A DNA stretch of 64,000 nucleotides, taken from the NCBI GenBank assembly GCA_041675505.1, contig JBAYTR010000010.1, positions 67,895 through 131,894 on the forward strand, given 5' to 3'. Shown one piece after another: positions 1 to 64,000 of this stretch; positions within the stretch are counted from its first letter, which is position 1; each line of letters opens with the position of its first letter. The stretch comes from Bacteroidia bacterium (lineage in GTDB: Bacteria; Bacteroidota; Bacteroidia; UKL13-3). Both the position numbers and the translations under genes were made by a program. The notes beneath the pieces are model-generated. The model was given only the letters and a program-made list of their open reading frames with translations, ran no database searches and was not told where the DNA came from.

Positions 1-2306
1 TTGTTGGGGGTATTCAGTACGGGATGGTTGGGTAATTCAAAGTTTACTTTCGCTTCTTCATCTGTAATACGTTCGCGGGTAATTTTAAATTTATACGGAC
101 CGATATCACTGCTCAGCGGACCGGCCCAGCTGTTGGTGTTGTACTGCACAATGAGGTTGCCGCCATTGGCCACGTAGTCCATTAGTTTTTGTTTGAACGC
201 AGGTAGTTTTTCGTTGGTGTTGTAGGCGCGCACACCGGTAATAATAGCCTCAAACTGATTGAGGTTTTCTTTGGCCAGCATATCATCTGTAAGGGTGATT
301 ACCTCATAACCCAATTGTGTTAAACATGGTGCCACCTCATCACCTGCACCGGGGATGTAACCAATGCGCTTGAGTTTTTTCTTTACATCCAAACGAATGA
401 GTTTTATTTCTGCTTCAGGGAATAGTGTTTGAATAGGAATGTGGTCGTATTTAATTTCTTTGATGCCCTTGGAGTAGGACTTGCCCAGATAAGAGGCCGA
501 AGAAGTAATGGTAACTTCAGCCTGAGTGGCCGGTGGTGTTACCATAAATGTAAATGTTTTTTCATCACCCTTTTTCTTCAGCTCGTATGAAGCACTTACC
601 GGAATACATTTCCAGCCGTTAGGTGTGTTTAATTTTACCTCCCCCCGAAGGCTGTCCTTTCCTGCTTTTACACTAACCTTTACCTCTTTTGCTGCATTAA
701 TAGGGAAGGCCACAACATCGTTTACTACATTCACCATTATGGGTGGCGTAATCACAAGTGGTCTATACAGTTCTCCCTTTTCTGGGTCGACCCATTTGTA
801 TTGAAATAAGGATGTTTTTGGGCCCCAATAAGTGTCCTGTGTTTTGAAACCCACGGACCCCAACGGTATGGTTTTACTATGCTCATTTACTTCATTTATG
901 CCACGAGACAAAAGGGGAACATTGAACAAGTTGTTTTTTAATTTAGAATTTAACCAATAAGGATTTAATGGAGGGTTATCAATTGGAATAGCCATTTTGT
1001 GACTAAAAGAAACAATGCTATTCTCCTTAATTATACTGTCATCTGGGCTGAGAAAAAGACTTTGCTGCACACCGTGGCCCCACGAGAAACTAATTGGATC
1101 AATAATATAAACATTCGAAAGGATGATTGGTAAACGGGACCGATTCAAAATGCTTATTGTAAAAAGGCTTTCATCTGAAGACAAAGTATGACTTTTTGTT
1201 GTTGTCTCAACGTACACACCATGCAGATTGGCTATACAATCCCCCAAGGCCATTAGTGTTAGAGGTTCAACAAGAACTTTATTTTGAATTTTATCAAACT
1301 TGGCCAACCTTTTATAGTCTGCTTTTGTTATAAGAAGATTTTGAGCCGACAGAATTAAATCACTGGAGTTCGCTGGATTATTTGGGTCAAAAGAAGATAT
1401 TGCTCTTGTTAGTATTTCCGATATTTTCTCCCCCCCCTTCACCCTCTTCCACGTAAAATCAATTCCCTCAAAAATATCTTTCAATCCTGCCGTATCACCT
1501 TTAACGGGTTTGAAGTATTCAAAATATTCACCCCGTTGTTTGGCGCTTCCAAAGCCCTGGCTCTTGTGCATGCTGCGGCTTTCAGCGGCTATTTCTCCGT
1601 AACTTTTTCCCAGCAACGGATTGTAACCACCCACATCCAATTTGATAAACGCACTCATGTCGGCATTGGGGTCGCGAAAGCGGTTGGTGGCGTTGTAAAA
1701 CAACCTGCGGGGCTGCCACACTTCTACATGTTGCAGTTGTTCAGGAAAACGTTTGGGGTCTCCGGCTGCGTCAAAAGCCTCTTCAGCTAAAATGGCCGAG
1801 GCCGTGTGGTGTCCGTGTCCACCGCTGCCATCTGTAGCAAAGCGGGTAATGATAATATCAGGACGAAAGTTGCGAATCACCCACACCACGTCACTCAGCA
1901 CCGAGTCTTTGTTCCACTTTTTAAATGTTTCTTCAGGCGTTTTGCTGTAACCAAAATCATAGGCGCGGGTAAAAAACTGTTCGCCACCGTCAATTCTTCG
2001 GGCAGCTAAAAGTTCCTGTGTGCGTATCACACCTAACTCCACACCTTGCTCCGGGCCAATAAGGTTTTGTCCACCATCACCGCGGGTAAGGCTGAGGTAA
2101 CCGGTGCGCAAACATTTTTCGTTGGCGAGGTAAGCTATCAGGCGTGTATTTTCATCATCAGGGTGCGCAGCAATGTAGAGCACGCTGCCCACAGTGTTCA
2201 ACTTTTTAAGTTGCAATAAAATTTCAGAGGAAGTATACGAGCGCGGTGGTTGTGCGTGTAAAACACCCCACCACAAAAAGACAACTATAAAAGCAATACG
2301 TTTCAT
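1..2306 (-). CDS. PIG-L/LmbE-family deacetylase, large secreted Bacteroidota form (first ~768 aa; 3' end lies beyond the window edge)
   Basis: Absent from the ORF track because no stop lies inside the window. Hand translation from ATG 2306-2304 gives MKRIAFIVVFLWWGVLHAQ (signal peptide), then VLYIAAHPDDENTRLIAYL and GGHGHHTAS, which are PIG-L/LmbE-type motifs. I read the frame as open to position 1. Confidence 0.7.
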   Translation of the reverse strand, partial: MKRIAFIVVFLWWGVLHAQPPRSYTSSEILLQLKKLNTVGSVLYIAAHPDDENTRLIAYLANEKCLRTGYLSLTRGDGGQNLIGPEQGVELGVIRTQELLAARRIDGGEQFFTRAYDFGYSKTPEETFKKWNKDSVLSDVVWVIRNFRPDIIITRFATDGSGGHGHHTASAILAEEAFDAAGDPKRFPEQLQHVEVWQPRRLFYNATNRFRDPNADMSAFIKLDVGGYNPLLGKSYGEIAAESRSMHKSQGFGSAKQRGEYFEYFKPVKGDTAGLKDIFEGIDFTWKRVKGGEKISEILTRAISSFDPNNPANSSDLILSAQNLLITKADYKRLAKFDKIQNKVLVEPLTLMALGDCIANLHGVYVETTTKSHTLSSDESLFTISILNRSRLPIILSNVYIIDPISFSWGHGVQQSLFLSPDDSIIKENSIVSFSHKMAIPIDNPPLNPYWLNSKLKNNLFNVPLLSRGINEVNEHSKTIPLGSVGFKTQDTYWGPKTSLFQYKWVDPEKGELYRPLVITPPIMVNVVNDVVAFPINAAKEVKVSVKAGKDSLRGEVKLNTPNGWKCIPVSASYELKKKGDEKTFTFMVTPPATQAEVTITSSASYLGKSYSKGIKEIKYDHIPIQTLFPEAEIKLIRLDVKKKLKRIGYIPGAGDEVAPCLTQLGYEVITLTDDMLAKENLNQFEAIITGVRAYNTNEKLPAFKQKLMDYVANGGNLIVQYNTNSWAGPLSSDIGPYKFKITRERITDEEAKVNFELPNHPVLNTPN

Positions 2307-2351
2307 ACAATTGGAATACAAGGGTTGAACAGATAAATGCGGGAAAGGGTT

Positions 2352-5294
2352 TTAGTCTTCGCAGTGGTAGTTGCGAGGCGGGCGCGAGCGACCTTCGCGG
2401 GCGGGTTCTCCGGCTGCCTGTGCTTCGAGCATTTTTTTAAACAGCCAGTTGCGTAACTCTATGTTTTGTTGGTAGAGTTTCAGGTCTTCTTCTGCATCAA
2501 AATACCGTTTGCCGTCTATCCAGGTTTTTTCTACTTTAGCGTAAATACTCAGGGGGTCGTTGCTCCACAATACCACGTCAGCATCTTTACCTACTTTAAT
2601 ACTCCCTACGCGGTTATCTACGTGCAGCATTTTAGCCGGGTTGAGTGTAACCATTTTCCAGGCTTCTTCTCTGCTCATGTTGCAGTAGCGGATACTCTTG
2701 GCCGCCTCCTGATTAAGTCTGCGACCCATTTCGGCATCATCGCTGTTAATGGCTGTGGTTACTCCGGCTTTGGTAAGTAAGCACGCATTCTGCGGAATGG
2801 CATCAATTACTTCGTATTTGTAGGCCCACCAATCACTAAAGGTGCTGGCCGAGGCTCCGTGTTTTTTCATTTCATCGGCTACTTTGTAACCCTCCAGAAT
2901 GTGTGTGAACGTATTGACCTTAAACCCGAGTGAATCGGCCACGCGCATCAGCATGGAAATTTCAGATTGCACATACGAGTGGCAGGTGATGAATCTTTTT
3001 TTGTTGAGAATTTCATTCAGTGTTTCCATTTCCAAATCGGTACGGAAAGGTGTTTTGTTTTTAACAGCGGCTGATTTGTCGAGCGCATATTGTTTGGCGC
3101 GTGTAAAATCATTCACCATCACCTGCTCTACGCCCATGCGGGTTTGCGGGAACCTGAATGTAGGATCGTTCCAACCTCCGCGTTTTACATTTTCACCTAA
3201 TGCGAATTTGATAAAGCCATCAGCTCCTTCAAATTTCATTTGCTCGGGCAAGGCACCCCAACGCAGTTTAATGAGTTGAGATTGTCCGCCAATGGGGTTG
3301 CAGGAACCGTGCAGCAATTGCGCACCCGTTACCCCACCGGCCAGCTGACGGTAGATGTTGATGTCTTCATTGTCGACCACATCACCTATGCGCACTTCGG
3401 CTGTGTTGCTGTGGGTACATTCATTCACTCCGTTATCAATGGCAATGTGTGAATGTTCGTCAATTATACCGTTGGCCAAATGTTTATTGGTTCCGTCAAG
3501 AGTGGTGTAATTGCTCTTGCCGAAAATGCCGGCAGCATTCAGCTTTTTACCTACCGCAGCAATTTTTCCGTCTTTGATGGCCACATCGGTTTGTTCCAGA
3601 ATACCCTCCACTTCATTGGTCCACACGGTTGTGTTTTGTATGAGTACGTTGTCGTAATTCGGAAGGGTAGTTCTGCCGTAATCACCAAACGGGTAGCTCA
3701 CGCGGAATACGGAATCAACTTTATTTTCTTTGACTTTCTTTTTATCCTCGGGCGCAGCTTTTTTTGTTCCGTTCACTTGTTGCGCCAGGTAAACCAAAGC
3801 AATTTCTTTGGCTTCGGGCAAGGCGGCATCGGTAAGTTCTTTTATCCATCCGGTAACCGACAAGGCGTTTTTCGAACACTGGCAAATGGCAGCAAAACCT
3901 TTGCTTCCCTGCACATATTCCAAAGTGCCTTTGCAACTGTCGTTGCTCAGTTTCAGTTCTACGCTGTTGCCTTTAACCGTAAAAGTTCCGTTGTTACTAA
4001 GGGCAAAAGTTCCCTCCAGCATTTTTTTGTTTTTACCGGGAAGAACGTGCTGCTCACCTTTAATCCAGTGCTCGGTAATTTCAAAATCTTCTTCACCCAA
4101 AGGTGTGGTGGCGATAAAAAAGTTGGCCAGTTTTCCTGCGGCAATGCTGCCGGTTATATCTTCTATTTTGAGTAGGCGTGCCGGTTCAGTACACAAGGCT
4201 TTCACCAGGTCGGTTGCATTCAGGCCGCCTGATTGTACCTTGGCTAAGTTTTTCCAGAAAGTTTCTTTATCCAATCCTTCGGCAGTGAAGGCAAAGGGCA
4301 CGTTGTTTTGTTTGAGTATGGAGGCGTTTTTAGGTGCCATGTACCAATGCAGCAAATCAGCGGTGTTGATGAACTCGGCCATCTCAGCACTTTGTATGTT
4401 GTAGGTTTTCGGAAGTTGTAAAGGCACAATAAATGAGGCTCCGGTTTGTTTCAGTTCAGCGGCCCATTGGTACTCCGTACCGTTGCCTTTTACAATCCAG
4501 TTTTTGTTAAACTCTTTGGCAATTTTTAATGCACGCAAAGCTGATTGTTTGCTTTCCACTTCAAATATCACGGGTAAATTCTGCAGCTGATTAAAACGCT
4601 CCAGGGTGTAGTTGTACTCCAGTTTGTTTCCGCCCGCAGCATACCATTGCGCATCTAAATGTGTTTGACGCAACAAGGCGATTGAACCCATCAATGAAGA
4701 AGGATATTGATTGGGTGAGGTACCCTTATCAAAAGAATAATGCAAGGCCGATTGTTTGCGCAAAACAAGTTCGTTATCGGGTTTATTACCGGGTAACACC
4801 AACGTTGATGCACCGCGCACAATGCCGTCACGCACAAAGGAAGATACACAGCCGTAACCCATTTCGAGCAGTTGTTTCCATTGCTTATCATCGGGTTCAA
4901 AATGTTCAAAGGCATCTACATCGCTGCGGATAGCTTCGTTCCAACCCAGTGCGGCTTTTTTCGGAGCATTGTTTTTATCTGTTTTTTGGTTGATGCCGTA
5001 GGTGCTGAACGGGTCAATAAAAGAAGGATAAATCCACTGGCCTTTTACATCGGTTACTACGGCATCCGTTGGAATAACAACTCCTTTGCCCGCTGCCACA
5101 ATTTTACCGCCACGGATAACCAGTGTATAATCCAATCCTGTAGTTTGTTCATTGAGCTGTATGTTGGCATGGGTAAACGCAAAGCACGTAAGCTTAGGAT
5201 CTTTAACAGTTAACTGTGGAAAGGAGGGTTGAGCAAAAACGAAGACAGGGAAAAGTGCGGTAAACACTACCGCCAGCAGTTTATTTTTTATCAT
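2352..5294 (-). CDS. Large secreted metal-dependent amidohydrolase-family protein
   Basis: 992-aa ORF. The likely true start is MIKNKLLAVVFTALFPVFVFAQ (signal peptide) at 5294. Motifs: IIDEHSHIAIDNG (HxH metal site) and C-terminal VGKDADVVLW, typical of the amidohydrolase superfamily. Confidence 0.7.
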   Translation of the reverse strand: MIKNKLLAVVFTALFPVFVFAQPSFPQLTVKDPKLTCFAFTHANIQLNEQTTGLDYTLVIRGGKIVAAGKGVVIPTDAVVTDVKGQWIYPSFIDPFSTYGINQKTDKNNAPKKAALGWNEAIRSDVDAFEHFEPDDKQWKQLLEMGYGCVSSFVRDGIVRGASTLVLPGNKPDNELVLRKQSALHYSFDKGTSPNQYPSSLMGSIALLRQTHLDAQWYAAGGNKLEYNYTLERFNQLQNLPVIFEVESKQSALRALKIAKEFNKNWIVKGNGTEYQWAAELKQTGASFIVPLQLPKTYNIQSAEMAEFINTADLLHWYMAPKNASILKQNNVPFAFTAEGLDKETFWKNLAKVQSGGLNATDLVKALCTEPARLLKIEDITGSIAAGKLANFFIATTPLGEEDFEITEHWIKGEQHVLPGKNKKMLEGTFALSNNGTFTVKGNSVELKLSNDSCKGTLEYVQGSKGFAAICQCSKNALSVTGWIKELTDAALPEAKEIALVYLAQQVNGTKKAAPEDKKKVKENKVDSVFRVSYPFGDYGRTTLPNYDNVLIQNTTVWTNEVEGILEQTDVAIKDGKIAAVGKKLNAAGIFGKSNYTTLDGTNKHLANGIIDEHSHIAIDNGVNECTHSNTAEVRIGDVVDNEDINIYRQLAGGVTGAQLLHGSCNPIGGQSQLIKLRWGALPEQMKFEGADGFIKFALGENVKRGGWNDPTFRFPQTRMGVEQVMVNDFTRAKQYALDKSAAVKNKTPFRTDLEMETLNEILNKKRFITCHSYVQSEISMLMRVADSLGFKVNTFTHILEGYKVADEMKKHGASASTFSDWWAYKYEVIDAIPQNACLLTKAGVTTAINSDDAEMGRRLNQEAAKSIRYCNMSREEAWKMVTLNPAKMLHVDNRVGSIKVGKDADVVLWSNDPLSIYAKVEKTWIDGKRYFDAEEDLKLYQQNIELRNWLFKKMLEAQAAGEPAREGRSRPPRNYHCED

Positions 5295-6651
5295 GTTGTT
5301 CTCTCCACAATTCATTGAATGATTTGGCACTTAGTTCAGGAAACACCCTGCGCTCTCCCCAGCTGCTTTTAAACAACGATTTAATGAGGAAACCTTTAAT
5401 GCTAGGGGCGCGGTTCATTTTTTTGCGATCGAGCATGGCTTTTTTCCAGGCTATCCACATCAGCTTTTCGCTGGTTTTACCATGACCCTCATCTACAAAA
5501 TCTTTTCTGTTGGCCAGCAGTGTTTGGTGTATGGGAATGTTTACCGGGCACACATCGGTACAGGCCCCGCAAAGGGTGGAGGCGTGGCTCAGGTGCTTGA
5601 ATTCTTTGGCACCAAATTGCAACGGACTCACTACTGAGCCGATGGGTCCGATGTTGGTGCTTTCATATCCATGTCCGCCAATGGTTTTAAAAATGGGGCA
5701 CACATTGGAGCAGGCACCGCAACGAATGCATTTTAGCGCTGCCCGTTGTTCCTGTTTTTCGAGTACGTTGGTGCGGCCGTTGTCCAGCAGTATCACATAC
5801 ATTTCAGCAGGTCCGTCTCCTTCGTCCTGAAAACGCGGACCCATAAAAAGAGAGTTGTAAGTCGTGAGGTTTTGTCCGGTACCGTAAGTGGCCAGCATGG
5901 GCAGCAACACTTCCAGATCACCCATTCCCGGAATTATTTTTTCAATACCCGCCAGTACAATGTGTACCGCAGGAGCCGAAGTTCCTACACGCACATTGCC
6001 CTCGTTTTCGGTAATTACCACCGCACCGGTTTCGGCCACCAGAAAGTTGGCCCCTGTAATGCTTACCTGGGCATTGCGTAAATGTGTTTTTATATTGCCG
6101 CAGCCTTTTGCGGTAAGTTGCTCGGCTGTGGTCTCGTGGCTGTTGGGCAGATTAAATAAAGCACCTACCTCTTCCAATGATTTGTGCATGGCCGGTGTTA
6201 CCGGATGAAAAGGAGCTTCGTTGGCCAGTTGAACAATGTATTCGCCCAAATCAGTTTCGTGAACGGCTACCTGTTTTTGTGTAAAGTGTTTTTGCAAACC
6301 AATTTCTTGTGCCGTGGTTGATTTGCTTATGACAATTTCACTGGCTGCATGTTGGGTAACAATGTTTTCAATTTCGCTGAGTGCGGCAACCGCATCGGGA
6401 GCCCAAAGAACCTTCCCGCCCCTTTTGGTAAAGGCGTTTTCAAACTCCAGCAAAAACTTATCTAGGCTTTCAATGGCTCTCCACCGGGAAAAAGAGGCGC
6501 GCTCTTTGGCCAGTTCCAGCTGTTCAAACTGTGTGATTCCCTTGTGGTGTTGTACCCGATAATTGGCCAAAGCAGCATCTATCTTCTGGCGCCTTTCCGC
6601 ATCAAAAGCTGTTTTTTCAGCTAACCGAAGAAAACTTTCCAGATCTGCCAT
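5281..6651 (-). CDS. LutB/LldF-like LUD-domain iron-sulfur protein
   Basis: 456 aa. Two ferredoxin-type cluster motifs (CIRCGACSNVCP and CGACTDVCP) follow a LUD/DUF162-like N-terminal half. No lutA or lutC gene is adjacent. Confidence 0.65.
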   Translation of the reverse strand: MADLESFLRLAEKTAFDAERRQKIDAALANYRVQHHKGITQFEQLELAKERASFSRWRAIESLDKFLLEFENAFTKRGGKVLWAPDAVAALSEIENIVTQHAASEIVISKSTTAQEIGLQKHFTQKQVAVHETDLGEYIVQLANEAPFHPVTPAMHKSLEEVGALFNLPNSHETTAEQLTAKGCGNIKTHLRNAQVSITGANFLVAETGAVVITENEGNVRVGTSAPAVHIVLAGIEKIIPGMGDLEVLLPMLATYGTGQNLTTYNSLFMGPRFQDEGDGPAEMYVILLDNGRTNVLEKQEQRAALKCIRCGACSNVCPIFKTIGGHGYESTNIGPIGSVVSPLQFGAKEFKHLSHASTLCGACTDVCPVNIPIHQTLLANRKDFVDEGHGKTSEKLMWIAWKKAMLDRKKMNRAPSIKGFLIKSLFKSSWGERRVFPELSAKSFNELWREQHDKK

Positions 6652-6654
6652 TCG

Positions 6655-7497
6655 CTATTTTATCACCAGGTTATCAATCAACCGAACACCGCCCAGGTGC
6701 ACGGCAACGCAAGCTACAATTTTTTGTGCATCTGCCCAAGCGAGTACGGGCAACAACTCTTCCCCTTCAGCTATCTCTACATAATCAAGGGTAAAATCAG
6801 GGTCTTGTTTAAGTAGGCTGATAATTTCTTCCCTCACTTCAGCCGGAGTGTGGCCGCTTATTTTTTGACTTCCGCCAAGCAATGCTTCATGAATACGCGT
6901 GGCTTTTTGGCGAAAGTGTGCTGATAGCAAGGTGTTGCGGGAACTCATGGCCAGTCCGTCTGTTTCGCGAATGAGCGGGCACACACGTACGTCAATATTT
7001 AAGTCAAAGTGTTTAACCAGTTTTTTCACCACCAGACACTGTTGCAGGTCCTTCTGACCAAAGTAGGCCCTATGAGGTGTCACAATATCAAACAGTCGTT
7101 TTAAAACGTTGATAACTCCGCTAAAGTGACCCGGACGGTGAGCAGCTTCCATCACCCGGTTCAGGTTGCCCAGCTCAAAGGAATAGTCGGTTGAATCCGT
7201 ATAAACATCAGCCGTTTCGGGGGCATACACCATATCGCAGCCGGTTTGTGCCAGCAGGTGCAGGTCGAGGTCAAGTGTACGCGGGTAGCTCGACAAATCC
7301 TTGGCGTTGTTGAATTGGCTGGGGTTTACAAACACACTGCACACCGTAAAATCGTTCTCGCGCTGTGAGTTTTCAATGAGCGAAAGGTGCCCCTGGTGCA
7401 GGGCTCCCATGGTAGGAACAAAGCCAATCTGTTTTCCACGCTGTTTAAGGCGGGCAATATGGGCATGTAAATCGGCTCTTAACTTAAAGACTATCAA
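6655..7497 (-). CDS. panC: Pantoate--beta-alanine ligase
   Basis: 280 aa with VPTMGALHQGHLSLI (HxGH nucleotidyltransferase motif) and full-length PanC layout. Confidence 0.9.
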   Translation of the reverse strand: MIVFKLRADLHAHIARLKQRGKQIGFVPTMGALHQGHLSLIENSQRENDFTVCSVFVNPSQFNNAKDLSSYPRTLDLDLHLLAQTGCDMVYAPETADVYTDSTDYSFELGNLNRVMEAAHRPGHFSGVINVLKRLFDIVTPHRAYFGQKDLQQCLVVKKLVKHFDLNIDVRVCPLIRETDGLAMSSRNTLLSAHFRQKATRIHEALLGGSQKISGHTPAEVREEIISLLKQDPDFTLDYVEIAEGEELLPVLAWADAQKIVACVAVHLGGVRLIDNLVIK

Positions 7498-7574
7498 TGA
7501 TTAAGGTGGTGTTAAACGGTCGCTCCCCAAAGAAAAACTGACAAATTTATACGCAAAGTCTGCAGATTTTTATA

Positions 7575-7582
7575 TATTTTTG
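7575..7582 (+). promoter_or_regulatory. Bacteroidota -7 box (TATTTTTG = TAnnTTTG)
   Basis: Exact TAnnTTTG match 30 nt upstream of the ATG at 7612, in the panC/glgA-like divergent intergenic region. Confidence 0.4.
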
Positions 7583-7611
7583 CACACTAATTTCATTTAA
7601 CTACACATCTT

Positions 7612-8451
7612 ATGGTAAAAAGTTCTAATCGTAAACGAGTTCTCTTCGTTTCTTCAGAGATGAGTCCCTTTCTAAAAGTTTCCAGTGTAGCCGAGTTAGC
7701 CCGCAGTCTCCCGCAAGCCATTCAGGAAAAAGACAACGAGATTCGTGTGCTAATGCCACGTTTCGGTTGTATCAATGAACGCAGAAACCGTTTGCACGAA
7801 GTTGTAAGGCTCTCCGGTATCAACATTACCATTGACGACAACGACAACCCGCTTACTATTAAAGTAGCTTCATTACCTGAAGCCAAAATGCAGGTTTATT
7901 TTCTTGATAACGAGGATTATTTCCACCGCAAGTTTGTTTACGCCAACGAAAAAGAAGAGTTTTATGCCGACAATGATGAGCGTACTATTTTCTTTTGCAA
8001 AGGCGCCCTCGAAACAGTTAAAAAATTAGGCTGGGCCCCTGATATTATTCATTGCCAGGGTTGGATGACCAGTCTTATTCCGCTTTACATTAAAACCATT
8101 TACAAAGACGAACCCGTTTTCCGTAATGCTAAAATTGTGTTCTCGGTATTTGAAAACGAATTTGAAGCCAATCTGGGCAAAGACTTCGGACGCAAAGCCA
8201 GCTTGAACAACATAGACGCTAAACAAATGGGTACCTTCAAAGACGGAGATTGCCAGAGTTTATACATGGGCGCTATTGAGCATGCTGATGCCATTGTAAA
8301 ATGCAGCGATAATATAGATCCTAAGGTGGTGAAACAGCTTACTGCACAAACCAAAAAAGGTACGGTAGTATTGGAGCACGCTGAGAATGGTGATGGTTTT
8401 GCAGATAGATACACCGACTTGTATGATGCCCTTCTTGTCAGACAGAACTAA
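7612..8451 (+). CDS. Short glycogen/starch synthase-like protein (GlgA N-terminal catalytic domain type)
   Basis: 279 aa. The N-terminus KRVLFVSSEMSPFLKVSSVAELARSLP resembles the GlgA N-terminus. Length matches the short Bacteroidota form as I recall it. Confidence 0.6.
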   Translation: MVKSSNRKRVLFVSSEMSPFLKVSSVAELARSLPQAIQEKDNEIRVLMPRFGCINERRNRLHEVVRLSGINITIDDNDNPLTIKVASLPEAKMQVYFLDNEDYFHRKFVYANEKEEFYADNDERTIFFCKGALETVKKLGWAPDIIHCQGWMTSLIPLYIKTIYKDEPVFRNAKIVFSVFENEFEANLGKDFGRKASLNNIDAKQMGTFKDGDCQSLYMGAIEHADAIVKCSDNIDPKVVKQLTAQTKKGTVVLEHAENGDGFADRYTDLYDALLVRQN

Positions 8452-9763
8452 ACTCCACCGACTTTTTCTTTTTGCACTTCTTCTTTTTTCCTTCGCCTGT
8501 AAAAAAACAGACGAAGGATTTATAGGGGGAGACATTTTGCCCGCAAGTGACAACCTTAACTTTGTGGCAACCGATACATTTTCATTGTTGATGTATACGG
8601 TAAAAGATGATTCAGTACGAACAGACGAACGCTCTGTTAACCCGCTCGGTTTTATACACGACCCCTACTTTGGCCGTACCCAAAGCTCCATTTACACTCA
8701 GATTCGTTTGCCGGAGAACAACCTTAATTTTTCTGCGGTAAAGCTCGACTCCATTGTGCTTACGCTTAAGTACCAGAACAAAACAGCCTCCTACGGAAAC
8801 ACCGCCACTACTCAAACCATCAAGGTGTATGAGTTAAGCAACTCGTTGTACATTGACAGTGTTTATTACTCCAATGCCCGCCCCGCTTATTACCCGCAGG
8901 AAATTGGCAGCTGGACCGGCAAGTTTAACCTTAACGACAGCATTACACTCCAACACGGTAGCAAAACCAGAAAATTACCTCCGCATTTACGCATCAGAAT
9001 AACCAACAATGCCTTTATTGACAAAATAAAAAACGGAGGTACCAGCTTTTCAACCAACGAGGCGTTTATCAACTACATGAAAGGCCTGGCCATTGTGCCG
9101 CACGACTTTGCCATTAACCCCGGTGAAGGAGCCGTAGTGAACATGGATTTGGTGTCAACGGTTTCTAACCTTACCATTTATTACAACGACTCCCTGTACA
9201 AAGACCTGCTCATTAATGAGAACTCCCCGCGCTTAAGCAGTTATGAGCATAACTATTTCGGTACTGCACTTTCTTTGCAACTGGGTTTGAAACAACACCG
9301 CGATACCTGCTACGCACAATCCATGGGTAGTGTAAAAACATTTTTTAAAGTACCCCACATTCTTGACCTGATTAAGAAAAACGGGAACAAAGCCGTAACC
9401 GTTGCTGCAGCTGAACTTACCGTGCCGGTTCTTCCCGGAGCAGGTACAGCGCAATACGGTTTACCGTTGGAGGTTTTCTTTGTTACGGCTGATTCAACGG
9501 GCAAAAACTTCACGTTACCCGGAGGAATTTTAATCGGCTATTCAGGAAAATACAACGCTACTAAAACAGCCATTACAGTTAACCTGAGTTCTTATTTTCA
9601 AAGCATATTGAACGCGTACAAAAAATCAGGCATTGAAAAGGATTACGGCTTGTACATAGTGCCTTCCTATAATTATTCAGGCATGGAGCGAATTGTGTTT
9701 AATACCAATAAATTTGCACCCCTTCCACCGAAACTTAAATTGACCTATAGCGTTATTCAATAG
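8423..9763 (+). CDS. DUF4270-like lipoprotein
   Basis: ORF 8387..9763. The plausible start is ATG 8423/8426, giving MPFLSDRTKLHRLFLFALLLFSFAC (lipobox). CKKTDEGFIGGDILPASDNL...DTF matches my recollection of the DUF4270 N-terminus. Confidence 0.55.
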   Translation: MMPFLSDRTKLHRLFLFALLLFSFACKKTDEGFIGGDILPASDNLNFVATDTFSLLMYTVKDDSVRTDERSVNPLGFIHDPYFGRTQSSIYTQIRLPENNLNFSAVKLDSIVLTLKYQNKTASYGNTATTQTIKVYELSNSLYIDSVYYSNARPAYYPQEIGSWTGKFNLNDSITLQHGSKTRKLPPHLRIRITNNAFIDKIKNGGTSFSTNEAFINYMKGLAIVPHDFAINPGEGAVVNMDLVSTVSNLTIYYNDSLYKDLLINENSPRLSSYEHNYFGTALSLQLGLKQHRDTCYAQSMGSVKTFFKVPHILDLIKKNGNKAVTVAAAELTVPVLPGAGTAQYGLPLEVFFVTADSTGKNFTLPGGILIGYSGKYNATKTAITVNLSSYFQSILNAYKKSGIEKDYGLYIVPSYNYSGMERIVFNTNKFAPLPPKLKLTYSVIQ

Positions 9764-10821
9764 TGGTTATAGTACTTGATAAAAACATTACACGAGAAGA
9801 TGCGGCAGCTATACTGTTGCGCTTAGAGGGTTACGGACTAAAGAATCATGCGGTTCACCTCAACGGGCAATCGGTTATTACCGTTTCCAACTTTCCGGCT
9901 GATTTTGATATCCGCAAAATTCAATTAATTGACGGAGTAAAAGAGGTGGTTGAAGTAAGCGAGCCATATAAACTGGCCAGCAAAAGCTGGAAAAAAGAAC
10001 GCACCTCCTTTAACGTAAACGGAACTCCCGTAGGTACCGATACCATTAACGTAATGGCCGGCCCTTGCGCAGTAGAGTCGGAAAAACAGATTTTTGAGAT
10101 TGCTGAATTTCTTCATCAACAGAACATAAAATTTATTCGCGGTGGAGCTTACAAGCCCCGCACCTCTCCTTACTCTTTTCAGGGTTTAGGATTGGAAGGA
10201 CTCAAAATGTTGAGGGCCGCAGCAGATAAGTACCAACTCAATGTAATTACCGAAGTAATTGATTTGAGCGTACTGGACGAGGTATACAAGTATGCTGATG
10301 TGTTGCAGATAGGCACACGCAATATGCAAAACTATTACTTGCTGGCTGAACTGGGTAAACAAGACAAACCCGTTCTTTTGAAACGAGGCATGCAGGCCAA
10401 AATACCGGAATGGTTGATGGCTGCAGAATACATACTTTCAGGAGGAAATGAGCGCGTTATTTTGTGCGAGCGCGGCATACGTACTTTTGATAACAGCACC
10501 CGCAATACTCTCGACATCGGAGCAATTCCGTTGGTGAAAGAACTGAGTCACCTGCCTGTTTTTGCCGACCCCAGCCACGGCACCGGTATTCGTACCCGTG
10601 TTGAACCACTGGCACTGGCTGCTGTTGCTGCCGGAGCAGATGGTTTACTTATTGAAGTACACAATCACCCCGACCAGGCTCTGTCTGACGGACCTCAATC
10701 CATCTATCCCGATCAGCTGGTGCAGCTCATGAACAAACTCTCACCGTTGGCACAAGTTATCGGCAGAAAGTTAGATTATGAATCGCAAAACAATTATTTT
10801 AGTGCCGAATCTGCGCAGTAG
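9763..10821 (+). CDS. aroF: 3-deoxy-7-phosphoheptulonate (DAHP) synthase, type I-beta, with N-terminal ferredoxin-like regulatory domain
   Basis: 352 aa with [17 protein letters not shown] and [10 protein letters not shown] motifs. The GTG start overlaps the upstream stop (TAGTG). Confidence 0.85.
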
Positions 10822-10865
10822 CACAGACTAAACCAACCCTACTTAACTTTAATTACTGACTAACT

Positions 10866-12704
10866 ATGTGTGGAATTGTAGCTTACATAGGTAAGCAGGA
10901 AGCTTACCCTATTCTTATTAAAGGACTTAAACGCCTGGAGTACCGCGGTTATGATAGTGCCGGAGTAGCACTGCTTAATGACGGGATAACGGTATATAAA
11001 AAAGCAGGGAAGGTTTCTGACCTGGAGCAGTCCGTAGGTGGTCAGGACACTACCTCTCACGTGGGCATAGGCCACACACGCTGGGCCACACACGGAGAGC
11101 CTAACGACCGCAACGCACATCCGCACCTTTCTCAGGATGGTGACTTGGCCATTATTCACAACGGTATAATCGAGAATTATGCGCCCTTAAAAGAAGAACT
11201 CATTAAGCGTGGCCACACGTTTAAAAGTGATACCGATACGGAAGTACTGGTGCACCTGATAGAAGACGTAAAGAAAAAAATGGAGGTTTCTTTACAAGAA
11301 GCCGTTCGTATTGCGCTCTCTGAAGTAGTGGGTGCATACGCCATTGTGGTGTTGTCTAAAAACGACAACAACATGCTCATCGGGGCACGCAAAGGCAGCC
11401 CCATGGTGGTGGGTATTGGCAAAGACGGGGAATACTTTATCGCCTCCGATGCTTCACCCATTATTGAGTACACTAAAAACGTTTATTACTTAGACGACAA
11501 CGAAATCGTTTACATCGAAAACGGGGAAATGACCGTAAAAACGATTGACAACGTGGTGCGCACACCATACATCCAGGAACTGGAAATGAACTTGGAGGCT
11601 TTGGAAAAAGGCGGATACGAGCACTTTATGCTCAAAGAAATTTACGAACAACCCCGTTCCATCATTGACAACTTTCGCGGACGCATTCGTTTAAACAACG
11701 CACAAATTGTGATGGCCGGAGTTGACCAGTTTGAACACAAGTTTAAAAACCTGCCCCGCATTCTTATTGTGGGTTGCGGCACCTCATGGCATGCCGGCCT
11801 GGTGGGTGAATACCTTTTTGAAGAGTTTGCCCGCATACCTGTGGAAGTGGAATACGCCTCAGAGTTTCGTTACCGCAATCCGGTGGTAAATGAAAATGAT
11901 TTTGTAATTGCTATTTCACAATCAGGCGAAACCGCAGATACGTTAGCGGCCATTCAAATGGCCAAAGAAAAAGGAGCTACTATTTTCGGGGTATGTAATG
12001 TGGTGGGCTCATCTATTCCAAGGGCTACACATGCGGGAGCGTACACACATGCCGGTCCGGAGATTGGTGTGGCTTCTACCAAAGCCTTTACGGCTCAGGT
12101 AACCGTTTTAACACTGATGGCTTTAAGCATAGCACAAAAACGCGGTACCATTACCCAAAGCCGAATGCGCGATGTACTTACTGAGTTGGAATCCATTCCA
12201 TCTAAGATTGAAAAAGTTCTGCAACTGAATGACTACATCAAAACCATAGCTGAGCAATACAAGGATGCGCGCAACTTCCTTTACCTCGGTCGCGGATACA
12301 ATTTCCCGGTGGCTTTGGAAGGTGCGTTAAAACTGAAAGAAATCTCTTACATACATGCTGAGGGTTATCCTGCTGCTGAAATGAAGCACGGCCCTATTGC
12401 GCTGATAGATGAAGAAATGCCGGTGGTTGTAGTAGCTACCAAAGACAGCATTTATGAAAAAGTAATCAGCAATATACAGGAAGTAAAAGCGCGCAAAGGA
12501 AAAGTAATTGCCGTGGTAACAGAGGGTGATGATAAGGTAAAAGGCATGGCCGATTACGTAATTGAAATACCTGAAGTGGAAGAATCGCTGGCCCCGCTGG
12601 TTACTACCATTCCGTTGCAACTGCTTTCATACCACATTGCCGTAATGCGTGGCTGTAATGTTGATCAACCCCGTAACCTGGCCAAGTCGGTAACGGTGGA
12701 ATAA
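10866..12704 (+). CDS. glmS: Glutamine--fructose-6-phosphate aminotransferase
   Basis: 612 aa. MCGIVAYIG (N-terminal nucleophile Cys), two SIS domains, C-terminal KSVTVE. Confidence 0.95.
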   Translation: MCGIVAYIGKQEAYPILIKGLKRLEYRGYDSAGVALLNDGITVYKKAGKVSDLEQSVGGQDTTSHVGIGHTRWATHGEPNDRNAHPHLSQDGDLAIIHNGIIENYAPLKEELIKRGHTFKSDTDTEVLVHLIEDVKKKMEVSLQEAVRIALSEVVGAYAIVVLSKNDNNMLIGARKGSPMVVGIGKDGEYFIASDASPIIEYTKNVYYLDDNEIVYIENGEMTVKTIDNVVRTPYIQELEMNLEALEKGGYEHFMLKEIYEQPRSIIDNFRGRIRLNNAQIVMAGVDQFEHKFKNLPRILIVGCGTSWHAGLVGEYLFEEFARIPVEVEYASEFRYRNPVVNENDFVIAISQSGETADTLAAIQMAKEKGATIFGVCNVVGSSIPRATHAGAYTHAGPEIGVASTKAFTAQVTVLTLMALSIAQKRGTITQSRMRDVLTELESIPSKIEKVLQLNDYIKTIAEQYKDARNFLYLGRGYNFPVALEGALKLKEISYIHAEGYPAAEMKHGPIALIDEEMPVVVVATKDSIYEKVISNIQEVKARKGKVIAVVTEGDDKVKGMADYVIEIPEVEESLAPLVTTIPLQLLSYHIAVMRGCNVDQPRNLAKSVTVE

Positions 12705-12739
12705 GGTTGGTACCGTTGTGTTTTAAACGGACTACGAAA

Positions 12740-12764
12740 CAGCAGCTACAGTTGTTTAACCAAC
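12740..12764. repeat. Direct repeat, left copy (CAGCAGCTACAGTTGTTTAACCAAC)
   Basis: 23/25 identical to 13199..13223. On the minus strand it reads ..LVKQL*, a duplicate of the yjbR 3' end. Confidence 0.8.
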
Positions 12765-12766
12765 TT

Positions 12767-12906
12767 TTATGTGAATACTCTGTAAACGTCTTTCCTGTGA
12801 GTAATCACAATCAGCCTTATGGTATTGGATGAAATTTTTCAAATATAGTCTTGTCCTTAACATTATTTAAAGACCTTTCAAATGATTTATCAAATTCGAC
12901 AATCAT
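12767..12906 (-). pseudogene. RelE/ParE-family toxin remnant (internal deletion plus frameshift)
   Basis: ATG 12906 overlaps the upstream stop (TAATG). Frame 1 reads MIVEFDKSFERSLNNVKDKTIFEKFHPIP*. A shifted frame then reads IRLIVITHRKDVYRVFT*. These look like the N- and C-terminal ends of a ~90-aa RelE/ParE toxin with the middle missing. Total span is only 140 nt. Confidence 0.55.
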
Positions 12907-13100
12907 TAAGATTTTAATTTTTTGAGGATGGTGGATTTAGGAACAGTTTTTCCGGTCTTAACTTTATCCATTAAGGTTCCCATCATCAAATCCTCAAATT
13001 GCTCATCCTTTACACTCAGAACATCCGCCCCAAGTTTTTTGGCAAGTTCAGACAGGATTTTATTGCTCTGTTTGTCGGCCCTTATAAGAATTGCACTCAT
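12906..13100 (-). CDS. Small putative antitoxin (64 aa)
   Basis: Intact 64-aa ORF (MSAILIRADKQSNKILSELAKKLGADVLSV...) directly upstream of the toxin remnant and translationally coupled to it. The function is inferred from position only. Confidence 0.45.
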   Translation of the reverse strand: MSAILIRADKQSNKILSELAKKLGADVLSVKDEQFEDLMMGTLMDKVKTGKTVPKSTILKKLKS

Positions 13101-13198
13101 GATGTAAAGATATTAAAAATGATTATCAGCGAAAGACTTCAAACATTGTTAGCTAACGGTAGAGGAGAAAAACTCATCCATACTTTTTATTTCCGCTC

Positions 13199-13223
13199 CA
13201 GCAGCTAAGGTTGTTTAACCAAC
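13199..13223. repeat. Direct repeat, right copy (CAGCAGCTAAGGTTGTTTAACCAAC)
   Basis: Overlaps the last codons and the stop (13205-13207) of the MmcQ/YjbR gene. 23/25 identical to 12740..12764. Confidence 0.8.
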
Positions 13224-13546
13224 GCAGCCAGTTGAGCAGGTGCCACTTCGCAATAAGCTGAGGTGAGTGCAGCTGTAAACAGACGCTTGCTTACCTTACT
13301 TAGTTCCACCATGGTCCACCCTTGTTTGCCCCACTTATTGTTTACAGGATACACGATGCTTTTGTCAGCCAGTGAAAACAGGTCCTGATTTATTTCAGAT
13401 AATTTAAGGCAGGCCCTGTTGTTTTTTTCGTCACAGGTGGCAAATATTTTTCCCTTTACCCGAAAGGAAATTTTTTCAAAGTGGGCCGCTTCTGTAGCCT
13501 CAGGAAAAGAAAGTGCAATAGTTCGGAAGGCTGCTAAACTCACCAC
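13205..13546 (-). CDS. MmcQ/YjbR-family DNA-binding protein
   Basis: 113 aa. LSFPEATEAAHFEKISFRVKGKIFA...WTMVEL matches the YjbR/CyaY-like fold family as I recall it. Confidence 0.65.
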   Translation of the reverse strand: MVSLAAFRTIALSFPEATEAAHFEKISFRVKGKIFATCDEKNNRACLKLSEINQDLFSLADKSIVYPVNNKWGKQGWTMVELSKVSKRLFTAALTSAYCEVAPAQLAALVKQP

Positions 13547-13568
13547 GTGAGCAATGGTTCAGTGTGCA

Positions 13569-14180
13569 TTAAAAATTACCGTACGAGAGGAAGAACGAAC
13601 CGTTGGTAACTGTTTTCGACTGGGTACCTGTTTCGTTGTACAACTTACATGTGAAGGTGCCTTTTACATCCACATAGGTATCGCCAAAGATGCTGAACTG
13701 CTGTGTGCTGGTAATGTTAAACGTTGCCCCGCTTTGTGTACCGTTAATGCTGCTCCACACCTGTCCGGTGGCATCTACATGCAAAATTTCTACACCATCG
13801 GTAGTAGGGGTGGAATACATGTAATTTCCGGGAGCAAAATAGGCTACAAAATCAGCATCATCAGGGTAGGCACCCTGAAAGCTCATTTCACCCTTGTATA
13901 TGCTCACACCTCCTACGGTATTGTCAGAAAAAATATTGGAATAATAGTAAGCGGTAGAAAACTCAGGCAACGGGCGGGTTTCTTTACTGGAGCCGGCTGC
14001 TTGTTCAAAACCGTTTTTTCCGTCAGTGTAGGTGAGGGAACTGCCATCTACGGTAAGGGCAACATTATATCGGTTGGGAGTAGGAGTTGGGGTGGGTGTA
14101 ACGTTGTTATCATCATCGTCTTTTTTACAACCGGTAAACGCCAAAGCCAAAAGAGCTGCAGCAAAGAATAAATTTTTCAT
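13569..14180 (-). CDS. Hypothetical lipoprotein
   Basis: 203 aa with MKNLFFAAALLALAFTGC lipobox. No family recognised. Confidence 0.5.
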   Translation of the reverse strand: MKNLFFAAALLALAFTGCKKDDDDNNVTPTPTPTPNRYNVALTVDGSSLTYTDGKNGFEQAAGSSKETRPLPEFSTAYYYSNIFSDNTVGGVSIYKGEMSFQGAYPDDADFVAYFAPGNYMYSTPTTDGVEILHVDATGQVWSSINGTQSGATFNITSTQQFSIFGDTYVDVKGTFTCKLYNETGTQSKTVTNGSFFLSYGNF

Positions 14181-14357
14181 ACGTATTAAAATTTAGGTAA
14201 GACAAAAATATACTTTTTGGGATAAAAACCACAGGGAAGTGCAAGTTTTTTGAGGGAGCTGTTGTGTTGCCTTTCTGTTTGATAATTTGAAAGAGACCTT
14301 GTGGTTGCTGTTTGCTGAGCGTTTATTTAGGTAGGGTATTATTTTAGCTATAAGCTA

Positions 14358-14390
14358 CATAAAAGAAAAGCGTAGGCGCAACCTACGCTT
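14358..14390 (-). terminator. Rho-independent terminator closing the island operon
   Basis: Perfect 9-bp stem AAGCGTAGG/CCTACGCTT (14368-14376 / 14382-14390), followed on the minus strand by TTCTTTTAT. It lies 70 nt downstream of the permease stop at 14460. Confidence 0.65.
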
Positions 14391-14459
14391 AGGTTGACCT
14401 CCCATAATTCATACATGTGGCATAATGCTTTATTCAAATCATTATTTGCAAGCTGCTTT

Positions 14460-15242
14460 TTATTTCCATTTCAGAAGTGTCTTTTCAAAAAGATAAATGA
14501 TTCTCGAAAACAAAAGAGCCAAAAGAATTATGCAGATTACAGCAGCCAAAACCAACGAAACATCATAAGTTCCACCAGCTTTAAAAACCCTATGTCCCAA
14601 ACCTTCGTGGGCTGAAATAAATTCGGCAATGAAGGCACCAAGTAAAGCAAAACTAATGTTCAGTTTAAGCGAATTAAAAAGCCAAACCAATGAAGAAGGC
14701 ACGATTAGTTTTGAAAATATCTGCGTCCGTGATGCTCCAAAGGAGTGAAACAGTTTTATTTGTTGAACATCAACTTGTCTTGCACCTTCATAGGATTGAG
14801 TGATTGCAATTACTACTGTTGAAAGTGCAGCCATTATAACCTTTGCATACATACCAGTTCCAAACCACATTATCATCATAGGTGCAATGGAAAAAATTGG
14901 AATTGCTCCAATTGCAATGATGTAAGGTCTTGTCAAGTCAGCAACTCGTTTTGAATACCAAAGGGAAAGTCCGATTGCTGCACCGCAAATGTTGCCAATT
15001 AGAAAACCATAAATCGCTTCCTGTCCTGTAATAAAAATGTCCCTTGGTAAAATACCATTGGAGATGTTTTCAATCAGCGAATGAAAAACTTTGGATGGAG
15101 AAGAAAACAAAAAGAGTTTCTTTTCAGTAGTTGAAATTACAAACTGCCATAACAGCAAGAAAACTGTTAATGGCAACAAACCCAAAATGATACTTATGAT
15201 TTTTCTTTTCATTGTTCGTCTTGCTTTGGAAGTGATTGCCAC
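14460..15242 (-). CDS. ABC transporter permease, NitT/TauT (SsuC/TauC-like) family
   Basis: 260 aa, multi-TM, with an EAA-loop-like FGASRTQIFSKLIVPSSL. Overlaps the upstream ATPase gene by 34 nt. Confidence 0.8.
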   Translation of the reverse strand: MAITSKARRTMKRKIISIILGLLPLTVFLLLWQFVISTTEKKLFLFSSPSKVFHSLIENISNGILPRDIFITGQEAIYGFLIGNICGAAIGLSLWYSKRVADLTRPYIIAIGAIPIFSIAPMMIMWFGTGMYAKVIMAALSTVVIAITQSYEGARQVDVQQIKLFHSFGASRTQIFSKLIVPSSLVWLFNSLKLNISFALLGAFIAEFISAHEGLGHRVFKAGGTYDVSLVLAAVICIILLALLFSRIIYLFEKTLLKWK

Positions 15243-15970
15243 ATTTCAGTAAAGTATTTAGAAAACTTTTGGTCTTGCTTAACTGAAATTGGACTTCTCT
15301 TTTCTACATCAAAAGTTATCTGTAATTCCTTGAATGTTTCGTTTGGCTTGTGATTAAAAATTATTGTCCTATCGCTTACTGTTATTGCTTCATCAATGTC
15401 GTGAGTAATCAGTAAAACAGTTTTGTGATTCTCTTTTGACAAAGCATGTATTTGTGCTTGTAGTTCAAGCCTCGTGTTGTAATCAATTGCTGAAAATGGT
15501 TCGTCCAAAAGCATTATTTCAGAATCTAACATCAGTGTTCTGATAAGAGCAACTTTTTGTCTTTCACCGCCTGAAAGTTGTGAGGGATAACTATGAACCA
15601 AATTTGAGATGCCAAAGCGTTTCAAATACTGCATTACATTTTCTTTTGTTGAGGAATTTATTTTGCCTTGAATTTCAATACCGACAATTATGTTTTGATA
15701 AACTGTTTTCCAAGGGAGCAATAAATCCTTTTGCATCATGTATGCTATTGCAGTTCTCCTGTCTGCAATGTGGTCAAGTTTTACTTCTCCGCTATATTCA
15801 TTGTCAAGTCCGATTATCAAGTTGAAAAGAGTTGTTTTCCCACAACCATTTGGCCCCAAAATGGAAACAAACTCCCCTGAACGAATAGTGAGATTGAGGT
15901 TTTTAAAAACCTCAACGTTACCCGTTGGAGTGCTAAATGACTTGGTTATGTTTTTTAACTCAATGTTCAT
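15209..15970 (-). CDS. ABC transporter ATP-binding protein (SsuB/TauB-like)
   Basis: Walker A GPNGCGKTT, signature LSGGERQ, Walker B MLLDEPFSAID. Confidence 0.85.
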   Translation of the reverse strand: MNIELKNITKSFSTPTGNVEVFKNLNLTIRSGEFVSILGPNGCGKTTLFNLIIGLDNEYSGEVKLDHIADRRTAIAYMMQKDLLLPWKTVYQNIIVGIEIQGKINSSTKENVMQYLKRFGISNLVHSYPSQLSGGERQKVALIRTLMLDSEIMLLDEPFSAIDYNTRLELQAQIHALSKENHKTVLLITHDIDEAITVSDRTIIFNHKPNETFKELQITFDVEKRSPISVKQDQKFSKYFTEMWQSLPKQDEQ

Positions 15971-17514
15971 TAGTGCTTGACAATTTCCTTTTGTGCATTT
16001 GTAACTCTTGATTTTGCAAATGTCGCTTTAGAATAAATTTGATTAAATATTTTATAGCAATATGTTTCTTCTTTATCTCTCAAGGAAAATTGAGAATTGT
16101 TTTTTTGAATGTTTTGATATTCTTCTTCACTCAAATTGTTGTTTGCAAATTCATGTAGCAAACCCTTTCCTCTTTCAACGCCTCCAATTCCAGCCCCTTC
16201 CATCAAAGTCATTTTCTCTCTCGAATAAATGTAGTCAGGCAATAAATCTTTAAATGCTTCTCTCAAAACAAACTTTGTTGTTGTATCTCCTGTTTTTGTC
16301 TTTGCCACTTTTAAAGACGGATGAATGCTCAAAGCATATTCAACTAAAGTTCTGTCAAGAAAGGGTTCACGAACTTCAACGGCATATTTCATTCCTGTTT
16401 TGTCAACTCTCAAAAGTTGTGTCCTGTATAAATCGTTTAGAAGATTTTTAATTTCATTTTGAAATTCTGTTTCATCAGGAAGGGAAAGAAAATCACCATA
16501 GCCGCCAAATATTTCATCGCTGCCCTCGCCACACAAAACAATTTTGAAACCTTTGTCGTGTGCTAACTCTGCCAATTTCATTGAAAGTAAAGAGCCACGA
16601 ATAGGATTTGGTTCAAATGTCTCAATGGAATAAATCACATCAGGAACATTTTGAAGCAAATTTTCTTTGCTTGTTTTAATATGATGAAACTTCAAATTCA
16701 AATCATTGCAAAGTCGCTTTGCATAAATCACGTCTTCGCCTGAATCTTCACCGACAATTAAAGCTGTAACATCATTGTGATAACTGCAACACAATAAATG
16801 AACTATTGAACTGTCAATGCCACCACTTAAAAAAGTAGCAATAGGCAAATCTGTTTCAACTCTTTTCTTTACAGCCAATTCAACAAGTTCACGAACATTA
16901 TTTGTAATTGTGCTTACTGAATCAGTATTCCATTTTGTGCTTGGCGTTTTATAATACTGGAAAACTCCTTCATTGGTTATGTAGTGTGCTGGTTTAAGTT
17001 CTTCAAATGTTTCTACTTCCAAATCAGTAAAGGATTTCATTTCAGAAGAAATATAAACTACATTCTCACTCTTGCAGTAGAAGAATGGTTTCACTCCAAA
17101 AAAATCTCTTGCTCCGAAAAACTTATTTTGAACGGAATCATAAATTAGAAATGCAAACATTCCTTCTAACTGCTGCAAGAAATTTATTCCGTGTTCTTCA
17201 TAAAGATGAACCAAAACTTCTGTGTCGCAATCTGAAATAAACTTGTGTCCTTTCATTTGCAATTCTGATTTCAAATTTTTGTAGTTGTAAATCTCACCGT
17301 TAAAAACAACTCCTATTGTTTTGTTCTCATTGAAAAAAGGTTGTGTGCCATTTGGTCTGTCAACTATTTTAAGGCGAACACTTCCTAAGATTGAATTTCC
17401 TATTTGAACTTGTTTAGGTGCAGTATCTCCCCGATGCTCAATTTTTTTGAGCATAAACTCCATTTCTGTTTTGCCTTTTGGAGTAGGATTAATAATTGCT
17501 GCGATACCACACAT
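15970..17514 (-). CDS. Asparagine synthase (glutamine-hydrolysing)-family enzyme, AsnB-like
   Basis: 514 aa. MCGIAAII (class II amidotransferase Cys2) plus PP-loop FLSGGIDSS. Its stop and start overlap the ATPase gene by 1 nt. Confidence 0.8.
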   Translation of the reverse strand: MCGIAAIINPTPKGKTEMEFMLKKIEHRGDTAPKQVQIGNSILGSVRLKIVDRPNGTQPFFNENKTIGVVFNGEIYNYKNLKSELQMKGHKFISDCDTEVLVHLYEEHGINFLQQLEGMFAFLIYDSVQNKFFGARDFFGVKPFFYCKSENVVYISSEMKSFTDLEVETFEELKPAHYITNEGVFQYYKTPSTKWNTDSVSTITNNVRELVELAVKKRVETDLPIATFLSGGIDSSIVHLLCCSYHNDVTALIVGEDSGEDVIYAKRLCNDLNLKFHHIKTSKENLLQNVPDVIYSIETFEPNPIRGSLLSMKLAELAHDKGFKIVLCGEGSDEIFGGYGDFLSLPDETEFQNEIKNLLNDLYRTQLLRVDKTGMKYAVEVREPFLDRTLVEYALSIHPSLKVAKTKTGDTTTKFVLREAFKDLLPDYIYSREKMTLMEGAGIGGVERGKGLLHEFANNNLSEEEYQNIQKNNSQFSLRDKEETYCYKIFNQIYSKATFAKSRVTNAQKEIVKH

Positions 17515-17518
17515 TTTA

Positions 17519-18322
17519 TTATTTTTGTTCTTCTTTATTAAAATTTGAAAACCAAGGTCTGCTTCTTATTCCTTTACGAAAAGAGTAAATCTGTAAACTC
17601 GGAAGGTCGGGGGCAATCAATTCTTTTTCTTCATCCGATGTGTATGTGAGAAAAACATTTTGAAAAAAATTCTTTTCTACATACTGCTTTTCAATTTGAT
17701 TCATTGTAATGTAAGCATATGCCGATTCATCAGTTGAATTAAAACGCAAGTCGCCAAAAATTTGATTGTTTGAATATCTGTAAGAATGTTTACCTGCTGA
17801 TTTTTTTAAAAGTTCAAATGATTCTCTACCTTTTAAAAACTCTGGTATGTTATGACTTCCATTCTCATTTATAATTGCATTGATTAATGCATTCATGTCT
17901 TTTAAGTGATGTGATTTTGCAAAAGGCATTAGCACTTCGGACATGAGAACATGTGTGTAATTGAATTCATTTACAACGTTTCTTATCCCTTTGAAATAGC
18001 TTTTGTAATCTTCGGGCTTATAGCCATTAAGCATTGCATGTGTGTCAGTAAAAATTAATGTTAGCTGAGCATCCAATTTGTAATGCTTTTCAATAACTCG
18101 CAGAAAACCGAAAAGATTTAGCAACGCATCAAAGTCGTATTTGTCGGGGTACTTTTTATCGGATGCGCCCCAATATGAAATGAAACGAATATATTTCTTG
18201 TTATGCTTTACTCTTTCATTAACATACTTATCTAACTCCGCAATTTGTTTCTTGCGAACCTCAATCTTTTTTGCTGCTAAAAAAGAGCCGATTGTTTTTC
18301 CGTTTCGCAAATTGCTATTCAT
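17519..18322 (-). CDS. Hypothetical 267-aa protein; possible remote DIT1/PvcA (isonitrile synthase)-like fold
   Basis: The coding call rests on its tight operon position. The function is tentative. YIRFISYWGASDKKYPDKYDFDALLNLFGFLRVIEKHYKLDAQLTLIFTDTHAMLNGY parallels the remembered DIT1_PvcA pattern (PAFPxKS..PDxAE..L..L....I...Y.PGA...I.SDG.VF.DL). LQIYSF...RPWF parallels RLSIH...TPWH. Confidence 0.4.
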   Translation of the reverse strand: MNSNLRNGKTIGSFLAAKKIEVRKKQIAELDKYVNERVKHNKKYIRFISYWGASDKKYPDKYDFDALLNLFGFLRVIEKHYKLDAQLTLIFTDTHAMLNGYKPEDYKSYFKGIRNVVNEFNYTHVLMSEVLMPFAKSHHLKDMNALINAIINENGSHNIPEFLKGRESFELLKKSAGKHSYRYSNNQIFGDLRFNSTDESAYAYITMNQIEKQYVEKNFFQNVFLTYTSDEEKELIAPDLPSLQIYSFRKGIRSRPWFSNFNKEEQK

Positions 18323-20189
18323 TGCGATAAAAATATTTGCTTTCGTGTTTTAGTTTAAACAATTCCCGTGAAGACAAAAAAACAATAACTAAACAAATTA
18401 AGAAACAATAAAAAATATAATTGCCATATTTAATTGTATGTAAAACTTCTTTGTATTCTATAGGGTCGCTATTCGGAACAACTTCTTGCCTTGCAAATTC
18501 ATGTTTCAATTCATCTAATTTTGGAGTTTTAGGATGTAAAATGTGAAACATACTTGATGTAATCTCAAGTAAAATAAATAACGAGCCTATAAAGTAAAGT
18601 AACGTGGGTTTTCTTACATGCTTCCATAATGAACTTTCTATAAACAGTCGAAAGTTTTCAACTTTATTAGTGAACAGTTTTAAGAGATATAAAAAGGGCA
18701 ACAATGGTGTTAAAAATATTCGCCAACCTGCCCACTTTTTTGTGTGTAACGTTTTTCTTTCAAGTTCAAAATAATGCTTTTCATTTTGACGATATTCAGC
18801 TAACAAATCATCAGCTACGAACAAACTGTAATCAATAGTTTGAGGAACAGGTATGCCCTCAGCCCTATATCGCAAAAGCGTTAATTCTTTCAAATCATCT
18901 TTAATCGGATTAGTTTTTGAGTAATACAAATTGCCAATATCTCTCCACTCTCTTAATCTATCTACATAGTATTTAAGAATTTCTTCAAGTGAAAATTTCT
19001 CTTTTTTATTATTGATAAGAAACTGGATATAACTTTTAATAGTTTCATCTGCGATTAAGAGGTTAAGCAATTCGTCTTGGGTATCATCATCATATTTGAG
19101 TTTTGTTTTCAGAAAGTGAATTAAGCCCGTTGTATCGCTTTTCTTTAGATACGAATGAATTCTGTGTAAATTTTTATCAATGCCGTAGAGCAACCCTTTA
19201 AGTTTTTCTGAATTTTCAGGTGCATTATTACCTAAGATGCCCGTAAACATGAAACTTTGATCGTTGTCATACGCTAAGTTTTCTAATTCAATAATTTTTT
19301 TGTTTGCTTCTCCATTATGCTTATCAAGTAAGAAATCAATACTTATAAAATCACATGAGAATGAGACAGAATTATTGCAATAGTCATCGTTATCTACTTC
19401 TTCGTCAATGGTTCCATTATTTTTATATGTTTTTTTACTTACTTTACGAAGTTCATATCCAAAATCTTTTCTTTCTTCTACCAATGTAGATGTAGATGTT
19501 TTGTATTGCTCATAATAGATATGACCAATACAAAATCCTGTTGAAGGAGTATCATAACAGATGATTGATTGAGTAATATTTTCTTTTCCGTATTGAGACG
19601 GAAAATTTTGTGGATTCTTATATAATCTACCTAAGTCATTAGACGAACTAGTTAAATCTCCACTTCCTACAGCCAGAAAAGCAATTTTTGAAACTAATCC
19701 ACCAATAACCTTTGTATTGGTTTTTAATATTTTCTCTTTAAAGAGGTTTACCCCATTCTCTTTAAAGACTAAATTGTTACTATTGTCAACATCTAAACAT
19801 TGTGAAAGATTGAGATTAAACTCTTTATTACAAATATCTTTCTTTGTTTTAATGTCAAGCAAGTCCTGAAACTTTTTAAGTTCTGCTTGTAGCTTGGTGG
19901 CATCGCAATGGTTCAAATAGATAAGATGAGATGGGTCGCAAATGGCTGCGTCTGCTAAACCAAGCAAAACGGAAAAGGTTGCAAATCCATCACCCTTTAA
20001 TTTCTTGCTCTGGTCAAACCTGAAATCATTTTTTGTTCCAATTATAACTACTTCTAATTCCGAAAATGGTGTGTCATGGAAATCATTGCCATAGTATGCA
20101 ACATAAAATGGAAGGTATAATACCGTGTCAGTTGATACGGCAATTTCAAGTTTGTCTTTTGTTCGTATGGAAGAAAATCCTGAATCCAT
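18315..20189 (-). CDS. 624-aa membrane-anchored protein: N-terminal type-2 binding-protein-like domain with no signal peptide, plus three C-terminal TM helices
   Basis: N-terminal VLYLPFYVAYYGNDF and FSVLLGLADAAICDPSHL align with YLIYLPFYIAQEKGFF and ATVLKGEAQFGIGDPVF of the adjacent binding-protein gene. Hydrophobic helices fall at about aa 487-506, 529-551 and 590-607 (nt ~18369-18731). Confidence 0.5.
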   Translation of the reverse strand: MDSGFSSIRTKDKLEIAVSTDTVLYLPFYVAYYGNDFHDTPFSELEVVIIGTKNDFRFDQSKKLKGDGFATFSVLLGLADAAICDPSHLIYLNHCDATKLQAELKKFQDLLDIKTKKDICNKEFNLNLSQCLDVDNSNNLVFKENGVNLFKEKILKTNTKVIGGLVSKIAFLAVGSGDLTSSSNDLGRLYKNPQNFPSQYGKENITQSIICYDTPSTGFCIGHIYYEQYKTSTSTLVEERKDFGYELRKVSKKTYKNNGTIDEEVDNDDYCNNSVSFSCDFISIDFLLDKHNGEANKKIIELENLAYDNDQSFMFTGILGNNAPENSEKLKGLLYGIDKNLHRIHSYLKKSDTTGLIHFLKTKLKYDDDTQDELLNLLIADETIKSYIQFLINNKKEKFSLEEILKYYVDRLREWRDIGNLYYSKTNPIKDDLKELTLLRYRAEGIPVPQTIDYSLFVADDLLAEYRQNEKHYFELERKTLHTKKWAGWRIFLTPLLPFLYLLKLFTNKVENFRLFIESSLWKHVRKPTLLYFIGSLFILLEITSSMFHILHPKTPKLDELKHEFARQEVVPNSDPIEYKEVLHTIKYGNYIFYCFLICLVIVFLSSRELFKLKHESKYFYRNE

Positions 20190-20191
20190 AT

Positions 20192-21205
20192 TTAATTTGT
20201 CTTGGTATCTGAAATAGATTTTTCGGCAAAGGAATTATCTACTGCATCTGATGTTGGTTTCATTTCCTTCATGTCGCCTATATCAACTCTTACTTGTATC
20301 GCTTTCTGCCAAGCTTCATCACTCATTACAGCATGGTCTGGAATTGTTTTATCTGCTACCATTCTTTTTACAGCATTTGCAACAACTGCTTTGTCAAGGT
20401 TGGGGAAAAGTTTTGCTGCAATTTCTGCCGTTCCTGCTTCATCTGTGTGGCAATACTGTAATGCCTTTTCAATTGCGTTTACAAATTTTTGAACAGTTTC
20501 CTTATTGGCGTTTATGTATTCCTCTGTCGTTGTTAAGCCAGTGAAAGCAAATCTTCCATAAAACTGCGGTGAGGAGTAAACAACTTTGTAACCTTTACTT
20601 TCAGCTATTGATGTTCCTGGTTCTAAGTCCATCGCAATATCGGCACTTCCATTTTCAAGTAAAGCCAACTGTGAACCAATTGGGGCTTGAACAATGATTG
20701 TGTTTTTTAATAAATCTCCTCCTTTCATGAGTGTCTTTTTCATCAAAGCGTAATTTGTTGACGGGTCGGGGAATGTTCCAACTTTCAAACCAGCCAAATC
20801 ACCAGGCTGTTCTATGGTTTTGATGTTATCCTTGTTTGTTACACCCCAAATTGTTACTCCGTCAACGATGGAACCAATTACTTTTCCTTTTGCTCCTTTC
20901 TCTCGTGATATGGCAGTGAATACAGGGTCGCCAATTCCAAATTGTGCTTCGCCTTTCAAAACGGTTGCAAAAACCTGGTCGTCATTACCTGAAAACTTTA
21001 CAGTAATTTCAAGTCCTTCGTCTTTGAAAAAACCCTTCTCCTGTGCAATGTAGAAAGGTAGGTAAATTAGATACTTCTCTTGTCCCCACTGCGCTACTAT
21101 TACTTTGGTGACTTCGGTGGTTTTTGGCTTTTCAGTGTTGCATGAATTGCATCCTCCCAAAATGATTGTGAGAACCAGTAATGCTGCTAAAACTATTTTA
21201 TTCAT
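20192..21205 (-). CDS. ABC substrate-binding lipoprotein, NMT1/THI5/SsuA-like
   Basis: 337 aa with MNKIVLAALLVLTIILGGC lipobox and LPFYIAQEKGFFKDEGLEITV, typical of NMT1/SsuA-type binding proteins. Confidence 0.75.
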   Translation of the reverse strand: MNKIVLAALLVLTIILGGCNSCNTEKPKTTEVTKVIVAQWGQEKYLIYLPFYIAQEKGFFKDEGLEITVKFSGNDDQVFATVLKGEAQFGIGDPVFTAISREKGAKGKVIGSIVDGVTIWGVTNKDNIKTIEQPGDLAGLKVGTFPDPSTNYALMKKTLMKGGDLLKNTIIVQAPIGSQLALLENGSADIAMDLEPGTSIAESKGYKVVYSSPQFYGRFAFTGLTTTEEYINANKETVQKFVNAIEKALQYCHTDEAGTAEIAAKLFPNLDKAVVANAVKRMVADKTIPDHAVMSDEAWQKAIQVRVDIGDMKEMKPTSDAVDNSFAEKSISDTKTN

Positions 21206-21261
21206 TTTGACGGTTTTAATTGCTATTTTATATTGTAAAGATAGTTATTCACTCGATAAAT

Positions 21262-22788
21262 TCAACAATTGCTTCCCTTCTCAAAAAGTGTTTTCCAAAG
21301 GAATGTATCAAACAATTGTGCTAAGTTGTAAGTCAAAAACAAAAATAAAGTTCCTCCCAATAGTATTGCCAAAAACCATTTCCAAAGGTTGCTGTAAATT
21401 TTGAGTTTGCCATCAATGAATGCTACATCAGCATTGAATTCTTTATCATTATTAAGGATTCTCTGAATGTCTTCTTTTTCTAAAAGGTCAGTGTAGCGTT
21501 CTTTCAAATTTGTGTAGCTGTCAACGAATCTTTTGCGTTGCTCTTTCACTTCCCACTTTGCTACTAAGTAATAAAGGAATGAGCCGAACAAAAAAACAAT
21601 TGAAAGAACTGCTGTGTCAAGTGTAAACACATTTACAAAATCTCCATTGCCCAAAACTTTTATTGCGATTGCAGAAAAGTAAAAAGTGATTAGCGCCAAA
21701 GAACTTTTTTGAAAACCACTTGCAAATGTTTCAATGACTTTGTTTGCTCTGTTGTTGAAGTCAAGCAACTGGTCAGAAATTTTATTTCTGATTTCAATGT
21801 ATTGCTTGATGTTCTGCTTCTCGTAAACTTTGTAACTTGATTGAATAGATTGAAATGGATGCCCTTTCAATTCTAATTCACCACTATTTTCAAAGTGAAG
21901 TGAAATAATGTTTCTGGCTAAACCAATTTTATCATTGAGGTTTCCGCCACAATAAACCCAATTGTATATATTGAAATATTCTTTCGTTCCATCTATCGGC
22001 AATGCTTTTACATCAACTTTTCCTTTGATTGATTTATAACCGTTGATTTTAAATTCAAGTTCGTTGGCTTTTAGCGAAGTAATGTCAAACAAATAAACAA
22101 CGGAAAGCACAACAGCATAATGATTGAAAAGCAAACACAGCTTGCTGTGTTTTGCATTTTCAATTTGCAACTGAAAATCATCAGGCGTTAAGTTGTGTTC
22201 TTCAATGTTGGTGTAATTACTTGCTGAAAGAATGCTATCAAGGCGTTTATGCCTGTCAGCAAATGTTTGAGTAGGTGTGGTAGCACCTATTTGTGTAAAG
22301 AAAATATTTGCTGTATTGAATGGCTTGTCAAGATTCAACACTTTGAAGTTTACAAAAGGTGTGTTTGATAAAACACGATTGAAAACCGCATACGCTTCTG
22401 CTACTGACAAACTTTCAAGTGTTGCTGTGAAGATTTCTAAATCATATATAGAAATATTGTTTGAAATATTTCCTTTAGTGATTTTGAAGGTTGCTGTGAT
22501 TGGTTCGCCTTCCTGATGCAAATATTCCTTATCAAGTTCAGTTTTGAAATCGGTAAAATTTGAACTGGTTGAATAAAATGATTTTGGGTCGGCTTCTCCA
22601 AATTTGATTGTGAATGTTAATTGGTCGTTAGGCTCTAAAAAGTTGTAGGCGGTTTGAATGCTTGCAACCTCTGTCGATGAAAAGTTTGTTGCTGACAATT
22701 CACAAATAAATTCTTTGTCATTCTCTGAAACAGTTGTTTGAGAATAAGTAGAGAAAAAAGAGTGAATGAATTTATCAGCAAATTGCAT
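21262..22788 (-). CDS. Hypothetical 508-aa protein: ~360-aa unrecognised soluble domain plus a C-terminal 2TM-linker-1TM anchor
   Basis: No signal peptide. Hydrophobic helices fall at about aa 362-380, 390-411 and 467-490 (nt ~21319-21705). The start ATG overlaps the upstream stop (TAATG at 22786-22790). Confidence 0.5.
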   Translation of the reverse strand: MQFADKFIHSFFSTYSQTTVSENDKEFICELSATNFSSTEVASIQTAYNFLEPNDQLTFTIKFGEADPKSFYSTSSNFTDFKTELDKEYLHQEGEPITATFKITKGNISNNISIYDLEIFTATLESLSVAEAYAVFNRVLSNTPFVNFKVLNLDKPFNTANIFFTQIGATTPTQTFADRHKRLDSILSASNYTNIEEHNLTPDDFQLQIENAKHSKLCLLFNHYAVVLSVVYLFDITSLKANELEFKINGYKSIKGKVDVKALPIDGTKEYFNIYNWVYCGGNLNDKIGLARNIISLHFENSGELELKGHPFQSIQSSYKVYEKQNIKQYIEIRNKISDQLLDFNNRANKVIETFASGFQKSSLALITFYFSAIAIKVLGNGDFVNVFTLDTAVLSIVFLFGSFLYYLVAKWEVKEQRKRFVDSYTNLKERYTDLLEKEDIQRILNNDKEFNADVAFIDGKLKIYSNLWKWFLAILLGGTLFLFLTYNLAQLFDTFLWKTLFEKGSNC

Positions 22789-23825
22789 TAGCTATTGCCG
22801 TTTTGTCTGTTGCTGAAATATTGATAGCCTTGTTCCGATTTGATTTTCACATATCTTGTTCCGTCTGCATCTTTTTCCGCTGTGATTATTGTTTCAAGGT
22901 TCGGAATATCTTCTTTCAAGTGCAAATCAATTTGGCTTGTCAAGGGGATAGTGTTTAGAAATTTTGCCCTAATCTTTGCCTTTACAATCGTGAACTGTTC
23001 GTCAAAAGGTGTTCTTGGTTTTGATGGCAATTGTCGGATTTGAGTTTTGATTTCTGCAACATCAAGGTTGGAATCGAAGGGAGTGTAGTTTCCAATTGCT
23101 GTGTCCAAATACTCTTGCATGTCAAAATTGTCGTTGGCTCTGAAATAGCGAACGGTGCTATTACGCAAATGCAAATAATCTTGTGGGTGTTTCTTTTTCA
23201 GTTTTGTAAATATGCCTTTGTCAATTGCTTCAAAAGCATTTTCTGTATTGTCCTCGTCTGAATAAACTTTGGTGAGTTCTAAAAAATCTTTCCACCAATA
23301 ATGAGAAAGGTTTGGATTGGTGTCATACACCAAAACATTAGTTACAGTTTGGTCGCTGTTTAGCGAACAAACAAATGCTTTGAAAACCTTTTTCTTTAAT
23401 GGAAGTCCTCTTGAAATAGTAAAATTTATTTCGTTTAAGAAATCGCTGTGGTCTGCTTTACAGATTACAAGTTTGTTGACGCTGTTTTCTGTTACCAATG
23501 CTTGAACAACAATTCCCTTTTGAATCTCAACTCCAAGTTTCAACATTTTTGCTTGTGCCTCTTGCTCTTTCTTCAAAAGTCGTGTTACTATTGTTGATGC
23601 AATTGCAGGAAATTCTTCACCTGCAATAATTTTCGTAATCTGTCCTCTTACTTCTGTTGTGTCGCTGTCAAACTTGAAGTTTCTACCACTGCTGCCTGTC
23701 GTAATGAGATTTACCAGTCCTTGCAAGTATGTGTTGAAGTCAGCACCATAAATTGATTGCTCAATTGATTCAACCGCTTGTTCATGAATGTCAACCTTAA
23801 ATATTTGTATGGCTGTTATGTCCAT
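22788..23825 (-). CDS. NdpA/YejK (Pfam NA37)-like nucleoid-associated protein
   Basis: The ORF track starts at GTG 23891, but ATG 23825 (MDITAIQIFKVDIH...) is the likelier start. The layout (EEFPAIASTIVTRLLKKEQ, IQKGIVVQALV, VICKADHSDFL, LVYDTNPNLSHYWWKDFLEL) matches my recollection of the NA37 family. No HMM search was run. Confidence 0.5.
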   Translation of the reverse strand: MDITAIQIFKVDIHEQAVESIEQSIYGADFNTYLQGLVNLITTGSSGRNFKFDSDTTEVRGQITKIIAGEEFPAIASTIVTRLLKKEQEAQAKMLKLGVEIQKGIVVQALVTENSVNKLVICKADHSDFLNEINFTISRGLPLKKKVFKAFVCSLNSDQTVTNVLVYDTNPNLSHYWWKDFLELTKVYSDEDNTENAFEAIDKGIFTKLKKKHPQDYLHLRNSTVRYFRANDNFDMQEYLDTAIGNYTPFDSNLDVAEIKTQIRQLPSKPRTPFDEQFTIVKAKIRAKFLNTIPLTSQIDLHLKEDIPNLETIITAEKDADGTRYVKIKSEQGYQYFSNRQNGNS

Positions 23826-24303
23826 GTTGTATATTTTAAAATGTGAAAAATTGTTGGTTAACGGGTGCTGATAAAGCGTTGGCGATTGCACACTTTTGAT
23901 TTCGCCTTTGGGTTGGCTTGTACGTGAGCTGCAAATGCAAATGTGTACTGGTGTTTTTTGTTTTCCAGCTGAAGCGTTTACAATTCAAGGAGGTGTCGTT
24001 GGTGTCAAGTTTTGTCAAAAAGTTCATTTTTCATCTGTCAGTTTAATGTTAACACTGTTGCCATAGGGTTTCCGGCAGCTTTTTTATATGCGAAGGTTTG
24101 CCTGGTTTTGTAAATATATCAATTTGCTCATAACTCTTCAAAAAGGGGGTTGTTTTTTGAATACTTTGTGATGTAAATCGCTTTGAAAATCTTGGCCAAT
24201 TAGGCCACGGGAATTTGCAAGACAGGTGAACAGGTTAGGTTGCATAGCATATTGGTTTTCAACGGCAAATTAGAAGGTTTTTTATTACTGTGCAAATTTA
24301 TTA

Positions 24304-24410
24304 TTGTGCTCGCATTGGGAGACTGCTTCTCCCGATAGCCATCGGGTCTCGGTGGCATTGCTTTTTGGGGTGCCGCGCTAGGCTCAATAAGACGTTTCTT
24401 TTTTGAAGAG
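24304..24410. repeat. Intergenic repeat unit, copy 1 (starts TTGTGCTCGCATTGGGAGACTGC, ends GACGTTTCTTTTTTGA)
   Basis: Both ends are shared with the unit at 24514..24612. The interior contains nested hairpins (GAGAC...GTCTC and CCCGAT/ATCGGG). Confidence 0.5.
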
Positions 24411-24513
24411 AGATAGACTTTAAGCACATCGTCTTTGCGATGAACTTCTGGGTAGTGTGTTGGGTAGTCAAGAAGCAAACTTTAGTTCAGGGAAGCAACC
24501 TCCTATTACAACT

Positions 24514-24612
24514 TTGTGCTCACATTGGGGGACTGCCACGGGCTCTCATCACACAGGCTAAGCTTCGCCCTCGCAGTGACGTTGGTTTTGACAGTGACGT
24601 TCTTTTTTGAGT
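24514..24612. repeat. Intergenic repeat unit, copy 2 (starts TTGTGCTCACATTGGGGGACTGC, ends GACGTTCTTTTTTGA)
   Basis: 21/23 identity with copy 1 at the 5' end and a conserved 3' end. AGTGACGTT occurs twice internally. Confidence 0.5.
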
Positions 24613-24627
24613 GCCTTTGAAGTAATG

Positions 24628-25035
24628 TTACTTCATCTCCTGGCACAACTCAATCAGTACTCCGTTGGTGGCTTTGGGGTGCAGGAAACAAATGAGTTTA
24701 TTATCAGCACCGCGCTTGGGTGTTTCATGGATAAATTGAAATCCGGCTGCTTCTAAACGGGTTATTTCTGCTTCAATGTCTTCTACATCAAATGCAATGT
24801 GGTGTATGCCCTCGCCTTTTTTCTCAATAAATTTTGCAATGGCACTGTCGGCTGAGGTGGCTTGCAGCAACTCTACTTTGCTTTCTCCGGTTTTAAAAAA
24901 AGCGGTGATTACGTGTTCGCTTTCCACGCCCTCTTCTTTGTAGCAGGGTGTTCCCAAAAGTGCGGCAAACAGGCTTTTGGATGCTTCTATATCTTTAACG
25001 GCTATGCCCAGGTGTTCAATCTTGCGTAAATTCAT
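24628..25035 (-). CDS. Methylmalonyl-CoA epimerase / VOC (glyoxalase)-family protein
   Basis: Likely start MNLRKIEHLGIAVKD at 25035. HLGIAV...GEGIHHIAFDV...LHPKATNGVLIELCQ is the typical epimerase pattern. Confidence 0.75.
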   Translation of the reverse strand: MNLRKIEHLGIAVKDIEASKSLFAALLGTPCYKEEGVESEHVITAFFKTGESKVELLQATSADSAIAKFIEKKGEGIHHIAFDVEDIEAEITRLEAAGFQFIHETPKRGADNKLICFLHPKATNGVLIELCQEMK

Positions 25036-25195
25036 GCAGCAAAGTAACCTCAAAAAATAAAAACCCGCCAAGGTTTACTTTCCCCGGCAGGGAAGAAGCC
25101 CGTAAACGCTCAGTAGTTAAGAGGTAAAATAACCGTTCCGTCTACAGGATTTAACCTGAAAACAGGGCAGGAGTGGATATTATTTAGAATTGTTC

Positions 25196-25203
25196 TAACT
25201 TTG
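25196..25203 (+). promoter_or_regulatory. Bacteroidota -7 box (TAACTTTG)
   Basis: Exact TAnnTTTG match 26 nt upstream of the ATG at 25229. Confidence 0.4.
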
Positions 25204-25228
25204 CATACATTTTGAATAGCACGAACGC

Positions 25229-25555
25229 ATGATTACAGTATCAGATAAAGCAAAACACCGGTTGGTTGACCTTAAAAAAGAGTCCAACTACGATGACAGT
25301 TATTTTTTGCGTGTTTCCGTGAAGAGTGGCGGTTGCTCAGGCCTTTCCTACGATTTAGGTTTTGACAACGAAGCCAAGCCGGGCGATCAGGAGTTTAATG
25401 ACGAGGGGGTAAAAGTGGTGGTTGACACCCGCAGCATGCTGTACCTGTTTGGTACGGAGCTCGATTTTTCTGACGGACTCAACGGCAAAGGATTTAACTT
25501 TATTAACCCCAACGCCAGCCGTACCTGCAGTTGCGGGGAAAGTTTTTCGGTATAA
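25229..25555 (+). CDS. Iron-sulfur cluster insertion/assembly protein, IscA/ErpA/HesB family
   Basis: 108 aa with GGCSGLSY and C-terminal CSCGESF motifs. Confidence 0.85.
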   Translation: MITVSDKAKHRLVDLKKESNYDDSYFLRVSVKSGGCSGLSYDLGFDNEAKPGDQEFNDEGVKVVVDTRSMLYLFGTELDFSDGLNGKGFNFINPNASRTCSCGESFSV

Positions 25556-25578
25556 CAGAAAGAAATTACGGCATTAAG

Positions 25579-25617
25579 ATGTCCTGTGTGGTTTACTGCG
25601 CAGGACATTTTTTATTT
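25579..25617 (+). terminator. Rho-independent terminator
   Basis: ATGTCCTG (25579-25586) pairs with CAGGACAT (25601-25608), followed by TTTTTTATTT. Confidence 0.65.
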
Positions 25618-25671
25618 ACAATAATTTAAATTCGAAAATCAACGGGCAACAATTAAATTGCCGCAGATTTT

Positions 25672-28533
25672 ATGCGCCAACATTTACCTTTTATTTTCTT
25701 ATTGCTGTTTACACTGAGCCGTAGTTTTGTGGCGGCACAAACGGCCAAAACGGGCACCATCAGTGGTAAGGTGGCCGATAAAAAAGATAAGTCGGAGTTG
25801 GTGGGCGTAAACGTAGTCATTAAAGGCACCAAGCTGGTGGCTCAAACCGATATTAACGGAAAGTTTGAATTCAAGAACGTAAAAACCGGGGAATACACGC
25901 TGGAGTTTACCTACATAGGCTACGAAAAAATTGTATACACGGGAGTAAAAGTAAAAGAAAACCAAACCACCACCATTGATATTCAAATGGGCAGCAGTGC
26001 CGCCACCATTGACCAGGATGTGGTGGTAATAGGTCGCAGGCCGCTGGTTGACATTGAGCGTCCGCAAAGTAACAACACGGTAAGTCAGGAGCAGATTGAA
26101 TCAGCACCCGTGAGGCAATTGCAGCAAATCATCAACACACAACCCGGTGTGGTTACCACGCCCTCGGGGGTGCACATTCGTGGTGGCCGCACGTATGAAA
26201 CAGGGTATTTTGTAGATGGTGTTTCGGTTCAGGATCCCTTGTCGGGCACAGGTTTCGGGTTAGACTTGGGCAGCAATTCGCTCTCTTCCATTGATGTATT
26301 AACGGGTGGTATAGGAGCTGAGTTTGGTAATGCTACCTCAGGCGTGGTAAATGCCAAAACAAAATCAGGCGGAGATAAACATGACTTTGCGGTGTTGTAC
26401 AAGCGCGATAACCTGGGTTTTAACCAACAGTGGAAATCGGTATTTAATACACAGGTGTTGGAATTGGGCGGAGGTGGCCCGGCTATGAAAAAACTGCTCA
26501 ACAACAAGCTGAAGTTTTACGCCTCACTTCGCACGTATTTCACTGATGACTATTTTAAAAACCCTGCGAAGCAACTGCACTCTTCTTTGTTTGAGAACGA
26601 AACCTTTTTTGCGCCTTATCAGGACAACCGCTGGTCGGCCTCACTCAAAATGAACTACGATGTTTCCAATAAACAGAAGTTAGCGTTTACGTATTTGCGT
26701 TCGTTCTCCATTAACCAGGACATGAACAACCTGCGCATTACCGGCAACGATGTACCGTATTTACCCGGTTATCCGTTTTTGTTTTCACAACAAATGGACA
26801 ATGCCAATACGTATACCAACAGTTCTAACCTGATGGTGCTTAGCTGGACCGAATTTTTATCCAAACGTTTCTCCTACAAAGCCACCGTTTCGCGTTTGTT
26901 TATCAAACAACGTACGGATGCCAACGGCCGCGACTGGAGACCCAAAACTGTTGACGGAGAATTTGACCCCAATTCCATTGTAACGTATCCGGTTATTCCG
27001 TTTAACCCCGCAGATAGTGTGGTGTTTGTAAATGCACCATCGGGCTTTTACAACAACGGAGGCATAGCCACCCTGTGGCACGATCACTATGTAGAAGAAT
27101 ACACCGTAAATGCAAATGCAACGCTTTATTCAAAAAATACCTTTAACAAACTCACCTTTGGTGTGGAGCAGGTGTTACAGGATATGCAGTGGGTGGATAT
27201 TCGCAGGCCCTGGGTAGGTGCGCCTATTCCTTTGCCTGACGGCACTTACTCCCAGTCTTTCCGTTTAGGAGATTACAGCGATTTGTGGAAAGTAAAACCC
27301 CGCAAAGGCGCCCTGTTCATCAACGACCAGATAAAATACAAAGGTTTAATTGCCAACGTGGGCGCACGTTTTGAGTACTGGGCTCCGGGAAAATTTGTAG
27401 ACGATGCGGTAAAAGATTCCCGCTCACCCATACGCGATGAAATACGCAGTGAGTACAACAGCAGTACCGTTAACTTTTTAGGTCTGCGTCACAAGTTCCG
27501 TTTTTTGCCCCGGGTGTCGGCCAGTTTTCCCATCAAAGAAAACCAGATGTTGTTTTTTAACTACGGGCACACCACCAAAATGCCGCACCCTTCCTTTTTG
27601 TATGCCGGTTTAAATCCGTTGTATACCGACAGGTCAACCGCCAGTGTGTTGGGAAATCCTAACCTTAATCCGGAGGTGGCCATTTCGTATGAACTGGGTT
27701 ACCGTTCGCAAATTACCTCCAACGATGCCATTACCATCTCTGCCTTTTGGGTAGATAATTACGATTTCATCTTGCGTGTACCCATTTTGGTAAAAGATGT
27801 AACCGGCAGAGAAGTACAACGCACCATGGCCATTAACTCCGATTACTCGCGTAAGCGTGGCATTGAAGTAGGTTACATCAGACGCATAGGCAACTGGTTT
27901 ATGGGGCAGGTGAGCGGAAACTTTATGGTGGCCACGGGACAGAGTGCTTCGGCCTCTGAAGCCTTGAAAGAAATTTTAAACACCGGAGCTGCGGAAGACA
28001 CCCGTGAGTTTTTTATGCCCTGGGATACCCGCTTTGACGTGAAAGCCAATGCCTTGTTTAAGGTTGACCGCAAAGGCGGATTGTTCGGAGCCGGATTTTT
28101 AAACAAGTGTTCCTTCTATTTGGAGAATGTGTGGCGCGCAGGTCGCAGGTATACGCCCTATGTACTGGAAGGTTACGAGCCCATTACCGGCAGGCCCATT
28201 TGGGTGCAGGACAACCGTCCGGAAGCCCGCTGGAGTAAGATTGGGCAGAACTGGTTCTGGATAGATTTTAATTTCCGCAAGTGGTACGACTACAAAAAAG
28301 TAAAAGTAGCGTGGACCATTGAGGTAACCAATGTGTTGAACAATAAAAACTCAGCCATTATCAACCCGGTAACCGGCAGGGCCTACACCTCGGGCGATGA
28401 TGTTCCTACGGAATGGCGCGACCCCCGATACAATGACCCCCGCGACCCGCGCTCATCAGGCACCCCACCCAACGACCCTTCGAGGTACTTGCAGCAGCGC
28501 AACTATCTTATAGGCCTGGCCGTTCAGTTCTGA
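25672..28533 (+). CDS. TonB-dependent outer-membrane receptor with N-terminal CarboxypepD_reg domain
   Basis: 953 aa: signal peptide, GTISGKV...GVNVVIKGT..TDINGKFEF, a plug region, a long beta-barrel, and a terminal aromatic residue (..GLAVQF). Confidence 0.85.
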   Translation: MRQHLPFIFLLLFTLSRSFVAAQTAKTGTISGKVADKKDKSELVGVNVVIKGTKLVAQTDINGKFEFKNVKTGEYTLEFTYIGYEKIVYTGVKVKENQTTTIDIQMGSSAATIDQDVVVIGRRPLVDIERPQSNNTVSQEQIESAPVRQLQQIINTQPGVVTTPSGVHIRGGRTYETGYFVDGVSVQDPLSGTGFGLDLGSNSLSSIDVLTGGIGAEFGNATSGVVNAKTKSGGDKHDFAVLYKRDNLGFNQQWKSVFNTQVLELGGGGPAMKKLLNNKLKFYASLRTYFTDDYFKNPAKQLHSSLFENETFFAPYQDNRWSASLKMNYDVSNKQKLAFTYLRSFSINQDMNNLRITGNDVPYLPGYPFLFSQQMDNANTYTNSSNLMVLSWTEFLSKRFSYKATVSRLFIKQRTDANGRDWRPKTVDGEFDPNSIVTYPVIPFNPADSVVFVNAPSGFYNNGGIATLWHDHYVEEYTVNANATLYSKNTFNKLTFGVEQVLQDMQWVDIRRPWVGAPIPLPDGTYSQSFRLGDYSDLWKVKPRKGALFINDQIKYKGLIANVGARFEYWAPGKFVDDAVKDSRSPIRDEIRSEYNSSTVNFLGLRHKFRFLPRVSASFPIKENQMLFFNYGHTTKMPHPSFLYAGLNPLYTDRSTASVLGNPNLNPEVAISYELGYRSQITSNDAITISAFWVDNYDFILRVPILVKDVTGREVQRTMAINSDYSRKRGIEVGYIRRIGNWFMGQVSGNFMVATGQSASASEALKEILNTGAAEDTREFFMPWDTRFDVKANALFKVDRKGGLFGAGFLNKCSFYLENVWRAGRRYTPYVLEGYEPITGRPIWVQDNRPEARWSKIGQNWFWIDFNFRKWYDYKKVKVAWTIEVTNVLNNKNSAIINPVTGRAYTSGDDVPTEWRDPRYNDPRDPRSSGTPPNDPSRYLQQRNYLIGLAVQF

Positions 28534-28628
28534 TAAAAAGAGTCGCATTAAACCGCGTATTTTCCACACGTTTACAATTTTTTAACAAGGGATAGCTAAT
28601 ATTGCAGTTCAATTAATTCTTTAAAAAG

Positions 28629-31600
28629 ATGAAATCAACATTACGATTATTTGTCGCAGGCGCAATGCTCTTTGCTTTAAGCACAGAGACCAGAGCGCAG
28701 GGCCCGTCTAACAACCCGGCCACACCGGGAGCGGCCACCATTTCAGCCAAAAACACTCCTTACTTTCAAAACTTTGATGGTTTGGACATTACAGGAACCA
28801 ACCAGATTAACTTACCTGTTGGCTGGCAAACCAGTGAAAGCGGAAGCGGAGGCAGGTACAACGGTGGTTATGCAGCAGATAACGGTGCAGGCACATCAGG
28901 CGACCTTATCAGTTACGGTGCAACCAGCACAACCGACAGAGCCTTGGGTACCTTGTTGAGTTCCAGCATTGCTCCGCGTTTCGGGGTGTTTGTTAAAAAC
29001 ACTACCGGTTCAGTGGTGGATTCTGTAAGAATAGAATTTACACTCGAACAATGGCGTTGTGGTACAATCAACAGAACCGATTCTTTTATAGTAGAATACA
29101 ACATTAACCGTGGAGGAATAGATACCAACGCTGTGAACAACAGCGGCTGGAGCAGATTCCCCAATCTGTTGTTGAACGGTAAAACATACACGGCAACCGG
29201 TGCGTTGGATGGCAACATTGCCGCCAACCAAACCCGTTTTACAGCTATGCTCACCGGCATTACACTAAACAACAACGACACCCTGGTGATTCGTTTTGTG
29301 GATTACAACGCCACAGGTTCTGATGACGGAATGGCCATTGATTCTTTCTCCATGATTTTTGATCCGTTGATTTTAACACCACAACCCGTAACAGGAATCA
29401 ACGTTACACCTACTTTAACAACAGCAGGAGTTAACTACACTGCACCCGGCAATTTCAGTTCAGCTACCCAACAGTTTGTAGCGTTTTTGAAACAAGGTAC
29501 AGCCATTACAGCAGGTACTCCAACCATGAACCCCGCAGGTTACACCGCCAACAGCGATTTCTCAGCCAACGGTACAGCTTACCAAAACGATGCAGCAGCA
29601 AAATGTGTGTACAAAGGAACAGGAACCAACTTCAACGTAACCGGCCTTCAAGCCAACACAGCGTATCACTTAATGATTTTAACTGTATCCACAGCCGATT
29701 CAGTGTATTCATCAGGCGCAACAGCACAGTTTAGCTCAGGCCGCACCACCATAAACTTCACAGCTAAATCAGGTTCGCAAATTGAAGGAGCAGTGAGCAA
29801 TATCATCAGCGTATCCATTGCCAATCCTTCTACTACGGTAACCGATACTACCTTTGTAGAACTCCAACTTACCGGAGGTGATGCCACCAACGGAGTGGAT
29901 TTAGCTACCACCTTCAACACCACTGTTCTGAAATTCCCGGGTAACTCCACATCGGCACAAACCGTTTCTTTCGGAATTACCAACGATAACACAGACGAGT
30001 GGAACGAGACATTGCAGTTTACCTTACGCAACGTAAGCGGAGGAGCCGCAGCAACTATCGGAGCCGACTCATTGTTTACGTATACCATTGTAGATAATGA
30101 TGGCATTGCTAATCCGGCTTCAGGAGACATTGCGTTTACACAGGTGCAGGCTACCAGCAGCACAGGTGTTTTTGATAACTCGGAATTTATTACACTTAAG
30201 CGTCTTGATTTACGCAACATGGGTGTTACCGACAGAGGAGTATTGACAGACGGAGCGCTTTCTACTACAGAATCAGTATATAACCTGCCTACTACCTCAG
30301 CACTGGCTGATGTTCCTGCGGGAACAGTGGTACGTTTTGTTGCTACTACCGGAACAGACGACACCAATTGGGCAGACGGCATCATGACTTTTTATACTAC
30401 GGCCATGAACCTTTCAACCGGTGGCGACCAGATTATTGCCTTCACCGGATTTAATAACTATGTAGCAGGTATCAACTTTGCCAACAGCGGCTGGACAAGC
30501 GGTTCAACCAATACCAATACCTCAAAAGCACCAGGTACTTTAGCTGATTTGCATGCAGGCACTAAACCCAACGTGCGTTTTAAAGGAATGGTTTCAGGTG
30601 CAGCATCGTTGCTTCGCGACAGCTTAATCAACGTTTCCAGCTGGGATACTTCAGCTACCCGTTTTGCCACTGACTTCGCTACATTCACCTCACAGTTTAA
30701 CGAGCCTGCTTCACAAGCAACCAACCTTACGGTAGCCGGCACCTCATTAAGCAACATTACCCTGAGCTGGAAAGCCTCTGCTGCTGCTCAGCGTTATGCC
30801 GTGGTGATGAATACCTCTTCCACCATCAGCAACCCTGCAGATAGTTTTACCTACAACAACACCAACAATTATAATCAGGCAGATACCGTAATTCTTTCCG
30901 CTTCAGCAATGACCAAAGGAAACGGAAGAGTTGTTTACAGCGGACACGATACCATGGTTGTGGTAAACGGACTGGCCAACGGCACCCGCTACTACTACAA
31001 AGTGTTTGCCTTGAACGGAAACGGTAGTAATGCGAATTACAATGCCAACTCACCACTTTCAGGTGATACTACCACACAAAATCCTGTTGTTCCTGTAGTG
31101 AAATTCGGAACACTTTCTACTACTACTTCTGAAGATTCTACGTCTATAAAAATTCCGGTTAGCTTAACCAACTCCACCAACACAGCGGTGAGCGTTAGTG
31201 TGGCCATTAAAGGCGGAACAGCTACATCAACCAGCGATTACCAGTTGGGTGCTGCTTCAATCAACTTCTCAGGTAACGCAGATACCACCACACACGTTAC
31301 AGTAACCATTGTAAACGACAACCTGGTAGAGGGTGCGGAGAACGTAGTACTTGTTCTGCAAAACATTTCTTCACCGGCTATACTGGATGCCGACTCTGTG
31401 CATACCTTAACCATCAACGACAACGACTTTACTAAAATTGGTTTTGAAGTAAACAGACAAACCATTGCTGAAACCATTGACACCGCCCGCATACGTGTAG
31501 TGATGAAAGATTTGGGTCCGAATGCACCTTACACCGTTAATGTATCAGCTACTCCGTTAACAGCTACAGCAACTCAGGATTATGCTTTAATCACCACTTC

Positions 31601-32990
31601 ACTTACTTTTAGCGGTGCTGCCGATTCTGTAAAAACTGTTTTGGTAAAAGTGTTTAACACCCTGCCACTTGAAGCAAACGAAAGTTTTGTACTTCAACTG
31701 AGCAGCCCCAGCACAGGAGCTGCATTGGATGTAAACGCTACCGACACCATTACCATTAACAACTTCAGCTACCCGTACTATCCTATCGGACAAATTAACA
31801 AAACGGATGCTAACGGAGTATTGGACTCAGCCGGCAGAAGATATGAAGTGCGCGGTATAGTTTACGGAGTAAATATTCGTACAACAGGCCTTCAGTTCAC
31901 CATCCATGACGGCACAGGTGGCTTAGGTACATTTAATACTCCGGCCACCTTTGGCTATACCGTTAAAGAAGGAGATAGTATTATCCTTTTTGGCCGCCTG
32001 AATCAGTTCAACGGTTTAGCTCAGATAGAAGCCATTGATACAATTATTGTAGCAGGTACCAACAAAGCCACGAAAGCACCGGTAACTGTGAGTGCTCTGA
32101 GTGAAGCAACAGAATCAGAATATGTAATGTTCCCATCGCTTACACTTGCTCCTTCAGCTAACTGGCCGGTGACTCCGTTTACCGGAACAGGTCGCAACAT
32201 GTATGCTTACGTTAACGGCAACCCTGCCGATAGTATACAAATCAGAATTGTAGTGACCAGCCCGTTGAACGGCTCACCTCGCCCAACAGAGAAATTTGCT
32301 ATGATTGGTATAGGCGGACAGTTTGATAACAGCAACCCTTTCACCAGCGGTCACCAGTTGTTCCCTATGTTCCTTAACCACATCATTAACGGAGATACAG
32401 TTGGTTTCACCACAGCTTCTGCCACAGTAAATGAAGCAGCAGGTACAGTTAACATCAGTGTGAGCCTTAAAAATCCAACTGCATTACCTACCACGGTTCA
32501 GGTAGCTGTTAATGGCGGATCAGCGGCCGGAAGCAGCGATTATACTTACACCACACAAACCGTTACGTTCCCGGCCAACAGCAATGCAGCGCAAACCGTT
32601 ACGTTAAGCATAACTGACGACAACCTGTTCGAAAGCAACGAGACCATTGCCTTCACCTTGCAAAATGCTACCAACAACGCTACCATTGACCCTGCTGCCG
32701 GTGCTTACATCATCACCATTACCGACAATGATCCTAATGGAGTGAAAGAGTTGAACGCAGTACAATTTAATGTATATCCTAACCCTGCCCGCGAAGTGTT
32801 GAACATTGCAGCAGACAAGGAAATGAACAGCGTAGTAGTAACCGACATTATCGGTAACGTGGTGTTGAACGTTAACGATGTGAATGCGAAGAAAGCTACA
32901 TTAAACACCGCCTCATTGAACGCAGGGGTTTACTTTGTACGGGTATACTCAGCAGAAGGAAGCAGTGTGAAGAAGGTTATAATTAAGTAA
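28629..32990 (+). CDS. 1453-aa T9SS-secreted surface protein with four Calx-beta-like repeats, FN3-like modules and an OB-fold-like segment
   Basis: Signal peptide, Calx-beta signatures (e.g. TVTLSITDDNLFESNETIAFTL), and a C-terminal Por secretion tail (VYPNPAREVLNI...GVYFVRVYSAEGSSVKKVIIK). Confidence 0.75.
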   Translation: MKSTLRLFVAGAMLFALSTETRAQGPSNNPATPGAATISAKNTPYFQNFDGLDITGTNQINLPVGWQTSESGSGGRYNGGYAADNGAGTSGDLISYGATSTTDRALGTLLSSSIAPRFGVFVKNTTGSVVDSVRIEFTLEQWRCGTINRTDSFIVEYNINRGGIDTNAVNNSGWSRFPNLLLNGKTYTATGALDGNIAANQTRFTAMLTGITLNNNDTLVIRFVDYNATGSDDGMAIDSFSMIFDPLILTPQPVTGINVTPTLTTAGVNYTAPGNFSSATQQFVAFLKQGTAITAGTPTMNPAGYTANSDFSANGTAYQNDAAAKCVYKGTGTNFNVTGLQANTAYHLMILTVSTADSVYSSGATAQFSSGRTTINFTAKSGSQIEGAVSNIISVSIANPSTTVTDTTFVELQLTGGDATNGVDLATTFNTTVLKFPGNSTSAQTVSFGITNDNTDEWNETLQFTLRNVSGGAAATIGADSLFTYTIVDNDGIANPASGDIAFTQVQATSSTGVFDNSEFITLKRLDLRNMGVTDRGVLTDGALSTTESVYNLPTTSALADVPAGTVVRFVATTGTDDTNWADGIMTFYTTAMNLSTGGDQIIAFTGFNNYVAGINFANSGWTSGSTNTNTSKAPGTLADLHAGTKPNVRFKGMVSGAASLLRDSLINVSSWDTSATRFATDFATFTSQFNEPASQATNLTVAGTSLSNITLSWKASAAAQRYAVVMNTSSTISNPADSFTYNNTNNYNQADTVILSASAMTKGNGRVVYSGHDTMVVVNGLANGTRYYYKVFALNGNGSNANYNANSPLSGDTTTQNPVVPVVKFGTLSTTTSEDSTSIKIPVSLTNSTNTAVSVSVAIKGGTATSTSDYQLGAASINFSGNADTTTHVTVTIVNDNLVEGAENVVLVLQNISSPAILDADSVHTLTINDNDFTKIGFEVNRQTIAETIDTARIRVVMKDLGPNAPYTVNVSATPLTATATQDYALITTSLTFSGAADSVKTVLVKVFNTLPLEANESFVLQLSSPSTGAALDVNATDTITINNFSYPYYPIGQINKTDANGVLDSAGRRYEVRGIVYGVNIRTTGLQFTIHDGTGGLGTFNTPATFGYTVKEGDSIILFGRLNQFNGLAQIEAIDTIIVAGTNKATKAPVTVSALSEATESEYVMFPSLTLAPSANWPVTPFTGTGRNMYAYVNGNPADSIQIRIVVTSPLNGSPRPTEKFAMIGIGGQFDNSNPFTSGHQLFPMFLNHIINGDTVGFTTASATVNEAAGTVNISVSLKNPTALPTTVQVAVNGGSAAGSSDYTYTTQTVTFPANSNAAQTVTLSITDDNLFESNETIAFTLQNATNNATIDPAAGAYIITITDNDPNGVKELNAVQFNVYPNPAREVLNIAADKEMNSVVVTDIIGNVVLNVNDVNAKKATLNTASLNAGVYFVRVYSAEGSSVKKVIIK
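29745..30101 (+). repeat. Calx-beta-like repeat 1 (in-frame domain repeat)
   Basis: TTINFTAKSGSQIEG...VSFGITNDNTDEWNETLQFTLRNV...YTIVDND. Confidence 0.6.
31095..31427 (+). repeat. Calx-beta-like repeat 2
   Basis: VVKFGTLSTTTSED...VTVTIVNDNLVEGAENVVLVLQNI...LTINDND. Confidence 0.6.
31428..31763 (+). repeat. Calx-beta-like repeat 3 (more divergent)
   Basis: FTKIGFEVNRQTIAE...VLVKVFNTLPLEANESFVLQLSS...ITINN. Confidence 0.5.
32394..32732 (+). repeat. Calx-beta-like repeat 4
   Basis: DTVGFTTASATVNEAAGT...VTLSITDDNLFESNETIAFTLQNA...ITITDND. Confidence 0.6.
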
Positions 32991-33006
32991 CCTGACTAAT
33001 ACAGTA

Positions 33007-33045
33007 TAAAAAAGGTCTCCTGATTAATTCAGGAGACCTTTTTTA
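33007..33045. terminator. Bidirectional rho-independent terminator between convergent genes
   Basis: A-run, then a 10-bp stem GGTCTCCTGA/TCAGGAGACC (33014-33023 / 33029-33038), then a T-run. Confidence 0.75.
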
Positions 33046-33068
33046 TTTAGTGCTGAACTAGTGTTAAC

Positions 33069-33521
33069 TTATGTGAGTAGTTTTTCAAAGCACACACTAC
33101 TTTCCACATCGGCATATTGGCCATAGTTTTTGATAGTAGTGTAATTGTTCTTTTGGTATAAGCGAATGGCTTCCGGTTGTTTTTTACCGGTTTCCAAAAT
33201 GCATTTTTGGTAGCCCAACTCTTTTGCCCAATTTTCCAGTTCACCTAAAACTATTGATGCAATTCCTTTACCTCGTTTTTCTAACGGAACAAACATTCTT
33301 TTTACTTCCATTACATTCTCCTCATACTCTTTTATTGCGCCACAGCCCACAGCAGCTCCCTCTTCATAAGCCACTACTACGTGTTTAATAGCCGCAATTT
33401 TGTTGAACTGAGCAAAAAATGCATGGTCCTCTCCATCCCGTATGGCAAGGTCTTTATCCAGCGCAGTTACTAATTTTTGAAAATCTGAATTGTCAGAATC
33501 GGTTCTTTTAATTTTGTACAT
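33069..33521 (-). CDS. GNAT-family N-acetyltransferase
   Basis: 150 aa with RGKGIASIVLGELENWAKELGY (acetyl-CoA binding motif A type). Confidence 0.8.
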   Translation of the reverse strand: MYKIKRTDSDNSDFQKLVTALDKDLAIRDGEDHAFFAQFNKIAAIKHVVVAYEEGAAVGCGAIKEYEENVMEVKRMFVPLEKRGKGIASIVLGELENWAKELGYQKCILETGKKQPEAIRLYQKNNYTTIKNYGQYADVESSVCFEKLLT

Positions 33522-33535
33522 GTTTAATTTATTTT

Positions 33536-34126
33536 TTATTCCAGTCGTTTTTGTTGTTCGCTCGTAGTAATCGCTTTATCCAATCGTGAAAGTCTGGTCT
33601 TTTCTTGTTTGGCATTCATTATCCAATGGATGATTGTTTTTTGGTAAGAAGGTGTTTGAGTTTTAAAGAAACCCCAGGCCTGTTTGTTCTTTTTAAACAG
33701 CTTTTCGTATGCGGGGTCAAGAATATCAGGCTCTTTTTCGTGCGAATAAACAGCTGTTTTTTCGTCTGTTCTTAAATCAAATGCCTTTTGTCCTTCAGCG
33801 GTCATGAGCCCGGCCTTGGTGAGCTCTTCCACCTTTTTAATGTTGATGGTGCTCCAGATACTGTTAGGTCTTCGCGGGGTAAAACGGATGCAGTAACTTT
33901 CATTATCTATGGATCTTCTTACACCGTCAATCCAACCAAAACAAAGTGCTTGATCAACCGACTGCGACCAAGTGATGGAAGGTTTACCGCTACCCACTTT
34001 GTAGAAACCAACAATCAGTTCTGTTTCTTTTTTGTGGTGTTTTTTAAACCACTGCCTGAATGCAGCCGGTGTTGCAAAAAAGGTTACGGTTGTTTTATTG
34101 GTTGGCGCCATGAAAATGTTTGACAA
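33536..34126 (-). CDS. YdeI/OmpD-associated (DUF1801-related) family protein
   Basis: 196 aa. FRQWFKKHHKKETELIVGFYK...GWIDGVRRSIDNESYCIRFTPRRPNSIWS is the typical pattern. Confidence 0.65.
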   Translation of the reverse strand: MSNIFMAPTNKTTVTFFATPAAFRQWFKKHHKKETELIVGFYKVGSGKPSITWSQSVDQALCFGWIDGVRRSIDNESYCIRFTPRRPNSIWSTINIKKVEELTKAGLMTAEGQKAFDLRTDEKTAVYSHEKEPDILDPAYEKLFKKNKQAWGFFKTQTPSYQKTIIHWIMNAKQEKTRLSRLDKAITTSEQQKRLE

Positions 34127-34152
34127 TATTCACTCAAGTTCAGTTCACAGAT

Positions 34153-34863
34153 TTAAATCGTTCGGCCTTCTTTAACTTTTATTTCAGAGCCCTCAGCCAG
34201 AAATACTGACACAGGTTTTTCGTTTGTGAGGAAACTGAAATCTTGTCCATATACATCACCGAAGTCTACATCAATCAGGTAATCCTTTGTTTCATAAACC
34301 TCCCATTTTGGATGCTCAACACCATACTCAGAAGTTCTCTCATTTGAAATTTTGGTATAACCCCAGTAGTGCTCTGTTATAAATTCCTCCTCGCTGCCGT
34401 CCTTAATGGGAGTTGGTTTTAGATCAGTTATTACTTTTAATGAATTCCATTGCCCTTTTCTCCAGTTGTATTCTATTATTAAACTATCGTTTGAATTTGT
34501 CCAGGAATGACTCATGGGCATAGTCTCGTATTTCTCTTTGTAAACGGTATTGGCCACAAAGGTTAACGCTGGTTTTGGAACAATCTCTTTTATGAAAACA
34601 ACTCCCCGTTTCCATTTTCCGTTGTCTTTGTATCGGACATAAAACCTAAGGTTTACTTCTTCAAAGTTGGTGTGAAACGGTATTTTAAGTCCTTTTACTT
34701 TTGTGTCTTTAAACAGGAACCCAACTAAGCTGACATAACAGGTGTTGTTCCATAAATCAATCTCTGTTTTAGGGGGTAGATACTTATCCAGTATTTTACT
34801 ATCAACTGAATAGTTAGCCATCGCTAACTTTCTCCATTCAGCTTCTAAAAATGTTTTAGACAT
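34153..34863 (-). CDS. DUF2071 (YqjF-like) domain protein
   Basis: Likely start MSKTFLEAEWRKLAMANY at 34863. The LVGF.F...V.G...P....F.E.N.R.YV pattern is present. Confidence 0.6.
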   Translation of the reverse strand: MSKTFLEAEWRKLAMANYSVDSKILDKYLPPKTEIDLWNNTCYVSLVGFLFKDTKVKGLKIPFHTNFEEVNLRFYVRYKDNGKWKRGVVFIKEIVPKPALTFVANTVYKEKYETMPMSHSWTNSNDSLIIEYNWRKGQWNSLKVITDLKPTPIKDGSEEEFITEHYWGYTKISNERTSEYGVEHPKWEVYETKDYLIDVDFGDVYGQDFSFLTNEKPVSVFLAEGSEIKVKEGRTI

Positions 34864-34952
34864 TATATTTTCATTTAACGCGATGGATACGTAAAGGAAT
34901 AACCGCCTCGTCTTATCAGTCAGTAAAGATATAATCCACACCCATTAAAAAA

Positions 34953-34990
34953 TAAAAAAACCCCGAATTTCTCCGGGGTTTTTTTATTTT
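34953..34990 (-). terminator. Rho-independent terminator (hairpin flanked by A and T runs)
   Basis: CCCCG...CGGGG stem (34961-34978) flanked by AAAAAAA and TTTTTTTATTTT, downstream of the gene ending at 35027. Confidence 0.55.
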
Positions 34991-35026
34991 ATAGCAAGAA
35001 GGCTCGAGAAGCATTAGAGAAGGGCG

Positions 35027-35611
35027 TTAGTTGAACTTGATGTCAAATCGGCATTGGGTTACATTTATTTTTTTCTGCCCGGTTTCATTTTTCATAGAGA
35101 AGTCTTCAAAATAACCCGCAATAATATTTTGAGCAGTGTCTAGGTGGCTGATGTGCAGGATAACAGAGTCATTAAGGTTGGGGGCATCGGTTGAGCGGTA
35201 CATATCGCCACGCCAGTTGATAAAAAGTCCCCGTACTTCGTGTTCAGAATCGTCAAAATAAAATACATACCTTCCTGGTTTTCTGATGTTGTCAAGTCTG
35301 AAATAAAAATGCTCGTCAATTCCCCAACTGATACTGGTTCTGTCGGCCATCATGTAAAGCAGCAATGACCCAGAATTTTCGTAGTAATATTTCGAAAAAA
35401 ATTTTTCAGACATTTCTTCATCGGGGAGCAGATTGCCGTTAATCAAACAGCCGAAAGTATTGTACCCGCCATGTGTTTTCGAAGGCAATAAATGTGCTTC
35501 ATTTTTTGGAGTATCTTTTGGAGTGGTGGTTTCATCCGGACGGCAACTCACACCAGCGAGTAGAAGCAAAACAAAAACTCCTTTAAGCAATTTAGCGACT
35601 TTGGCAGCCAT
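35027..35611 (-). CDS. Hypothetical lipoprotein
   Basis: Likely start MAAKVAKLLKGVFVLLLLAGVSC (lipobox) at 35611. No family recognised. Confidence 0.5.
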   Translation of the reverse strand: MAAKVAKLLKGVFVLLLLAGVSCRPDETTTPKDTPKNEAHLLPSKTHGGYNTFGCLINGNLLPDEEMSEKFFSKYYYENSGSLLLYMMADRTSISWGIDEHFYFRLDNIRKPGRYVFYFDDSEHEVRGLFINWRGDMYRSTDAPNLNDSVILHISHLDTAQNIIAGYFEDFSMKNETGQKKINVTQCRFDIKFN

Positions 35612-35729
35612 AAAAATATGGTTTAATATAGGCAAGATAAGGAATTGTCGTAACAAAAAGCAATAAGAATAAAGCAAACAAGCCCACTGTTTTTGCAGCG
35701 GGCTTGTTTAGCAGCGGATGCTGAAACGA

Positions 35730-37895
35730 TCAGCGAATAATTTTCAACTCGTTGATGAGGTTGTTGGCGTTGCCGTATTTCTCCATCACAAAAAGCACGT
35801 AGCGAATGTCTACGTTAATGGTACGTTTGTAGTTAGGGTCGAAAGCAATGTCACCGCTCATGGCTTCCCAGTTGCCGTCAAAAGCCAACCCAATCAGGTG
35901 GCCTTCTCCATTGATTACCGGGCTGCCGGAGTTACCACCGGTAATATCATTGGTGGTAATAAAGGCTACGGGAACATCTCCGTTTTCAGCATAGCTGCCA
36001 AAGTCTTTTTTCTCATACAACTCTTTCAGTTTAGCGGGCACGGCAAACTCATGGCTGTTGGGATTTTCTTTCTCCATAATGCCGCTGAGGTGCGTAGAGA
36101 TATCAAACTGCACTGCGTCTTTTGATTTATAACTTTTAACATTACCATAAGTTAAACGCAGGGTTGAGTTAGCATCTGGGTACATGGTTTTGCCTGCATT
36201 TTTTTCACGCAAGGCCTTCATGTAAGTTTTACCTTCAGCAGCAATTACGGTGTTGTATTCTTTAGCATATTTTGCGTAGTTGGTGTTGTAGTTGTCGATG
36301 AAAGCCTTTATGTAAATATACGCAGGGTCTTTCTGCAGTTTTTTCAAATCAGGTTTTTTCAACCAGGCTTTCACCTTATTGCTATCAGCAAACATGGACT
36401 TGGCAAAAATCATTTTAGCATAATCTTTCGCCTGCTCTTTGCCTTTATCCTTGTCGTCACTCTTTATAATTTTAGCCAACAAAGCCGGGTGTTGGTTTTT
36501 AGGAATGTCTTTGTAAAAATACCAAAGCATGGCAGCAAGTATTTTGCGGTCTGAAACATGATTGAGTGTTTTGTATTGTGCATCAAAACCTTTGGCAATC
36601 ATCTCCAGATTTTTGCGCGCTGTGCTGGTATCGGTACCCAAACGTTTCATGGCGGTATCGGTTAAGGCGTTTTCATATCCGCTGAACATGGAAGCAATGT
36701 TGAGCAGTGTTGAACCCATAATGCCTTCACGCAGGTATACCCCGTGTTTGTTGTAGGGTTGGTAAGCATCTGTAGCGGTTTTCATTTTATTCAGTACGCT
36801 GTTGTATTCTGCCTTGTTGGAGGCCCATTTCAGGTACTCTGTCTCTTCGGCTTGTTTTTGTTCGTACACTTTCAGGCGCTTCAACTGTTCGGTTTGGCCA
36901 ATGAAGTATTTCCAGTAGTTAGCAATTTGTGCATAGCGTGAAGCCAATTGAATACGTACAGCCACATCTTTGTCCATTTCTTCTTTCATCAACTCCAAAC
37001 GTTTGTCGCGAAGTTTAACAATAGACGGGTTGGTTTCATCAATAGCCAATTTAACTCCGAAAGAAGTTTCATAGCGGTTGGTACGACCGGGGAAACCGTA
37101 TACCATAGCAAAGTCACCGTCTTTAATGCCTTTGATGTTTACAGGCAAGTAGTGCTTGGGTTTGTAAGGAACGTTCTCCGGTGAGTAGCCCGCAGGCTTG
37201 TTATCTTTATTGGCATAAATGCGGAAGATGGAGAAGTCACCCGTGTGGCGGGGCCACATCCAGTTGTCGGTATCACCACCAAATTTACCAATCGCTTCAG
37301 GCGGTGTGGCTACCAAACGAATATCGGTGAACTTTTCAAACACATACAGGTAGTATTCGTTTCCGCGAAACATATCACGAACAAAAGCTTCGTAGTGTGT
37401 TCCTTCAGTGGCTTTTTTGCTCAATGCTTTGGTTACCTCAGCAACTTTAGCTGCTTGTTTATCGGCAGGAACACCGGCAATGGCCGCGTTAACCTGATCG
37501 GTAACGTCTTCCATGCGCACCAGAATGGAAACCCACATACCGGGGTTAGCCAGTTCTTCTTTGTTGTTTTTGGCCCAAAAGCCATCCTTCAAAATGTTGT
37601 TGGATGTGCTGCTGTGTGAGGCAATGGCACCGTATCCGCAATGGTGATTGGTAAGTAACAAACCCTGTTCAGAGATAATCTCTGAAGTGCAACCGCCATT
37701 GAACCAGGCTATGGCATCTTTGAGGCTGGAGTTGTTTACATCATACAATTGCTCGGGGGTAAGTTTAAGCCCCTTGGCTTTCATTTCTTCATAGTTGTAC
37801 TTCTTTAACAGAAGCGGGAGCCACATGCCCTCATCAGCTCTTAATGAACTGATAAATACGAGGCAAATAGCAAAAGAGAGTAATATTCTTTTCAT
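35730..37895 (-). CDS. S46-family dipeptidyl-peptidase (DPP7/DPP11-like)
   Basis: Start MKRILLSFAICLVFISSLRADEGMWLP at 37895; ADEGMW is the hallmark S46 N-terminus. TNHHCG (catalytic His) and GGNSGSPV (catalytic Ser) are present. Confidence 0.85.
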   Translation of the reverse strand: MKRILLSFAICLVFISSLRADEGMWLPLLLKKYNYEEMKAKGLKLTPEQLYDVNNSSLKDAIAWFNGGCTSEIISEQGLLLTNHHCGYGAIASHSSTSNNILKDGFWAKNNKEELANPGMWVSILVRMEDVTDQVNAAIAGVPADKQAAKVAEVTKALSKKATEGTHYEAFVRDMFRGNEYYLYVFEKFTDIRLVATPPEAIGKFGGDTDNWMWPRHTGDFSIFRIYANKDNKPAGYSPENVPYKPKHYLPVNIKGIKDGDFAMVYGFPGRTNRYETSFGVKLAIDETNPSIVKLRDKRLELMKEEMDKDVAVRIQLASRYAQIANYWKYFIGQTEQLKRLKVYEQKQAEETEYLKWASNKAEYNSVLNKMKTATDAYQPYNKHGVYLREGIMGSTLLNIASMFSGYENALTDTAMKRLGTDTSTARKNLEMIAKGFDAQYKTLNHVSDRKILAAMLWYFYKDIPKNQHPALLAKIIKSDDKDKGKEQAKDYAKMIFAKSMFADSNKVKAWLKKPDLKKLQKDPAYIYIKAFIDNYNTNYAKYAKEYNTVIAAEGKTYMKALREKNAGKTMYPDANSTLRLTYGNVKSYKSKDAVQFDISTHLSGIMEKENPNSHEFAVPAKLKELYEKKDFGSYAENGDVPVAFITTNDITGGNSGSPVINGEGHLIGLAFDGNWEAMSGDIAFDPNYKRTINVDIRYVLFVMEKYGNANNLINELKIIR

Positions 37896-38039
37896 GGGCG
37901 ATTTAATTTTTTGCAGCGCAAGTTTACGCCTTTTTAGAGAATGGAAGTGAGACGAAAGAGTCCTTTGAGGAAAAAATCGATTAAAGTATTGTTTTTCTGT
38001 TTGAAACACATAATTTCACGTATCAAAAAACAACACTAA

Positions 38040-38189
38040 ATGAAACCAAAACGCCTGACTTTCTATGTTTTTACAGGCAATTGTCGCATAAGTATAAATA
38101 TGGCCACCTGCTCACCCGGCCTGTACCTGGTACAACTAGTAAATAACGGCAGTATTTTAAAAACACAAAAACTACTAAAACAACGCTGA
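38040..38189 (+). pseudogene. Orphan fragment of a T9SS C-terminal sorting domain (49 codons)
   Basis: Hand translation gives MKPKRLTFYVFTGNCRISINMATCSPGLYLVQLVNNGSILKTQKLLKQR*. It parallels the tail of the next gene (CVKVYNMMGTEIY...TGIYLIKLFCNGTQIATKKVIKN). An in-frame stop lies immediately upstream of its ATG. Confidence 0.4.
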
Positions 38190-39709
38190 TGAGCACACAC
38201 AGCTATAAAAAGTTGGTTGCGGTAGTATCGTTGCTTACCTCGCTTACCACACAGGCGCAGTTTAGGCACTTTAACAAAATGTACAACCACAAGGGTTGGT
38301 GGGACAATGCAGTGGGTGTAGTTGATTTAGGCAACCACTACCTTGTTGCAGGCACCACTGCCGATTTGCTTTCTCCTGATTCCAGCTACTACCGTTCGCT
38401 TTGGCTTTATTATCTTGATAGCGCGGGTAACAAAGGTAATGAGCGACTAATACATTTCCCTTACCAGTTTGCAGGTGTAGGGCCTGTTGGTTCTGGACGG
38501 AATTTCTTAACAAAAGCTTCTGAAGGAAAGTATCTATTTACCGGTACGCTTTCAGATACAAATCAAAATGCGCGAATATTGTTGATGGAACTTGACTCAT
38601 CTTTGCAGCCGTTATGGATAACAATAGATAGCACAAAAGGCTATATGCTTCCCTACGATGCTACTAAACTTTTGGATGGAGGCTATATGGTTTGCGGCTA
38701 TTCCGGTGAAAACTATGCAAGTAAATTGGAGGGCTTTTTAGCTCGATATGATCAGTGGGGGAATCGTATATGGGTTAAGCAATACTCTGGCATTGGAAAC
38801 ACAGGTTTTAGTAGCATTATTCTATTTGATTCATCTTCACTATTAACCACCAGAACGTATTCTCAATCGGGAAGTAAGACCTCCATTTTAAAGATTGACA
38901 CCTCAGGTGTTATGATATGGAGTAAAGAGACTAGCCTTAGTAGCGTTTCTTTTAATATTAAGAAAAGTACTGATAGCACTTATATTATTTATGGAGTAGC
39001 AGGAAAGACGAATAATATTTATGGGTTAGTTGGCAAGTTTAAACTTAATAATGAAGTAAGTCTAATGTGGGCAGACTCCTTTCGCTTAGCACGCTTTAGT
39101 CATTTTATTGATGTTTTTGAATTACCCGGTGGCAATATTATAGCTGTGGGTGAAACTGACAATGTCAACGCGTTTAATGGTACCACCATTGCTTGGTGTG
39201 TTAAGGTTTCTTCAAACGGCCAATATTTGAGAGAAAAGTTATACTTTTATGAAGACGGTCGCCCCAGCCACATGTGGGGCGCATCTTCTACCAGCGATGG
39301 GGGTATTATATGCGTAGGAACCGCACAAAACGATTATGAGCCTTCACCTTATGGGCAAGATGCCTGGGTTATGAAAATTGACACCAACCTGTGTGATACC
39401 CCTGGTTGTTCAGGAGTTATTATTGGTACTACAGCAGATGAAGAATTTAAAACAAATGATGTTAAGGTTTATCCCAATCCATTCAACAATGATGTAAATC
39501 TTATTTATTCTTTAAGACAGGGCGCATCAGAAATGTGTGTAAAGGTATACAACATGATGGGAACAGAGATTTATAGGCAGGAAAATTTACCCAATAGCTG
39601 GATTAATAGCATAGCCTTAAATTTAAGCCAACACCAAACAGGTATTTACCTGATAAAACTGTTTTGTAACGGCACACAAATAGCAACAAAAAAGGTGATT
39701 AAAAATTAA
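38189..39709 (+). CDS. T9SS C-terminal-target-domain secreted protein with repeat-rich, beta-propeller-like body
   Basis: 506 aa: signal peptide, then a Por secretion tail (VKVYPNPFNNDVNLIYSL...GIYLIKLF). Confidence 0.6.
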   Translation: MSTHSYKKLVAVVSLLTSLTTQAQFRHFNKMYNHKGWWDNAVGVVDLGNHYLVAGTTADLLSPDSSYYRSLWLYYLDSAGNKGNERLIHFPYQFAGVGPVGSGRNFLTKASEGKYLFTGTLSDTNQNARILLMELDSSLQPLWITIDSTKGYMLPYDATKLLDGGYMVCGYSGENYASKLEGFLARYDQWGNRIWVKQYSGIGNTGFSSIILFDSSSLLTTRTYSQSGSKTSILKIDTSGVMIWSKETSLSSVSFNIKKSTDSTYIIYGVAGKTNNIYGLVGKFKLNNEVSLMWADSFRLARFSHFIDVFELPGGNIIAVGETDNVNAFNGTTIAWCVKVSSNGQYLREKLYFYEDGRPSHMWGASSTSDGGIICVGTAQNDYEPSPYGQDAWVMKIDTNLCDTPGCSGVIIGTTADEEFKTNDVKVYPNPFNNDVNLIYSLRQGASEMCVKVYNMMGTEIYRQENLPNSWINSIALNLSQHQTGIYLIKLFCNGTQIATKKVIKN

Positions 39710-39716
39710 AACTACG

Positions 39717-40607
39717 CTACTCCTGCGATAGCCAACCCAGCGTACCTCCGGTATGTAACAACAGCAGCTTTTCTCCGGTTTTTATGTCTCCGCGTTCTAC
39801 CAGTTGATGGGCGGCCAGCAACATTTTTCCCGTGTATACCTGATCAAACAAAATACCCGTTTGAGCAGCGGTGTTTTTAATGAGGGTGATTAATCGGTCG
39901 GTAGTTTTAGCATATCCTCCTTCATGAAACTCCGTATGCAGGGTAAGGTTGTTGAGCGCGGGAGCAAGAGTATGAATGTCCTTGCGTAAAAAATCAGCAC
40001 CTTTTAAAACAGCTATGCTGTGCACGTGTGCGTTCGGTTGGTGGCGGGCAAACCCTTTGGCTACACCGGCTGTAGTGCCTCCGGTACCGGAAGCCAGCAA
40101 CACGTGGTTGAACGACTGATTTACTTCTGCGGCTATTTCTTCACAGCCTTTTACTGCCAGCAGGTTGGTACCTCCTTCAGGCAATACGTACGACTGTGCT
40201 TGTGCATATTGTTGTGCCAATACTTCTTTGTCGCGGTATGCCTCGCGCGACACAAAAATGATTTCCATACCAAACGTTTGGCAAATGTGCAGCATGTAAT
40301 TGTGTGTACCCGCATCGCCCCGCACCAAACCCGTTGATTGGAATCCGCACAAAGCCCCTGCGCAGGCTACCGCCACTAAATGGTTGCTGTAAGCGCCACC
40401 AAAGGTAAGCAGGTGTGATTTGCCTTGTTGTTCAGCCTCCATTAAGTTGTATTTGAGTTTGCGCCACTTGTTGCCGCTTACAAACGGATGAATTAAATCA
40501 TCGCGCTTTAGCCACACCTCAACACCGGCCTTTTCAAAAGCAGGCAGCACAAAACGTTGCAAAGGAGCATGAACGGGAGCACTGAAAATAGCTGTAGCAC
40601 GAAGCAT
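39717..40607 (-). CDS. PLP-dependent ACC deaminase / D-cysteine desulfhydrase-family enzyme
   Basis: 296 aa with SGNKWRKLKYNL (PLP-lysine motif of this family) and a GTGGT loop. Confidence 0.7.
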   Translation of the reverse strand: MLRATAIFSAPVHAPLQRFVLPAFEKAGVEVWLKRDDLIHPFVSGNKWRKLKYNLMEAEQQGKSHLLTFGGAYSNHLVAVACAGALCGFQSTGLVRGDAGTHNYMLHICQTFGMEIIFVSREAYRDKEVLAQQYAQAQSYVLPEGGTNLLAVKGCEEIAAEVNQSFNHVLLASGTGGTTAGVAKGFARHQPNAHVHSIAVLKGADFLRKDIHTLAPALNNLTLHTEFHEGGYAKTTDRLITLIKNTAAQTGILFDQVYTGKMLLAAHQLVERGDIKTGEKLLLLHTGGTLGWLSQE

Positions 40608-40647
40608 GGCACGAAAGTAATATCAAATTCTGTATCTTTGATTTACG

Positions 40648-42144
40648 ATGAGTGACAGTAAGCAGAAACCTCTGCATTTGTTTACCGTGTTTATATTGGC
40701 ACAGGCGGTGTTGTTTTGGATAACTCGGCACGACCCGTTTTTTGGAGATGCTGTTTCAGGCGTATCGCGCGCAGCGGTACACATTTTTGAGCAACAACTA
40801 AGCACTGTTTTTTTTCTTCCGCAACATGACCCCGGTCATCCTACCTTGTTCCCGGTATTGATATCGGCCAGCTGGATGGTGCTGGGTAAAAAACTGTGGG
40901 TGGCACATTTGCTCGTTAACCTTTTTGCAACAGGCACACTTTACCTCACGTGGCGATTGGCCAATAAGTGTTTAACCGGTTGGTGGCCCTATTTGCCTGT
41001 ATTGTTTTTAACGCTTTCAGCTACGTACCTCGCGCAAAGTGCGATGCTCACCAACCACATGCCGCTTACGTTTTTTTACCTGCTCGCCTTTACTGCACTG
41101 TTGGAGAAACGTTCCTTTATTTTTATAATCGCTTCTTGTGCTATGGTGCTCTTGCATTTGCAAGCTGTTTTTATGTTGGCAGCTATGGCTCTGGCGGAGA
41201 TGTATATTCACACCGGTGTAAATCGGCAAAGTGTAGTTCAGTTTTTTAAACAAAAACTCTGGTGGTTTATTCCTTCGGCTGCAGTGTTTTTTTGTTGGGG
41301 TTATTTGCATGCGCAACAAACGGGCTGGGCTTTCAGTTCTCCTGTTTTTGCGGAACACCGGCAAGCAGTTGGCTTTGCAGGATTTATAAAACACGTACTC
41401 ATTTCCTTTTGGCGATTGGCCGATTATGGATACTTTATTTTTTATGTGCCGTTGCTGATACTTTTTTTTCGTGAGCGGAAAAAACTTGCTCAACTTTTAA
41501 CGCAGCATACACTAACCGTTTCGTGGATAATTCATTTAAGTGTTACAGCCCTGCTTATTTGCGCTACGTTAAACTATTCTCCAGGTCACCGGTACTTTTT
41601 TCCGTTCAGTGCCTTGTTGAGCATAGTGGCTGTGGTGGCGTTGAAAGAAGCATTTCGGCAAAAACCTGCGCGGTGGATGTTGGGCGTTTCTATAGCCGTG
41701 GTATTGGTGTTGGGCAACTACTGGTATTATCCGGGTAAATGTTTGGGTGACGCCACGCTGGCCTACAGAAATTATTTCGCTTTGGAAAAACAGATTCAGC
41801 AGGAGCTGCCCGATAGTGTAATAATCTATACTTATGCACCACTGGCGTCTGAGACGAAGTACACCACACTTAAAGAAACAGGTAATCTTCAGGTAAAAGA
41901 ACTGTACGGTAAAAATATTCAAGAAACACCTGTGGTGTTGCAAAGCAACTGCAACTGTGAATTTTCTACGGAAGAGTTAAATGCATTGCAACAGTGGAAA
42001 GGTAAAAGCTATGAGCAACATGCCGTGTATGTGAATGTATTGTTTAATCCGCAGTATTTTCAGACACCGCCACTGAATGAAACTTTGCGCGAAAAAAGTG
42101 CTGTGGAGTTGTGGATGGAGAAGAGCAAACAAGCGGCTCAATAA
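40648..42144 (+). CDS. Polytopic membrane protein, possibly an ArnT/PMT-like (GT39/83) glycosyltransferase
   Basis: 498 aa with about 10 hydrophobic helices followed by a soluble C-terminal domain. The family call is weak. Confidence 0.4.
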   Translation: MSDSKQKPLHLFTVFILAQAVLFWITRHDPFFGDAVSGVSRAAVHIFEQQLSTVFFLPQHDPGHPTLFPVLISASWMVLGKKLWVAHLLVNLFATGTLYLTWRLANKCLTGWWPYLPVLFLTLSATYLAQSAMLTNHMPLTFFYLLAFTALLEKRSFIFIIASCAMVLLHLQAVFMLAAMALAEMYIHTGVNRQSVVQFFKQKLWWFIPSAAVFFCWGYLHAQQTGWAFSSPVFAEHRQAVGFAGFIKHVLISFWRLADYGYFIFYVPLLILFFRERKKLAQLLTQHTLTVSWIIHLSVTALLICATLNYSPGHRYFFPFSALLSIVAVVALKEAFRQKPARWMLGVSIAVVLVLGNYWYYPGKCLGDATLAYRNYFALEKQIQQELPDSVIIYTYAPLASETKYTTLKETGNLQVKELYGKNIQETPVVLQSNCNCEFSTEELNALQQWKGKSYEQHAVYVNVLFNPQYFQTPPLNETLREKSAVELWMEKSKQAAQ

Positions 42145-42240
42145 AAAAAGACTCTCACAACCAGTTGGCTGAAGAGAGATTTATTTCTTGATACAACGCC
42201 TGCTTGCCCGCTGTTGTCTTGTTGGCACAAAACCGTTTTT

Positions 42241-42804
42241 ATGAGAAAAGTAAAACTCTTTATTGCGTGCAGTGCTGATGGCTACATTGCCACACCGGAT
42301 GGGGGCCTTGATTTTTTGTCAACCGTAGAACAGCCGGGTGAAGATTATGGCTACGCAACTCATTATGCCACCATTGATACCGTAGTGTTGGGTCGGAAAA
42401 CCTACGAGAAGGTACTTTCTTTCGGTATGCCGTTTCCGCACAGTTGCACCACCTACATTATTACATCTAAACCTCAACCCCCGCAAGGCAATATTCATTT
42501 TTATCATCAAGGTCCGGTCGCGCTTATTCGCGAGTTACTGCAGCAACCCGGTAAGGATATTTTTGTAGACGGTGGTGCAGAGGTTATTCATGCGTTGATG
42601 CAGGAACAGTTGATTCATGAAATGACCATCTCGGTTATTCCCGTTTTGTTGGGTAGCGGTATTCGACTATTTAAAGAAGGGTTTAGTCAACAGGTGCTTA
42701 CACTTATGGAGAGCAAATCGTTCCCCAGCGGATTGGTACAGATGACATATTCCGTTAACTCACCCAAAGCAGCAGTTCACACGCCCAAACAGCCGGTTCA
42801 GTAA
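42241..42804 (+). CDS. Dihydrofolate reductase-family protein (RibD C-terminal domain type)
   Basis: Likely start MRKVKLFIACSADGYIATPDGGLDFL at 42241; VVLGRKTYE and FVDGGAEV motifs. Confidence 0.7.
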   Translation: MRKVKLFIACSADGYIATPDGGLDFLSTVEQPGEDYGYATHYATIDTVVLGRKTYEKVLSFGMPFPHSCTTYIITSKPQPPQGNIHFYHQGPVALIRELLQQPGKDIFVDGGAEVIHALMQEQLIHEMTISVIPVLLGSGIRLFKEGFSQQVLTLMESKSFPSGLVQMTYSVNSPKAAVHTPKQPVQ

Positions 42805-42855
42805 AAGGCATCAAATTGTTTTTTACCACCCCTCTACTTTTGTTCCGTCAATCAG

Positions 42856-43617
42856 ATGTATATGAAACACGCAGTTGCAGCCGCATTTTTATTTCTCACT
42901 ATTCCGGTATTTGCTCAGGATTATTGGGCCAAGGTGCCGGCTTTCAGTAACCAATGTTACAGCCTAAACGATAAGCTGACGGAACAGGTTCAGGTTTACC
43001 ACGATGAGGTAAGCGGACGTATAGCTCAGCTGCAGGAAAAGCAGGAGAAAAAAATTCAAAACATGACGGAGGCTGAGCGCACACAAATGGCCATGAAAGC
43101 ATCTACCCAATACCAGAACATGACGCCCGATGCCATTCGTAAAATGCAGGAAGAGCAGCTATTGCAAATGACACTGATGCAGGAAACCGAAGCAAAACAT
43201 ACAGCCATTATTGATAAGATAACAGCGGCACAAAGTGCTTACAGGGCTGAGTGTGTTACTCAACTGGAACCCATTATGGCAGAGTACCGCAAATTGCCTG
43301 ATGGCGAAGGAACACCCGATTGGGCCATAACCAAAGGAAGGGCACTTATGCAACAATACAACAAAGCCTACGAGACCATCTGTTCTAAATACATTACCGG
43401 TGCAAATGCGGTATTTAAACCATTGCTGGAAGAGTACAGGTTGTTTCAAATCAATACCGCCATTCCCAACGGGAAAAAGAGGATGGAATTTCAAATGAAA
43501 CAATTCGGCTTAACCCCGGAAAATTATGATGGTATTGTGCTGGAAGGCGTTAAGGCTTACCTCGAAAAAATGAAAGAGGTGTATGACCTGCGTCAACTGC
43601 AAAAACAGGGAGAATAA
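42856..43617 (+). CDS. Hypothetical secreted, helix-rich protein
   Basis: 253 aa with signal peptide MYMKHAVAAAFLFLTIPVFAQ. No family recognised. Confidence 0.5.
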   Translation: MYMKHAVAAAFLFLTIPVFAQDYWAKVPAFSNQCYSLNDKLTEQVQVYHDEVSGRIAQLQEKQEKKIQNMTEAERTQMAMKASTQYQNMTPDAIRKMQEEQLLQMTLMQETEAKHTAIIDKITAAQSAYRAECVTQLEPIMAEYRKLPDGEGTPDWAITKGRALMQQYNKAYETICSKYITGANAVFKPLLEEYRLFQINTAIPNGKKRMEFQMKQFGLTPENYDGIVLEGVKAYLEKMKEVYDLRQLQKQGE

Positions 43618-43669
43618 ACTCCTTACTGAAAGAGACTAGCTTTTTTATTAAGAAAGCCTGTACTGCCTG

Positions 43670-43700
43670 AAGCTTGTCGGTAAACGACAAGCTTTTTTGT
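43670..43700 (+). terminator. Rho-independent terminator
   Basis: AAGCTTGTCG/CGACAAGCTT 10-bp stem followed by TTTTTTG, between convergent genes. Confidence 0.7.
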
Positions 43701-43701
43701 T

Positions 43702-45357
43702 TTAAAGAATGCTTAAGTTTTTAAATGAAGTGAAAACGTCAACATCAGTATCTGGATTGGTTTTTACTTCGATGATGCGGGCGCGTGAAGGTGTAGTGTT
43801 TTGTAGTGCCTTCGTAAGTTCAGATTCATTGGCTGCTGAAGTGTAACTCAGCGTATACTGCTCAGCTACTTCTTTAACGCTTCTGTTAACAGGCGTGGCA
43901 AAAAGCAATTCGCGTTCCGGCTGTTGGCGAGGTCCGTCAATCAAGCGGAATATACCACCACCGTTGTTGTTGATGACCACCACCGTGAGGTTGGCAGGAA
44001 CAAAATCATTCCAGAAAGCATGTTCATCATAAAAGAAAGAAAGGTCTCCGGTGAGCAAAACTACCGGAGCATCAGTAGCCAGTGCAGCACCCACAGCCGT
44101 GGAGGTAGAGCCGTCAATACCACTGGTGCCGCGGTTGCTGTAGAAAGTATAATCTGGAGAATGGCTGAGGTAATTCATGTAACGAACGCTCATGCTGTTG
44201 GCCAACTGTAGCTGCGTATTTTTCGCCAGATTTTTCAGGAGTATAGCTACGGCCTTTAACTCACCAAAATCAACTGATTCCGTAAATTGTTCAAGTGCTT
44301 TTGCAGCGCGTTGATTGTGTTGTTCCCATAACGTGTGGTAATTGGAGTTGTTGAACTCCACGTTTTGCAAAAGAGCAACTAATCCGTGAATGTCTGTTCT
44401 TAAATGTTTGGGTTGTGTGGCAAAGGTATCGGGTGCCTTTTCCGACACGGTAAAATGAAAATGCTTTTTAGGGGAATATTTCTTTAAAAATAATTTGAGG
44501 TTTTTCGATACGTGATTATCGCCCACAGTAATCAAAACATCGGGTGCAAGTTGTTGACGAATGACATCATCAGCAGTACCCAATAACACATCATAATAAC
44601 TCATGTCACCCATTCCCCGCAGGTTAGCACACACATCATTGAGCCATACTATTTTTTTATTCTGCACTAAGGACTTCACTTTTTTACGCAGCTTTTCTTC
44701 AGCAGGTAAGGAGGCACAGGCTACAAGCACTGAATTGGCAAAGTTTAACGCCTCGAGCAGCTCTGTTGTGTCGGGTGCCGATAAAGAAAAGGTTACCTGC
44801 GATTGTTTGGTGCCGGGAAAAACAAACGCATCAGAAGTGTACAACGGTTCACGTAAAGGCACGTTCACATGCACCGGACCAGCATCAGGGAATACAGCAT
44901 TGAGCAAAGCCGCTTTTAGTGCGTGGATGTGGTCTTTTGTTTGGGCCGTATAGGTGTCAGGTAATTGATAGCTTGCCTTTACATGGCGGCCATAAATTTC
45001 CTGTTGGAAAATAGTTTGTCCGTCCTGGTTACCTACCAGTTCAGGGGGGCGGTCGGCTGTTAAAACGAGTAAGGGTATTTTTTGAAAATACGCTTCAGCA
45101 ATGGCAGGAGCATAGTTGAGCGAAGCAGTACCTGAGGTGCAGATGAGTACTACCGGTTTTCTTTTTTGCTGTGCTATACCCAAAGCTATAAATGCGGCAC
45201 TGCGTTCATCCACCACCACCCGCAGGTTAAATTTGTTGTATCGGTAAAAGGCCAATGTAAGCGGTGCTGAACGGGAGCCGGGAGAAACAATCACATCCTC
45301 TACTCCGTATTGTGCACAGATAACAGGAAGGTGGTTGATTTGCTGCTGTTGGTACAT
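43702..45357 (-). CDS. menD: 2-succinyl-5-enolpyruvyl-6-hydroxy-3-cyclohexene-1-carboxylate synthase
   Basis: 551 aa, ThDP enzyme: SPGSRSAPL, GTASLNYAPAIAEA, GDLSFFYD. Confidence 0.85.
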   Translation of the reverse strand: MYQQQQINHLPVICAQYGVEDVIVSPGSRSAPLTLAFYRYNKFNLRVVVDERSAAFIALGIAQQKRKPVVLICTSGTASLNYAPAIAEAYFQKIPLLVLTADRPPELVGNQDGQTIFQQEIYGRHVKASYQLPDTYTAQTKDHIHALKAALLNAVFPDAGPVHVNVPLREPLYTSDAFVFPGTKQSQVTFSLSAPDTTELLEALNFANSVLVACASLPAEEKLRKKVKSLVQNKKIVWLNDVCANLRGMGDMSYYDVLLGTADDVIRQQLAPDVLITVGDNHVSKNLKLFLKKYSPKKHFHFTVSEKAPDTFATQPKHLRTDIHGLVALLQNVEFNNSNYHTLWEQHNQRAAKALEQFTESVDFGELKAVAILLKNLAKNTQLQLANSMSVRYMNYLSHSPDYTFYSNRGTSGIDGSTSTAVGAALATDAPVVLLTGDLSFFYDEHAFWNDFVPANLTVVVINNNGGGIFRLIDGPRQQPERELLFATPVNRSVKEVAEQYTLSYTSAANESELTKALQNTTPSRARIIEVKTNPDTDVDVFTSFKNLSIL

Positions 45358-45418
45358 AATGGGAGTAACTAAAATACGTTTTTAAGGTTTTGAAAAATAA
45401 TGAAAGATTTACTGCGAC

Positions 45419-46675
45419 TTATAAAATGATTAATTTCTTAGTTATTGAATGATATTGAGATGAGATACGGACAAAATAGATGCCCTGCTGAAGCCCCATC
45501 TCAATGGGAACTTCTCCCTGAGCTGCTAAGTGTTTATGTGAACGTACAATCATTCCCTTGCAGTCAAATATCTGAACAGCAACTTCAGTTTTGAAATTAC
45601 CGTATTTTGCTTTTGCTCCCTTCACCGCTGGATTAGGAAAAACTTCTGCAAATGCCTTTATTGAGATATTAGTTGTTTCTTTTATGCGTGTTATTGTTCC
45701 AGTATCTGAATTAGCACCTGTCAATTTAAACAATCCCTTATTATTAGATGTAACCCAAAGTGTATTATTTTTATCAAATGCACCTTCTATAAACCAACCA
45801 CTTTGGGCTCTTGAGTTTCCAACATTGGTTGCCCACTCTGTGCCATTAAATTTAAAAACATCCCCTGATGCGGCAATAAACCAGACTTTACCTATTTTAT
45901 CTTCAATAATTTTATTTACTCCAAGTAAACCAGTTGCATTTACAGGGCTTTCGGATTTAATAGTGTTTTGATTTACGTCAAAATGTACAATTTTATTTGA
46001 AAAGCACCCTGCCCATATATGTGAGTTTTTATCAGCATGTATGCTAGTCATATCGCTTGGTAAATCCTGGCCGTTTGATAGTTTTAAATACGTAGTAAAA
46101 GATGCCTGATTGAATTTAATCAATGCCTTATATGAGATTAACCACACATTATTATTACGATCAATTGTTAGTCTGGTTACAAAGTTTGTAGGAATTTGAG
46201 AGTTAGAAGTATTGAAAAGTGTAAATGTACCATTGTTAAATTTTCCAATCCCATTTATATCAAACACACACCAAATGTTCCCATTCTTGTCTGCCTGTAT
46301 ATGGAGTATCTTTTGCCCTGGATGCCCTGAATTTGAAGAATTATATTTCTTCCAAACGCTATCTCCATCAAGTTCGAGTAACTCAGCCCCATTTCCAATC
46401 CAAATATGATCATTTGCGTCAACACAAAGTCCTGGGCCCAAGTTTTCATATGGAGAGTTACTGGAATTATAAATTTTTAGACCTCCTGATTTCGTTATTT
46501 TGAATAGTCCTTGCTCTCCTCGTACCCACAAATTATCTTTTGAATCAATTGCGATTTCAGAGAGAAAAGTGTCAACAGAGCTGTATGGGAATTGTTGTAA
46601 ATTTTCCCAAACATATGTTTGACTTTTTGCTGTTATCCAACCAACAGCACAGACTAGGAAAAGAAGCTTCTTCAT
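45419..46675 (-). CDS. T9SS-secreted protein with two-component-regulator-propeller-like repeats
   Basis: 418 aa: signal peptide, repeated ..N(I/L)W(V/I)....G(L/I).KF units, and a Por tail (EVFPNPAVKG...GIYFVRISS). Visibly AT-rich compared with its neighbours. Confidence 0.6.
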   Translation of the reverse strand: MKKLLFLVCAVGWITAKSQTYVWENLQQFPYSSVDTFLSEIAIDSKDNLWVRGEQGLFKITKSGGLKIYNSSNSPYENLGPGLCVDANDHIWIGNGAELLELDGDSVWKKYNSSNSGHPGQKILHIQADKNGNIWCVFDINGIGKFNNGTFTLFNTSNSQIPTNFVTRLTIDRNNNVWLISYKALIKFNQASFTTYLKLSNGQDLPSDMTSIHADKNSHIWAGCFSNKIVHFDVNQNTIKSESPVNATGLLGVNKIIEDKIGKVWFIAASGDVFKFNGTEWATNVGNSRAQSGWFIEGAFDKNNTLWVTSNNKGLFKLTGANSDTGTITRIKETTNISIKAFAEVFPNPAVKGAKAKYGNFKTEVAVQIFDCKGMIVRSHKHLAAQGEVPIEMGLQQGIYFVRISSQYHSITKKLIIL

Positions 46676-46787
46676 ATAATTTAAGTTTTAACAACACAAT
46701 AATAGAGAATGAGGTTTGAATTTTCTCAATTAAAACATATGAGTAAAGCCACAGTAATTAATGTCTGTCAGCTGTTGGTACATGATG

Positions 46788-49289
46788 CTACAACTTAAAC
46801 TGCAACGACAATTTCACGCCAAATTTACTTGCTTTGGGATGATTTAAATAAGACAGGCGATGAACAAAATCAACACGTAAAAGCCGGAAAATATTTTCTA
46901 TGCCATAGCCTACTTCCCAATAAGGCTTCGATTCTAAAGTATAAAAAGCCACTTTCTTCGGGTCACTAAAGAGTGATGTTGGCAACAAATCAATGTTCTC
47001 TTGTCGCATGCCCCCCCATAAAATTTTGCTGTTGGCAAAGGTGCGCCACTTGAGTCTGCGAACAAGCGGAACACGGTTGGTAATTAATCCTTCGAAATAA
47101 TGTTCATAGGTGGCAGCTACATAATGGTCGCTTACAAACTCAAAAAAGCGCATGAGGTTAAACGTTTGGCTGTTGTACAACAACGATTGATTACCCCGGT
47201 GTATTTCCAAAGCAGGATAAGGCAATCGCGAAAAATAGTTGGCTGCATGTACGGTGTATTTCGCATTACCGAATACCCCTAAACCCAGCTTTTGCTCTAC
47301 ATCAACACTCAACCTGTTCATGTCAAAATCACCACCGGCAATACTGCGGTTACCGTAACTCCAGGAAAGGGTCACCTCAGGTCCGCGATCAACACCTAAG
47401 CTGATGCGTTCGTTGTCGTTTTGCAAAAAAGTTTCACCGTAGGCAAAACGAGTTTCCAGAGTGACGTAGTTAAGTGTATAGTTGGTGTGAATACTTGAAG
47501 TACCGGGTGTTTCGGGAGTTCTGTAATACGAGAAATTAAAATCACCTTCAGGGGCAAAGGAGGTGTTTTGCAGTATAATTTTCTGACTGAAGTTTTTATT
47601 CAGGGAGCGCTCCAGCCACACCCTGTTATCCTCTGTCCAGCCAAACCTGCGTATGCCCGTAATGGTGGAAACGGCATTGAATAAATTATCGCCACTGGCA
47701 TCAGGCTTATCTACTATACCCATGGGGTTTAAATCAACCTTTCGGTAGGCTACCAGTTTGGTCCACGGCTTGCGCGACATGATGTATTCGAACTGTCCTG
47801 AATATTTGAAGCGGTTGTCTTGCTCACCATAGGCTACATAACCTTTCATCACGTACTTTCTGCTAAAGTTGGCGTTGGTTTTTCCACCCGCCCTGAAACG
47901 AAAACCTTCCACCATGTTGTAGCCCAAAACATATATGTAAGGCCCTGCATCAACTTTATTAAAACTATAATATCCGTTTACGGCAATGTCAGCTAACTCG
48001 GCTATGGTTTTAAGTGCAGGTACTTTTTTAACAGAGTCCACCATGCTGTAAACATATTTCTCTTCCTGTGTCAGGGAGTCGTGTCGGGCGGTTGCCCAAT
48101 AACTATCCGTGAAGTTCTGTGCTTCTTCATCCACCTCTATTTTCTGGTCATAAAACCTGGGAGGTTTGGGTTGGTTAAGCACGTAGTTTTTGTGTGAGCT
48201 GTAAAAGCGGGCCAGCATACCTGCAGTAGTTTTACTTACCTGTGCTACATCTACCAGTATGCGTGCTTTGCTTTGTACCCAGGGCCCTTCAACGGTAGGC
48301 ATCAGCTCCTGTTGTATTTTTATTTTTTCAATAAAGTTGAGGTTGGCACCTTTGCCAATTTCCAGCACCACACGCTTTAAAGCAAACGAAGTATCGGCTA
48401 CCCAAATGGTACCGGTAAAGGCCAGGTCTTCTTTTCGTTTGGGGTTTACCTGAATCTCATAGCACCAGTGGTTGTCAATCCACATGGTATCACGTAGCGT
48501 ATAGATGTAATACATATTGCCGCTATTGGCAAGGGGTGATACAAAATCTTTATCCAGAATGCGGTTCCAGTTTTCATAAAAATTGTACTGCTGAAAAGTA
48601 GAACCCAGCAATTGTGACACCAGAGATCCGTCTTCTATTCCTACACCACTCAGGTGGGTGGCACGAATGTACTCTTTGATGCGTTTAGGGGAATTGGCAA
48701 AGTAAAAATCAGAAACTGTTTCAGAAACAAAAACGGGTAATAAAGGTTTTCCATCTTCACCGGAGAGTTTTATTACACTATCCATTAATTCTCTTATGGA
48801 ACGGAATATTTTTTTGTTCTTCATTTTCTCCGAGATGTTATCTACGGATATTTCAATGCGGTTAAACGTTTCGCAATTGTAGGCCAATAACTGATCGGGG
48901 TTGTTTTTACTTTTATGATCCAATACCTGCCGCATAATTTTTAATGCCGGATTTTCTCCCGGTTTAACAACCACTTCATTCAGCAGGTAACCGTCTTCTT
49001 CCATTTGAAAATGGATAATTTGTGTTACCCCTGCTTTCACTTTTTTTGTACGGGGTTTGTAGCCTATAAACGTTACGGTTATGCTATCGGCTTTTTGTGA
49101 GGTGCGTATGCGGTAGTTGCCGTCAAAATCAGTGTTTACACCAATGGTAGTGCCTTTAAAGAATACATTGGCAAAGGGAACAGCTTCGCCCGTGCGGGCA
49201 TCGGTTACCTTGCCCGTTACAATGGTTTCCTGTGCAAAGGCAACCAGGCAAAAAAGACTAAAAAAAAGTAGACCGGATAAACGTTTCAC
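46788..49289 (-). CDS. DUF5686-like protein with N-terminal CarboxypepD_reg domain
   Basis: 833 aa with VTGKVTDARTGEAVPFANVFFKGTTIGVNTDFDGNY and a long beta-rich body. Confidence 0.65.
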   Translation of the reverse strand: MKRLSGLLFFSLFCLVAFAQETIVTGKVTDARTGEAVPFANVFFKGTTIGVNTDFDGNYRIRTSQKADSITVTFIGYKPRTKKVKAGVTQIIHFQMEEDGYLLNEVVVKPGENPALKIMRQVLDHKSKNNPDQLLAYNCETFNRIEISVDNISEKMKNKKIFRSIRELMDSVIKLSGEDGKPLLPVFVSETVSDFYFANSPKRIKEYIRATHLSGVGIEDGSLVSQLLGSTFQQYNFYENWNRILDKDFVSPLANSGNMYYIYTLRDTMWIDNHWCYEIQVNPKRKEDLAFTGTIWVADTSFALKRVVLEIGKGANLNFIEKIKIQQELMPTVEGPWVQSKARILVDVAQVSKTTAGMLARFYSSHKNYVLNQPKPPRFYDQKIEVDEEAQNFTDSYWATARHDSLTQEEKYVYSMVDSVKKVPALKTIAELADIAVNGYYSFNKVDAGPYIYVLGYNMVEGFRFRAGGKTNANFSRKYVMKGYVAYGEQDNRFKYSGQFEYIMSRKPWTKLVAYRKVDLNPMGIVDKPDASGDNLFNAVSTITGIRRFGWTEDNRVWLERSLNKNFSQKIILQNTSFAPEGDFNFSYYRTPETPGTSSIHTNYTLNYVTLETRFAYGETFLQNDNERISLGVDRGPEVTLSWSYGNRSIAGGDFDMNRLSVDVEQKLGLGVFGNAKYTVHAANYFSRLPYPALEIHRGNQSLLYNSQTFNLMRFFEFVSDHYVAATYEHYFEGLITNRVPLVRRLKWRTFANSKILWGGMRQENIDLLPTSLFSDPKKVAFYTLESKPYWEVGYGIENIFRLLRVDFVHRLSYLNHPKASKFGVKLSLQFKL

Positions 49290-49295
49290 CTCAGC

Positions 49296-49958
49296 TTATT
49301 TCTTCACTACTTTCATCCACATTTTTAATGGAAACACGGGGCGGCCGTTGCTTTGGGTGCGCACAGCCATCAGCTTATCCAGTACGTCCAGTCCTTCTAC
49401 AATCTCACCAAAAACAGTGTATTGTTTATCGTAAGAAGGGAGCCCGCCAACGGTAGTATAGAGTTCTCGTTGCGCTTCACTGATGGTATCTTTTTTCTGG
49501 CGCTCAATAATGTTGAGTTCTGAAAGCGAAAACTTTCTGCCCTGTACTATAAAAAACTGTGAACCGTTGGATTCTCTGTTGGGGTTTGCTTTATCGCCTA
49601 CCCTTGAGGCTACCAGTGTGCCTTTTTTGAGGTATAGCCCTTCCACAATTTCTGATTCCAGCGTGTAGCCCGGGCCACCGCCACCCAACACGGCATCGTC
49701 ACTTGCTTCGTAGGAGTTGGGGTCTCCGCCCTCAATAATGGAGCCCGGTTTTACCAAATGAAACAACAGTTCATTGTAGTATTTTTGTTTAACCAGCGAA
49801 ATAAAATTGTCGCGGTGTAAAGGTGTTTCATTGTACAGTTTCACTTTCATGTCACCTGAGTCGGTCATGATAAGCACGTACTTGAATTTTTCCTTTTTTT
49901 GTGCCTGAGCAACCGTGCACAGCACCAGTAAGCCGAAGATGAAAAGCAGTTTTCTCAT
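49296..49958 (-). CDS. Cyclophilin-type peptidyl-prolyl cis-trans isomerase (secreted)
   Basis: 220 aa with signal peptide; GSQFFIVQG and HRDNFISLV motifs. Confidence 0.85.
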   Translation of the reverse strand: MRKLLFIFGLLVLCTVAQAQKKEKFKYVLIMTDSGDMKVKLYNETPLHRDNFISLVKQKYYNELLFHLVKPGSIIEGGDPNSYEASDDAVLGGGGPGYTLESEIVEGLYLKKGTLVASRVGDKANPNRESNGSQFFIVQGRKFSLSELNIIERQKKDTISEAQRELYTTVGGLPSYDKQYTVFGEIVEGLDVLDKLMAVRTQSNGRPVFPLKMWMKVVKK

Positions 49959-50353
49959 GGGTTTATCGGTATTTGTTCTTCTTCAAAATAACGCACTATG
50001 TGTTTTTTCAAAAATATTTCCTGACTAAACAAATCGTAAGCCGGCAAAGGTTTCTGTAACTCCCACTGCGGCCAACCGTCCTGATCTAAGGCCGTTAACT
50101 GGTAGTAGCCGGAGTAGCTCAGAATTTTGCAGGTAGCAATGTGCATCAGGTCCATCTTTTCTTCTTTGGTGAACTCGCGCAAAGCACCCAACTCCCGCAT
50201 CCCGATTAAAAACAGTACTGCGTTTAAATCAGGTTTTTTGCGAAACTGCTTCTTCAGTGAAAAAGTAATTTGTATATATTTTTCTTTGGTCTCCTCGTCA
50301 ATGGTTTCAAAGACGCGGTCAAAGTAGTGTTCGTTGCTCATGCTAATCGCCAA
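49955..50353 (-). CDS. Conserved hypothetical protein
   Basis: 132-aa ORF (TTG start); ATG at 50341 (MSNEHYF) is the likelier start. A 4-nt overlap with the downstream PPIase gene suggests coupling. Confidence 0.5.
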   Translation of the reverse strand: MAISMSNEHYFDRVFETIDEETKEKYIQITFSLKKQFRKKPDLNAVLFLIGMRELGALREFTKEEKMDLMHIATCKILSYSGYYQLTALDQDGWPQWELQKPLPAYDLFSQEIFLKKHIVRYFEEEQIPINP

Positions 50354-50392
50354 AGATAGGGAAAATGCAGATTATGCCCTGTTTTTGTGCTC

Positions 50393-50414
50393 ATTTTAGG
50401 GCAAAACAGCGAAA
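50393..50414 (-). promoter_or_regulatory. Compact third copy of the TTTCGCTGTTT..TTGCCC..TAAAAT promoter-region motif
   Basis: The minus strand reads TTTCGCTGTTTTGCCCTAAAAT, about 40-50 nt upstream of the start of the 49955..50353 gene. Confidence 0.4.
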
Positions 50415-50460
50415 GGGACTGCTGAAACGCAGACCAAAACCAATGAAAGGAAGCAGGTGA

Positions 50461-50667
50461 CTACTCTTTTACCTTGCAGGTGCTTATACCGAAAATCTGG
50501 TACAGCGGGCAATAACTGAGCAGGCTGGTTAAGGTAAACACTGCAGCTAAAGCCAGCAGTACCTTGCCTAAAACTCCGTCAACCACACCGGTAAAGTGAA
50601 GCACTACAAAAACGATTGAAACCAGTATACGAATGATACGGTCGGCATTGCTCATGTTTTTTTTCAT
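50461..50667 (-). CDS. DUF2892 (YgaP-like) small membrane protein
   Basis: 68 aa with NADRIIRILVS... and two TM helices ending ..SYCPLYQIFGISTC. Confidence 0.7.
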   Translation of the reverse strand: MKKNMSNADRIIRILVSIVFVVLHFTGVVDGVLGKVLLALAAVFTLTSLLSYCPLYQIFGISTCKVKE

Positions 50668-50677
50668 ATCTGATAAA

Positions 50678-50755
50678 TTAAAAAAGTTGTGCTATACCCA
50701 CAGCTATGGCAATACAAACTATACAAGCCAATATAAAACGAATAACCTTGGGCAT
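50678..50755 (-). CDS. Possible 25-aa hydrophobic micropeptide
   Basis: Hand-found ORF MPKVIRFILACIVCIAIAVGIAQLF*, 10 nt upstream of the DUF2892 start. Below the ORF-track length cutoff. Confidence 0.25.
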   Translation of the reverse strand: MPKVIRFILACIVCIAIAVGIAQLF

Positions 50756-50833
50756 AACCTTTCTTTGTTCAAAGATGAGCATTTTAGGTAAACAGCAAAA
50801 ATGATTTTCATCAGCTAATGAGATGGGTTAGAG

Positions 50834-50891
50834 TGGGCAAAAGGTGTTTCGCTGTTTCGGAAACTTGGTGTATTTTGCCTTTCTAAAATTA
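50834..50891 (+). promoter_or_regulatory. 58-nt promoter-region element, copy A
   Basis: TGGGCAAAAGGTGTTTCGCTGTTTCGGAAACTTGGTGTATTTTGCCTTTCTAAAATTA; 48/58 identical to 51523..51580 by hand alignment. Confidence 0.55.
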
Positions 50892-50893
50892 CG

Positions 50894-50901
50894 TATGTTT
50901 G
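50894..50901 (+). promoter_or_regulatory. Bacteroidota -7 box (TATGTTTG)
   Basis: Exact TAnnTTTG match, 16 nt after the TTTG inside copy A and 37 nt upstream of ATG 50938. Confidence 0.4.
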
Positions 50902-50937
50902 TTATACAGTAATTCACATGATGAGTTTTATAGAATA

Positions 50938-51381
50938 ATGCCAATGGCTTTTAGAATCTGCCTTTCTGTACTGTCTCTTTTCTTCATATACGCATGTGAA
51001 ACAACCACAGACCCTGCTTCCAGAAATGATATTACCATTATTAACTCATTCAATCAGGAGGTAACAATTACCCTGTATGAATCAATGTTTACATTCAAGG
51101 TTAAGCCCGGTAAATCCTACACGTATTATCAGGGAGCAGGTGACGGCCCGCCACCTTTGGATTTTAATGGTTCTGACTCCATTGTTGTAACGTTTGCAGA
51201 TGGCAAGAAGAAAGCAGACTATAACTGTAATGATAGAGCAGTTACTTCTATTATTCAGAATTGTCGCGCAGACACTATCAGCTTATTCAACAGCTTTCGC
51301 TATATCTCGCAAGAGTTAAGTAAACACAACTTCATGAATTATTATACTATTACGCAGGAAGATTATAATGAAGCAAAATAA
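50938..51381 (+). CDS. Hypothetical lipoprotein
   Basis: Likely start MPMAFRICLSVLSLFFIYAC (lipobox) at 50938. No family recognised. Confidence 0.5.
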   Translation: MPMAFRICLSVLSLFFIYACETTTDPASRNDITIINSFNQEVTITLYESMFTFKVKPGKSYTYYQGAGDGPPPLDFNGSDSIVVTFADGKKKADYNCNDRAVTSIIQNCRADTISLFNSFRYISQELSKHNFMNYYTITQEDYNEAK

Positions 51382-51401
51382 TTAAGAGGTTCCAAACAGT
51401 C

Positions 51402-51423
51402 AGGGAGGATATTCATCCTCCCT
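51402..51423. promoter_or_regulatory. Perfect 9-bp palindrome AGGGAGGAT-ATTC-ATCCTCCCT
   Basis: Lies 21 nt after the stop at 51381 and has no U-tract. Shares the core AGGATATTYATCCT with 51461..51478. Confidence 0.4.
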
Positions 51424-51460
51424 TCTTCCAAGAAACACTCCACAAAGCAATACACCTCTC

Positions 51461-51478
51461 GCAGGATATTTATCCTGC
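51461..51478. promoter_or_regulatory. Palindrome GCAGGATA-TT-TATCCTGC
   Basis: Second copy of the AGGATATTYATCCT core, 45 nt upstream of element copy B. Confidence 0.35.
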
Positions 51479-51522
51479 AAGCACAATTCAATTAGAACCT
51501 AACAGCAGCCAGTAACAAGGCC

Positions 51523-51580
51523 TGGGCAAAACGCATTTCGCTGTTTCGCACATTTACCGTATTTTGCCCTTCTAAAATTA
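51523..51580 (+). promoter_or_regulatory. 58-nt promoter-region element, copy B
   Basis: TGGGCAAAACGCATTTCGCTGTTTCGCACATTTACCGTATTTTGCCCTTCTAAAATTA, ending 11 nt before ATG 51592. Confidence 0.55.
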
Positions 51581-51591
51581 TATTTTAACAC

Positions 51592-54030
51592 ATGAAGTTT
51601 TTTGTTTCCCTTTTCGCCATGCTGGCAGTTGTTCAACTGCAGGCACAAACGCTTACCACCCACAACTGTTATGTACGCGACCCCAATGCCAGTCCGCGGG
51701 AGCACAACATTGACATCGAGCGTCAAAAACTGGAGGTAGAGTTTGAACCCGCCAAGGGTTTGGTAAAGGGCAAAGTAACCCACAGCTTTACCGTTATTCA
51801 AAAGCAAGTGGATTCTATATTTTTTGATGGTCCCGGCATTCGTATCCAAGAGGCATCTATAGATGCTCAAACCCTTCGTTACAAAACCAATGCGGAGGGT
51901 GTGTGGGTATATCCGGCCAAAACACTGAACTGGGATGAGAAACATTTTATCACCTTTGTGTACGAGTGTAACCCGCGCAAAGGCATTTATTTCATCGGCT
52001 GGCACAACGATAACAGCAACAAGGGAGACGCCTTTAACCGCACCCGCAACCAGATATGGACACAGGGGCAGGGTATTGATAACCGCCACTGGATACCCAG
52101 CTACGATACACCCAACGACAAAATGCTTACCGAGGTGTTGGTTAAGTTTGATAAGGAGTATCAGGTATTAAGCAACGGAACGGCTTTAGGCATTAAAGAC
52201 AACAAAGACGGCACAAAAACCTGGCACTACAGCATGACCCGCCCGCATGCGAGTTACCTGCTCATGTTGGGCATTGGTAAATATGCGGTGAAATCAACTA
52301 AAAGCACGGCCAGCAAAACACCGGTGCATTTTTGGTACTACCCTGAGTTCAAAGAAAAAGTAGAACTCACCTCCGTTTACACCGAGCGTATGGTAGATTT
52401 TATGGAGAACGAAACCGGCATGAAATACCCTTGGGAAAGTTACTCGCAAATTATGGTGCAGGAGTTTTTATACGGTGCCATGGAAAACACCACGGCTACC
52501 ATTTTCGGAGACTTTATGGCCGTTGACCAACGCCAGTTCATTGATAAAAACTACATTGGTGTTAACTGCCATGAGTTTGTACACCAGTGGTTCGGAGATT
52601 TTATCACCGCCCGTACCTACAACGATACTTGGTTGCAGGAGAGTTATGCTACCTATTATCCCAAAAAGTTTTTCCGCCAGTTGTATGGTGATGAACACTA
52701 TGAATGGCAAAAGCGCGGAGAACAAAATTCCGCTTTAGATGCATCCAAAAAAGACCGTTTGGCCGTTGGTCATTCCAATGGCGGTACTGCACGTGTGTAT
52801 CCTAAAGGTTCATTTGTAATTGGCATGCTCAACTATGTGCTGGGCGAAGAACAATACAAAAGGGGATTAAACCATTACCTCAAAAACCACGCATACGGCA
52901 ATGTACAAACCAACGACCTGATGATGGCCTTTCACGATAAGCTGGGCATTACCCTCGATTGGTTTTTTGACCAGTGGATATACCGTGGTGCAGAGCCACA
53001 CTATGAGGTAAATTATCAGGATATAAAAGGCAGCAGCCGTTACACACAAATTCAGGTAAAACAAATTCAACAGGTAGATGAAGTGGTGGGCTACTTTAAA
53101 ATGCCGGTGGTTTTTGAAGTGAACTATACTGACGGTTCAAAGGAAAGTGTTAAAGAGTGGGTGCAGGGTAACGCTACCACCGTTCAAGTTCCCAACAAGA
53201 ACAACAAAGAAATTGCTTTTGTATTGTTCGATCCCGGGAATGAAATTTTGAGACAGCTCACCTTTAAAAAATCAACAGAGGAATTAAAGGCACAAGCCCT
53301 AAAAGCCGCACACATGATTGACCGCTACGATGCCTTGTTGGGTTTGCGCGAGGTAAGCATCGAGGAGAAGCGTCAAACATTGGTAGAGGTATTTAACAAA
53401 GAAACTTTCCATGCCACACGTAATGAAGTTATCAGCCAACTGGCGAAAGACAAGGATGGAAGGAGCTTGGAAATACTGCGCAAAGCATTTTCGGATAAAG
53501 ACGTGAATGTGCGTCAGGCGGCAGTTAATGCAGTGGATGCACAAGGTGAGTGGGTAGAGTATTTTAAGAAGTCGCTGACCGATTCTTCTTACAACATTAT
53601 CAGAACAGCCTTAACCAAACTAGGCGAACAACAACCCGCTGAAATAAATGCGTGGTTACAAACCACCGACAACCTTTACGGGCACAACCACGACCTGCGC
53701 ATCAAGTGGCTGGAGTTGGCCATTCGCAGCGGCAAGGACAACTACAAAGAGGAACTCATAGGCTACAGTAGCCGTCAGTTTGAGTTCAGAACACGTAATG
53801 CCTGCTTTACTGCACTTAAATCACTTAACCTGTTTAATGAGCAGGTGGCAAATAATTTACTAAATGCCGCCATGAGTCCAAACGGAAGATTAAAAGGCCC
53901 TGCCGTGGAAACCCTACAGTACTTTATGCAGCAATCGGGTGCTATGGGTACACTAAAACAACATTACAACAAAGCCGATTATTCAGCAGAACAAAAAGAC
54001 CTGATTAAGAAAGCCGGTATTAATCTCTGA
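51592..54030 (+). CDS. M1-family zinc aminopeptidase (aminopeptidase N-like) with HEAT-like C-terminal repeats
   Basis: 812 aa with signal peptide, GAMEN exopeptidase motif, and HEFVHQWFGD...WLQESYA (HExxH-x18-E). Confidence 0.85.
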   Translation: MKFFVSLFAMLAVVQLQAQTLTTHNCYVRDPNASPREHNIDIERQKLEVEFEPAKGLVKGKVTHSFTVIQKQVDSIFFDGPGIRIQEASIDAQTLRYKTNAEGVWVYPAKTLNWDEKHFITFVYECNPRKGIYFIGWHNDNSNKGDAFNRTRNQIWTQGQGIDNRHWIPSYDTPNDKMLTEVLVKFDKEYQVLSNGTALGIKDNKDGTKTWHYSMTRPHASYLLMLGIGKYAVKSTKSTASKTPVHFWYYPEFKEKVELTSVYTERMVDFMENETGMKYPWESYSQIMVQEFLYGAMENTTATIFGDFMAVDQRQFIDKNYIGVNCHEFVHQWFGDFITARTYNDTWLQESYATYYPKKFFRQLYGDEHYEWQKRGEQNSALDASKKDRLAVGHSNGGTARVYPKGSFVIGMLNYVLGEEQYKRGLNHYLKNHAYGNVQTNDLMMAFHDKLGITLDWFFDQWIYRGAEPHYEVNYQDIKGSSRYTQIQVKQIQQVDEVVGYFKMPVVFEVNYTDGSKESVKEWVQGNATTVQVPNKNNKEIAFVLFDPGNEILRQLTFKKSTEELKAQALKAAHMIDRYDALLGLREVSIEEKRQTLVEVFNKETFHATRNEVISQLAKDKDGRSLEILRKAFSDKDVNVRQAAVNAVDAQGEWVEYFKKSLTDSSYNIIRTALTKLGEQQPAEINAWLQTTDNLYGHNHDLRIKWLELAIRSGKDNYKEELIGYSSRQFEFRTRNACFTALKSLNLFNEQVANNLLNAAMSPNGRLKGPAVETLQYFMQQSGAMGTLKQHYNKADYSAEQKDLIKKAGINL

Positions 54031-54037
54031 TAACACC

Positions 54038-54727
54038 ATGAAAAAAAACTGTGCACTATTCATCATCAGCCTGCTTGCTGCTTTGCCGTTAAAGGCGCAG
54101 GTGAGCAAATACAGGTCTGAAGGCTGGGAGTTGATTCATTCGTTTTCCGAGTATAATGTTGCCGGTAAGCGGGTTGACAATCGTTTGCGATTCTCAGCAT
54201 TTTTTCACGTTAACCAACGCAGGCACTTTGATTTTGGCAAATCCTTCGGAGTGTTTACAGGTTTTGCGGTGCGCAACGTAGGCTTTATTGCCCGTGAAAG
54301 CGATAGCCTTACCGTTAAACGAAGGGTATATACCATGGGCGTTCCGCTGGCTTTTAAGGTGGGCAACATGAGTAAGATGATTTTCTTTTATGCCGGTGGA
54401 GAGGCTGAACTGGCGCTAAACTACAAAGAAAAACACTTTGTTGACGGCAGCAAAGAGAAGAAGTTCAATGAGTGGTTCAGTGAACGTACCCCGTTGTTTA
54501 TGCCCTCGGTTTTCGCAGGGTTTCAGAACAAGAAGGGGTTCAACCTGTGTTTTAAATACTATTTGAATAATTTCTTCAATACCGGCTACAGCCATAGCGG
54601 GGTAAAACCCTATACACTTTCGAAGGCCAATGTGTTTTACGTGTCGGCTTCGTACAGTCGTAAGAACCGCAAAAGCGCACGGACAAAGGACAAAACAACG
54701 GTTAATCCCGTTACATTGGCCCGCTGA
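54038..54727 (+). CDS. Hypothetical outer-membrane beta-barrel-like protein
   Basis: 229 aa with signal peptide MKKNCALFIISLLAALPLKAQ and an alternating beta-strand-like pattern. No family recognised. Confidence 0.45.
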   Translation: MKKNCALFIISLLAALPLKAQVSKYRSEGWELIHSFSEYNVAGKRVDNRLRFSAFFHVNQRRHFDFGKSFGVFTGFAVRNVGFIARESDSLTVKRRVYTMGVPLAFKVGNMSKMIFFYAGGEAELALNYKEKHFVDGSKEKKFNEWFSERTPLFMPSVFAGFQNKKGFNLCFKYYLNNFFNTGYSHSGVKPYTLSKANVFYVSASYSRKNRKSARTKDKTTVNPVTLAR

Positions 54728-54757
54728 AAACGCCTCTTGTTTTTTGCCTGAAAAGCG

Positions 54758-54765
54758 TATTTTTG
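54758..54765 (+). promoter_or_regulatory. Bacteroidota -7 box (TATTTTTG)
   Basis: Exact TAnnTTTG match 47 nt upstream of the metK ATG. Confidence 0.4.
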
Positions 54766-54811
54766 CTGCGCTTTAAAAAATGATTAACAATTAAATAGTT
54801 TTTACTACCAT

Positions 54812-56068
54812 ATGCCGTATTTATTTACATCCGAGTCCGTAAGTGAAGGACACCCAGACAAAGTAGCCGATCAGATATCGGATGCACTTATTGACCATTT
54901 TTTGGCTTTTGACCCAGATTCGAAAGTTGCCTGTGAAACACTGGTAACTACAGGACAGGTGGTTTTGGCCGGTGAAGTGAAATCAAAAGCTTACTTAGAC
55001 GTTCAAACCATTGCACGTGATGTAATCAAGAAAATTGGTTACACCAAAAGTGAATACATGTTTGAAGCCAATTCTTGCGGTGTGCTTTCAGCCATCCACG
55101 AACAAAGCGCTGATATCAACCAAGGTGTTGACCGTAAAAAGAAACAAGACCAAGGTGCAGGCGACCAGGGAATGATGTTTGGTTATGCTACCGCTGAAAC
55201 CGAAGACTATATGCCATTGGCACTTGACTTAGCGCACAAGGTATTGATTGAACTGGCTGCATTGCGCAGAGAGAACAAAGCCATCAAGTACCTTCGCCCC
55301 GATGCTAAATCACAGGTAACACTGGAATACAATGATAAGAATGAGCCGGTGCGCATTGACTCTATCGTGGTATCAACCCAACACGATGATTTTGACAGCG
55401 AAGCTAAAATGCTGGCTAAAATCAAAGAAGACATTGTAAAAATTCTTATCCCCCGCGTTAAAGCGAAATATAAGAAGTACGCCAAGTTGTTTAACAACGA
55501 TATCAAGTACCACATTAACCCAACCGGTAAATTCGTAATCGGTGGTCCGCATGGTGATACCGGCTTAACCGGCCGTAAGATTATTGTAGATACGTATGGT
55601 GGTAAAGGTGCACACGGTGGTGGTGCCTTCTCCGGAAAAGATCCTTCCAAAGTTGACCGTTCAGCAGCATATGCTACCCGTCACATTGCCAAAAATCTGG
55701 TAGCTGCCGGTGTGTGTACTGAAGTATTGGTTCAAGTTTCTTACGCCATTGGTGTAAAAGACCCTATGGGCATTTACGTGAATACCTACGGCACAGCAAA
55801 AGTTAAAATGACCGATGGTCAGATTGCCAAAGCAGTGGAGAAGGTATTTGACATGACCCCTTACGGTATTGAAAGCCGCCTTAAACTGCGTAACCCTATT
55901 TACAGCGAAACTGCTGCATACGGACACATGGGTCGCAAAAATGAGGTAGTAACCAAAACCTTTACCGGACCTGATGGTAAGAAGTTCACCAAAAAAGTGG
56001 AACTCTTTACCTGGGAGAAATTAGATTATGTAGAGAAGGTGAAAAAAGCCTTCGGAATCAAAAAATAA
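54812..56068 (+). CDS. metK: S-adenosylmethionine synthase
   Basis: 418 aa with [25 protein letters not shown] and [16 protein letters not shown] motifs. Confidence 0.95.
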
Positions 56069-56078
56069 AAGTGACTTA

Positions 56079-56114
56079 AAATAACGCTCCGAATTTTCGG
56101 AGCGTTATTTGTTT
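56079..56114 (+). terminator. Rho-independent terminator
   Basis: 15-nt arms AAATAACGCTCCGAA/TTCGGAGCGTTATTT (56079-56093 / 56096-56110), followed by GTTT. Confidence 0.75.
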
Positions 56115-56144
56115 AGTGACCATTTATAACATAATACATACCAC

Positions 56145-56522
56145 ATGAAAAAGTCTCTACTCCTAGTTTTGGCTCTTGCCTTGTTTTCTTTTTCTGCCTG
56201 CGATGAAGATGGTACAACCCCGGTAGACACCTCTGCTGAATATTTGGGAAAGCTGGAAGTAAAAGTTTTTGATAACAGCATTAACGTGGTAAGCAACACA
56301 CCGGTTTACCTGTACCGCAACCTGGATGATTTATACAACAACTTTTATTTAGAGGTAGATTACACAGCAGGTTCAGGTATTGCTGAGTTTGGTGAAACCA
56401 TTGAAGGGTTTTATTACCTGCGTACCGGCAGGTACATCTTTAACGAATGGTATGCTGATACCGGTGCCGTGCAAATTATTGGCGGGCAACTCACCAAGCG
56501 AGAAATGTATTTGCATAAGTAA
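56145..56522 (+). CDS. Hypothetical lipoprotein
   Basis: 125 aa with MKKSLLLVLALALFSFSAC lipobox. Confidence 0.5.
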   Translation: MKKSLLLVLALALFSFSACDEDGTTPVDTSAEYLGKLEVKVFDNSINVVSNTPVYLYRNLDDLYNNFYLEVDYTAGSGIAEFGETIEGFYYLRTGRYIFNEWYADTGAVQIIGGQLTKREMYLHK

Positions 56523-56661
56523 GCGGGGGATTGTGCTACTAAGGTTTGGCTATAATCAAGTGGCTGCTTTTGAAAACGTCTCTGTCCACAATGACCAAAC
56601 GTAATAGCATTATATTTACTCATCACCCGCCATTGGTTATAGCTTTTGTTCGCAGCGGGCT

Positions 56662-57123
56662 TTAGTCTGTAAAATGTCCATCATGTCCACTTGCTCTAAC
56701 TAAAGTATGTCCGTTTTTGAAAACGAGTTGGAGTCCGTGTTCTATCTCCCAGTCACACCCGCACGATACACATAAATAGAGGTCCCCATTTTCGTCCCAT
56801 TGAATTATTATCTCATTGGCGATAAGGTGGTTCCAAATCTCCGATGATGTCTTGATGTTTAGGGCTTTTGTGTAGCCAGACTTCAAAGTCTCGTTATAAT
56901 ATTTATAAACCAGTCCTGAGTCATTTATTCTGTCCTTAGAGTTCAACTTTAGAAAATTTTCTAAAACTTTGTCAGCGGATTCTAAATACGTTTGATGCCT
57001 TGCCTCTACAAATCCAATCGCTAATTTTTTGTTGTCAAAGTATGGAATTTCAAATGGTTCGCTCTCAAAATACTCTCCGTCTATTTCGTTTGCTTTTAAT
57101 TGTCCAACGATTTTTGATTCCAT
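56662..57123 (-). CDS. Hypothetical 153-aa cytoplasmic protein, possibly immunity-protein-like
   Basis: No signal peptide. The C-terminal CGCDWEIEHGLQLVFKNGHTLV resembles a C.W..EHG..i.f.ng signature I associate with DUF6985 / immunity-like families, from memory only. The stretch is AT-rich. Confidence 0.35.
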   Translation of the reverse strand: MESKIVGQLKANEIDGEYFESEPFEIPYFDNKKLAIGFVEARHQTYLESADKVLENFLKLNSKDRINDSGLVYKYYNETLKSGYTKALNIKTSSEIWNHLIANEIIIQWDENGDLYLCVSCGCDWEIEHGLQLVFKNGHTLVRASGHDGHFTD

Positions 57124-57165
57124 AGTCGTCTCTGTTTTTTGAAAGCTTGCTAACTCTAAAACAAC

Positions 57166-58002
57166 CTAAACTGCTCTCTTGCTCTTTTCTACGCGGTTGG
57201 CAATAACAATACTGAATTCATACAAACCATACAGCGGTATGGTCATCAAAATCTGACTGGTTACATCCGGTGGTGTAACAATAGCGGCTATTATTAATAT
57301 GATGAGGAAAGCGTGCCTGCGGTATTTTTTCATAAAGGCAGCACTCATTACCCCCAGTTTAGCTAAAAAGAAAACCACTATGGGCAATTCGAAAACAATA
57401 CCCGTTGCCAGTGTGAGGGTGGCCACAAAGTCAATGTACGACTCCAGGTTAATCTCGTTGATTACCTCTTCACTTACCCGGTAGCTACCCAAAAAACTTA
57501 ATGATACGGGAGTTAAGAAATAGTACCCGAATAAAATACCAATGAAGAAGAGGATGGAAGAATAAAAAACAATTCCCCTCACCTTGTTGCGCTCAGATTT
57601 TTTCAAAGCCGGGCGAATGAACTTCCACACCTCGAGCAGAATAAACGGAAAGGCTAAAATTACACCGGCTATAAACGCCACAAACATGTGCTGGGTAAAT
57701 TGCCCCGACATGGTGATGTTGCTCACCACAAATCCGATATCCGACAGGCACATGGTGTCATCGTGGTAAATTTTGTGCGACAACTCACACAGCATGCGGT
57801 AGGTCCAGAAATCAGTACGTTTTGGGCCGAAGATGAGGGTATCAAAAATGAAACTCTTTTGAACAAATGCGGCAATGGTACCCACCAGAATAGCTACCAC
57901 CGCCCGGAACAAGTGCTTGCGCAGGTCGTCCACATGGTCAAAGAAACTCATTTCTTTGGCATCCTGGTCGTGTAGTAGTTCGTCTTCCTGGTCGAGTGGC
58001 AT
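57166..58002 (-). CDS. tatC: Twin-arginine translocase subunit TatC
   Basis: 278 aa with MSFFDHVDDLRKHLF and six TM helices in the typical TatC layout. Confidence 0.85.
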   Translation of the reverse strand: MPLDQEDELLHDQDAKEMSFFDHVDDLRKHLFRAVVAILVGTIAAFVQKSFIFDTLIFGPKRTDFWTYRMLCELSHKIYHDDTMCLSDIGFVVSNITMSGQFTQHMFVAFIAGVILAFPFILLEVWKFIRPALKKSERNKVRGIVFYSSILFFIGILFGYYFLTPVSLSFLGSYRVSEEVINEINLESYIDFVATLTLATGIVFELPIVVFFLAKLGVMSAAFMKKYRRHAFLIILIIAAIVTPPDVTSQILMTIPLYGLYEFSIVIANRVEKSKRAV

Positions 58003-58070
58003 AAGGGCGCAAATATAATCAACTACCGTTTACTATTTGCTGTATCAACCCTTTCAAAAATGTTTCCGCT

Positions 58071-58832
58071 TTAATTACGTTTTTTATTCGCTCTGAAGTT
58101 GTAGTTTACCTGAAGCAAAAGGCTGTTTAACTTAGGAGAACTCCAGCCGTCTGATGAATATGTGTTTATGCGGTGGTTATAGTTGATTTTTGGGGTGTAA
58201 CCTTTAGCCACCTGATAATACAACCCAACATTGAATAAATGATTGGACACATCTTTCGATAGTCCAAGTACTAAGCAGTTATAACCACCGGATAAAGGAG
58301 AGGAGCTTCCATAATTTAATAATAGTGACCCGGGATTCTGACTTCTAAAATACACCGAAGAAGATTGATTTATACCGAGAATGTGTTTATAACCGTACCC
58401 AACATACAACCCGATGCTATCAAGTTTGCGGAGACAATAACTGATACCCGCCTCAGGAAGTACAATTATAAAAGTAGTTTTCTCAACGAATTTGCCACTG
58501 GTATTGCCATTGTCGGTGTTAAAATACTCTTTTAAAGTATAGCTTTCTTTTTGCGCTGCTAACGATAGATTTAATAAAAACTTATCGCTCAACTTAATTT
58601 TACAGGCATACCCGAATTTCCACCCTACAGCCATTGTATTGTAATCATAAAGATCGCTTCTGTAATGAGCAAAATCTTCTTCAACATTCCCAAATTGATT
58701 TGTAAAATTTACAACAGGTGCGATAAAGACAGAGGATGCTATTTTTCTCTGTGAGTAGGCGTTTTCAGTATAAAAGAAAGTACTAAAGAATAAAGTTAGT
58801 ATAACAAATCTCATTATAGGTTGTATTAGCAC
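58071..58832 (-). CDS. Hypothetical outer-membrane beta-barrel protein
   Basis: 253 aa with a signal-like N-terminus (the start may be MRFVILTLFF at 58814) and Y/G-rich alternating strands. AT-rich. Confidence 0.45.
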   Translation of the reverse strand: MLIQPIMRFVILTLFFSTFFYTENAYSQRKIASSVFIAPVVNFTNQFGNVEEDFAHYRSDLYDYNTMAVGWKFGYACKIKLSDKFLLNLSLAAQKESYTLKEYFNTDNGNTSGKFVEKTTFIIVLPEAGISYCLRKLDSIGLYVGYGYKHILGINQSSSVYFRSQNPGSLLLNYGSSSPLSGGYNCLVLGLSKDVSNHLFNVGLYYQVAKGYTPKINYNHRINTYSSDGWSSPKLNSLLLQVNYNFRANKKRN

Positions 58833-58948
58833 AAGGTACTGTACGGTTTAAAAATGTACCCCGATTTAGAAATAATTTTGAGTGATAACGGAGCAAACAT
58901 AATTTTTAGTTTCGCAGACCCTGATATTCCTTGGTTAGAACCAAATAC

Positions 58949-60301
58949 TTATTTTGATAGCTTAATATTTTCATCACCCGGCTGATAGGGTAAATACGTC
59001 ACAATCAACTGAAACATTTCATCGGTGGTGCGCATACTGCCTTCGCGGTCGCGCACTATGCGGGGCGGGCTGAACGGGTTGTTCGGGTTATCTTTTGTGT
59101 TATCAAATACTCCTTCTGCCACCAGTGTGCTGCCTGCCGGTATCTTAAGCATTTTGGGAAAAGTGTAAAAATACTGCCAGCGGAAATCCCATTTTTTTAA
59201 CCGCACCAGCCGGATGGTATCGCCTTGCGGGGTTAAGGCGTATGCCAGAAATGATTTGCCCAACAAATGCATGTGCGGGTTAACGGTAAGCACAGAAATG
59301 TCCTGCGGAACGGTATAGCGGGTCACATACGTTTTTATCACATCAGGCGGAATAACCAGTGGCGGTTCAATAGGAGATACCCCCAGCGTACCCATCTGAA
59401 ATTCCTGTAGCGGTCTTTGAGGCGGGCCTGGTGCAAAGAATACATTGAAGTACGATTGGTCGGAGTCGTGAATAGCCGAGGGGCCGTAATGCACATCGTT
59501 GAGGTACAGCGCACCTTTTTTGCTGATGCGCCAACCGCCAATACCATCAGGATATTGAGCGGGCTCTACACCGGGTAAATAATTGCTTACCGAAGGACTC
59601 ATAAGCGGATAGGTGCCGTCATCATTCAGTAAATCCAACATGCGGTGAATAACACGACTATCGTACGCTTCTGTGTTCACAGCCATTTCACCGGCATGTA
59701 TGTTTTGTTTTCCGTTGTCCGTGTAAGTGATGAGGTGACCGTTCATGTGATGCAGCAAACGTTTGTTACCGGGCACAAATTCAAACATTCGCACAAACGT
59801 ATCAAAGGGCAGCTCAAACGGCAGTTTCATTACCCTGAAATGGTCAGTATTGTTTCCTTCAATCTGAAATGTTTTTGGCATTTTAATCACCATATCCGGT
59901 TTTCCGAAAGAGGATCCTGAAGGATAAACAGGTGGTGGAGGGACCTTTGGCAAGTCACCCGGTTTTGCTCCGTTCTCCGCCCACTGCGCCAAAAGTTCAA
60001 TCTCTTCATTGCTCAATACTTTTTCGCCCACAAAATGAACGTACTCCGGGTCGGCCGGCCAGGGCGGCATAAAGCGCGTGGTGGTAACCTGCCGAATTAG
60101 TTTAGCCCGTTTCGATACGTCTTCAAATGTCATTAAAGGAAACGGTCCGGCCTCACCACTGCGGTGACAAGGTGTGCAGTTTTCATACACAATGGGCGCA
60201 ATGTGCTCGGCAAAGTTTACCTCTTCGGGCAACGGTTTTTTCTTACCGCAGGCAAAAAGAAAGAGTGATGCAAGAAGGGTGAATGCAAAAGAAAAGCGCA
60301 T
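58949..60301 (-). CDS. Lipoprotein fusing a c-type cytochrome domain to a PHM/DBH-like copper monooxygenase fold
   Basis: Likely start MRFSFAFTLLASLFLFAC at 60301. CTPCH heme-binding motif, then LLHHMNGH, NPHMHLLGKS and TDEMFQL, which resemble the HH..H / HxH..M copper ligand sets of the PHM family. Confidence 0.55.
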   Translation of the reverse strand: MRFSFAFTLLASLFLFACGKKKPLPEEVNFAEHIAPIVYENCTPCHRSGEAGPFPLMTFEDVSKRAKLIRQVTTTRFMPPWPADPEYVHFVGEKVLSNEEIELLAQWAENGAKPGDLPKVPPPPVYPSGSSFGKPDMVIKMPKTFQIEGNNTDHFRVMKLPFELPFDTFVRMFEFVPGNKRLLHHMNGHLITYTDNGKQNIHAGEMAVNTEAYDSRVIHRMLDLLNDDGTYPLMSPSVSNYLPGVEPAQYPDGIGGWRISKKGALYLNDVHYGPSAIHDSDQSYFNVFFAPGPPQRPLQEFQMGTLGVSPIEPPLVIPPDVIKTYVTRYTVPQDISVLTVNPHMHLLGKSFLAYALTPQGDTIRLVRLKKWDFRWQYFYTFPKMLKIPAGSTLVAEGVFDNTKDNPNNPFSPPRIVRDREGSMRTTDEMFQLIVTYLPYQPGDENIKLSK

Positions 60302-60362
60302 GGGCAAATATAGTGTTCTGTACTCTTTGTGAAAACCTTCAACCACAGCTTGGGTGAATACA

Positions 60363-60980
60363 CTACTCAATAAAACACCCGATAGCCTTGGTCTTTTTCA
60401 CTTTGATAGCTTTTCCGTTGCTGATGGCGGTGAGCACATCGAGTAATTCACGCTGGGTGATTACCCGCCTTTTTTTGCCCAGTTCATAGGCCCAGTTATC
60501 AATGCGTCCCCGATAAACGGTTGCTCCTTTTTCATTCACCACCACTACCTCAGGGGTAATGCTGGCTCCGGTGTATCGGGTTACTTTTTGTTCACTGTCG
60601 CGCAACAGGGGCATGGTAATTTTATACTGTTTAGCAAAAGCATTTACGTCTGTATCAGAAAAAGATTTATCGGGCACCAGGCCATAAAAATGAATGTTGT
60701 TGTTGGCAAACTTTTGCTGCAATTCATTCAGGGTAAGGGAATAACTCTGGCACAGCGGGCACTCAGGCGAAAGAAAAACCAAAACAGATGCCTTGTTCTT
60801 TTTGAGTTGCGAAAAAGCGAAATCCTTGTTAAAAGAATCTTTAAGTGTAAACGAAAAAATATCAGCAGTAACAAAAGCAAAACAGAACACAACGGTGGTA
60901 AGCAATGCTCCACACCGCAGTAGTTTTTTCTGTCGGCTGAAAAAACTATTCTCCTTTAAAAGCAGGTTTACGTTTTTCAT
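60363..60980 (-). CDS. Thioredoxin-fold redoxin (TlpA/AhpC-TSA-like), membrane-anchored
   Basis: 205 aa with an N-terminal hydrophobic anchor and active site SPECPLCQ. The start is uncertain because it overlaps the upstream gene by 35 nt. Confidence 0.65.
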   Translation of the reverse strand: MKNVNLLLKENSFFSRQKKLLRCGALLTTVVFCFAFVTADIFSFTLKDSFNKDFAFSQLKKNKASVLVFLSPECPLCQSYSLTLNELQQKFANNNIHFYGLVPDKSFSDTDVNAFAKQYKITMPLLRDSEQKVTRYTGASITPEVVVVNEKGATVYRGRIDNWAYELGKKRRVITQRELLDVLTAISNGKAIKVKKTKAIGCFIE

Positions 60981-61728
60981 TGAATGAGGCTACTCCTTCT
61001 TTGTAGTCGGTTGTGTTGCCTGCAATACCCTGGCAGTACATTTCGTATTCAAGCATGGTATCCAAATCGCTTTGGAAAGATTTGTTGAGCATTTTTTTCA
61101 TCAATGCAATGGCTTTGGTGGGAGCATTGGCGTAGTACTCGGTTACTTTCGCTACTTCTGCGTCCAGGTCTTCAGCTTTTACCACACGGTTCAACATACC
61201 CCATTCCAGGGCTTGCTGCGCGCTTACCTTGTTGCCCATGGTAGACATTTCAAATGCACGAGCCGAACCCACCAAACGCGGCAGGAAATAGGAAGAACCC
61301 GAATCAAGCACCAGCCCTACGTTAATGAATACTTCAATGAGTGAAGCATTTTCAGCAGCCACAATAAAATCAGAGGCCAGTGCCAATGAACAGCCGGCCC
61401 CGGCAGCTACTCCGTTTAAACGGCAAATGATGGGCTTGGGCATGTTGCGCATGGCGCGGATGATGGGGTTGTATCTTTTCAGTAACGAATCGGCCAGGGA
61501 ACGTTTTTCAGCACCGGCAATGGCTTTCAAATCCTGACCCGAGCAAAAGGCTTTGCCGGCTCCGGTGAGTACTACCACCCGCACATCTTTATCGCGCTCT
61601 GCTTTCTTTAAAGCATCCTGCAAATCATAACTCTGCTGGTCGTTGAAGGCATTGAATGAATCGGGGCGATTCAGGGTAATGGTGCAAACGCGGTTAGTAA
61701 CGTCAAATAATAAGGTTTCGTAACTCAT
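60946..61728 (-). CDS. Enoyl-CoA hydratase/isomerase-family protein (PaaG-like)
   Basis: 260 aa with ITLNRPDSFNAF, VVLTGAGKAFCSGQDL and NGVAAGAG crotonase motifs. Confidence 0.85.
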   Translation of the reverse strand: MSYETLLFDVTNRVCTITLNRPDSFNAFNDQQSYDLQDALKKAERDKDVRVVVLTGAGKAFCSGQDLKAIAGAEKRSLADSLLKRYNPIIRAMRNMPKPIICRLNGVAAGAGCSLALASDFIVAAENASLIEVFINVGLVLDSGSSYFLPRLVGSARAFEMSTMGNKVSAQQALEWGMLNRVVKAEDLDAEVAKVTEYYANAPTKAIALMKKMLNKSFQSDLDTMLEYEMYCQGIAGNTTDYKEGVASFNEKRKPAFKGE

Positions 61729-61819
61729 GGAATTAATTTTTACGGCTCAAAAATACAAAAAGGAAAGAGGTTCCTGCACAAATTATCTGTCTCTCATTTT
61801 TGTTCGTGTTGACTGTGCC

Positions 61820-61843
61820 ATGTTTCGTGTCATCACGAAACAT
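61820..61843 (+). terminator. Orphan hairpin ATGTTTCGTG-TCAT-CACGAAACAT followed by TTTCT
   Basis: Perfect 10-bp stem. It has terminator form on the + strand, but no + strand gene lies upstream. Confidence 0.3.
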
Positions 61844-61957
61844 TTTCTATGATTTGTGTGTGCAGTCTTGCGTTGCGGGCCGAGGGGCTATCACCCCTCG
61901 CATTAATTAGTGCGCCCTTTCAGGGCTGGTGGATGCAAAAGAGTGTTCACACTAAAA

Positions 61958-63220
61958 CTAGTGCGTGCGTTTCATGCGCACTTCGTTAATGCGGGTATGG
62001 TATACGGAGATGATGGTGAACTCGTATTTACCAATCTGAATTTTTTCGTCTTTGAGCGGCAGGCTTTCGTGGTGTTCAATAATAAATCCGCCCAGGGTAC
62101 TGTATTCGCCTTCGGGGATATTCAAATCGTATTCGCGGTTGATGTAATCAATTTCTAAACGGGCAGAAAAAACAAATTCAGTATCGCTTATTTTTTGCTC
62201 GGTAAGTTGCTCCACATCGTACTCGTCTTCTATCTCACCAAAAATCTCTTCCATAATGTCTTCGTTGGTCACAATGCCGGCTGTTCCGCCAAACTCATCT
62301 ACTACCAGTGCCAGACTTTTTTTGTTGTTGGAGAATAATTTGAGCAATTCATTTGCCTGCATGGTTTCAGTTGCTATGATGGGCGAAATCATGATGGACC
62401 TAATGTTTTTGGGCTTTTTAAATACCTCTACCTGGTGCACATATCCGATAATGTTGTCGATAGAATCATGGTAAATAAGAATTTTGGAGTGACCTGACTC
62501 CAGAAATTTCGCATACAAATTTTCAATGGTATCGGTTACCTCAATGGCCACCAATTCAGTACGTGGAACCATGCACTCGCGAACTTTTACGTTGGCAAAA
62601 TCGAGCGCATTTTTAAACATTTCTGTATCAATGTCAGCGTCTTCATCCAAATCAAGTTTTGCACTTTCATTGATGTAGTTGTCCAAATCTATTTTACTGA
62701 AAACGGGTGTGCTTTCTGAAAACTCCAGCCGGAATATTTTAACGAAAATAAACTTGGAGAGGTAAACGATAAAATGCACAATGGGCCACAACAGATAATA
62801 AAAAATCATGAAGGGCAGGGTAAGCATAAACAACACCACATCAGGATTGATGCGGAACAGCGCTTTAGGAATAAACTCAGCAAACAGGAGCACGATAGCC
62901 GTTGAAACTATTGTGGTGCAAAAGAGCACCAAAAATTCATTGTCCTGTTCATACGGCAAATATTCGCGCATAACGGGCGATACGGCACCGTCCATGTACA
63001 AACTGTAAATTACCAGTGCAATGTTATTGCCTATAAGCGTAGTGCTGATAAACTTGGAAGGTTCTTTTACAAACTGGGAGAGTATTTTAGCGGTGTAACT
63101 TCCCTGCTTACTTTTAAGTTCAATGCGCAACTTGCTGGCCGTAATAAATGCAATCTCAATCCCGGAGAAAAATGCCGATAAGAGCATGGCCACAAGAATG
63201 ATATATAAGGAGTGGTCCAT
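61958..63220 (-). CDS. CNNM/HlyC-CorC-family membrane protein (DUF21 + CBS pair + CorC_HlyC; GldE-like)
   Basis: 420 aa with four N-terminal TM helices, a CBS region and a C-terminal transporter-associated domain. Confidence 0.8.
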   Translation of the reverse strand: MDHSLYIILVAMLLSAFFSGIEIAFITASKLRIELKSKQGSYTAKILSQFVKEPSKFISTTLIGNNIALVIYSLYMDGAVSPVMREYLPYEQDNEFLVLFCTTIVSTAIVLLFAEFIPKALFRINPDVVLFMLTLPFMIFYYLLWPIVHFIVYLSKFIFVKIFRLEFSESTPVFSKIDLDNYINESAKLDLDEDADIDTEMFKNALDFANVKVRECMVPRTELVAIEVTDTIENLYAKFLESGHSKILIYHDSIDNIIGYVHQVEVFKKPKNIRSIMISPIIATETMQANELLKLFSNNKKSLALVVDEFGGTAGIVTNEDIMEEIFGEIEDEYDVEQLTEQKISDTEFVFSARLEIDYINREYDLNIPEGEYSTLGGFIIEHHESLPLKDEKIQIGKYEFTIISVYHTRINEVRMKRTH

Positions 63221-63221
63221 G

Positions 63222-63371
63222 TTAGCTGATTAAGTTTTTTTTGTATTTCCAAAGCAACACACACACGGCACTCAGCACAAAAAAGGTATATGCCTTTCCG
63301 TAAATAAATCCATCAGTAAGTGTAACCACAATACCGGTGAGTAAAGCAGCAATTGCCAGCATGAGCCACAT
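63222..63371 (-). CDS. Unannotated 49-aa two-helix membrane protein
   Basis: Hand translation gives MWLMLAIAALLTGIVVTLTDGFIYGKAYTFFVLSAVCVLLWKYKKNLIS*. Its ATG lies 1 nt after the lptC-like stop and its stop lies 1 nt before the CNNM ATG. Confidence 0.45.
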   Translation of the reverse strand: MWLMLAIAALLTGIVVTLTDGFIYGKAYTFFVLSAVCVLLWKYKKNLIS

Positions 63372-63372
63372 T

Positions 63373-63942
63373 TTATTTACCCACTGCCCCATTGCCGTCC
63401 TCCATTCTGATTGTTCCGCTCAACTTGAATATTTTGTACTTCGAAAAATCTTCGTTTGATTCAAAGCCGTACCCGTATAATATTTCATCTGCTGTATGTA
63501 TGGTTACGTACTTATCTGAATGAATTTTCTTTCGCTGTTCGTCCCAAATTATTTCTTCGGTGTTTAATCGTTCACCTTTGGTGTTCACCAACACCACACT
63601 GTCACGAGCAATCATCTTTTTTTCATGCTCATACCTGATGGCATATTTGGCTTTGAGAAAATTTTCCACCACCTGATCTTTGTTGTAAAAGTAGCAGGTA
63701 ATCCCTTTAGTCATTTCAGTATACGGTTTTTCATCCTGGTAACGCTCAATGAGTGGTGCGAACATTTTTGCTTTAATAATGCCGGAGTCGGTATAAAGCA
63801 TTTCTACGTTAACACCTTTTTCTACAGGAAACTTAGTGGGTTCAGCGAGCAGCTTCACTTTTTCAATATCGTTTTTACACCCTGCGTGTACTAAAGTGCC
63901 TACCAAAAGTGCCAACAAAAAAGAAGGATAAAACCTACCCAT
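63373..63942 (-). CDS. LptC-like LPS export periplasmic protein
   Basis: Likely start MGRFYPSFLLALLVGTLVHAGC at 63942; the ORF-track GTG start at 63999 sits next to the window edge. OstA/LptC-like beta-jellyroll pattern. Confidence 0.55.
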   Translation of the reverse strand: MGRFYPSFLLALLVGTLVHAGCKNDIEKVKLLAEPTKFPVEKGVNVEMLYTDSGIIKAKMFAPLIERYQDEKPYTEMTKGITCYFYNKDQVVENFLKAKYAIRYEHEKKMIARDSVVLVNTKGERLNTEEIIWDEQRKKIHSDKYVTIHTADEILYGYGFESNEDFSKYKIFKLSGTIRMEDGNGAVGK

Positions 63943-64000
63943 AATTTTACGAAAGGTACGAAAATCAATCAATTTTAATGCGGTTGAACCATTTTTCACC

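What the first reader, a model, noticed from the sequence alone, without database searches (positions are those of the whole stretch)
12740..13223. A 459-bp toxin-antitoxin cassette flanked by 25-bp direct repeats that duplicate the yjbR 3' end; the toxin is internally deleted
CAGCAGCTACAGTTGTTTAACCAAC (12740-12764) and CAGCAGCTAAGGTTGTTTAACCAAC (13199-13223) are 23/25 identical. The right copy encodes the real end of the MmcQ/YjbR gene (..LVKQP*). The left copy would encode ..LVKQL*. That is the pattern left by an element inserting into a gene's 3' end and regenerating it (attL/attR-like). Between the repeats sit only two things. One is an intact 64-aa ORF. The other, coupled to it by TAATG, is a RelE/ParE-type toxin reduced to its ends: MIVEFDKSFERSLNNVKDKTIFEK.. 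and, in another frame, ..IRLIVITHRKDVYRVFT*. The whole remnant is 140 nt, where roughly 270-300 nt would be expected. The result is a minimal mobile TA cassette caught after toxin inactivation, with the antitoxin retained.
Basis: seen in the sequence. Interest (0 to 1): 0.55.

Follow-up and report, generated by a model that had tools for sequence, protein, structure and literature searches.

The report
Decayed toxin-antitoxin cassette beside yjbR
A small toxin-antitoxin gene pair sits between glmS and yjbR in place of a sulfotransferase gene, with its toxin destroyed by a 130-base deletion and its antitoxin intact; this is a well-documented but ordinary case of selfish-gene decay, and the 25-base flanking repeat is real but probably not a dedicated integration site.

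Summary
The 25-nt direct repeat (12740-12764 and 13199-13223, 23/25) is real and non-random. It brackets an intact 64-aa ORF and a 140-nt toxin remnant.

A relative (L001) has the same locus with an intact 89-aa RelE/ParE toxin, so the window lost 130 nt. Toxin loss recurs: L002 has a frameshift and L019-22 a nonsense codon.

The att-site reading is weakened by four results:
- The ancestral state is a 211-aa sulfotransferase gene between yjbR and glmS. Its 5' remnant survives at 12705-12739.
- The 21 nt following the yjbR-side copy are native yjbR flank, not foreign DNA.
- The same cassette in six other genomic contexts lacks these ends.
- No recombinase is nearby.

The best reading is a decayed TA allele in a hypervariable slot that holds a sulfotransferase, the TA pair, nothing, or a DUF6855 island. 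It was probably installed by illegitimate or homology-assisted recombination that duplicated yjbR's end.

The antitoxin family matches no Pfam, NCBIfam or PDB entry. Interest is low to moderate.

The parts
10866..12704 (+). glmS (612 aa), the conserved left border of the variable slot
   Evidence: ORF. GATase/SIS Pfam domains on orthologues. It is 94-96.5% identical to L007 and L030.
12705..12739 (-). Remnant of the 5' end of a lost sulfotransferase gene (TTTCGTAGTCCGTTTAAAACACAACGGTACCAACC in antitoxin orientation)
   Evidence: Significantly similar to the first codons of the Sulfotransfer_2 gene of L030, L013 and L032 (at most 3 of 1000 shuffles). The same remnant is present in the empty allele L007.
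12740..12764 (-). Distal 25-nt copy of the yjbR 3' end (would read ..LVKQL*). It is non-functional and decaying.
   Evidence: In L001 and L002 this copy has lost 4 + 14 nt.
12767..12840 (-). 3' fragment of the RelE/ParE toxin gene (..IRLIVITHRKDVYRVFT*), out of frame with the 5' fragment
   Evidence: tblastn to the L001 toxin, residues 67-88.
12841..12906 (-). 5' fragment of the toxin gene (MIVEFDKSFERSLNNVKDKTIF). The 130-nt deletion junction is at 12840/12841.
   Evidence: The intact 89-aa orthologue is translated.
12906..13100 (-). Intact 64-aa antitoxin gene of an unnamed family. Its stop overlaps the toxin start (TAATG).
   Evidence: 62 homologues at 60-100% identity. A RelE/ParE toxin gene or its remnant lies immediately downstream in every context examined. 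dN/dS is 0.15 against L001.
13101..13158 (-). Cassette upstream region. It holds a conserved promoter-like stretch (..TATCTTTACATC before the ATG) and a 10-nt perfect palindrome GTTAGCTAAC at 13148-13157.
   Evidence: Homologous to the upstream regions of cassettes in other contexts (L047, L005, L003, L027). It is 91% identical to L001 over the last 35 nt. The palindrome reads GTTTGCAAAC in L001, a compensatory change.
13159..13177 (-). About 19 nt of unassigned sequence containing the left junction between native DNA and cassette
   Evidence: No significant similarity to the sulfotransferase 3' end or to other cassettes.
13178..13198 (-). Native yjbR 3' flank (GAGCGGAAATAAAAAGTATGG), colinear with relatives that have no TA cassette
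   Evidence: Alignment A4. The first 30 nt after the yjbR stop compared with L030, L013, L008 and L032 gave 0 of 500 shuffles reaching the observed score.
13199..13223 (-). Proximal 25-nt copy, which is the functional yjbR 3' end (..LVKQP*, stop at 13205-13207) plus CTGCTG
13205..13546 (-). yjbR/mmcQ (113 aa), the conserved right border of the slot
   Evidence: PF04237, 45.6 bits. Orthologues.

Best explanation
What it is. This is one allele of a hypervariable slot between the convergent core genes glmS and yjbR in a group of related uncultured Bacteroidia.

The ancestral state. The slot originally held a 211-aa sulfotransferase gene. In this allele the sulfotransferase body is gone. Only about 35 nt of its 5' end remain next to glmS.

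What replaced it. In its place lies a compact type II toxin-antitoxin cassette of about 0.5 kb. It consists of a short promoter/operator region, a 64-aa antitoxin of an unnamed family, and a translationally coupled 89-aa RelE/ParE-superfamily toxin.

The repeat. The event that installed the cassette also left a second, non-functional 25-nt copy of the yjbR 3' end on the glmS side of the cassette. The yjbR-side copy is followed by native yjbR flank. No recombinase or shared end sequence is associated with the cassette. I therefore infer that the duplication came from illegitimate or homology-assisted recombination between alleles. One possibility is one-sided homologous recombination. Another is Campbell-type integration of a circularised fragment carrying about 25 nt of yjbR. 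I do not think it came from a dedicated att-site recombinase.

Decay. The toxin gene later lost 130 nt (residues about 23-66, plus a frameshift), which removes any toxicity. The antitoxin gene and its palindromic upstream site have stayed intact, leaving an orphan antitoxin.

Shown: the anatomy, homologies, allelic states, toxin deletion and recurrent toxin decay.

Inferred: the recombination mechanism, the order of events, RNase activity of the ancestral toxin, and any current role of the antitoxin (such as anti-addiction).
For: Repeat and ORFs.

Same locus with an intact 89-aa toxin (L001) and with a 1-nt frameshift (L002).

Toxin family: PF05016 at 30.9-35.6 bits against a cutoff of 23, full length 1-89; the closest solved relative is M. 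jannaschii RelE3, 3BPQ_B, E = 8e-9.

Antitoxin family: the gene pair is conserved across 62 homologues and at least 8 lineages.

Alleles of the slot:
- Sulfotransferase in L030/31 (YjbR 96% aa) and in L013 and L032-39.
- Empty in L007.
- DUF6855 island in L008 and L040/41.

Clade structure: W, L007 and L030 form a tight clade carrying three different alleles.

Sulfotransferase 5' remnant next to glmS.

Native flank after the proximal copy.

No 25-nt ends at other cassettes.

Neighbours are housekeeping genes and no recombinase is present.

The allele appears in three independent assemblies, so it is not an assembly artefact.

A second presence/absence polymorphism of the cassette exists, with no long duplication: L019 versus L042.
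Against: The order of events is unresolved. The empty allele L007 shares the repeat-to-sulfotransferase-remnant junction with the TA allele, which fits either of two histories. In one, the cassette inserted into an empty allele. In the other, the empty allele arose by deletion between the repeats. L007's single copy (..CAACGTTAATTGCAG) differs from both window copies at 5-6 positions, so neither derivation looks recent.

The hypothetical donor allele (yjbR, native flank, TA, with the sulfotransferase still present) was not found.

Two other cassettes (L005 and L047) are framed by co-varying 15-18-nt inverted repeats at fixed positions. The yjbR end TTGGTTAAACAAC loosely resembles that 3' arm. 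A site-directed mechanism is therefore not excluded.

The antitoxin's fold and function are not established. The AF2 model has pLDDT 74, and the Foldseek hits to RelB, FitA and DinJ are non-significant.
Confidence: 0.6

Rival explanations
1. A minimal mobile TA element (a circle of about 590 bp before the deletion) carries an attP that mimics the last 25 nt of yjbR. A trans-acting site-specific recombinase integrated it into the yjbR 3' end. The repeats are attL and attR, and the element regenerates the gene end.
For: Direct repeats flank the insert. There is an empty site with one copy in a 95%-identical relative. The cassette occurs in many contexts and in presence/absence pairs. Cassettes L005 and L047 carry co-varying inverted repeats at -63..-46 and +2..+19 that could be recombination sites. 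The distal repeat starts at exactly the position of that 3' arm and loosely resembles it.
Against: The 21 nt after the proximal copy are native yjbR flank, so the apparent element end is not foreign. No other cassette carries the 25-nt or even the 11-nt core. There is no recombinase in the insert or among the neighbours. The other documented insertion (L019 versus L042) has no long duplication. The pre-insertion state of the slot was a sulfotransferase gene. The family is absent from the plasmid and viral collections searched.
Confidence: 0.15
2. The TA allele arose directly from the sulfotransferase allele in one complex replacement, for example template switching during repair that copied 25 nt from the nearby yjbR end. 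The 'empty' L007 allele would then be a secondary product of deletion between the two 25-nt repeats, not the pre-insertion site.
For: The TA allele retains both edges of the sulfotransferase region: the native yjbR-side spacer and the 5' remnant. The empty allele retains only the remnant. A deletion between the repeats would remove exactly the spacer plus the cassette. Neutral divergence of the spacer between the window and L001 (74-76% identity) is as deep as that of the flanks, so the TA allele is old.
Against: L007's surviving copy differs at 5-6 of 12 positions around the stop codon from both window copies, although the genomes are about 95% identical. This model needs an unusual templated duplication. 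No intermediate was observed.
Confidence: 0.2
3. The repeat is a chance match or an assembly artefact, and the short toxin is a sequencing or assembly error.
For: The window comes from a metagenome-assembled genome. The 130-nt deletion is seen in only one assembly.
Against: Chance expectation is 0 matches. The same architecture, including a (shortened) distal copy, appears in two independent Logan assemblies. The deletion junction lies in unique sequence.
Confidence: 0.02

Closest known systems
RelBE-type type II toxin-antitoxin systems (RelE/ParE superfamily, Pfam PF05016); the closest solved relative is M. jannaschii RelE3 (PDB 3BPQ)
   Same: An 89-aa toxin that matches PF05016 over its full length and matches RelE3 at E = 8e-9, including the C-terminal HRK..Y motif. 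A small upstream antitoxin gene overlaps the toxin start by 1-4 nt. There is a palindrome in the upstream region.
   Different: The antitoxin has no detectable sequence relative in Pfam, NCBIfam or the PDB. In the window the toxin is a non-functional 140-nt remnant.
Degraded TA loci and orphan antitoxins (reviewed in PMC7354431, section 4.2)
   Same: An intact antitoxin beside a toxin inactivated by deletion. Independent toxin inactivations occur in sister cassettes (L002 frameshift, L019-22 nonsense).
   Different: Nothing essential differs. Here the intact orthologue at the same locus lets the lesion be defined to the base.
Integrative islands and prophages that insert into the 3' end of a gene and regenerate it (attL/attR identity segments; own knowledge)
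   Same: A direct repeat of a gene's 3' end flanks an insert, the gene end is regenerated, and an unoccupied allele exists.
   Different: There is no integrase. The insert is 0.46-0.59 kb. The DNA inside the proximal repeat is native flank. The same cassette elsewhere has no such repeat.
Homology-facilitated illegitimate recombination or Campbell-type integration through short homology (own knowledge: de Vries and Wackernagel 2002; a RecA minimal processing segment of about 23-27 bp)
   Same: One side of the insert is colinear with the homologous chromosome, the other is a novel joint, and there is a short duplication of recipient sequence. This occurs in a locus whose alleles are shuffled among close relatives.
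   Different: The mechanism is inferred only. No donor allele was found.
TA gene cassettes of chromosomal integrons and pdif (XerC/D) TA modules of Acinetobacter plasmids (own knowledge)
   Same: Promoter-bearing TA pairs that behave as very small mobile units. Two relatives (L005 and L047) are framed by inverted repeats.
   Different: No attC-like site fits here, because the 62 nt between the toxin stop and glmS are fully accounted for by the yjbR copy plus the sulfotransferase remnant. No IntI is present. The arms do not match GTTRRRY/RYYYAAC or dif consensus by eye. The window cassette has no significant inverted repeat.

Membership tests
Type II TA, RelE/ParE superfamily | The toxin matches PF05016 above the gathering score | tested here: met
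   Intact orthologues L001, L003 and L027 score 30.9, 29.6 and 35.6 bits against a cutoff of 23, covering profile positions 1-89. The window remnant itself gives no hit.
Type II TA, RelE/ParE superfamily | A full-length toxin ORF is present in this window | tested here: not met
   130 nt are missing relative to the 270-nt gene and the two fragments are in different frames.
Type II TA, RelE/ParE superfamily | A small antitoxin gene lies immediately upstream, is translationally coupled, and is conserved as a pair | tested here: met
   TAATG or ATGA overlap in all loci. The pair is conserved in at least 8 lineages.
Type II TA, RelE/ParE superfamily | The antitoxin neutralises the toxin and autoregulates the operon | not testable with these tools
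   There are only indirect hints. One is a 10-nt palindrome upstream with a compensatory change between the window and L001. The other is a three-helix AF2 model whose top Foldseek hits, all non-significant, are RelB, FitA and DinJ.
Site-specific integrative element (attL/attR) | Direct repeats flank the insert, and an unoccupied site has one copy | tested here: met
Site-specific integrative element (attL/attR) | The DNA immediately inside both repeats is element DNA, foreign to the locus | tested here: not met
   The 21 nt inside the proximal copy are native yjbR flank shared with TA-less relatives.
Site-specific integrative element (attL/attR) | A recombinase is encoded by or associated with the element | tested here: not met
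   Only the antitoxin and the toxin remnant lie between the repeats. The neighbours within +/-4 kb in L001 are housekeeping genes. A trans-acting enzyme elsewhere in the genome cannot be excluded.
Site-specific integrative element (attL/attR) | The same att core is found at other insertions of the element | tested here: not met
   GGTTAAACAAC occurs essentially only at yjbR 3' ends among the 46 loci (one unrelated minus-strand match in L010) and at none of the cassettes in other contexts (flanks).
Integron gene cassette | An attC site downstream of the ORFs, and an IntI or attC array nearby | tested here: not met
   The 62 nt between the toxin stop and the glmS stop are the yjbR copy plus the sulfotransferase remnant. 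No integrase is among the neighbours. attC was judged by eye only.
Tn7-like insertion at attTn7 downstream of glmS | tnsABCD-like genes, Tn7 ends and a 5-bp duplication | tested here: not met
   The insert is 0.46 kb and contains only TA genes. The duplication is 25 nt of yjbR, not of the glmS flank.

The most novel reading that the evidence does not exclude
The promoter-antitoxin-toxin unit of about 0.55 kb is a genuine autonomous-looking mobile cassette of Bacteroidota. It would be bounded by co-varying 15-18-nt inverted repeats: GTTAACGCCAATGG / CCACTGGCGTTAAC in L005, and GTTACCACCAATGG / CCACAGGTGGTAAC in L047. A trans-acting recombinase would move it. The yjbR stop region (TTGGTTAAACAAC) would have served as a pseudo-site, so that the 25-nt repeat is a true att-like scar.
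Probability: 0.1. Interest if true: 0.65.

Novelty: new member of a known kind. Interest (0 to 1): 0.3.

Why it matters
This gives a base-resolved example of the life cycle of a chromosomal toxin-antitoxin module. The steps are acquisition into a variable slot between core genes, long persistence, and repeated independent loss of the toxin while the antitoxin survives.

It also defines an unannotated antitoxin family partnered with RelE/ParE toxins in Bacteroidota.

If the inverted-repeat lead were confirmed, it would point to a new way in which minimal TA cassettes move. As it stands, the biology is expected.

Tried and rejected
- I thought the spacer upstream of the antitoxin was a remnant of the sulfotransferase 3' end (IISERLQ versus IIAEKFK). 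Shuffle tests gave p of about 0.1-0.7, so I dropped this. Only the first 30 nt or so are native flank.
- I thought long flanking direct repeats might be a family hallmark, because L019 has a 19-nt repeat and L023/L025 a 30-37-nt repeat. The L019 repeat pre-exists in the TA-less relative L042, where it flanks a structured element of about 230 nt. The L023/25 repeat is a GC-rich, REP-like sequence. Neither is made by cassette insertion.
- Integron attC and Tn7 readings were rejected on anatomy.
- Plasmid (tblastn) and viral-contig searches for the antitoxin found nothing.
- A PDB profile search and Foldseek for the antitoxin gave nothing significant.
- An Rfam scan of 12400-13700 found nothing.
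- The sigma-70 promoter and terminator scan was at background, and is in any case not suited to Bacteroidota.
- A weak second toxin-like tblastn hit at 5248-5469 lies inside a 456-aa iron-sulfur protein ORF and is spurious.
- One Python repeat search timed out.

Full report
**1. The observation**

Allowing up to 3 mismatches, they are the only matches in the 64-kb window, against 0 expected from shuffles.

The local map on the window + strand is as follows.

| Coordinates | Strand | Feature |
|---|---|---|
| 10866-12704 | + | glmS |
| 12740-12764 | | left repeat |
| 12767-12906 | - | toxin remnant |
| 12906-13100 | - | 64-aa ORF |
| 13199-13223 | | right repeat, containing the yjbR stop at 13205-13207 |
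| 13205-13546 | - | yjbR |

YjbR matches PF04237.

**2. It is a RelE/ParE-type TA pair and the toxin is truly deleted**

The 64-aa ORF has no Pfam or NCBIfam match. It does have 62 homologues of 62-90 aa (nearly all 64-65) at 60-100% identity in Bacteroidota metagenomes and MAGs.

In every context with enough sequence, the ORF is followed by a coupled 89-aa gene or by that gene's remnant. That 89-aa protein matches PF05016 over the whole profile at 30-36 bits, against a cutoff of 23. Its closest solved relative is M. jannaschii RelE3, 3BPQ_B, at E = 8e-9.

Locus L001 (Logan SRR34411020) is the same glmS / TA / yjbR locus with an intact toxin. Aligned with it, the window lacks exactly 130 nt, with the junction at 12840/12841. 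This removes roughly residues 23-66 and shifts the frame.

Toxin inactivation recurs in the family:
- L002, also the same locus, has a 1-nt loss in an A-run. This could be a homopolymer sequencing error.
- L019-L022, a different locus seen in four assemblies, have a nonsense codon at position 8.

The antitoxin stays intact in all of these. Its dN/dS between the window and L001 is 0.15.

Orphan antitoxins derived from degraded TA pairs are well known (PMC7354431).

**3. The slot is polymorphic and its ancestral content is a sulfotransferase**

Relatives found through YjbR show four states.

| State | Loci |
|---|---|
| 211-aa Sulfotransfer_2 gene between yjbR and glmS | L030/31 (YjbR 96% aa identity); L013 and L032-39 (89%) |
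| Empty junction of 42 nt with one repeat copy | L007 (yjbR 95% nt identity) |
| TA allele | window, L001, L002 |
| DUF6855-containing island | L008, L040/41 |

The window, L007 and L030 form a tight clade yet carry three different alleles. Their identities are 93-95% for yjbR and 94-96.5% for glmS. L001 and L002 are more distant, at 85% for yjbR and 92% for glmS.

The 35 nt between glmS and the left repeat (12705-12739) are a remnant of the sulfotransferase 5' end (at most 3 of 1000 shuffles). The empty allele carries the same remnant. Both the TA and the empty alleles therefore descend from a sulfotransferase allele.

**4. What the repeat is**

The following is read in antitoxin orientation. 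The yjbR-side copy is followed by GAGCGGAAATAAAAAGTATGG. This is homologous to the native yjbR 3' flank of the TA-less relatives L030, L013, L032 and L008 (alignment A4; 0 of 500 shuffles). That copy therefore sits in its native context on both sides.

The glmS-side copy starts 2 nt after the toxin stop. It is followed directly by the sulfotransferase remnant, and L007 has the same junction.

The rest of the spacer is not significantly similar to the sulfotransferase 3' end. From CCGTTAGCTAACAATG onward it is homologous to the upstream regions of cassettes elsewhere.

The insert is therefore made of four parts:
- 21 nt of native flank;
- about 19 nt of unknown origin;
- a cassette running from about -58 through the toxin stop codon;
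- a 25-nt duplicate of the yjbR end.

In L001 and L002 the duplicate has decayed to 12-16 nt. This is consistent with it being functionless.

**5. Test of the att-site idea**

- Cassettes of the same family in six other contexts (L003/4, L005/6, L019-22, L023-26, L027-29, L047) lack the 25-mer. Even the 11-nt core is absent from them and occurs essentially only at yjbR ends; the single exception is one minus-strand match in L010, a distant yjbR locus.
- No recombinase lies between the repeats or among the neighbours.
- A second presence/absence pair was found. L019 carries TA and L042, 99% identical in the flanking kinase, does not. It shows a 603-nt insertion replacing 21 nt, with no long duplication.
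- The family was not found in the plasmid or viral collections.

I therefore favour illegitimate or homology-assisted recombination between alleles as the origin of the duplication. This is inferred, not shown.

The order of events remains open. The empty allele could have come first, or it could be a deletion between the repeats. L007's single copy differs from both window copies at 5-6 positions around the stop. In addition, the window and L001 spacers are as diverged (74-76% identity) as neutral sites of the flanks, so the alleles are old.

Synonymous divergence between the window and L001 is lower in the antitoxin (0.18) than in yjbR (0.44) or glmS (0.33). This is a weak hint that the cassette core has been exchanged more recently than the flanks. 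It rests on only 7 synonymous changes.

**6. A lead that keeps a site-directed mechanism alive**

In L005 and L047 the cassette is framed by 15-18-nt inverted repeats at the same relative positions, -63..-46 and +2..+19. The sequences differ between the two loci, which is covariation. Shuffle tests gave 1 of 1000 and 9 of 1000. L003 has degenerate versions of the same arms.

The window cassette has only the 5' motif, here the perfect palindrome GTTAGCTAAC. L001 has GTTTGCAAAC at that position, a compensatory change. The window's 3' arm position is occupied by the yjbR duplicate, which loosely resembles the arm.

With only three informative lineages this cannot be evaluated further. It is the basis of the novel case, to which I give a probability of 0.1.

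**7. The antitoxin**

AlphaFold2 with 29 homologues gives three helices at mean pLDDT 74. Foldseek against the PDB gives no significant hit. The top non-significant hits include the ribbon-helix-helix antitoxins RelB, FitA and DinJ. The fold assignment stays open.

**8. Verdict**

The feature is a decayed RelE/ParE-type TA allele with an orphan antitoxin, sitting in a hypervariable intergenic slot. It is a new member of a known kind. The 25-nt repeat is a real scar of its installation, but the evidence argues against a simple attL/attR insertion into an empty glmS-yjbR junction.

Noticed in passing
L030:1816-2451; L013:1749-2384; L032:3366-4001: Close relatives carry a 211-aa Sulfotransfer_2 gene immediately after glmS, converging on yjbR. 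The window keeps only about 35 nt of its 5' end (12705-12739). The yjbR-glmS interval is a four-allele variable slot.
   Followed up: yes
L008:4343-8339; L040:1350-2282: In another lineage (yjbR about 90% nt identity; YjbR 88-90% aa), yjbR is followed by a DUF6855 gene and several small genes instead of glmS. These include glyoxalase-like, SRPBCC-like and DUF86/HepT-like genes, assigned by eye. The first 25 nt or so after the yjbR stop are still the native flank.
   Followed up: partly
L019:3195-3464 (also L020-L022); L002:2746-3014: There are independent toxin inactivations in sister cassettes with intact antitoxins. One is a nonsense codon at toxin position 8, seen in four assemblies. The other is a 1-nt loss in an A-run.
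   Followed up: yes
L005:3938-3955 and 4466-4483; L047:154-168 and 682-696: 15-18-nt inverted repeats frame the whole TA cassette at identical relative positions but with different sequences (covariation). They could be terminal repeats, recombination half-sites or operators.
   Followed up: partly
window 13148-13157: There is a perfect 10-nt palindrome GTTAGCTAAC about 50 nt upstream of the antitoxin ATG. L001 and L002 have GTTTGCAAAC at the same place, a compensatory double change. This suggests a conserved operator.
   Followed up: no
L023:2718-2747 and 3563-3592; L025:577-613 and 1422-1458: The same TA cassette is flanked by 30-37-nt perfect direct repeats that are GC-rich and REP-like, with GCGAAGC motifs nearby. 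Synteny between the two contigs breaks just past the second copy, after a further shared AAATA.
   Followed up: partly
L042:1860-2130 (and L019:3528-3722): A structured intergenic element of about 230 nt lies between the YegS-like kinase and SdpI genes. It has internal inverted repeats and is flanked by 19-30-nt direct repeats (GTTGCKTCTCCGACCAACGGC..). The more distant relative L045 lacks it entirely, with a 4-nt gap. The TA cassette of L019 inserted at its edge.
   Followed up: partly
L003:1896-2338; L027:5429-6117; L005:4782-6848: Cassettes of this family often sit near other TA pairs (HicAB, HigBA) or near an IS91-family transposase with a tyrosine recombinase. These look like TA or mobile-element hot spots.
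   Followed up: no

What the first reader, a model, noticed from the sequence alone, without database searches (positions are those of the whole stretch)
14400..24200. A ~9.6-kb low-GC island of eight tightly packed genes with no mobility genes
The composition drops sharply in this interval. My hand counts give 21/60 GC at 15001-15060 and 20/60 at 19021-19080. Outside the island they give 27/60 at 13601-13660, 28/60 at 24701-24760 and 32/60 at 30001-30060. All eight genes are on the minus strand with overlaps or gaps of 56 nt or less. They end at a strong terminator (14368-14390) and begin after a ~700-bp non-coding stretch that carries repeats. Binding-protein-dependent ABC importers of the NMT1/SsuA type are uncommon in Bacteroidota. 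Four of the eight proteins have no confident family assignment. This is the only clearly accessory block in the window and the best candidate for an undescribed system. I found no integrase, transposase, tRNA or clean att repeats, so how it was acquired is unknown.
Basis: partly seen in the sequence, partly recalled or inferred. Interest (0 to 1): 0.75.

Follow-up and report, generated by a model that had tools for sequence, protein, structure and literature searches.

The report
Two accessory modules in a hotspot
The low-GC block is a real, strain-specific insertion just after the mce gene, but it holds two unrelated modules, one of them a rare undescribed six-gene cassette that joins an ABC importer to an isonitrile-synthase-like enzyme and an asparagine-synthetase-like amidotransferase.

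Summary
GC is 0.345 across 14227-24228 against 0.436 elsewhere, and no other 10-kb window falls below 0.419. Eight minus-strand genes are packed with gaps of 56 nt or less, and a 10-bp-stem terminator sits at 14368-14390. Nine close relatives (~92-93% nt identity) lose homology exactly at the mce stop codon (24627/24628). Beyond it they carry other cargo: restriction-modification genes, AIPR, a tyrosine integrase.

The eight genes are not one system. g8-g7 (21262-23825) recurs alone in other Bacteroidota. g6-g1 (14460-21205) is a six-gene cassette that keeps its order in Bacteroidota and a Zixibacteria MAG. It is always lower in GC than its flanks and sits beside defence or transposase genes.

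The cassette encodes:
- a lipoprotein NMT1-type binding protein, permease and ATPase;
- a membrane-anchored protein with a second, cytoplasmic NMT1-fold domain (g5);
- a distinct AsnB subfamily (g3).

Natural fusions (AsnB-g4, AsnB-NMT1-g4, AMP-binding-g4) tie the enzymes together.

My best reading is uptake-coupled tailoring of a small amine/carboxylate molecule. The chemistry is inferred. A defence role is not excluded.

The parts
14227..24627 (.). Strain-variable, low-GC accessory segment (hotspot cargo)
   Evidence: Homology to nine relatives ends at 24627/24628. Homology to relative L089 ends at 14226. GC is 0.345 against 0.436 elsewhere.
14368..14390 (-). Intrinsic-terminator-like hairpin that ends the cassette operon
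   Evidence: 10-pair stem with 5 GC pairs and a T-run.
14460..15212 (-). g1, ABC importer permease (BPD_transp_1, NitT/TauT type), 250 aa
   Evidence: Pfam PF00528, 99 bits. Best NCBIfam matches are SaoP, SsuC and TauC, all far below their cutoffs. 55-81% identical in other cassettes.
15209..15970 (-). g2, ABC ATPase, 253 aa
   Evidence: Pfam PF00005, 114 bits. Overlaps g1 by 4 nt and g3 by 1 nt.
15970..17514 (-). g3, glutamine-dependent amidotransferase of a distinct AsnB subfamily, 514 aa
   Evidence: Pfam GATase_7 and Asn_synthase. TIGR01536 scores 354, above its cutoff of 267. The AsnB equivalog scores 406, below its cutoff of 499. Nearest solved structure is E. coli AsnB, 3e-61. The Cys nucleophile, SGGIDS and GEGSDE motifs are kept. 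ETYDVTTIR is replaced by ETFEPNPIR in all g4-linked homologues.
17519..18322 (-). g4, 267-aa enzyme with the PvcA/IsnA isonitrile-synthase fold; a new branch of that superfamily
18315..20189 (-). g5, 624-aa protein: NMT1/TauA/NrtA-fold domain without a signal peptide, then a helical region and C-terminal membrane helices; the fastest-evolving gene of the cassette
20192..21205 (-). g6, lipoprotein substrate-binding protein (NMT1/SsuA family), 337 aa; the best conserved gene of the cassette
   Evidence: Pfam NMT1, 106 bits. Signal peptide and lipobox LGGC. 65-84% identical in all cassettes. Nearest solved structure is 3qsl, 1.4e-15.
21262..22788 (-). g7, 508-aa protein with three C-terminal membrane helices; second gene of an independent two-gene module
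   Evidence: More than 353 homologues across Bacteroidota. Always preceded by a g8 homologue and never by the cassette. phrog_32650, 4e-45. Only a weak SLATT-type PADLOC hit, E 0.005. Hydrophobic helices.
22788..23825 (-). g8, 345-aa protein; first gene of the two-gene module; weak NA37 (nucleoid-associated protein) similarity
   Evidence: Pfam NA37, E 1.4e-4, 21.8 bits, below the cutoff of 24.6. phrog_30064, 9e-35. Paired with g7 in L085-L088.
24304..24326 (-). Hotspot motif, copy B (GCAGTCTCCCAATGCGAGCACAA)
   Evidence: Two matches in 64 kb, 0 expected. The same motif lies within about 100 nt of the mce stop in relatives L100, L102, L104 and L106, and next to the integrase in L102 and L104.
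24514..24536 (-). Hotspot motif, copy A (GCAGTCCCCCAATGTGAGCACAA)
24628..25035 (-). mce (methylmalonyl-CoA epimerase / glyoxalase-fold gene); its stop codon is the conserved edge of the hotspot
13569..14180 (-). Lipoprotein gene; conserved flank on the other side
   Evidence: 89% identical in L089. Nucleotide homology spans 13206-14226 only.

Best explanation
Shown. Window 14227-24627 is horizontally acquired cargo. It sits in a strain-variable hotspot that begins at the stop codon of mce. It holds two unrelated modules.

Module 1 (g8-g7, 21262-23825) is a widespread Bacteroidota gene pair: a soluble protein with weak NA37 similarity and a protein with three membrane helices.

Module 2 (g6-g1, 14460-21205) is a rare six-gene cassette with a fixed order. 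It consists of:
- an outer-face lipoprotein binding protein of the NMT1/SsuA family (g6);
- a type-I ABC importer, made of permease g1 and ATPase g2;
- three proteins that work on the cytoplasmic face: g5 (a second NMT1-fold domain anchored by C-terminal helices), g4 (isonitrile-synthase fold) and g3 (a glutamine amidotransferase of a separate AsnB subfamily).

Inferred mechanism. g6 captures a small anionic molecule that carries an amine and a carboxylate, and the importer brings it in. g5 binds it at the membrane, either to hand it on or to gate the transporter, as the NrtA-like domain of NrtC/CmpC does. g4 performs PvcA/IsnA/Dit1-type chemistry on the amine, giving an isonitrile or N-formyl group. 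g3 adenylates the carboxylate and converts it to an amide with glutamine-derived ammonia. The product would be a tailored small amide, possibly a metal-binding or antibiotic isonitrile.

I rate the general statement (two modules; an importer-coupled enzyme cassette acting on a small molecule) as likely. I rate the specific chemistry at about 0.2.
For: Accessory status:
- The composition differs from the rest of the window.
- Nine relatives share ~92-93% nt identity up to base 24627/24628 and then carry different cargo.
- Relative L089 diverges at 14226.

Two modules:
- g8-g7 occur alone.
- The cassette occurs alone in L003-L014.
- Nucleotide homology between cassettes stops at the g6 start and the g1 stop.

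Functional linkage of the cassette genes:
- The same six genes keep the same order down to 31% g4 identity, and in a second phylum (Zixibacteria, L014).
- A permuted version in Saprospiraceae (L080) again has two NMT1-fold proteins, the ABC pair, g4 and AsnB.
- Of 52 long members of the g4 family, 22 are fused to AMP-binding enzymes, 11 to AsnB, 6 to NMT1 and 2 to CT_C_D. These include AsnB-NMT1-g4 triple fusions.
- All g4-linked AsnB homologues share E-[ST]-[FY]-E-P-N where E. coli AsnB has E-T-Y-D-V-T-T.

Folds:
- g4 matches PvcA and PIsnA.
- The g5 N-terminal domain matches NMT1, TauA, NrtA and the cytoplasmic CmpBCD regulatory domain.

Precedent: the fungal ICS-NRPS hybrid CrmA joins an isocyanide synthase to a carboxylate-activating enzyme in a cluster with transporters (PMC5974471).
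Against: - No substrate or product is known, and no residue-level test of g4 catalysis was possible.
- g4 is only 13-16% identical to PvcA and IsnA and fails the Pfam threshold.
- The usual IsnB/PvcB dioxygenase partner is absent.
- The triple fusion P0123 has no importer nearby, so uptake is not obligatory for the enzymes.
- An AMP-binding-g4 fusion sits next to a MacB/FtsX-type ABC pair, which suggests export rather than import.
- Every long context places the cassette among defence or mobile genes. That fits a defence role as well as it fits generic island cargo.
- The cytoplasmic orientation of g5 rests on the lack of a signal peptide, on charge distribution and on the fusions. It is not shown by experiment.
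Confidence: 0.55

Rival explanations
1. The six-gene cassette is a new anti-phage or anti-competitor defence system. g5, the fast-evolving membrane protein, would act as sensor or specificity element. The enzymes would make or alter a small molecule that blocks infection or poisons the cell.
For: - Every long context is a defence or mobile region. L014 has a complete Kiwa system (KwaA 1e-91, KwaB 5e-129) and transposases. L003 has a cytosine methylase, Vsr, an HATPase and an SNF2 helicase. L005 and L006 have Schlafen/AlbA_2 proteins. L005 also has transposases, and L006 an integrase arm-binding fragment.
- In the window the hotspot holds restriction-modification, AIPR and integrase genes in relatives.
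- g5 diverges much faster than its neighbours: 41% against 79-84% in L003.
- The cassette is lower in GC than its flanks in all eight other loci.
Against: - There are no PADLOC hits beyond generic ABC ATPase similarity.
- I know of no described defence system that uses a binding-protein-dependent importer (my knowledge).
- The cassette has no nuclease, NTPase sensor or abortive-infection effector.
- Integration hotspots collect all kinds of cargo, so co-location is weak evidence.
- No relatives were found in viral contigs.
Confidence: 0.15
2. The cassette is a small biosynthetic cluster for a secreted isonitrile or amide compound (metallophore or antibiotic) made from an internal amino acid. 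The importer takes the metal-loaded product back up rather than supplying the substrate.
For: - g4 has the isonitrile-synthase fold.
- The fusions with AMP-binding enzymes parallel the fungal copper-responsive ICS-NRPS hybrid CrmA.
- An AMP-binding-g4 fusion lies next to a MacB/FtsX-type ABC pair.
- The triple fusion lacks an importer, so the substrate can be internal.
Against: - The cassette holds no exporter and no TonB-dependent receptor. The adjacent receptor at 25672-28533 belongs to the conserved flank.
- The binding protein is the most conserved gene. This fits a fixed external ligand, but does not separate the two readings.
- The cytoplasmic NMT1-fold domains fused to the enzymes resemble the periplasmic binding protein. 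That suggests the imported molecule is what the enzymes act on.
Confidence: 0.2
3. This is an ordinary nutrient operon: a sulfonate, nitrate or thiamine-precursor importer next to a housekeeping asparagine synthetase. g4 and g5 would be unrelated hitch-hikers.
For: - The ABC parts match the SsuA, TauC and ThiY class.
- g3 passes the general asparagine synthase model TIGR01536.
Against: - All equivalog scores are far below their cutoffs.
- The AsnB acceptor-site motif is changed and co-varies with the presence of g4.
- g4, NMT1 and AsnB are fused in single proteins elsewhere.
- The cassette is rare and strain-specific.
Confidence: 0.06
4. All eight genes form one system, or the region is an ancient native part of the genome with odd composition.
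For: The genes are tightly packed on one strand with a single strong terminator.
Against: - g8-g7 and g6-g1 occur separately in every other genome examined.
- None of nine relatives at ~92-93% identity has these genes at this site.
Confidence: 0.03

Closest known systems
PvcA / IsnA / Dit1 isonitrile (isocyanide) synthase family (Pfam PF05141; PDB 3e59, 9dh4, 9dhm)
   Same: - A profile of 83 family members finds PIsnA as the best PDB sequence hit (E 1.6e-4). It aligns the invariant D93-x-H95 of g4 with S-D-G-H of IsnA.
- Several family members give weak PF05141 hits in the same region.
   Different: - Identity is 13-16%, and g4 falls below the Pfam gathering score (17.9 against 26.4).
- g4 is shorter (about 230-270 aa against about 310-330).
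- There is no IsnB/PvcB dioxygenase partner.
- g4 pairs or fuses with AsnB, AMP-binding and NMT1 domains, and has its own invariant residues (W51, N99, Y109, Y204, P256-W257).
- Isonitrile formation was not tested.
Fungal ICS-NRPS hybrid CrmA and related copper-responsive isocyanide clusters
   Same: An isocyanide-synthase-type domain is joined to a carboxylate-activating enzyme, in a cluster that includes transporters (PMC5974471). The bacterial AMP-binding-g4 and AsnB-g4 fusions follow the same logic.
   Different: - The domain order is reversed: the activating enzyme is N-terminal here.
- There is no carrier or condensation domain.
- An AsnB-type amidotransferase takes the place of an NRPS-type module.
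- The setting is bacterial, with a binding-protein-dependent importer.
Asparagine synthetase B (E. coli AsnB, PDB 1ct9) and AsnB-family tailoring amidotransferases
   Same: g3 has the N-terminal Cys nucleophile, the glutamine-site residues, the SGGxDS PP-loop and the GEGSDE motif. It matches 1ct9 at 3e-61 and passes TIGR01536.
   Different: - g3 scores below the AsnB equivalog cutoff (406 against 499).
- The segment that holds Thr322-Thr323 of E. coli AsnB is E-P-N-P here and in all g4-linked homologues. Those threonines are implicated in aspartate binding (my knowledge of the AsnB literature).
- The acceptor is therefore probably not aspartate. This is an inference.
NitT/TauT-family ABC importers (SsuABC, TauABC, ThiXYZ, NrtABCD/CmpABCD)
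   Same: - The cassette has an NMT1-fold binding protein, a BPD_transp_1 permease and an ABC ATPase.
   Different: - No equivalog threshold is met.
- The second binding-fold domain is a separate membrane-anchored protein, not fused to the ATPase.
- Two enzymes lie inside the transporter operon.
Defence islands and integration hotspots
   Same: The site is fixed next to a core gene. Cargo varies between close strains and includes restriction-modification genes, AIPR and an integrase. Composition is low in GC.
   Different: The window's own copy has no integrase and no flanking direct repeats. Neither module matches a catalogued defence system.

Membership tests
Genomic island in an integration hotspot | Composition differs from the host genome | tested here: met
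   GC 0.345 against 0.436, p = 7.7e-7. GC3 0.26-0.35 against 0.45-0.55.
Genomic island in an integration hotspot | Absent from, or replaced in, close relatives at the same locus | tested here: met
   Nine relatives diverge at the mce stop codon and carry other cargo.
Genomic island in an integration hotspot | Integrase and flanking att repeats | tested here: not met
   The window has none. Relatives L102 and L104 have a tyrosine integrase at the same site, next to a 21-nt motif that the window carries twice.
NitT/TauT-type binding-protein-dependent ABC importer | NMT1/SsuA-fold secreted binding protein, BPD_transp_1 permease and ABC ATPase in one operon | tested here: met
   Pfam scores of 106, 99 and 114 bits, all above their cutoffs. 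Lipoprotein signal on g6.
NitT/TauT-type binding-protein-dependent ABC importer | Assignment to a known substrate class (SsuABC, TauABC, NrtABC, ThiXYZ, SaoXPA) | tested here: not met
   All NCBIfam equivalog scores are far below their cutoffs, for example SaoP 114 against 295 and SsuA_fam 69 against 163.
Asparagine synthetase B (EC 6.3.5.4) | Ntn Cys nucleophile, glutaminase residues and PP-loop SGGxDS | tested here: met
   MCGIAAI, RLKIVD, NGEIYN and SGGIDS are present.
Asparagine synthetase B (EC 6.3.5.4) | Curated equivalog score | tested here: not met
   NF006949 scores 406, below its cutoff of 499. The broader TIGR01536 scores 354, above its cutoff of 267.
Asparagine synthetase B (EC 6.3.5.4) | Aspartate-site segment E-T-Y-D-V-T-T-I-R | tested here: not met
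   It is replaced by E-T-F-E-P-N-P-I-R. The E-P-N motif is conserved in the g4-linked homologues, except the triple fusions P0123 and P0148.
PvcA/IsnA/Dit1 isonitrile synthase (PF05141) | Pfam gathering score | tested here: not met
   17.9 bits against a cutoff of 26.4, E 0.0024.
PvcA/IsnA/Dit1 isonitrile synthase (PF05141) | Same three-dimensional fold | tested here: met
   [not shown]
PvcA/IsnA/Dit1 isonitrile synthase (PF05141) | Detectable sequence homology and a shared motif | tested here: inconclusive
   The family profile hits PIsnA at E 1.6e-4 over about 70 residues and aligns D-x-H. PvcA itself scores only E 2.4.
PvcA/IsnA/Dit1 isonitrile synthase (PF05141) | Makes an isonitrile (or N-formyl group) from an amine and ribulose-5-phosphate | not testable with these tools
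   This needs an enzyme assay.
PvcA/IsnA/Dit1 isonitrile synthase (PF05141) | Adjacent IsnB/PvcB-type Fe/2-oxoglutarate dioxygenase | tested here: not met
   No such gene is in the cassette or its relatives.
Catalogued anti-phage defence systems (PADLOC-DB 2.0) | Match to a system-specific model | tested here: not met
   Only generic ATPase hits for g2 and an E 0.005 SLATT-type hit for g7.
Catalogued anti-phage defence systems (PADLOC-DB 2.0) | Recurrent location in defence islands | tested here: met
   Neighbours include Kiwa, a type II methylase, Schlafen-like proteins and transposases next to the cassette. GmrSD and RlaP lie next to g8-g7. This shows association only.
NA37 nucleoid-associated protein (g8) and SLATT effector (g7) | Curated family score | tested here: not met
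   NA37 scores 21.8 against a cutoff of 24.6. There is no Pfam SLATT hit, and the PADLOC hit is E 0.005.

The most novel reading that the evidence does not exclude
The six-gene cassette is a new class of island-borne system in which an imported small molecule is converted at the membrane into an isonitrile or amide effector. The converting enzymes would be an isonitrile-synthase-like protein and an AsnB-like protein. g5, the fast-evolving cytoplasmic binding-fold protein, would set specificity. The effector would serve in phage defence or inter-bacterial warfare. That would make this the first defence-type system built around a binding-protein-dependent importer, and the founding example of a roughly 430-cluster enzyme family with no named member.
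Probability: 0.12. Interest if true: 0.85.

Novelty: new variant of a known kind. Interest (0 to 1): 0.58.

Why it matters
The analysis turns a vague 'low-GC island' into three concrete, testable objects.

1. A precisely bounded hotspot at the mce stop codon, where close strains swap defence cargo. It has a candidate recombination motif and an integrase in relatives.

2. A previously unnamed branch of the isonitrile-synthase superfamily: about 430 clusters at 50% identity, none named by its source and none reaching a Pfam gathering score. It is repeatedly fused to carboxylate-activating enzymes (AsnB or AMP-binding) and to NMT1-fold domains. That predicts a family of small amide or isonitrile products in Bacteroidota, Zixibacteria, candidate-phyla bacteria and Alphaproteobacteria.

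3. A compact six-gene cassette that places such enzymes inside an importer operon together with a second, cytoplasmic binding-fold protein. I could not find this arrangement described.

If the product is an isonitrile, the finding would extend this metal-binding and antibiotic chemistry to environmental Bacteroidota. If the cassette protects against phage, it would be a new kind of defence.

Tried and rejected
- tRNA and Rfam scans of the whole window found nothing.
- Repeat searches found no flanking att-like repeats. The last 24 nt of mce occur only once.
- PADLOC gave no system-level hit for any of the eight proteins.
- The best NCBIfam names for the ABC parts (SaoX, SaoP, SaoA) belong to a selenoprotein-linked operon (bioRxiv 10.1101/2022.07.06.499078). 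The scores are far below the cutoffs, so I did not use this lead.
- g4 relatives were sought in IMG/VR viral contigs, INPHARED phages and PLSDB plasmids, and g7 relatives in INPHARED phages and PLSDB plasmids. None were found.
- The roughly 60 alphaproteobacterial g4 homologues (25-33% identity) are standalone genes next to Cache-GGDEF-EAL proteins. They do not carry the cassette, so they say little about it.
- The NMT1/ABC genes in relative L102 at the same hotspot are only distantly related (21-31% identity) and are not this cassette.
- A profile of the close g4 family alone did not reach PvcA in the PDB. The broader 83-sequence profile was needed.
- The PDB sequence search with the g8 alignment found nothing.
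- The AlphaFold-database fold library was not available.
- Literature searches for PF05141 or isocyanide synthases combined with adenylating enzymes in bacteria found no description of this cassette.
- An empty site (mce directly next to the lipoprotein gene) was not found. Relatives either carry other cargo for more than 9 kb or are arranged differently, as in L103.

Full report
**1. Observation**

The composition drop is real and large. Across 1-kb windows, GC is 0.31-0.38 from 14001 to 24000 and about 0.44 elsewhere. The ten inside windows average 0.345 and the 53 outside average 0.436 (Mann-Whitney p = 7.7e-7). No 10-kb window outside the block falls below 0.419. Third-codon-position GC is 0.26-0.35 in the eight genes, against 0.45-0.55 in glmS, the lipoprotein gene, mce, the IscA-like gene and the TonB receptor.

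The eight ORFs lie on the minus strand, with junctions of -1, 56, 2, -8, 4, -1 and -4 nt. The hairpin at 14368-14390 has 10 pairs and a T-run. No tRNA, Rfam family or flanking direct repeat is present.

There are small corrections. g8 starts at the ATG at 23825 (345 aa), as in the gene call and in homologues. The non-coding stretch up to the mce stop is therefore 802 bp. g1 starts at 15212.

**2. Source and acquisition**

The window is part of a 197-kb metagenomic contig of a Bacteroidia MAG.

The IscA-like protein next to mce is identical in many other contigs. Nine of them, 92-93% identical to the window in DNA, were compared. In seven, homology stops at 24627/24628, which is the stop codon of mce. 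In the other two (L100, L106) it continues to 24456 and also covers 24229-24319. Beyond that point each relative has different genes:
- L098 and L099: AIPR, a cytosine methylase and an HATPase.
- L101: a fragmented type I restriction-modification system.
- L105: a HindVP-type restriction-modification pair.
- L100 and L106: DUF5131 and SUKH-4 genes.
- L102 and L104: a tyrosine integrase directly next to mce.
- L103: core genes (YebC, RecR).

None has any of the eight genes. The only similarity is the distant ABC/NMT1 set in L102 (21-31% identity).

On the other side, a short metagenomic contig (L089, 84% nt identity) matches 13206-14226 only. Upstream of its lipoprotein gene it has different small genes. 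The variable segment is therefore 14227-24627.

A 21-23-nt motif occurs twice in the window, at 24304-24326 and 24514-24536, with 0 matches expected by chance. It occurs once, within about 100 nt of the mce stop, in L100, L102, L104 and L106. In L102 and L104 it lies between mce and the integrase gene. It occurs nowhere else in the sequences held. I infer that cargo enters this site by site-specific recombination and that the window's copy has lost its integrase. This is not shown.

**3. Two modules, not one**

g4 (267 aa) has only 24 relatives at E <= 0.001 among 5.8 billion clustered proteins, all unnamed. Their contexts show the same six genes in the same order: binding protein, 600-640-aa protein, g4, AsnB-like protein, ATPase, permease. 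This holds in contigs with entirely different flanks, in a Cellulophaga MAG and in a Zixibacteria MAG. g8 and g7 are never there.

Nucleotide similarity between cassettes begins about 40 nt inside g6, which is aligned from its first residues at the protein level, and ends at the stop of g1. The cassette is lower in GC than its flanks in all eight other loci.

Conversely, g7 has more than 353 homologues across Bacteroidota. In the contexts examined a g8 homologue precedes it and no cassette is present. It lies next to GmrSD, RlaP, DUF6602 and similar genes. Both proteins match PHROG families of unknown function over their full length (9e-35 and 4e-45). No relative was found in INPHARED or PLSDB. 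g8 gives a sub-threshold NA37 match. g7 has three C-terminal hydrophobic helices and an E 0.005 SLATT-type PADLOC hit. I treat g8-g7 as an independent mobile pair of unknown, possibly defensive, function.

**4. Anatomy of the cassette**

- g6 is a lipoprotein of the NMT1/SsuA family. It is the best conserved gene: 65-84% identity where g4 is 31-84% and g5 is 27-55%.
- g1 and g2 are a BPD_transp_1 permease and an ABC ATPase. No substrate-specific equivalog threshold is met.
- A profile of 83 family members finds PIsnA as the best PDB sequence hit (E 1.6e-4). It aligns the family's invariant D-x-H with S-D-G-H of IsnA. The Pfam score stays below threshold. g4 is therefore a remote, new branch of the isonitrile-synthase superfamily, not a member of the family as curated.
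- g3 keeps the Cys nucleophile, the glutamine-site residues, the PP-loop and the GEGSDE motif of AsnB. It replaces E-T-Y-D-V-T-T-I-R with E-T-F-E-P-N-P-I-R.

**5. Evidence that the parts work together**

A full HMMER search with the g4 profile against 1.84 billion representatives finds 430 proteins (E <= 0.001), and only 9 below 1e-30. Of 52 long members, 22 carry an N-terminal AMP-binding (ANL) enzyme, 11 an AsnB, 6 an NMT1 domain and 2 a CT_C_D domain. Some are AsnB-NMT1-g4 in one chain.

The NMT1 domain of such a triple fusion resembles the periplasmic protein g6 (24% identity, E 2e-17) more than it resembles g5. This suggests that the cytoplasmic domain binds the same kind of ligand.

The g4-linked AsnB homologues, fused or separate, share E-P-N in the acceptor-site segment. 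The exceptions are the two triple fusions, which differ there.

A permuted cassette in a Saprospiraceae MAG again has a binding protein, a 540-aa protein with an NMT1 domain, the ABC pair, g4 and AsnB. A Patescibacteria contig has an AsnB-g4 fusion.

One AMP-binding-g4 fusion is followed by an ABC ATPase and an FtsX-type permease. The triple fusion P0123 has no transporter nearby.

**6. Most likely mechanism**

Shown: the cassette is a binding-protein-dependent importer that is genetically and evolutionarily coupled to an isonitrile-synthase-fold enzyme, a carboxylate-adenylating amidotransferase and a second binding-fold protein.

Inferred:
- The ligand is a small anion with amine and carboxylate groups.
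- g5 sits on the cytoplasmic face. It either passes the ligand to the enzymes or gates the transporter as the NrtC/CmpC domain does.
- g4 modifies the amine by PvcA/IsnA/Dit1-type chemistry.
- g3 amidates the carboxylate.

The fungal ICS-NRPS hybrid CrmA is a precedent for joining an isocyanide synthase to a carboxylate-activating enzyme in a transporter-containing, copper-responsive cluster (PMC5974471).

Two points remain open. The first is direction: tailoring of an imported molecule, or synthesis with re-uptake. The second is biological role: nutrient, metallophore, antibiotic or defence.

**7. The defence question**

The cassette's neighbours are a complete Kiwa system and transposases in L014, a type II cytosine methylase with Vsr and a helicase in L003, and Schlafen-like proteins in L005 and L006. 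L005 also has transposases, and L006 an integrase arm-binding fragment. In the window the neighbour is g8-g7, in a hotspot full of restriction-modification and Abi genes.

g5 evolves much faster than the genes around it. These are the usual hints of a defence system. However, no catalogued model matches, the parts look metabolic, and hotspots collect all kinds of cargo. I give this reading 0.12-0.15.

**8. Verdict**

The block is accessory and contains an undescribed system. It is two modules, though, and the route of acquisition can be narrowed to a recombination hotspot at the mce stop codon. The cassette is built from known kinds of parts in an arrangement I could not find described. I rate it a new variant of a known kind, of moderate to good interest.

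Noticed in passing
window 24304-24326 and 24514-24536; L100/L106 9288, L102/L104 9318: A 21-23-nt motif (GTGCTCACATTGGGGGACTGC and variants) occurs only beside the mce stop codon in the window and in four relatives. In L102 and L104 it lies between mce and a tyrosine integrase. It may be the recombination site of the hotspot.
   Followed up: partly
window 18315-20189 (g5) compared with L003, L005, L006: g5 is far more divergent than its operon neighbours. Against L003 it is 41% identical where g6, g4, g3, g2 and g1 are 79-84%. The N-terminal ~95 residues stay conserved, while the middle and the membrane end vary in sequence and length.
   Followed up: partly
L015 9731-10594, L046 9743-10648 and about 60 other alphaproteobacterial loci (L015-L084): Distant standalone g4 homologues (25-33% identity) are common in Methylobacterium, Bradyrhizobium and Xanthobacteraceae. 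In the two loci inspected they lie next to a Cache-(PAS)-GGDEF-EAL protein, not next to any transporter or AsnB.
   Followed up: partly
L107 4676-7768 (protein P0123): The AsnB-NMT1-g4 triple fusion is encoded with 17 in-frame TGA codons that the source read as Trp. Its host therefore uses a recoded TGA. The neighbouring ORF also has in-frame stops under table 11.
   Followed up: partly
L007 4458-5237 and 5244-6020 (also L008-L010): One cassette lineage has seven genes. A second 258-aa gene follows g4 and is probably a diverged g4 paralogue. This was not verified.
   Followed up: no
window 34090-35722: A second, small low-GC patch (0.365-0.39) holds a DUF2071 gene and an unknown gene. It is missing from the otherwise collinear relative L103, so the window has at least one more small accessory insertion.
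   Followed up: partly
window 28529-33099 compared with L098-L102, L104: Relatives carry two large paralogous Calx-beta / T9SS-tail proteins where the window has one. One copy is 88% identical and the other 78%. The surface-protein region next to the TonB receptor is also variable.
   Followed up: no
L102 2119-5341: At the same hotspot, one relative carries another NMT1 binding protein with fragmented permease and ATPase genes and a methyltransferase. It is only 21-31% identical to the cassette proteins and looks degraded.
   Followed up: partly
L089 221-1021: In a relative at 84% nt identity, the space upstream of the lipoprotein gene holds two small genes (134 aa and 125 aa) instead of the cassette's end. 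By eye, the 125-aa protein looks like a DUF86/HepT-type toxin. I did not test this.
   Followed up: no
window 21262-23825 (g8-g7): Both proteins match PHROG families of unknown function over their full length (phrog_30064 and phrog_32650). tblastn of g7 finds no deposited phage or plasmid record. The pair is widespread in Bacteroidota variable regions and could be an uncatalogued defence or prophage module.
   Followed up: partly

Follow-up and report, generated by a model that had tools for sequence, protein, structure and literature searches.

The window, a 64,000-nt stretch of a Bacteroidia bacterium contig, carries on its minus strand (14460-21205) a six-gene operon that combines a nutrient-type ABC importer with three proteins of the cytoplasm: one of 624 aa that has a binding fold and is tethered to the membrane, an AsnB paralogue, and a 267-aa protein, here called X, which is a relative of the isonitrile synthases not described before. 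The three cytoplasmic proteins probably modify the small molecule that is imported. We tentatively read the whole as an import-and-convert module, in which the cargo would be captured in the cytoplasm, X would modify it and the AsnB paralogue would amidate it. As the sequence-only reading had said of this gene combination, a search of described pathways gave no match for the cassette.

Layout, conservation and mobility of the cassette

All six densely spaced ORFs of the operon first outlined in the sequence-only reading were recovered at the same coordinates, and its family assignments (NMT1, GATase_7 with Asn_synthase, ABC_tran and BPD_transp_1) stood, together with the MCGIAAII and SGGIDSS motifs. 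The features are as follows:

20192-21205, minus strand: SBP gene, first gene of the operon, 337 aa
18315-20189, minus strand: gene of the 624-aa protein, TauA/NMT1-fold domain plus TM hairpin
17519-18322, minus strand: X gene, 267 aa, PvcA/IsnA/DIT1 superfamily
15970-17514, minus strand: AsnB-like gene, 514 aa, GATase_7 plus Asn_synthase
15209-15970, minus strand: ABC ATPase gene, 253 aa, ABC_tran
14460-15212 (ATG start) or 14460-15242 (GTG start), minus strand: permease gene, BPD_transp_1
14368-14390, minus strand: terminator-like hairpin, then a T-rich tail (consensus scan and sequence)
21206-21261, minus strand: 56-nt intergenic region 5′ of the SBP gene, candidate operon promoter

The tight junctions support a single co-transcribed unit, in agreement with the co-translated unit argued for earlier. 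The ATPase gene overlaps the AsnB gene by 1 nt and the permease gene by an ATGA. The junctions were as first described except at the permease, whose start is most likely ATG 15212 and not GTG 15242, because the former gives the ATGA overlap with the ATPase stop and a product of 250 aa (260 aa from the GTG), as in the homologues, which are 249-252 aa long with a 4-nt overlap. The hairpin at 14390-14368, about 70 nt 3′ of the permease stop, is probably the end of the operon, with the reservation that terminator-like sites are consensus matches only, which occur in the region as often as expected from shuffling. The consensus scan found nothing of the sigma-70 type on the minus strand of 21206-21261; TATCTTTA in this region resembles what we take to be the Bacteroidota -7 element, TAnnTTTG, and the region is a possible operon promoter. 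Alternatively, the operon may be reached by read-through from the upstream 508-aa gene.

The operon lies within a low-GC island of about 10 kb (~14200-24200), with GC of 0.30-0.39 against 0.43-0.47 around it. This island had escaped the first reading, as had the fact that the two island genes upstream of the operon are outside the conserved cassette. A 367/508-aa gene pair in the island has a weak SLATT-like match.

The co-occurrence search proposed at the outset found the identical six genes, in identical order, on 10 or more unrelated contigs whose flanks differ, the hosts being Bacteroidota MAGs and one Zixibacteria MAG (X identity 39%), and in a Saprospiraceae MAG the cassette is reordered with all six functions kept. 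The X and 624-aa genes are strictly conserved beside the other cassette genes. Since the cassette recurs with unrelated flanks, and since its cytoplasmic parts are fused in other lineages, the six-gene arrangement is far above chance. The flanks contain mobile and defence-type genes, namely SLFN_AlbA_2/HATPase_c_4, an AEP-TOTE helicase and Dcm+Vsr+HATPase_c_3+SNF2, as well as RadC, ParE, PIN, DUF3368/UPF0175 and transposases; the cassette was not found in the viral contigs and plasmids searched. The operon is rare, horizontally transferred and mobile.

The importer and the membrane-tethered 624-aa protein

The SBP is predicted from its sequence to be a lipoprotein of the NMT1/SsuA/TauA class that binds substrate in the periplasm. 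It matches Pfam NMT1 with 106 bits (GA 20.5) and also NMT1_2, and carries an LGGC lipobox as well as an N-terminal hydrophobic segment (1-24). Its nearest solved sequence is 3qsl, which has no known ligand, followed by THI5/ThiY/thiamin SBPs. An importer of this class is completed by a BPD_transp_1 permease (99 bits; five hydrophobic segments) and an ABC_tran ATPase (114 bits), whose top NCBIfam matches are of the SaoA/TauB/SsuB type and far under their cut-offs. Every equivalog test for a named system failed, the bit scores against cut-offs being 77/347 for SsuC, 64/342 for TauC, 114/295 for SaoP, 179/360 for SaoA, 33/300 for SaoX and 69/163 for SsuA_fam, and no Rfam family, including the TPP riboswitch, was detected in 13000-25500. 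The identities SsuABC, TauABC, SaoXPA and ThiXYZ were rejected on these scores, with ThiXYZ also lacking its TPP riboswitch. The SBP fold and Pfam family, the permease and ATPase families and the lipoprotein nature of the SBP are shared with TauABC, SsuABC and ThiXYZ, whereas the cassette operon additionally encodes two enzymes and a cytosolic protein with the binding fold and a membrane tether.

The 624-aa protein contains a signal-less TauA/NMT1-fold domain (~1-330), a helical region (~330-480), two strong TM helices (529-551 and 585-613) that form a membrane hairpin, and, at the C-terminus, a basic tail that is conserved (KYFYRNE); its structure model is of moderate confidence (pLDDT 74). 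The PBP-fold enzymes THI5, MqnA/D and DszB are among its fold matches, though sequence similarity to them is negligible. There is precedent for a transporter that carries its periplasmic binding-protein fold a second time on the cytoplasmic side, namely the C-terminal NrtA-like regulatory domain of the NrtC/CmpC ATPases (PDB 9UAI). Here, in contrast, the domain belongs to a separate protein with its own TM hairpin, unfused to the ATPase, and in other lineages cytosolic NMT1-fold domains are fused to enzymes.

X, the AsnB paralogue and their fusions

X belongs, as a divergent member, to the PvcA/IsnA/DIT1 isonitrile-synthase superfamily, has a class-I aaRS-like Rossmannoid fold and is presumed to be an enzyme. 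In the fold test it showed the three-dimensional fold of PvcA/IsnA. Its direct match to PF05141 (17.9 bits, E = 0.0024) is below the curated threshold (GA 26.4), such weak matches occur in only 22 of 91 superfamily members, and NCBIfam, including NF045653, gave no match. When the 91-sequence alignment of the X superfamily was compared by hhalign with five plasmid-borne annotated ICS domains, a probability of 96.9% and E = 1.6e-10 were obtained over 259 columns, and the X profile matched 9dhm at E = 1e-4; these profiles indicate that X is homologous to ICS domains across its full length. PvcA/IsnA enzymes transfer C1 from ribulose 5-phosphate to the amine of an amino acid, and the resulting isonitrile is readily hydrated to the N-formyl compound. 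Of the ICS motifs tested (FPxKSPN, SDGH, RLSIHPQ and TPWH), X shares a D-x-H, a Tyr and P-W, whereas KSPN, SIHPQ and the final His of PWH are replaced, suggesting that X may catalyse a different chemistry. X further differs from PvcA/IsnA/DIT1 (PF05141; PDB 3E59, 9DH4 and 9DHM) in its low identity (~13-15%), its own motifs YWGxGxK, TDTHAxLNG and (K/R)PWF, the lack of a PvcB/IsnB-type Fe/2OG partner in the cassette, and partners (AsnB, NMT1-fold, PxpB/C) not known for ICS. X was also considered as a cyclodipeptide synthase, an identity that calls for such an enzyme as best structural match together with aminoacyl-tRNA use, and this candidate was rejected.

The AsnB paralogue has the Ntn-glutaminase and PP-loop synthetase architecture of E. 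coli AsnB (1CT9) and human ASNS (6GQ3), with Cys1, SGGxDS, E348, D351/E352 and K449 in common. Its class-II glutaminase domain carries the Cys1 nucleophile in MCGIAAII (GATase_7, 137.6 bits), and its synthetase domain keeps SGGIDSS, CGEGSDE and REKMTLMEGAG (PP-loop and equivalents of E348/K449). It passed TIGR01536 (354 bits, cut-off 267) and failed the equivalog NF006949 (406 bits, cut-off 499). E. coli T322/T323, presumably aspartate-site residues, are replaced by N/P, and D384 by Q, in all cassette AsnBs, with H at the D384 position in some X-fused AsnBs. These TT and D sites are retained in four housekeeping AsnBs and altered consistently in all cassette and X-fused AsnBs, as in ETFEPNPIRGS for ETYDVTTIRAS and TQLLR for YDCAR. 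In the human enzyme, D400 (E. coli D384) contributes to the pocket in which the charged amino group of the substrate sits (PMC6748925). The changes would fit a substrate with an altered or absent amino group; the retained E348/D351/E352 leave room for an aspartate-like substrate, or even plain asparagine synthesis.

In a small NJ tree (497 columns, with four housekeeping outgroups only), of the kind called for in the sequence-only reading, the cassette and X-fused AsnBs separated from the E. coli, Parabacteroides, Latilactobacillus and Ilyobacter AsnBs. The AsnB of the window is 31-32% identical to these housekeeping enzymes, 37-43% to the X-fused AsnBs and 51-80% to those of other cassettes, and the cassette AsnB, unlike the housekeeping one, is always linked to X. 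The score below the NF006949 cut-off, the separate clade and the changed synthetase-site residues support a putative specialised glutamine-dependent amidotransferase distinct from housekeeping AsnB, as first suspected. The accompanying analogy to beta-lactam synthetase and lasso cyclase was not supported, for the enzyme, whose glutaminase domain is intact, is far nearer to true AsnB (1ct9, E = 3e-61) than to beta-LS (E = 7e-13).

The X superfamily, which is unannotated, comprises 427 cluster representatives. Among 148 superfamily representatives, 11 AsnB+X, two AsnB+NMT1+X, eight NMT1+X, 25 ANL+X (with an adenylating enzyme of the ANL type) and two X+PxpB-like fusions were found, the triple fusion reading correctly in genetic code 25. 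The window protein nearest to the fused cytosolic NMT1 domains is the periplasmic SBP (E = 2e-17), which ties the ligand class of the transporter to the enzymes. In Alphaproteobacteria, X stands beside a transporter (EamA or TauE/SafE) and a PxpB/PxpC-like ATP-dependent carboxyl/amide-activating enzyme. No transporter genes were found in the neighbourhood of the fusion proteins of CPR bacteria, suggesting that the enzymes can function without import.

A proposed import-and-convert module and its alternatives

The import-and-convert proposal starts from the observed gene content, order, conservation, mobility, folds, fusions and AsnB site substitutions. It is suggested by the packed junctions, the recurrence in at least 10 loci, the AsnB/NMT1/X fusions, the PvcA/IsnA fold of X, the signal-less TauA/NMT1 fold of the 624-aa protein, and the alphaproteobacterial loci, where X is again beside a transporter and a carboxyl/amide-activating enzyme. 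The TauA/NMT1-class importer (SBP, permease and ATPase) would bring in a small polar molecule, which the 624-aa protein, with the same binding fold, would capture or present at the inner face of the membrane. X would then modify the cargo, most plausibly at a primary amino group, and the AsnB paralogue would adenylate a carboxylate and convert it into a carboxamide with ammonia channelled from glutamine. We strongly infer that the three cytoplasmic proteins share one target molecule, of the ligand class of the SBP family. What X does chemically, which substrate is involved and how the steps are ordered would follow only by analogy, as would the conjecture that the 624-aa protein hands imported cargo to the enzymes.

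A different product is conceivable, as X and AsnB might use an amino acid of the cytosol to make a small amide, isocyano or N-formyl, which would leave the cell, bind a metal (copper or zinc, for instance) and be retaken as a complex by the SBP importer. The homology of X to isonitrile synthases speaks for such a metallophore, isocyanides are known as chalkophores, metal transporters occur in ICS clusters, and exporters (EamA, TauE/SafE) are present in alphaproteobacterial X loci. Moreover, in CrmA an ICS is joined to an NRPS-like adenylating enzyme (PMC5974471), an architecture paralleled by the ANL+X and AsnB+X fusions. We nevertheless consider it unlikely, since exporter, metal-responsive regulator and recognisable box are all absent from the cassette, X does not conserve the ICS-specific motifs, and an enzyme-fused cytosolic NMT1 domain suits substrate capture more than product re-uptake; to our knowledge, NMT1/TauA-class SBPs are also not the usual class for metallophore uptake. 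The 624-aa protein could instead be a regulator, whose cytosolic TauA/NrtA-like domain senses the internal level of cargo or product and gates the importer as in NrtC/CmpC. Only one part would have another role, and import-and-convert could hold at the same time, but it appears quite unlikely, because NMT1-fold domains are fused to X and to AsnB+X where no transporter genes adjoin, which points to a role in chemistry and not in transport control, and because THI5, MqnA/D and DszB are enzymes. The signal-making enzyme with a ligand-sensing membrane effector, raised speculatively before, found no positive support, and no output domain could be recognised in the 624-aa protein.

The flanks rich in mobile and defence-type genes, the 367/508-aa pair and the low GC of the cassette relative to its host would suit a conflict or defence module that makes or imports a small molecule against phages or competitors. 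Such islands also gather accessory metabolic cargo, however, and the cassette contains no nuclease, protease, pore-forming or NADase effector and is missing from the viral contigs and plasmids searched. In PADLOC-DB v2, the SBP, 624-aa protein, X, AsnB and permease had no match at E ≤ 0.01, only the ABC ATPase matching generic ATPase models (mad3 and others), and we know of no defence system with an SBP-dependent importer; this explanation is improbable. Ordinary sulfonate, taurine or HMP uptake beside a housekeeping asparagine synthetase and two irrelevant genes, the outcome that the sequence-only reading had named as its own refutation, did not emerge and is disfavoured as highly improbable. 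The AsnB-like enzyme does pass TIGR01536 with all catalytic residues kept, and the transporter subunits are similar to SsuABC/TauABC. Yet the enzyme stands in a separate clade and shares about 31% identity with Bacteroidales and E. coli AsnB, as against 37-43% with X-fused AsnBs, all transporter scores are far under the equivalog cut-offs with no TPP riboswitch, and the cassette, which is rare and low in GC, is a mobile insert. The two proteins first called unrecognised always accompany the rest, are fused to AsnB/NMT1 elsewhere, and are now placed by fold, as PvcA/DIT1-like and as TauA/NMT1 plus hairpin. With import-and-convert as the preferred reading, the cassette points to an uncharacterised enzyme family and pathway.

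Layout, genomic setting and distribution of the six-gene cassette

The ORF list reproduced exactly the six minus-strand genes that the sequence-only reading had described, and the families assigned to them (NMT1, GATase_7 with Asn_synthase, ABC_tran and BPD_transp_1) were all confirmed with Pfam and NCBIfam. The genes, in operon order, are the following:

20192-21205, minus strand, substrate-binding lipoprotein (SBP), 337 aa
18315-20189, minus strand, membrane-tethered NMT1-fold protein, 624 aa
17519-18322, minus strand, protein X, 267 aa
15970-17514, minus strand, AsnB-like enzyme, 514 aa
15209-15970, minus strand, ABC ATPase, 253 aa
14460-15242, minus strand, permease, 260 aa as listed

From the SBP gene onward, the first junction is a gap of 2 nt, the second an overlap of 8 nt, the third a gap of 4 nt and the fourth an overlap of 1 nt. 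At the last junction, ATG 15212 is the most likely permease start rather than the listed 15242, since it forms a canonical ATGA overlap with the stop codon of the ATPase gene and gives the 250-aa size of all homologues. Some 70 nt downstream of the permease stop there is a terminator-like hairpin. The operon is housed in a low-GC island of about 10 kb (about 14200-24200), with a GC content of 0.30-0.39 vs 0.43-0.47 outside. Neither a tRNA gene nor att-like direct repeats were found at the island ends, and no Rfam elements, riboswitches included, were found around the operon.

Several other features were observed nearby. A 25-nt direct repeat (92% identical, 12740-12764 and 13199-13223, 459 nt apart) lies between glmS and a 113-aa gene. 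A 203-aa lipoprotein of the Riean_0653 family with a Mfa1-like signal (13569-14180, minus) is overlapped almost wholly by a 205-aa plus-strand ORF (13554-14171), which is probably spurious. Within the same island as the cassette, a 367-aa and a 508-aa gene (21262-23891, minus) overlap each other by 1 nt; the 367-aa protein has a weak NA37 nucleoid-associated match (E 1.7e-4), and the 508-aa protein, with TM helices at its C-terminus, weakly matches the PADLOC model RTasSLATT (E 0.005). The pair was rejected as part of the cassette: it is missing beside the cassette at all other loci, and the counterparts in the same position at locus L010 (364 and 519 aa) are not homologous. It could represent a conflict module of two genes in its own right.

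The two proteins that had been left unrecognised form very small families, with 24 and 15 matches among 5.8 billion clustered proteins. In a pattern-based scan of 185,579 species-representative genomes, the cassette type was detected in MAGs of Bacteroidia, Cellulophaga and Zixibacteria (one each), and one Saprospiraceae MAG had the genes in another order (SBP, TM-NMT1, ATPase, permease, X, AsnB). Wherever a locus had sufficient context, the order SBP, 6xx-aa protein, X, AsnB, ATPase and permease is constant, while the flanks are wholly different, containing transposases, an integrase fragment, SLFN_AlbA_2/HATPase_c_4, an AEP-TOTE helicase, Dcm+Vsr+HATPase_c_3+SNF2, RadC, MacB, and ParE/PIN/UPF0175 toxin-antitoxin genes. 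The same order, the different flanks and the rare occurrence show that the cassette is a rare, self-contained six-gene unit that moves horizontally. It was looked for on viral contigs and plasmids and found on none. An optional seventh gene, absent from the window, is present in three divergent cassettes (L005 5244-6020, L009 2438-3259 and L014 7544-8428); its product has 258-294 aa, two N-terminal TM helices and weak DUF5919 similarity; the three copies are mutually homologous (E 1e-13 to 6e-77). In L005 and L009 this gene (258/273 aa) follows X; it was considered as an X paralogue and rejected at 17-18% identity.

Protein X as a divergent isonitrile-synthase relative

A confident AF2 model of X (pLDDT 90, pTM 0.89, built on 23 homologues) had as its top Foldseek matches the IsnA structures 9DHM and 9DH4 and PvcA, with a TM of about 0.6. 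On PF05141, the Pfam family of isonitrile synthases (ICS), X scored only 17.9 bits vs a gathering threshold of 26.4, and the NCBIfam search gave no match. A profile search of 1.84 billion representatives retrieved 427 relatives at E<=1e-3, just nine of them at E<=1e-30, so the cassette-type X is a rare sub-branch. A profile built from cassette X proteins only gave no match to the PDB; the 91-sequence superfamily profile matched 9DHM (E 1e-4) via a common D-x-H motif, and weak PF05141 matches were observed in 22 of the 91 members. When the superfamily was aligned by hhalign with five annotated ICS domains taken from plasmid records, a probability of 96.9% (E 1.6e-10, 259 columns) was obtained, a result that needed the ICS sequences trimmed to the domain, the untrimmed ORFs giving 5.7%.

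Corresponding motifs of the X superfamily and of ICS
YWGxGxK in X; (L)PxFPxKSPN in ICS
TDTHAxLNG in X; CSDGHVFxDL in ICS
Y108 in X; conserved Tyr in ICS
FLTY in X; RLSIHPQ in ICS
(K/R)PWF in X; TPWH in ICS

On the fold, profile and hhalign evidence together with these motifs, X is a genuine, very divergent member of the isonitrile-synthase superfamily. Some ICS signatures are kept and others are lost, so isonitrile formation may or may not be its chemistry.

The domain architecture of the superfamily was compared across its 148 best representatives.

Approximate counts of X architectures among the 148 best representatives
standalone X, ~100
ANL (AMP-binding adenylating enzyme) + X, ~25
AsnB + X, ~11
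NMT1 + X, ~8
AsnB + NMT1 + X, ~2
X + PxpB-like (CT_C_D), ~2

The ANL part of the fusions is closest to oxalate/malonate-CoA ligases and FadD13, and the NMT1 domains fused in cytosolic proteins are nearer to the periplasmic SBP of the window (E 2e-17) than to the 624-aa protein. One AsnB-NMT1-X triple fusion (L092 4676-7768) comes from an organism in which UGA encodes glycine (code 25); translated with table 25 it regains CGEGADELFGGY, where the database protein P0122 has W in place of the conserved G. The 197-aa ORFs that follow the AsnB-NMT1-X and AsnB-X fusions were examined as counterparts of the membrane module at the C-terminus of the 624-aa protein and rejected, since they resemble neither it nor one another. 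The fusions argue strongly that a single molecule is acted on by X, the AsnB paralogue and an NMT1-fold ligand-binding domain, and they also indicate that this molecule falls within the class of ligands bound by the SBP.

In about 70 alphaproteobacterial genomes (Methylobacterium, Bradyrhizobium, Xanthobacteraceae and others), the neighbours of standalone X are PxpB/PxpC-like genes together with EamA or TauE/SafE transporters, and distant members are found in cultured Methylobacterium, Bradyrhizobium, Blastochloris and Methylocella. The alphaproteobacterial standalone homologues (L015-L084, e.g. L059 9749-13384) form a large clade at 23-33% identity; their PxpB/PxpC-like neighbours are carboxyltransferase subunits, and a GGDEF-EAL protein is often near.

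The AsnB paralogue, the transporter and the tethered binding fold

The MCGIAAII nucleophile and the SGGIDSS PP-loop noted earlier in the AsnB-like protein were both found. It aligns full-length with E. coli AsnB (E 3e-61), is far more remote from beta-lactam synthetase or CarA (E 1e-11 to 1e-13), and passed TIGR01536 but failed the AsnB equivalog model. Cys1, the PP-loop, GEGSDE (E348/D351/E352 in E. coli AsnB numbering) and the K449 equivalent are kept as in E. coli AsnB, whereas T322/T323 are changed to N/P (ETFEPNPIRGS) and D384 (human D400) to Q, or to H in some fusions. These changes occur in every cassette and X-fused AsnB, and TT and D are kept in all four housekeeping AsnBs. In human ASNS, the pocket for the charged amino group is formed by E364, D367 and D400 (PMC6748925). 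In a small NJ tree, the cassette and X-fused AsnBs group apart from the four housekeeping AsnBs, those of E. coli, Parabacteroides, Latilactobacillus and Ilyobacter; identity to the AsnB of the window is 31-32% for these four, 37-43% for X-fused AsnBs and 51-80% for AsnBs of other cassettes. No second AsnB was found in the 64-kb window, where the only other Ntn-amidotransferase is glmS (glutamine-fructose-6-phosphate aminotransferase, 10866-12704, plus), 3 kb from the cassette, which explains a weak second AsnB-like tblastn match. Plasmid-borne "asparagine synthase-related" genes (L098 3998-5530 and L099 3998-5434) were also observed in apparent secondary-metabolite contexts, the Streptomyces copy adjoining a halogenase and an NRPS, and the Pseudoalteromonas copy adjoining RibA and an arylamine N-acetyltransferase; at ~35% identity to the cassette AsnB they are no more distant from it than some X-fused AsnBs, but they lack the EPN/TQ signatures.

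The SBP has a lipoprotein-type N-terminus, and its nearest solved relative is 3QSL, with no assigned ligand, followed by THI5/ThiY/thiamin binders. All transporter subunits fall far under the equivalog cut-offs of SsuABC, TauABC and Sao, the last being a selenoprotein-associated ABC system unrelated to the cassette. Thiamine/HMP salvage, prompted by the ThiY/THI5 similarity, is disfavoured by the low scores and by the lack of a TPP riboswitch and of TenA/YlmB-type genes. A sulfonate cargo such as cysteate or taurine, suggested by the TauA fold and by the alphaproteobacterial TauE neighbours, was considered; it is pure speculation and was not adopted.

The 624-aa protein had correctly been called a binding-fold paralogue with a TM anchor. 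It has no signal peptide, two strong TM helices by hydropathy (529-551 and 585-613) and a conserved basic tail ending in KYFYRNE, so the predicted topology has both the tail and the binding-fold domain facing the cytoplasm. In the Saprospiraceae variant, two TM helices at the N-terminus precede the NMT1 domain, and the predicted topology is unchanged.

Proposed function and significance

The best-supported reading, held tentatively at a little short of an even chance, is that the cassette is an import-and-convert module. The importer would supply a small polar compound, the tethered cytosolic binding fold would capture or sense it, X might modify it, at a primary amine by analogy, and the AsnB paralogue would amidate a carboxylate via an acyl-adenylate. 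That the specific chemistry is isonitrile/N-formyl plus amide appears rather unlikely. Also doubtful is a broader proposal, that X is a new ICS-descended family always accompanied by a carboxylate- or amide-activating partner (AsnB, ANL or PxpBC), and the cassette the first "import, N-functionalise, amidate" metabolon. Here an amine-bearing acid would be imported and handed by the tethered binding protein straight from the ABC permease to the enzymes, yielding an isocyano or related N-C1 carboxamide.

Among the other explanations, a metallophore made by the cassette and then re-imported is unlikely. A purely regulatory 624-aa protein, which would be compatible with the import-and-convert module, is quite improbable. 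The island context is suggestive of a conflict or defence function, which we nevertheless consider highly unlikely. Ordinary sulfonate uptake beside a housekeeping AsnB is barely credible. The label "sulfonate or taurine system" should be avoided for the transporter, as should "housekeeping asparagine synthetase" for the AsnB gene.

No family model, defence-system model or publication on this gene set or the X superfamily was found. All parts of the cassette come from known superfamilies, so it is not categorically new; as a lead it is well defined, pointing to an uncharacterised enzyme family and an unusual transporter-associated architecture. The X superfamily is an unannotated branch of the isonitrile-synthase superfamily, its 427 cluster representatives having no Pfam or NCBIfam model, and the repeated fusions to AsnB, ANL and NMT1-fold domains show its partners clearly, making it tractable for enzyme discovery. 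Cultured alphaproteobacterial hosts of distant members offer experimental entry points, and the fusions offer single-polypeptide versions for biochemistry. A second copy of the binding-protein fold, tethered to the membrane, lies at the cytoplasmic face of an ABC importer, an architecture that could reveal channelling or sensing of imported substrates. Isonitrile and related metabolites bear on metal acquisition, virulence and antibiotic activity; no literature linking ICS-like proteins to AsnB or NMT1 was found, and an AsnB-coupled isonitrile-type route would be new chemistry. If the metabolon proposal is true, the N-C1 carboxamide class and its pathway logic would be new to Bacteroidota, CPR bacteria and Alphaproteobacteria.
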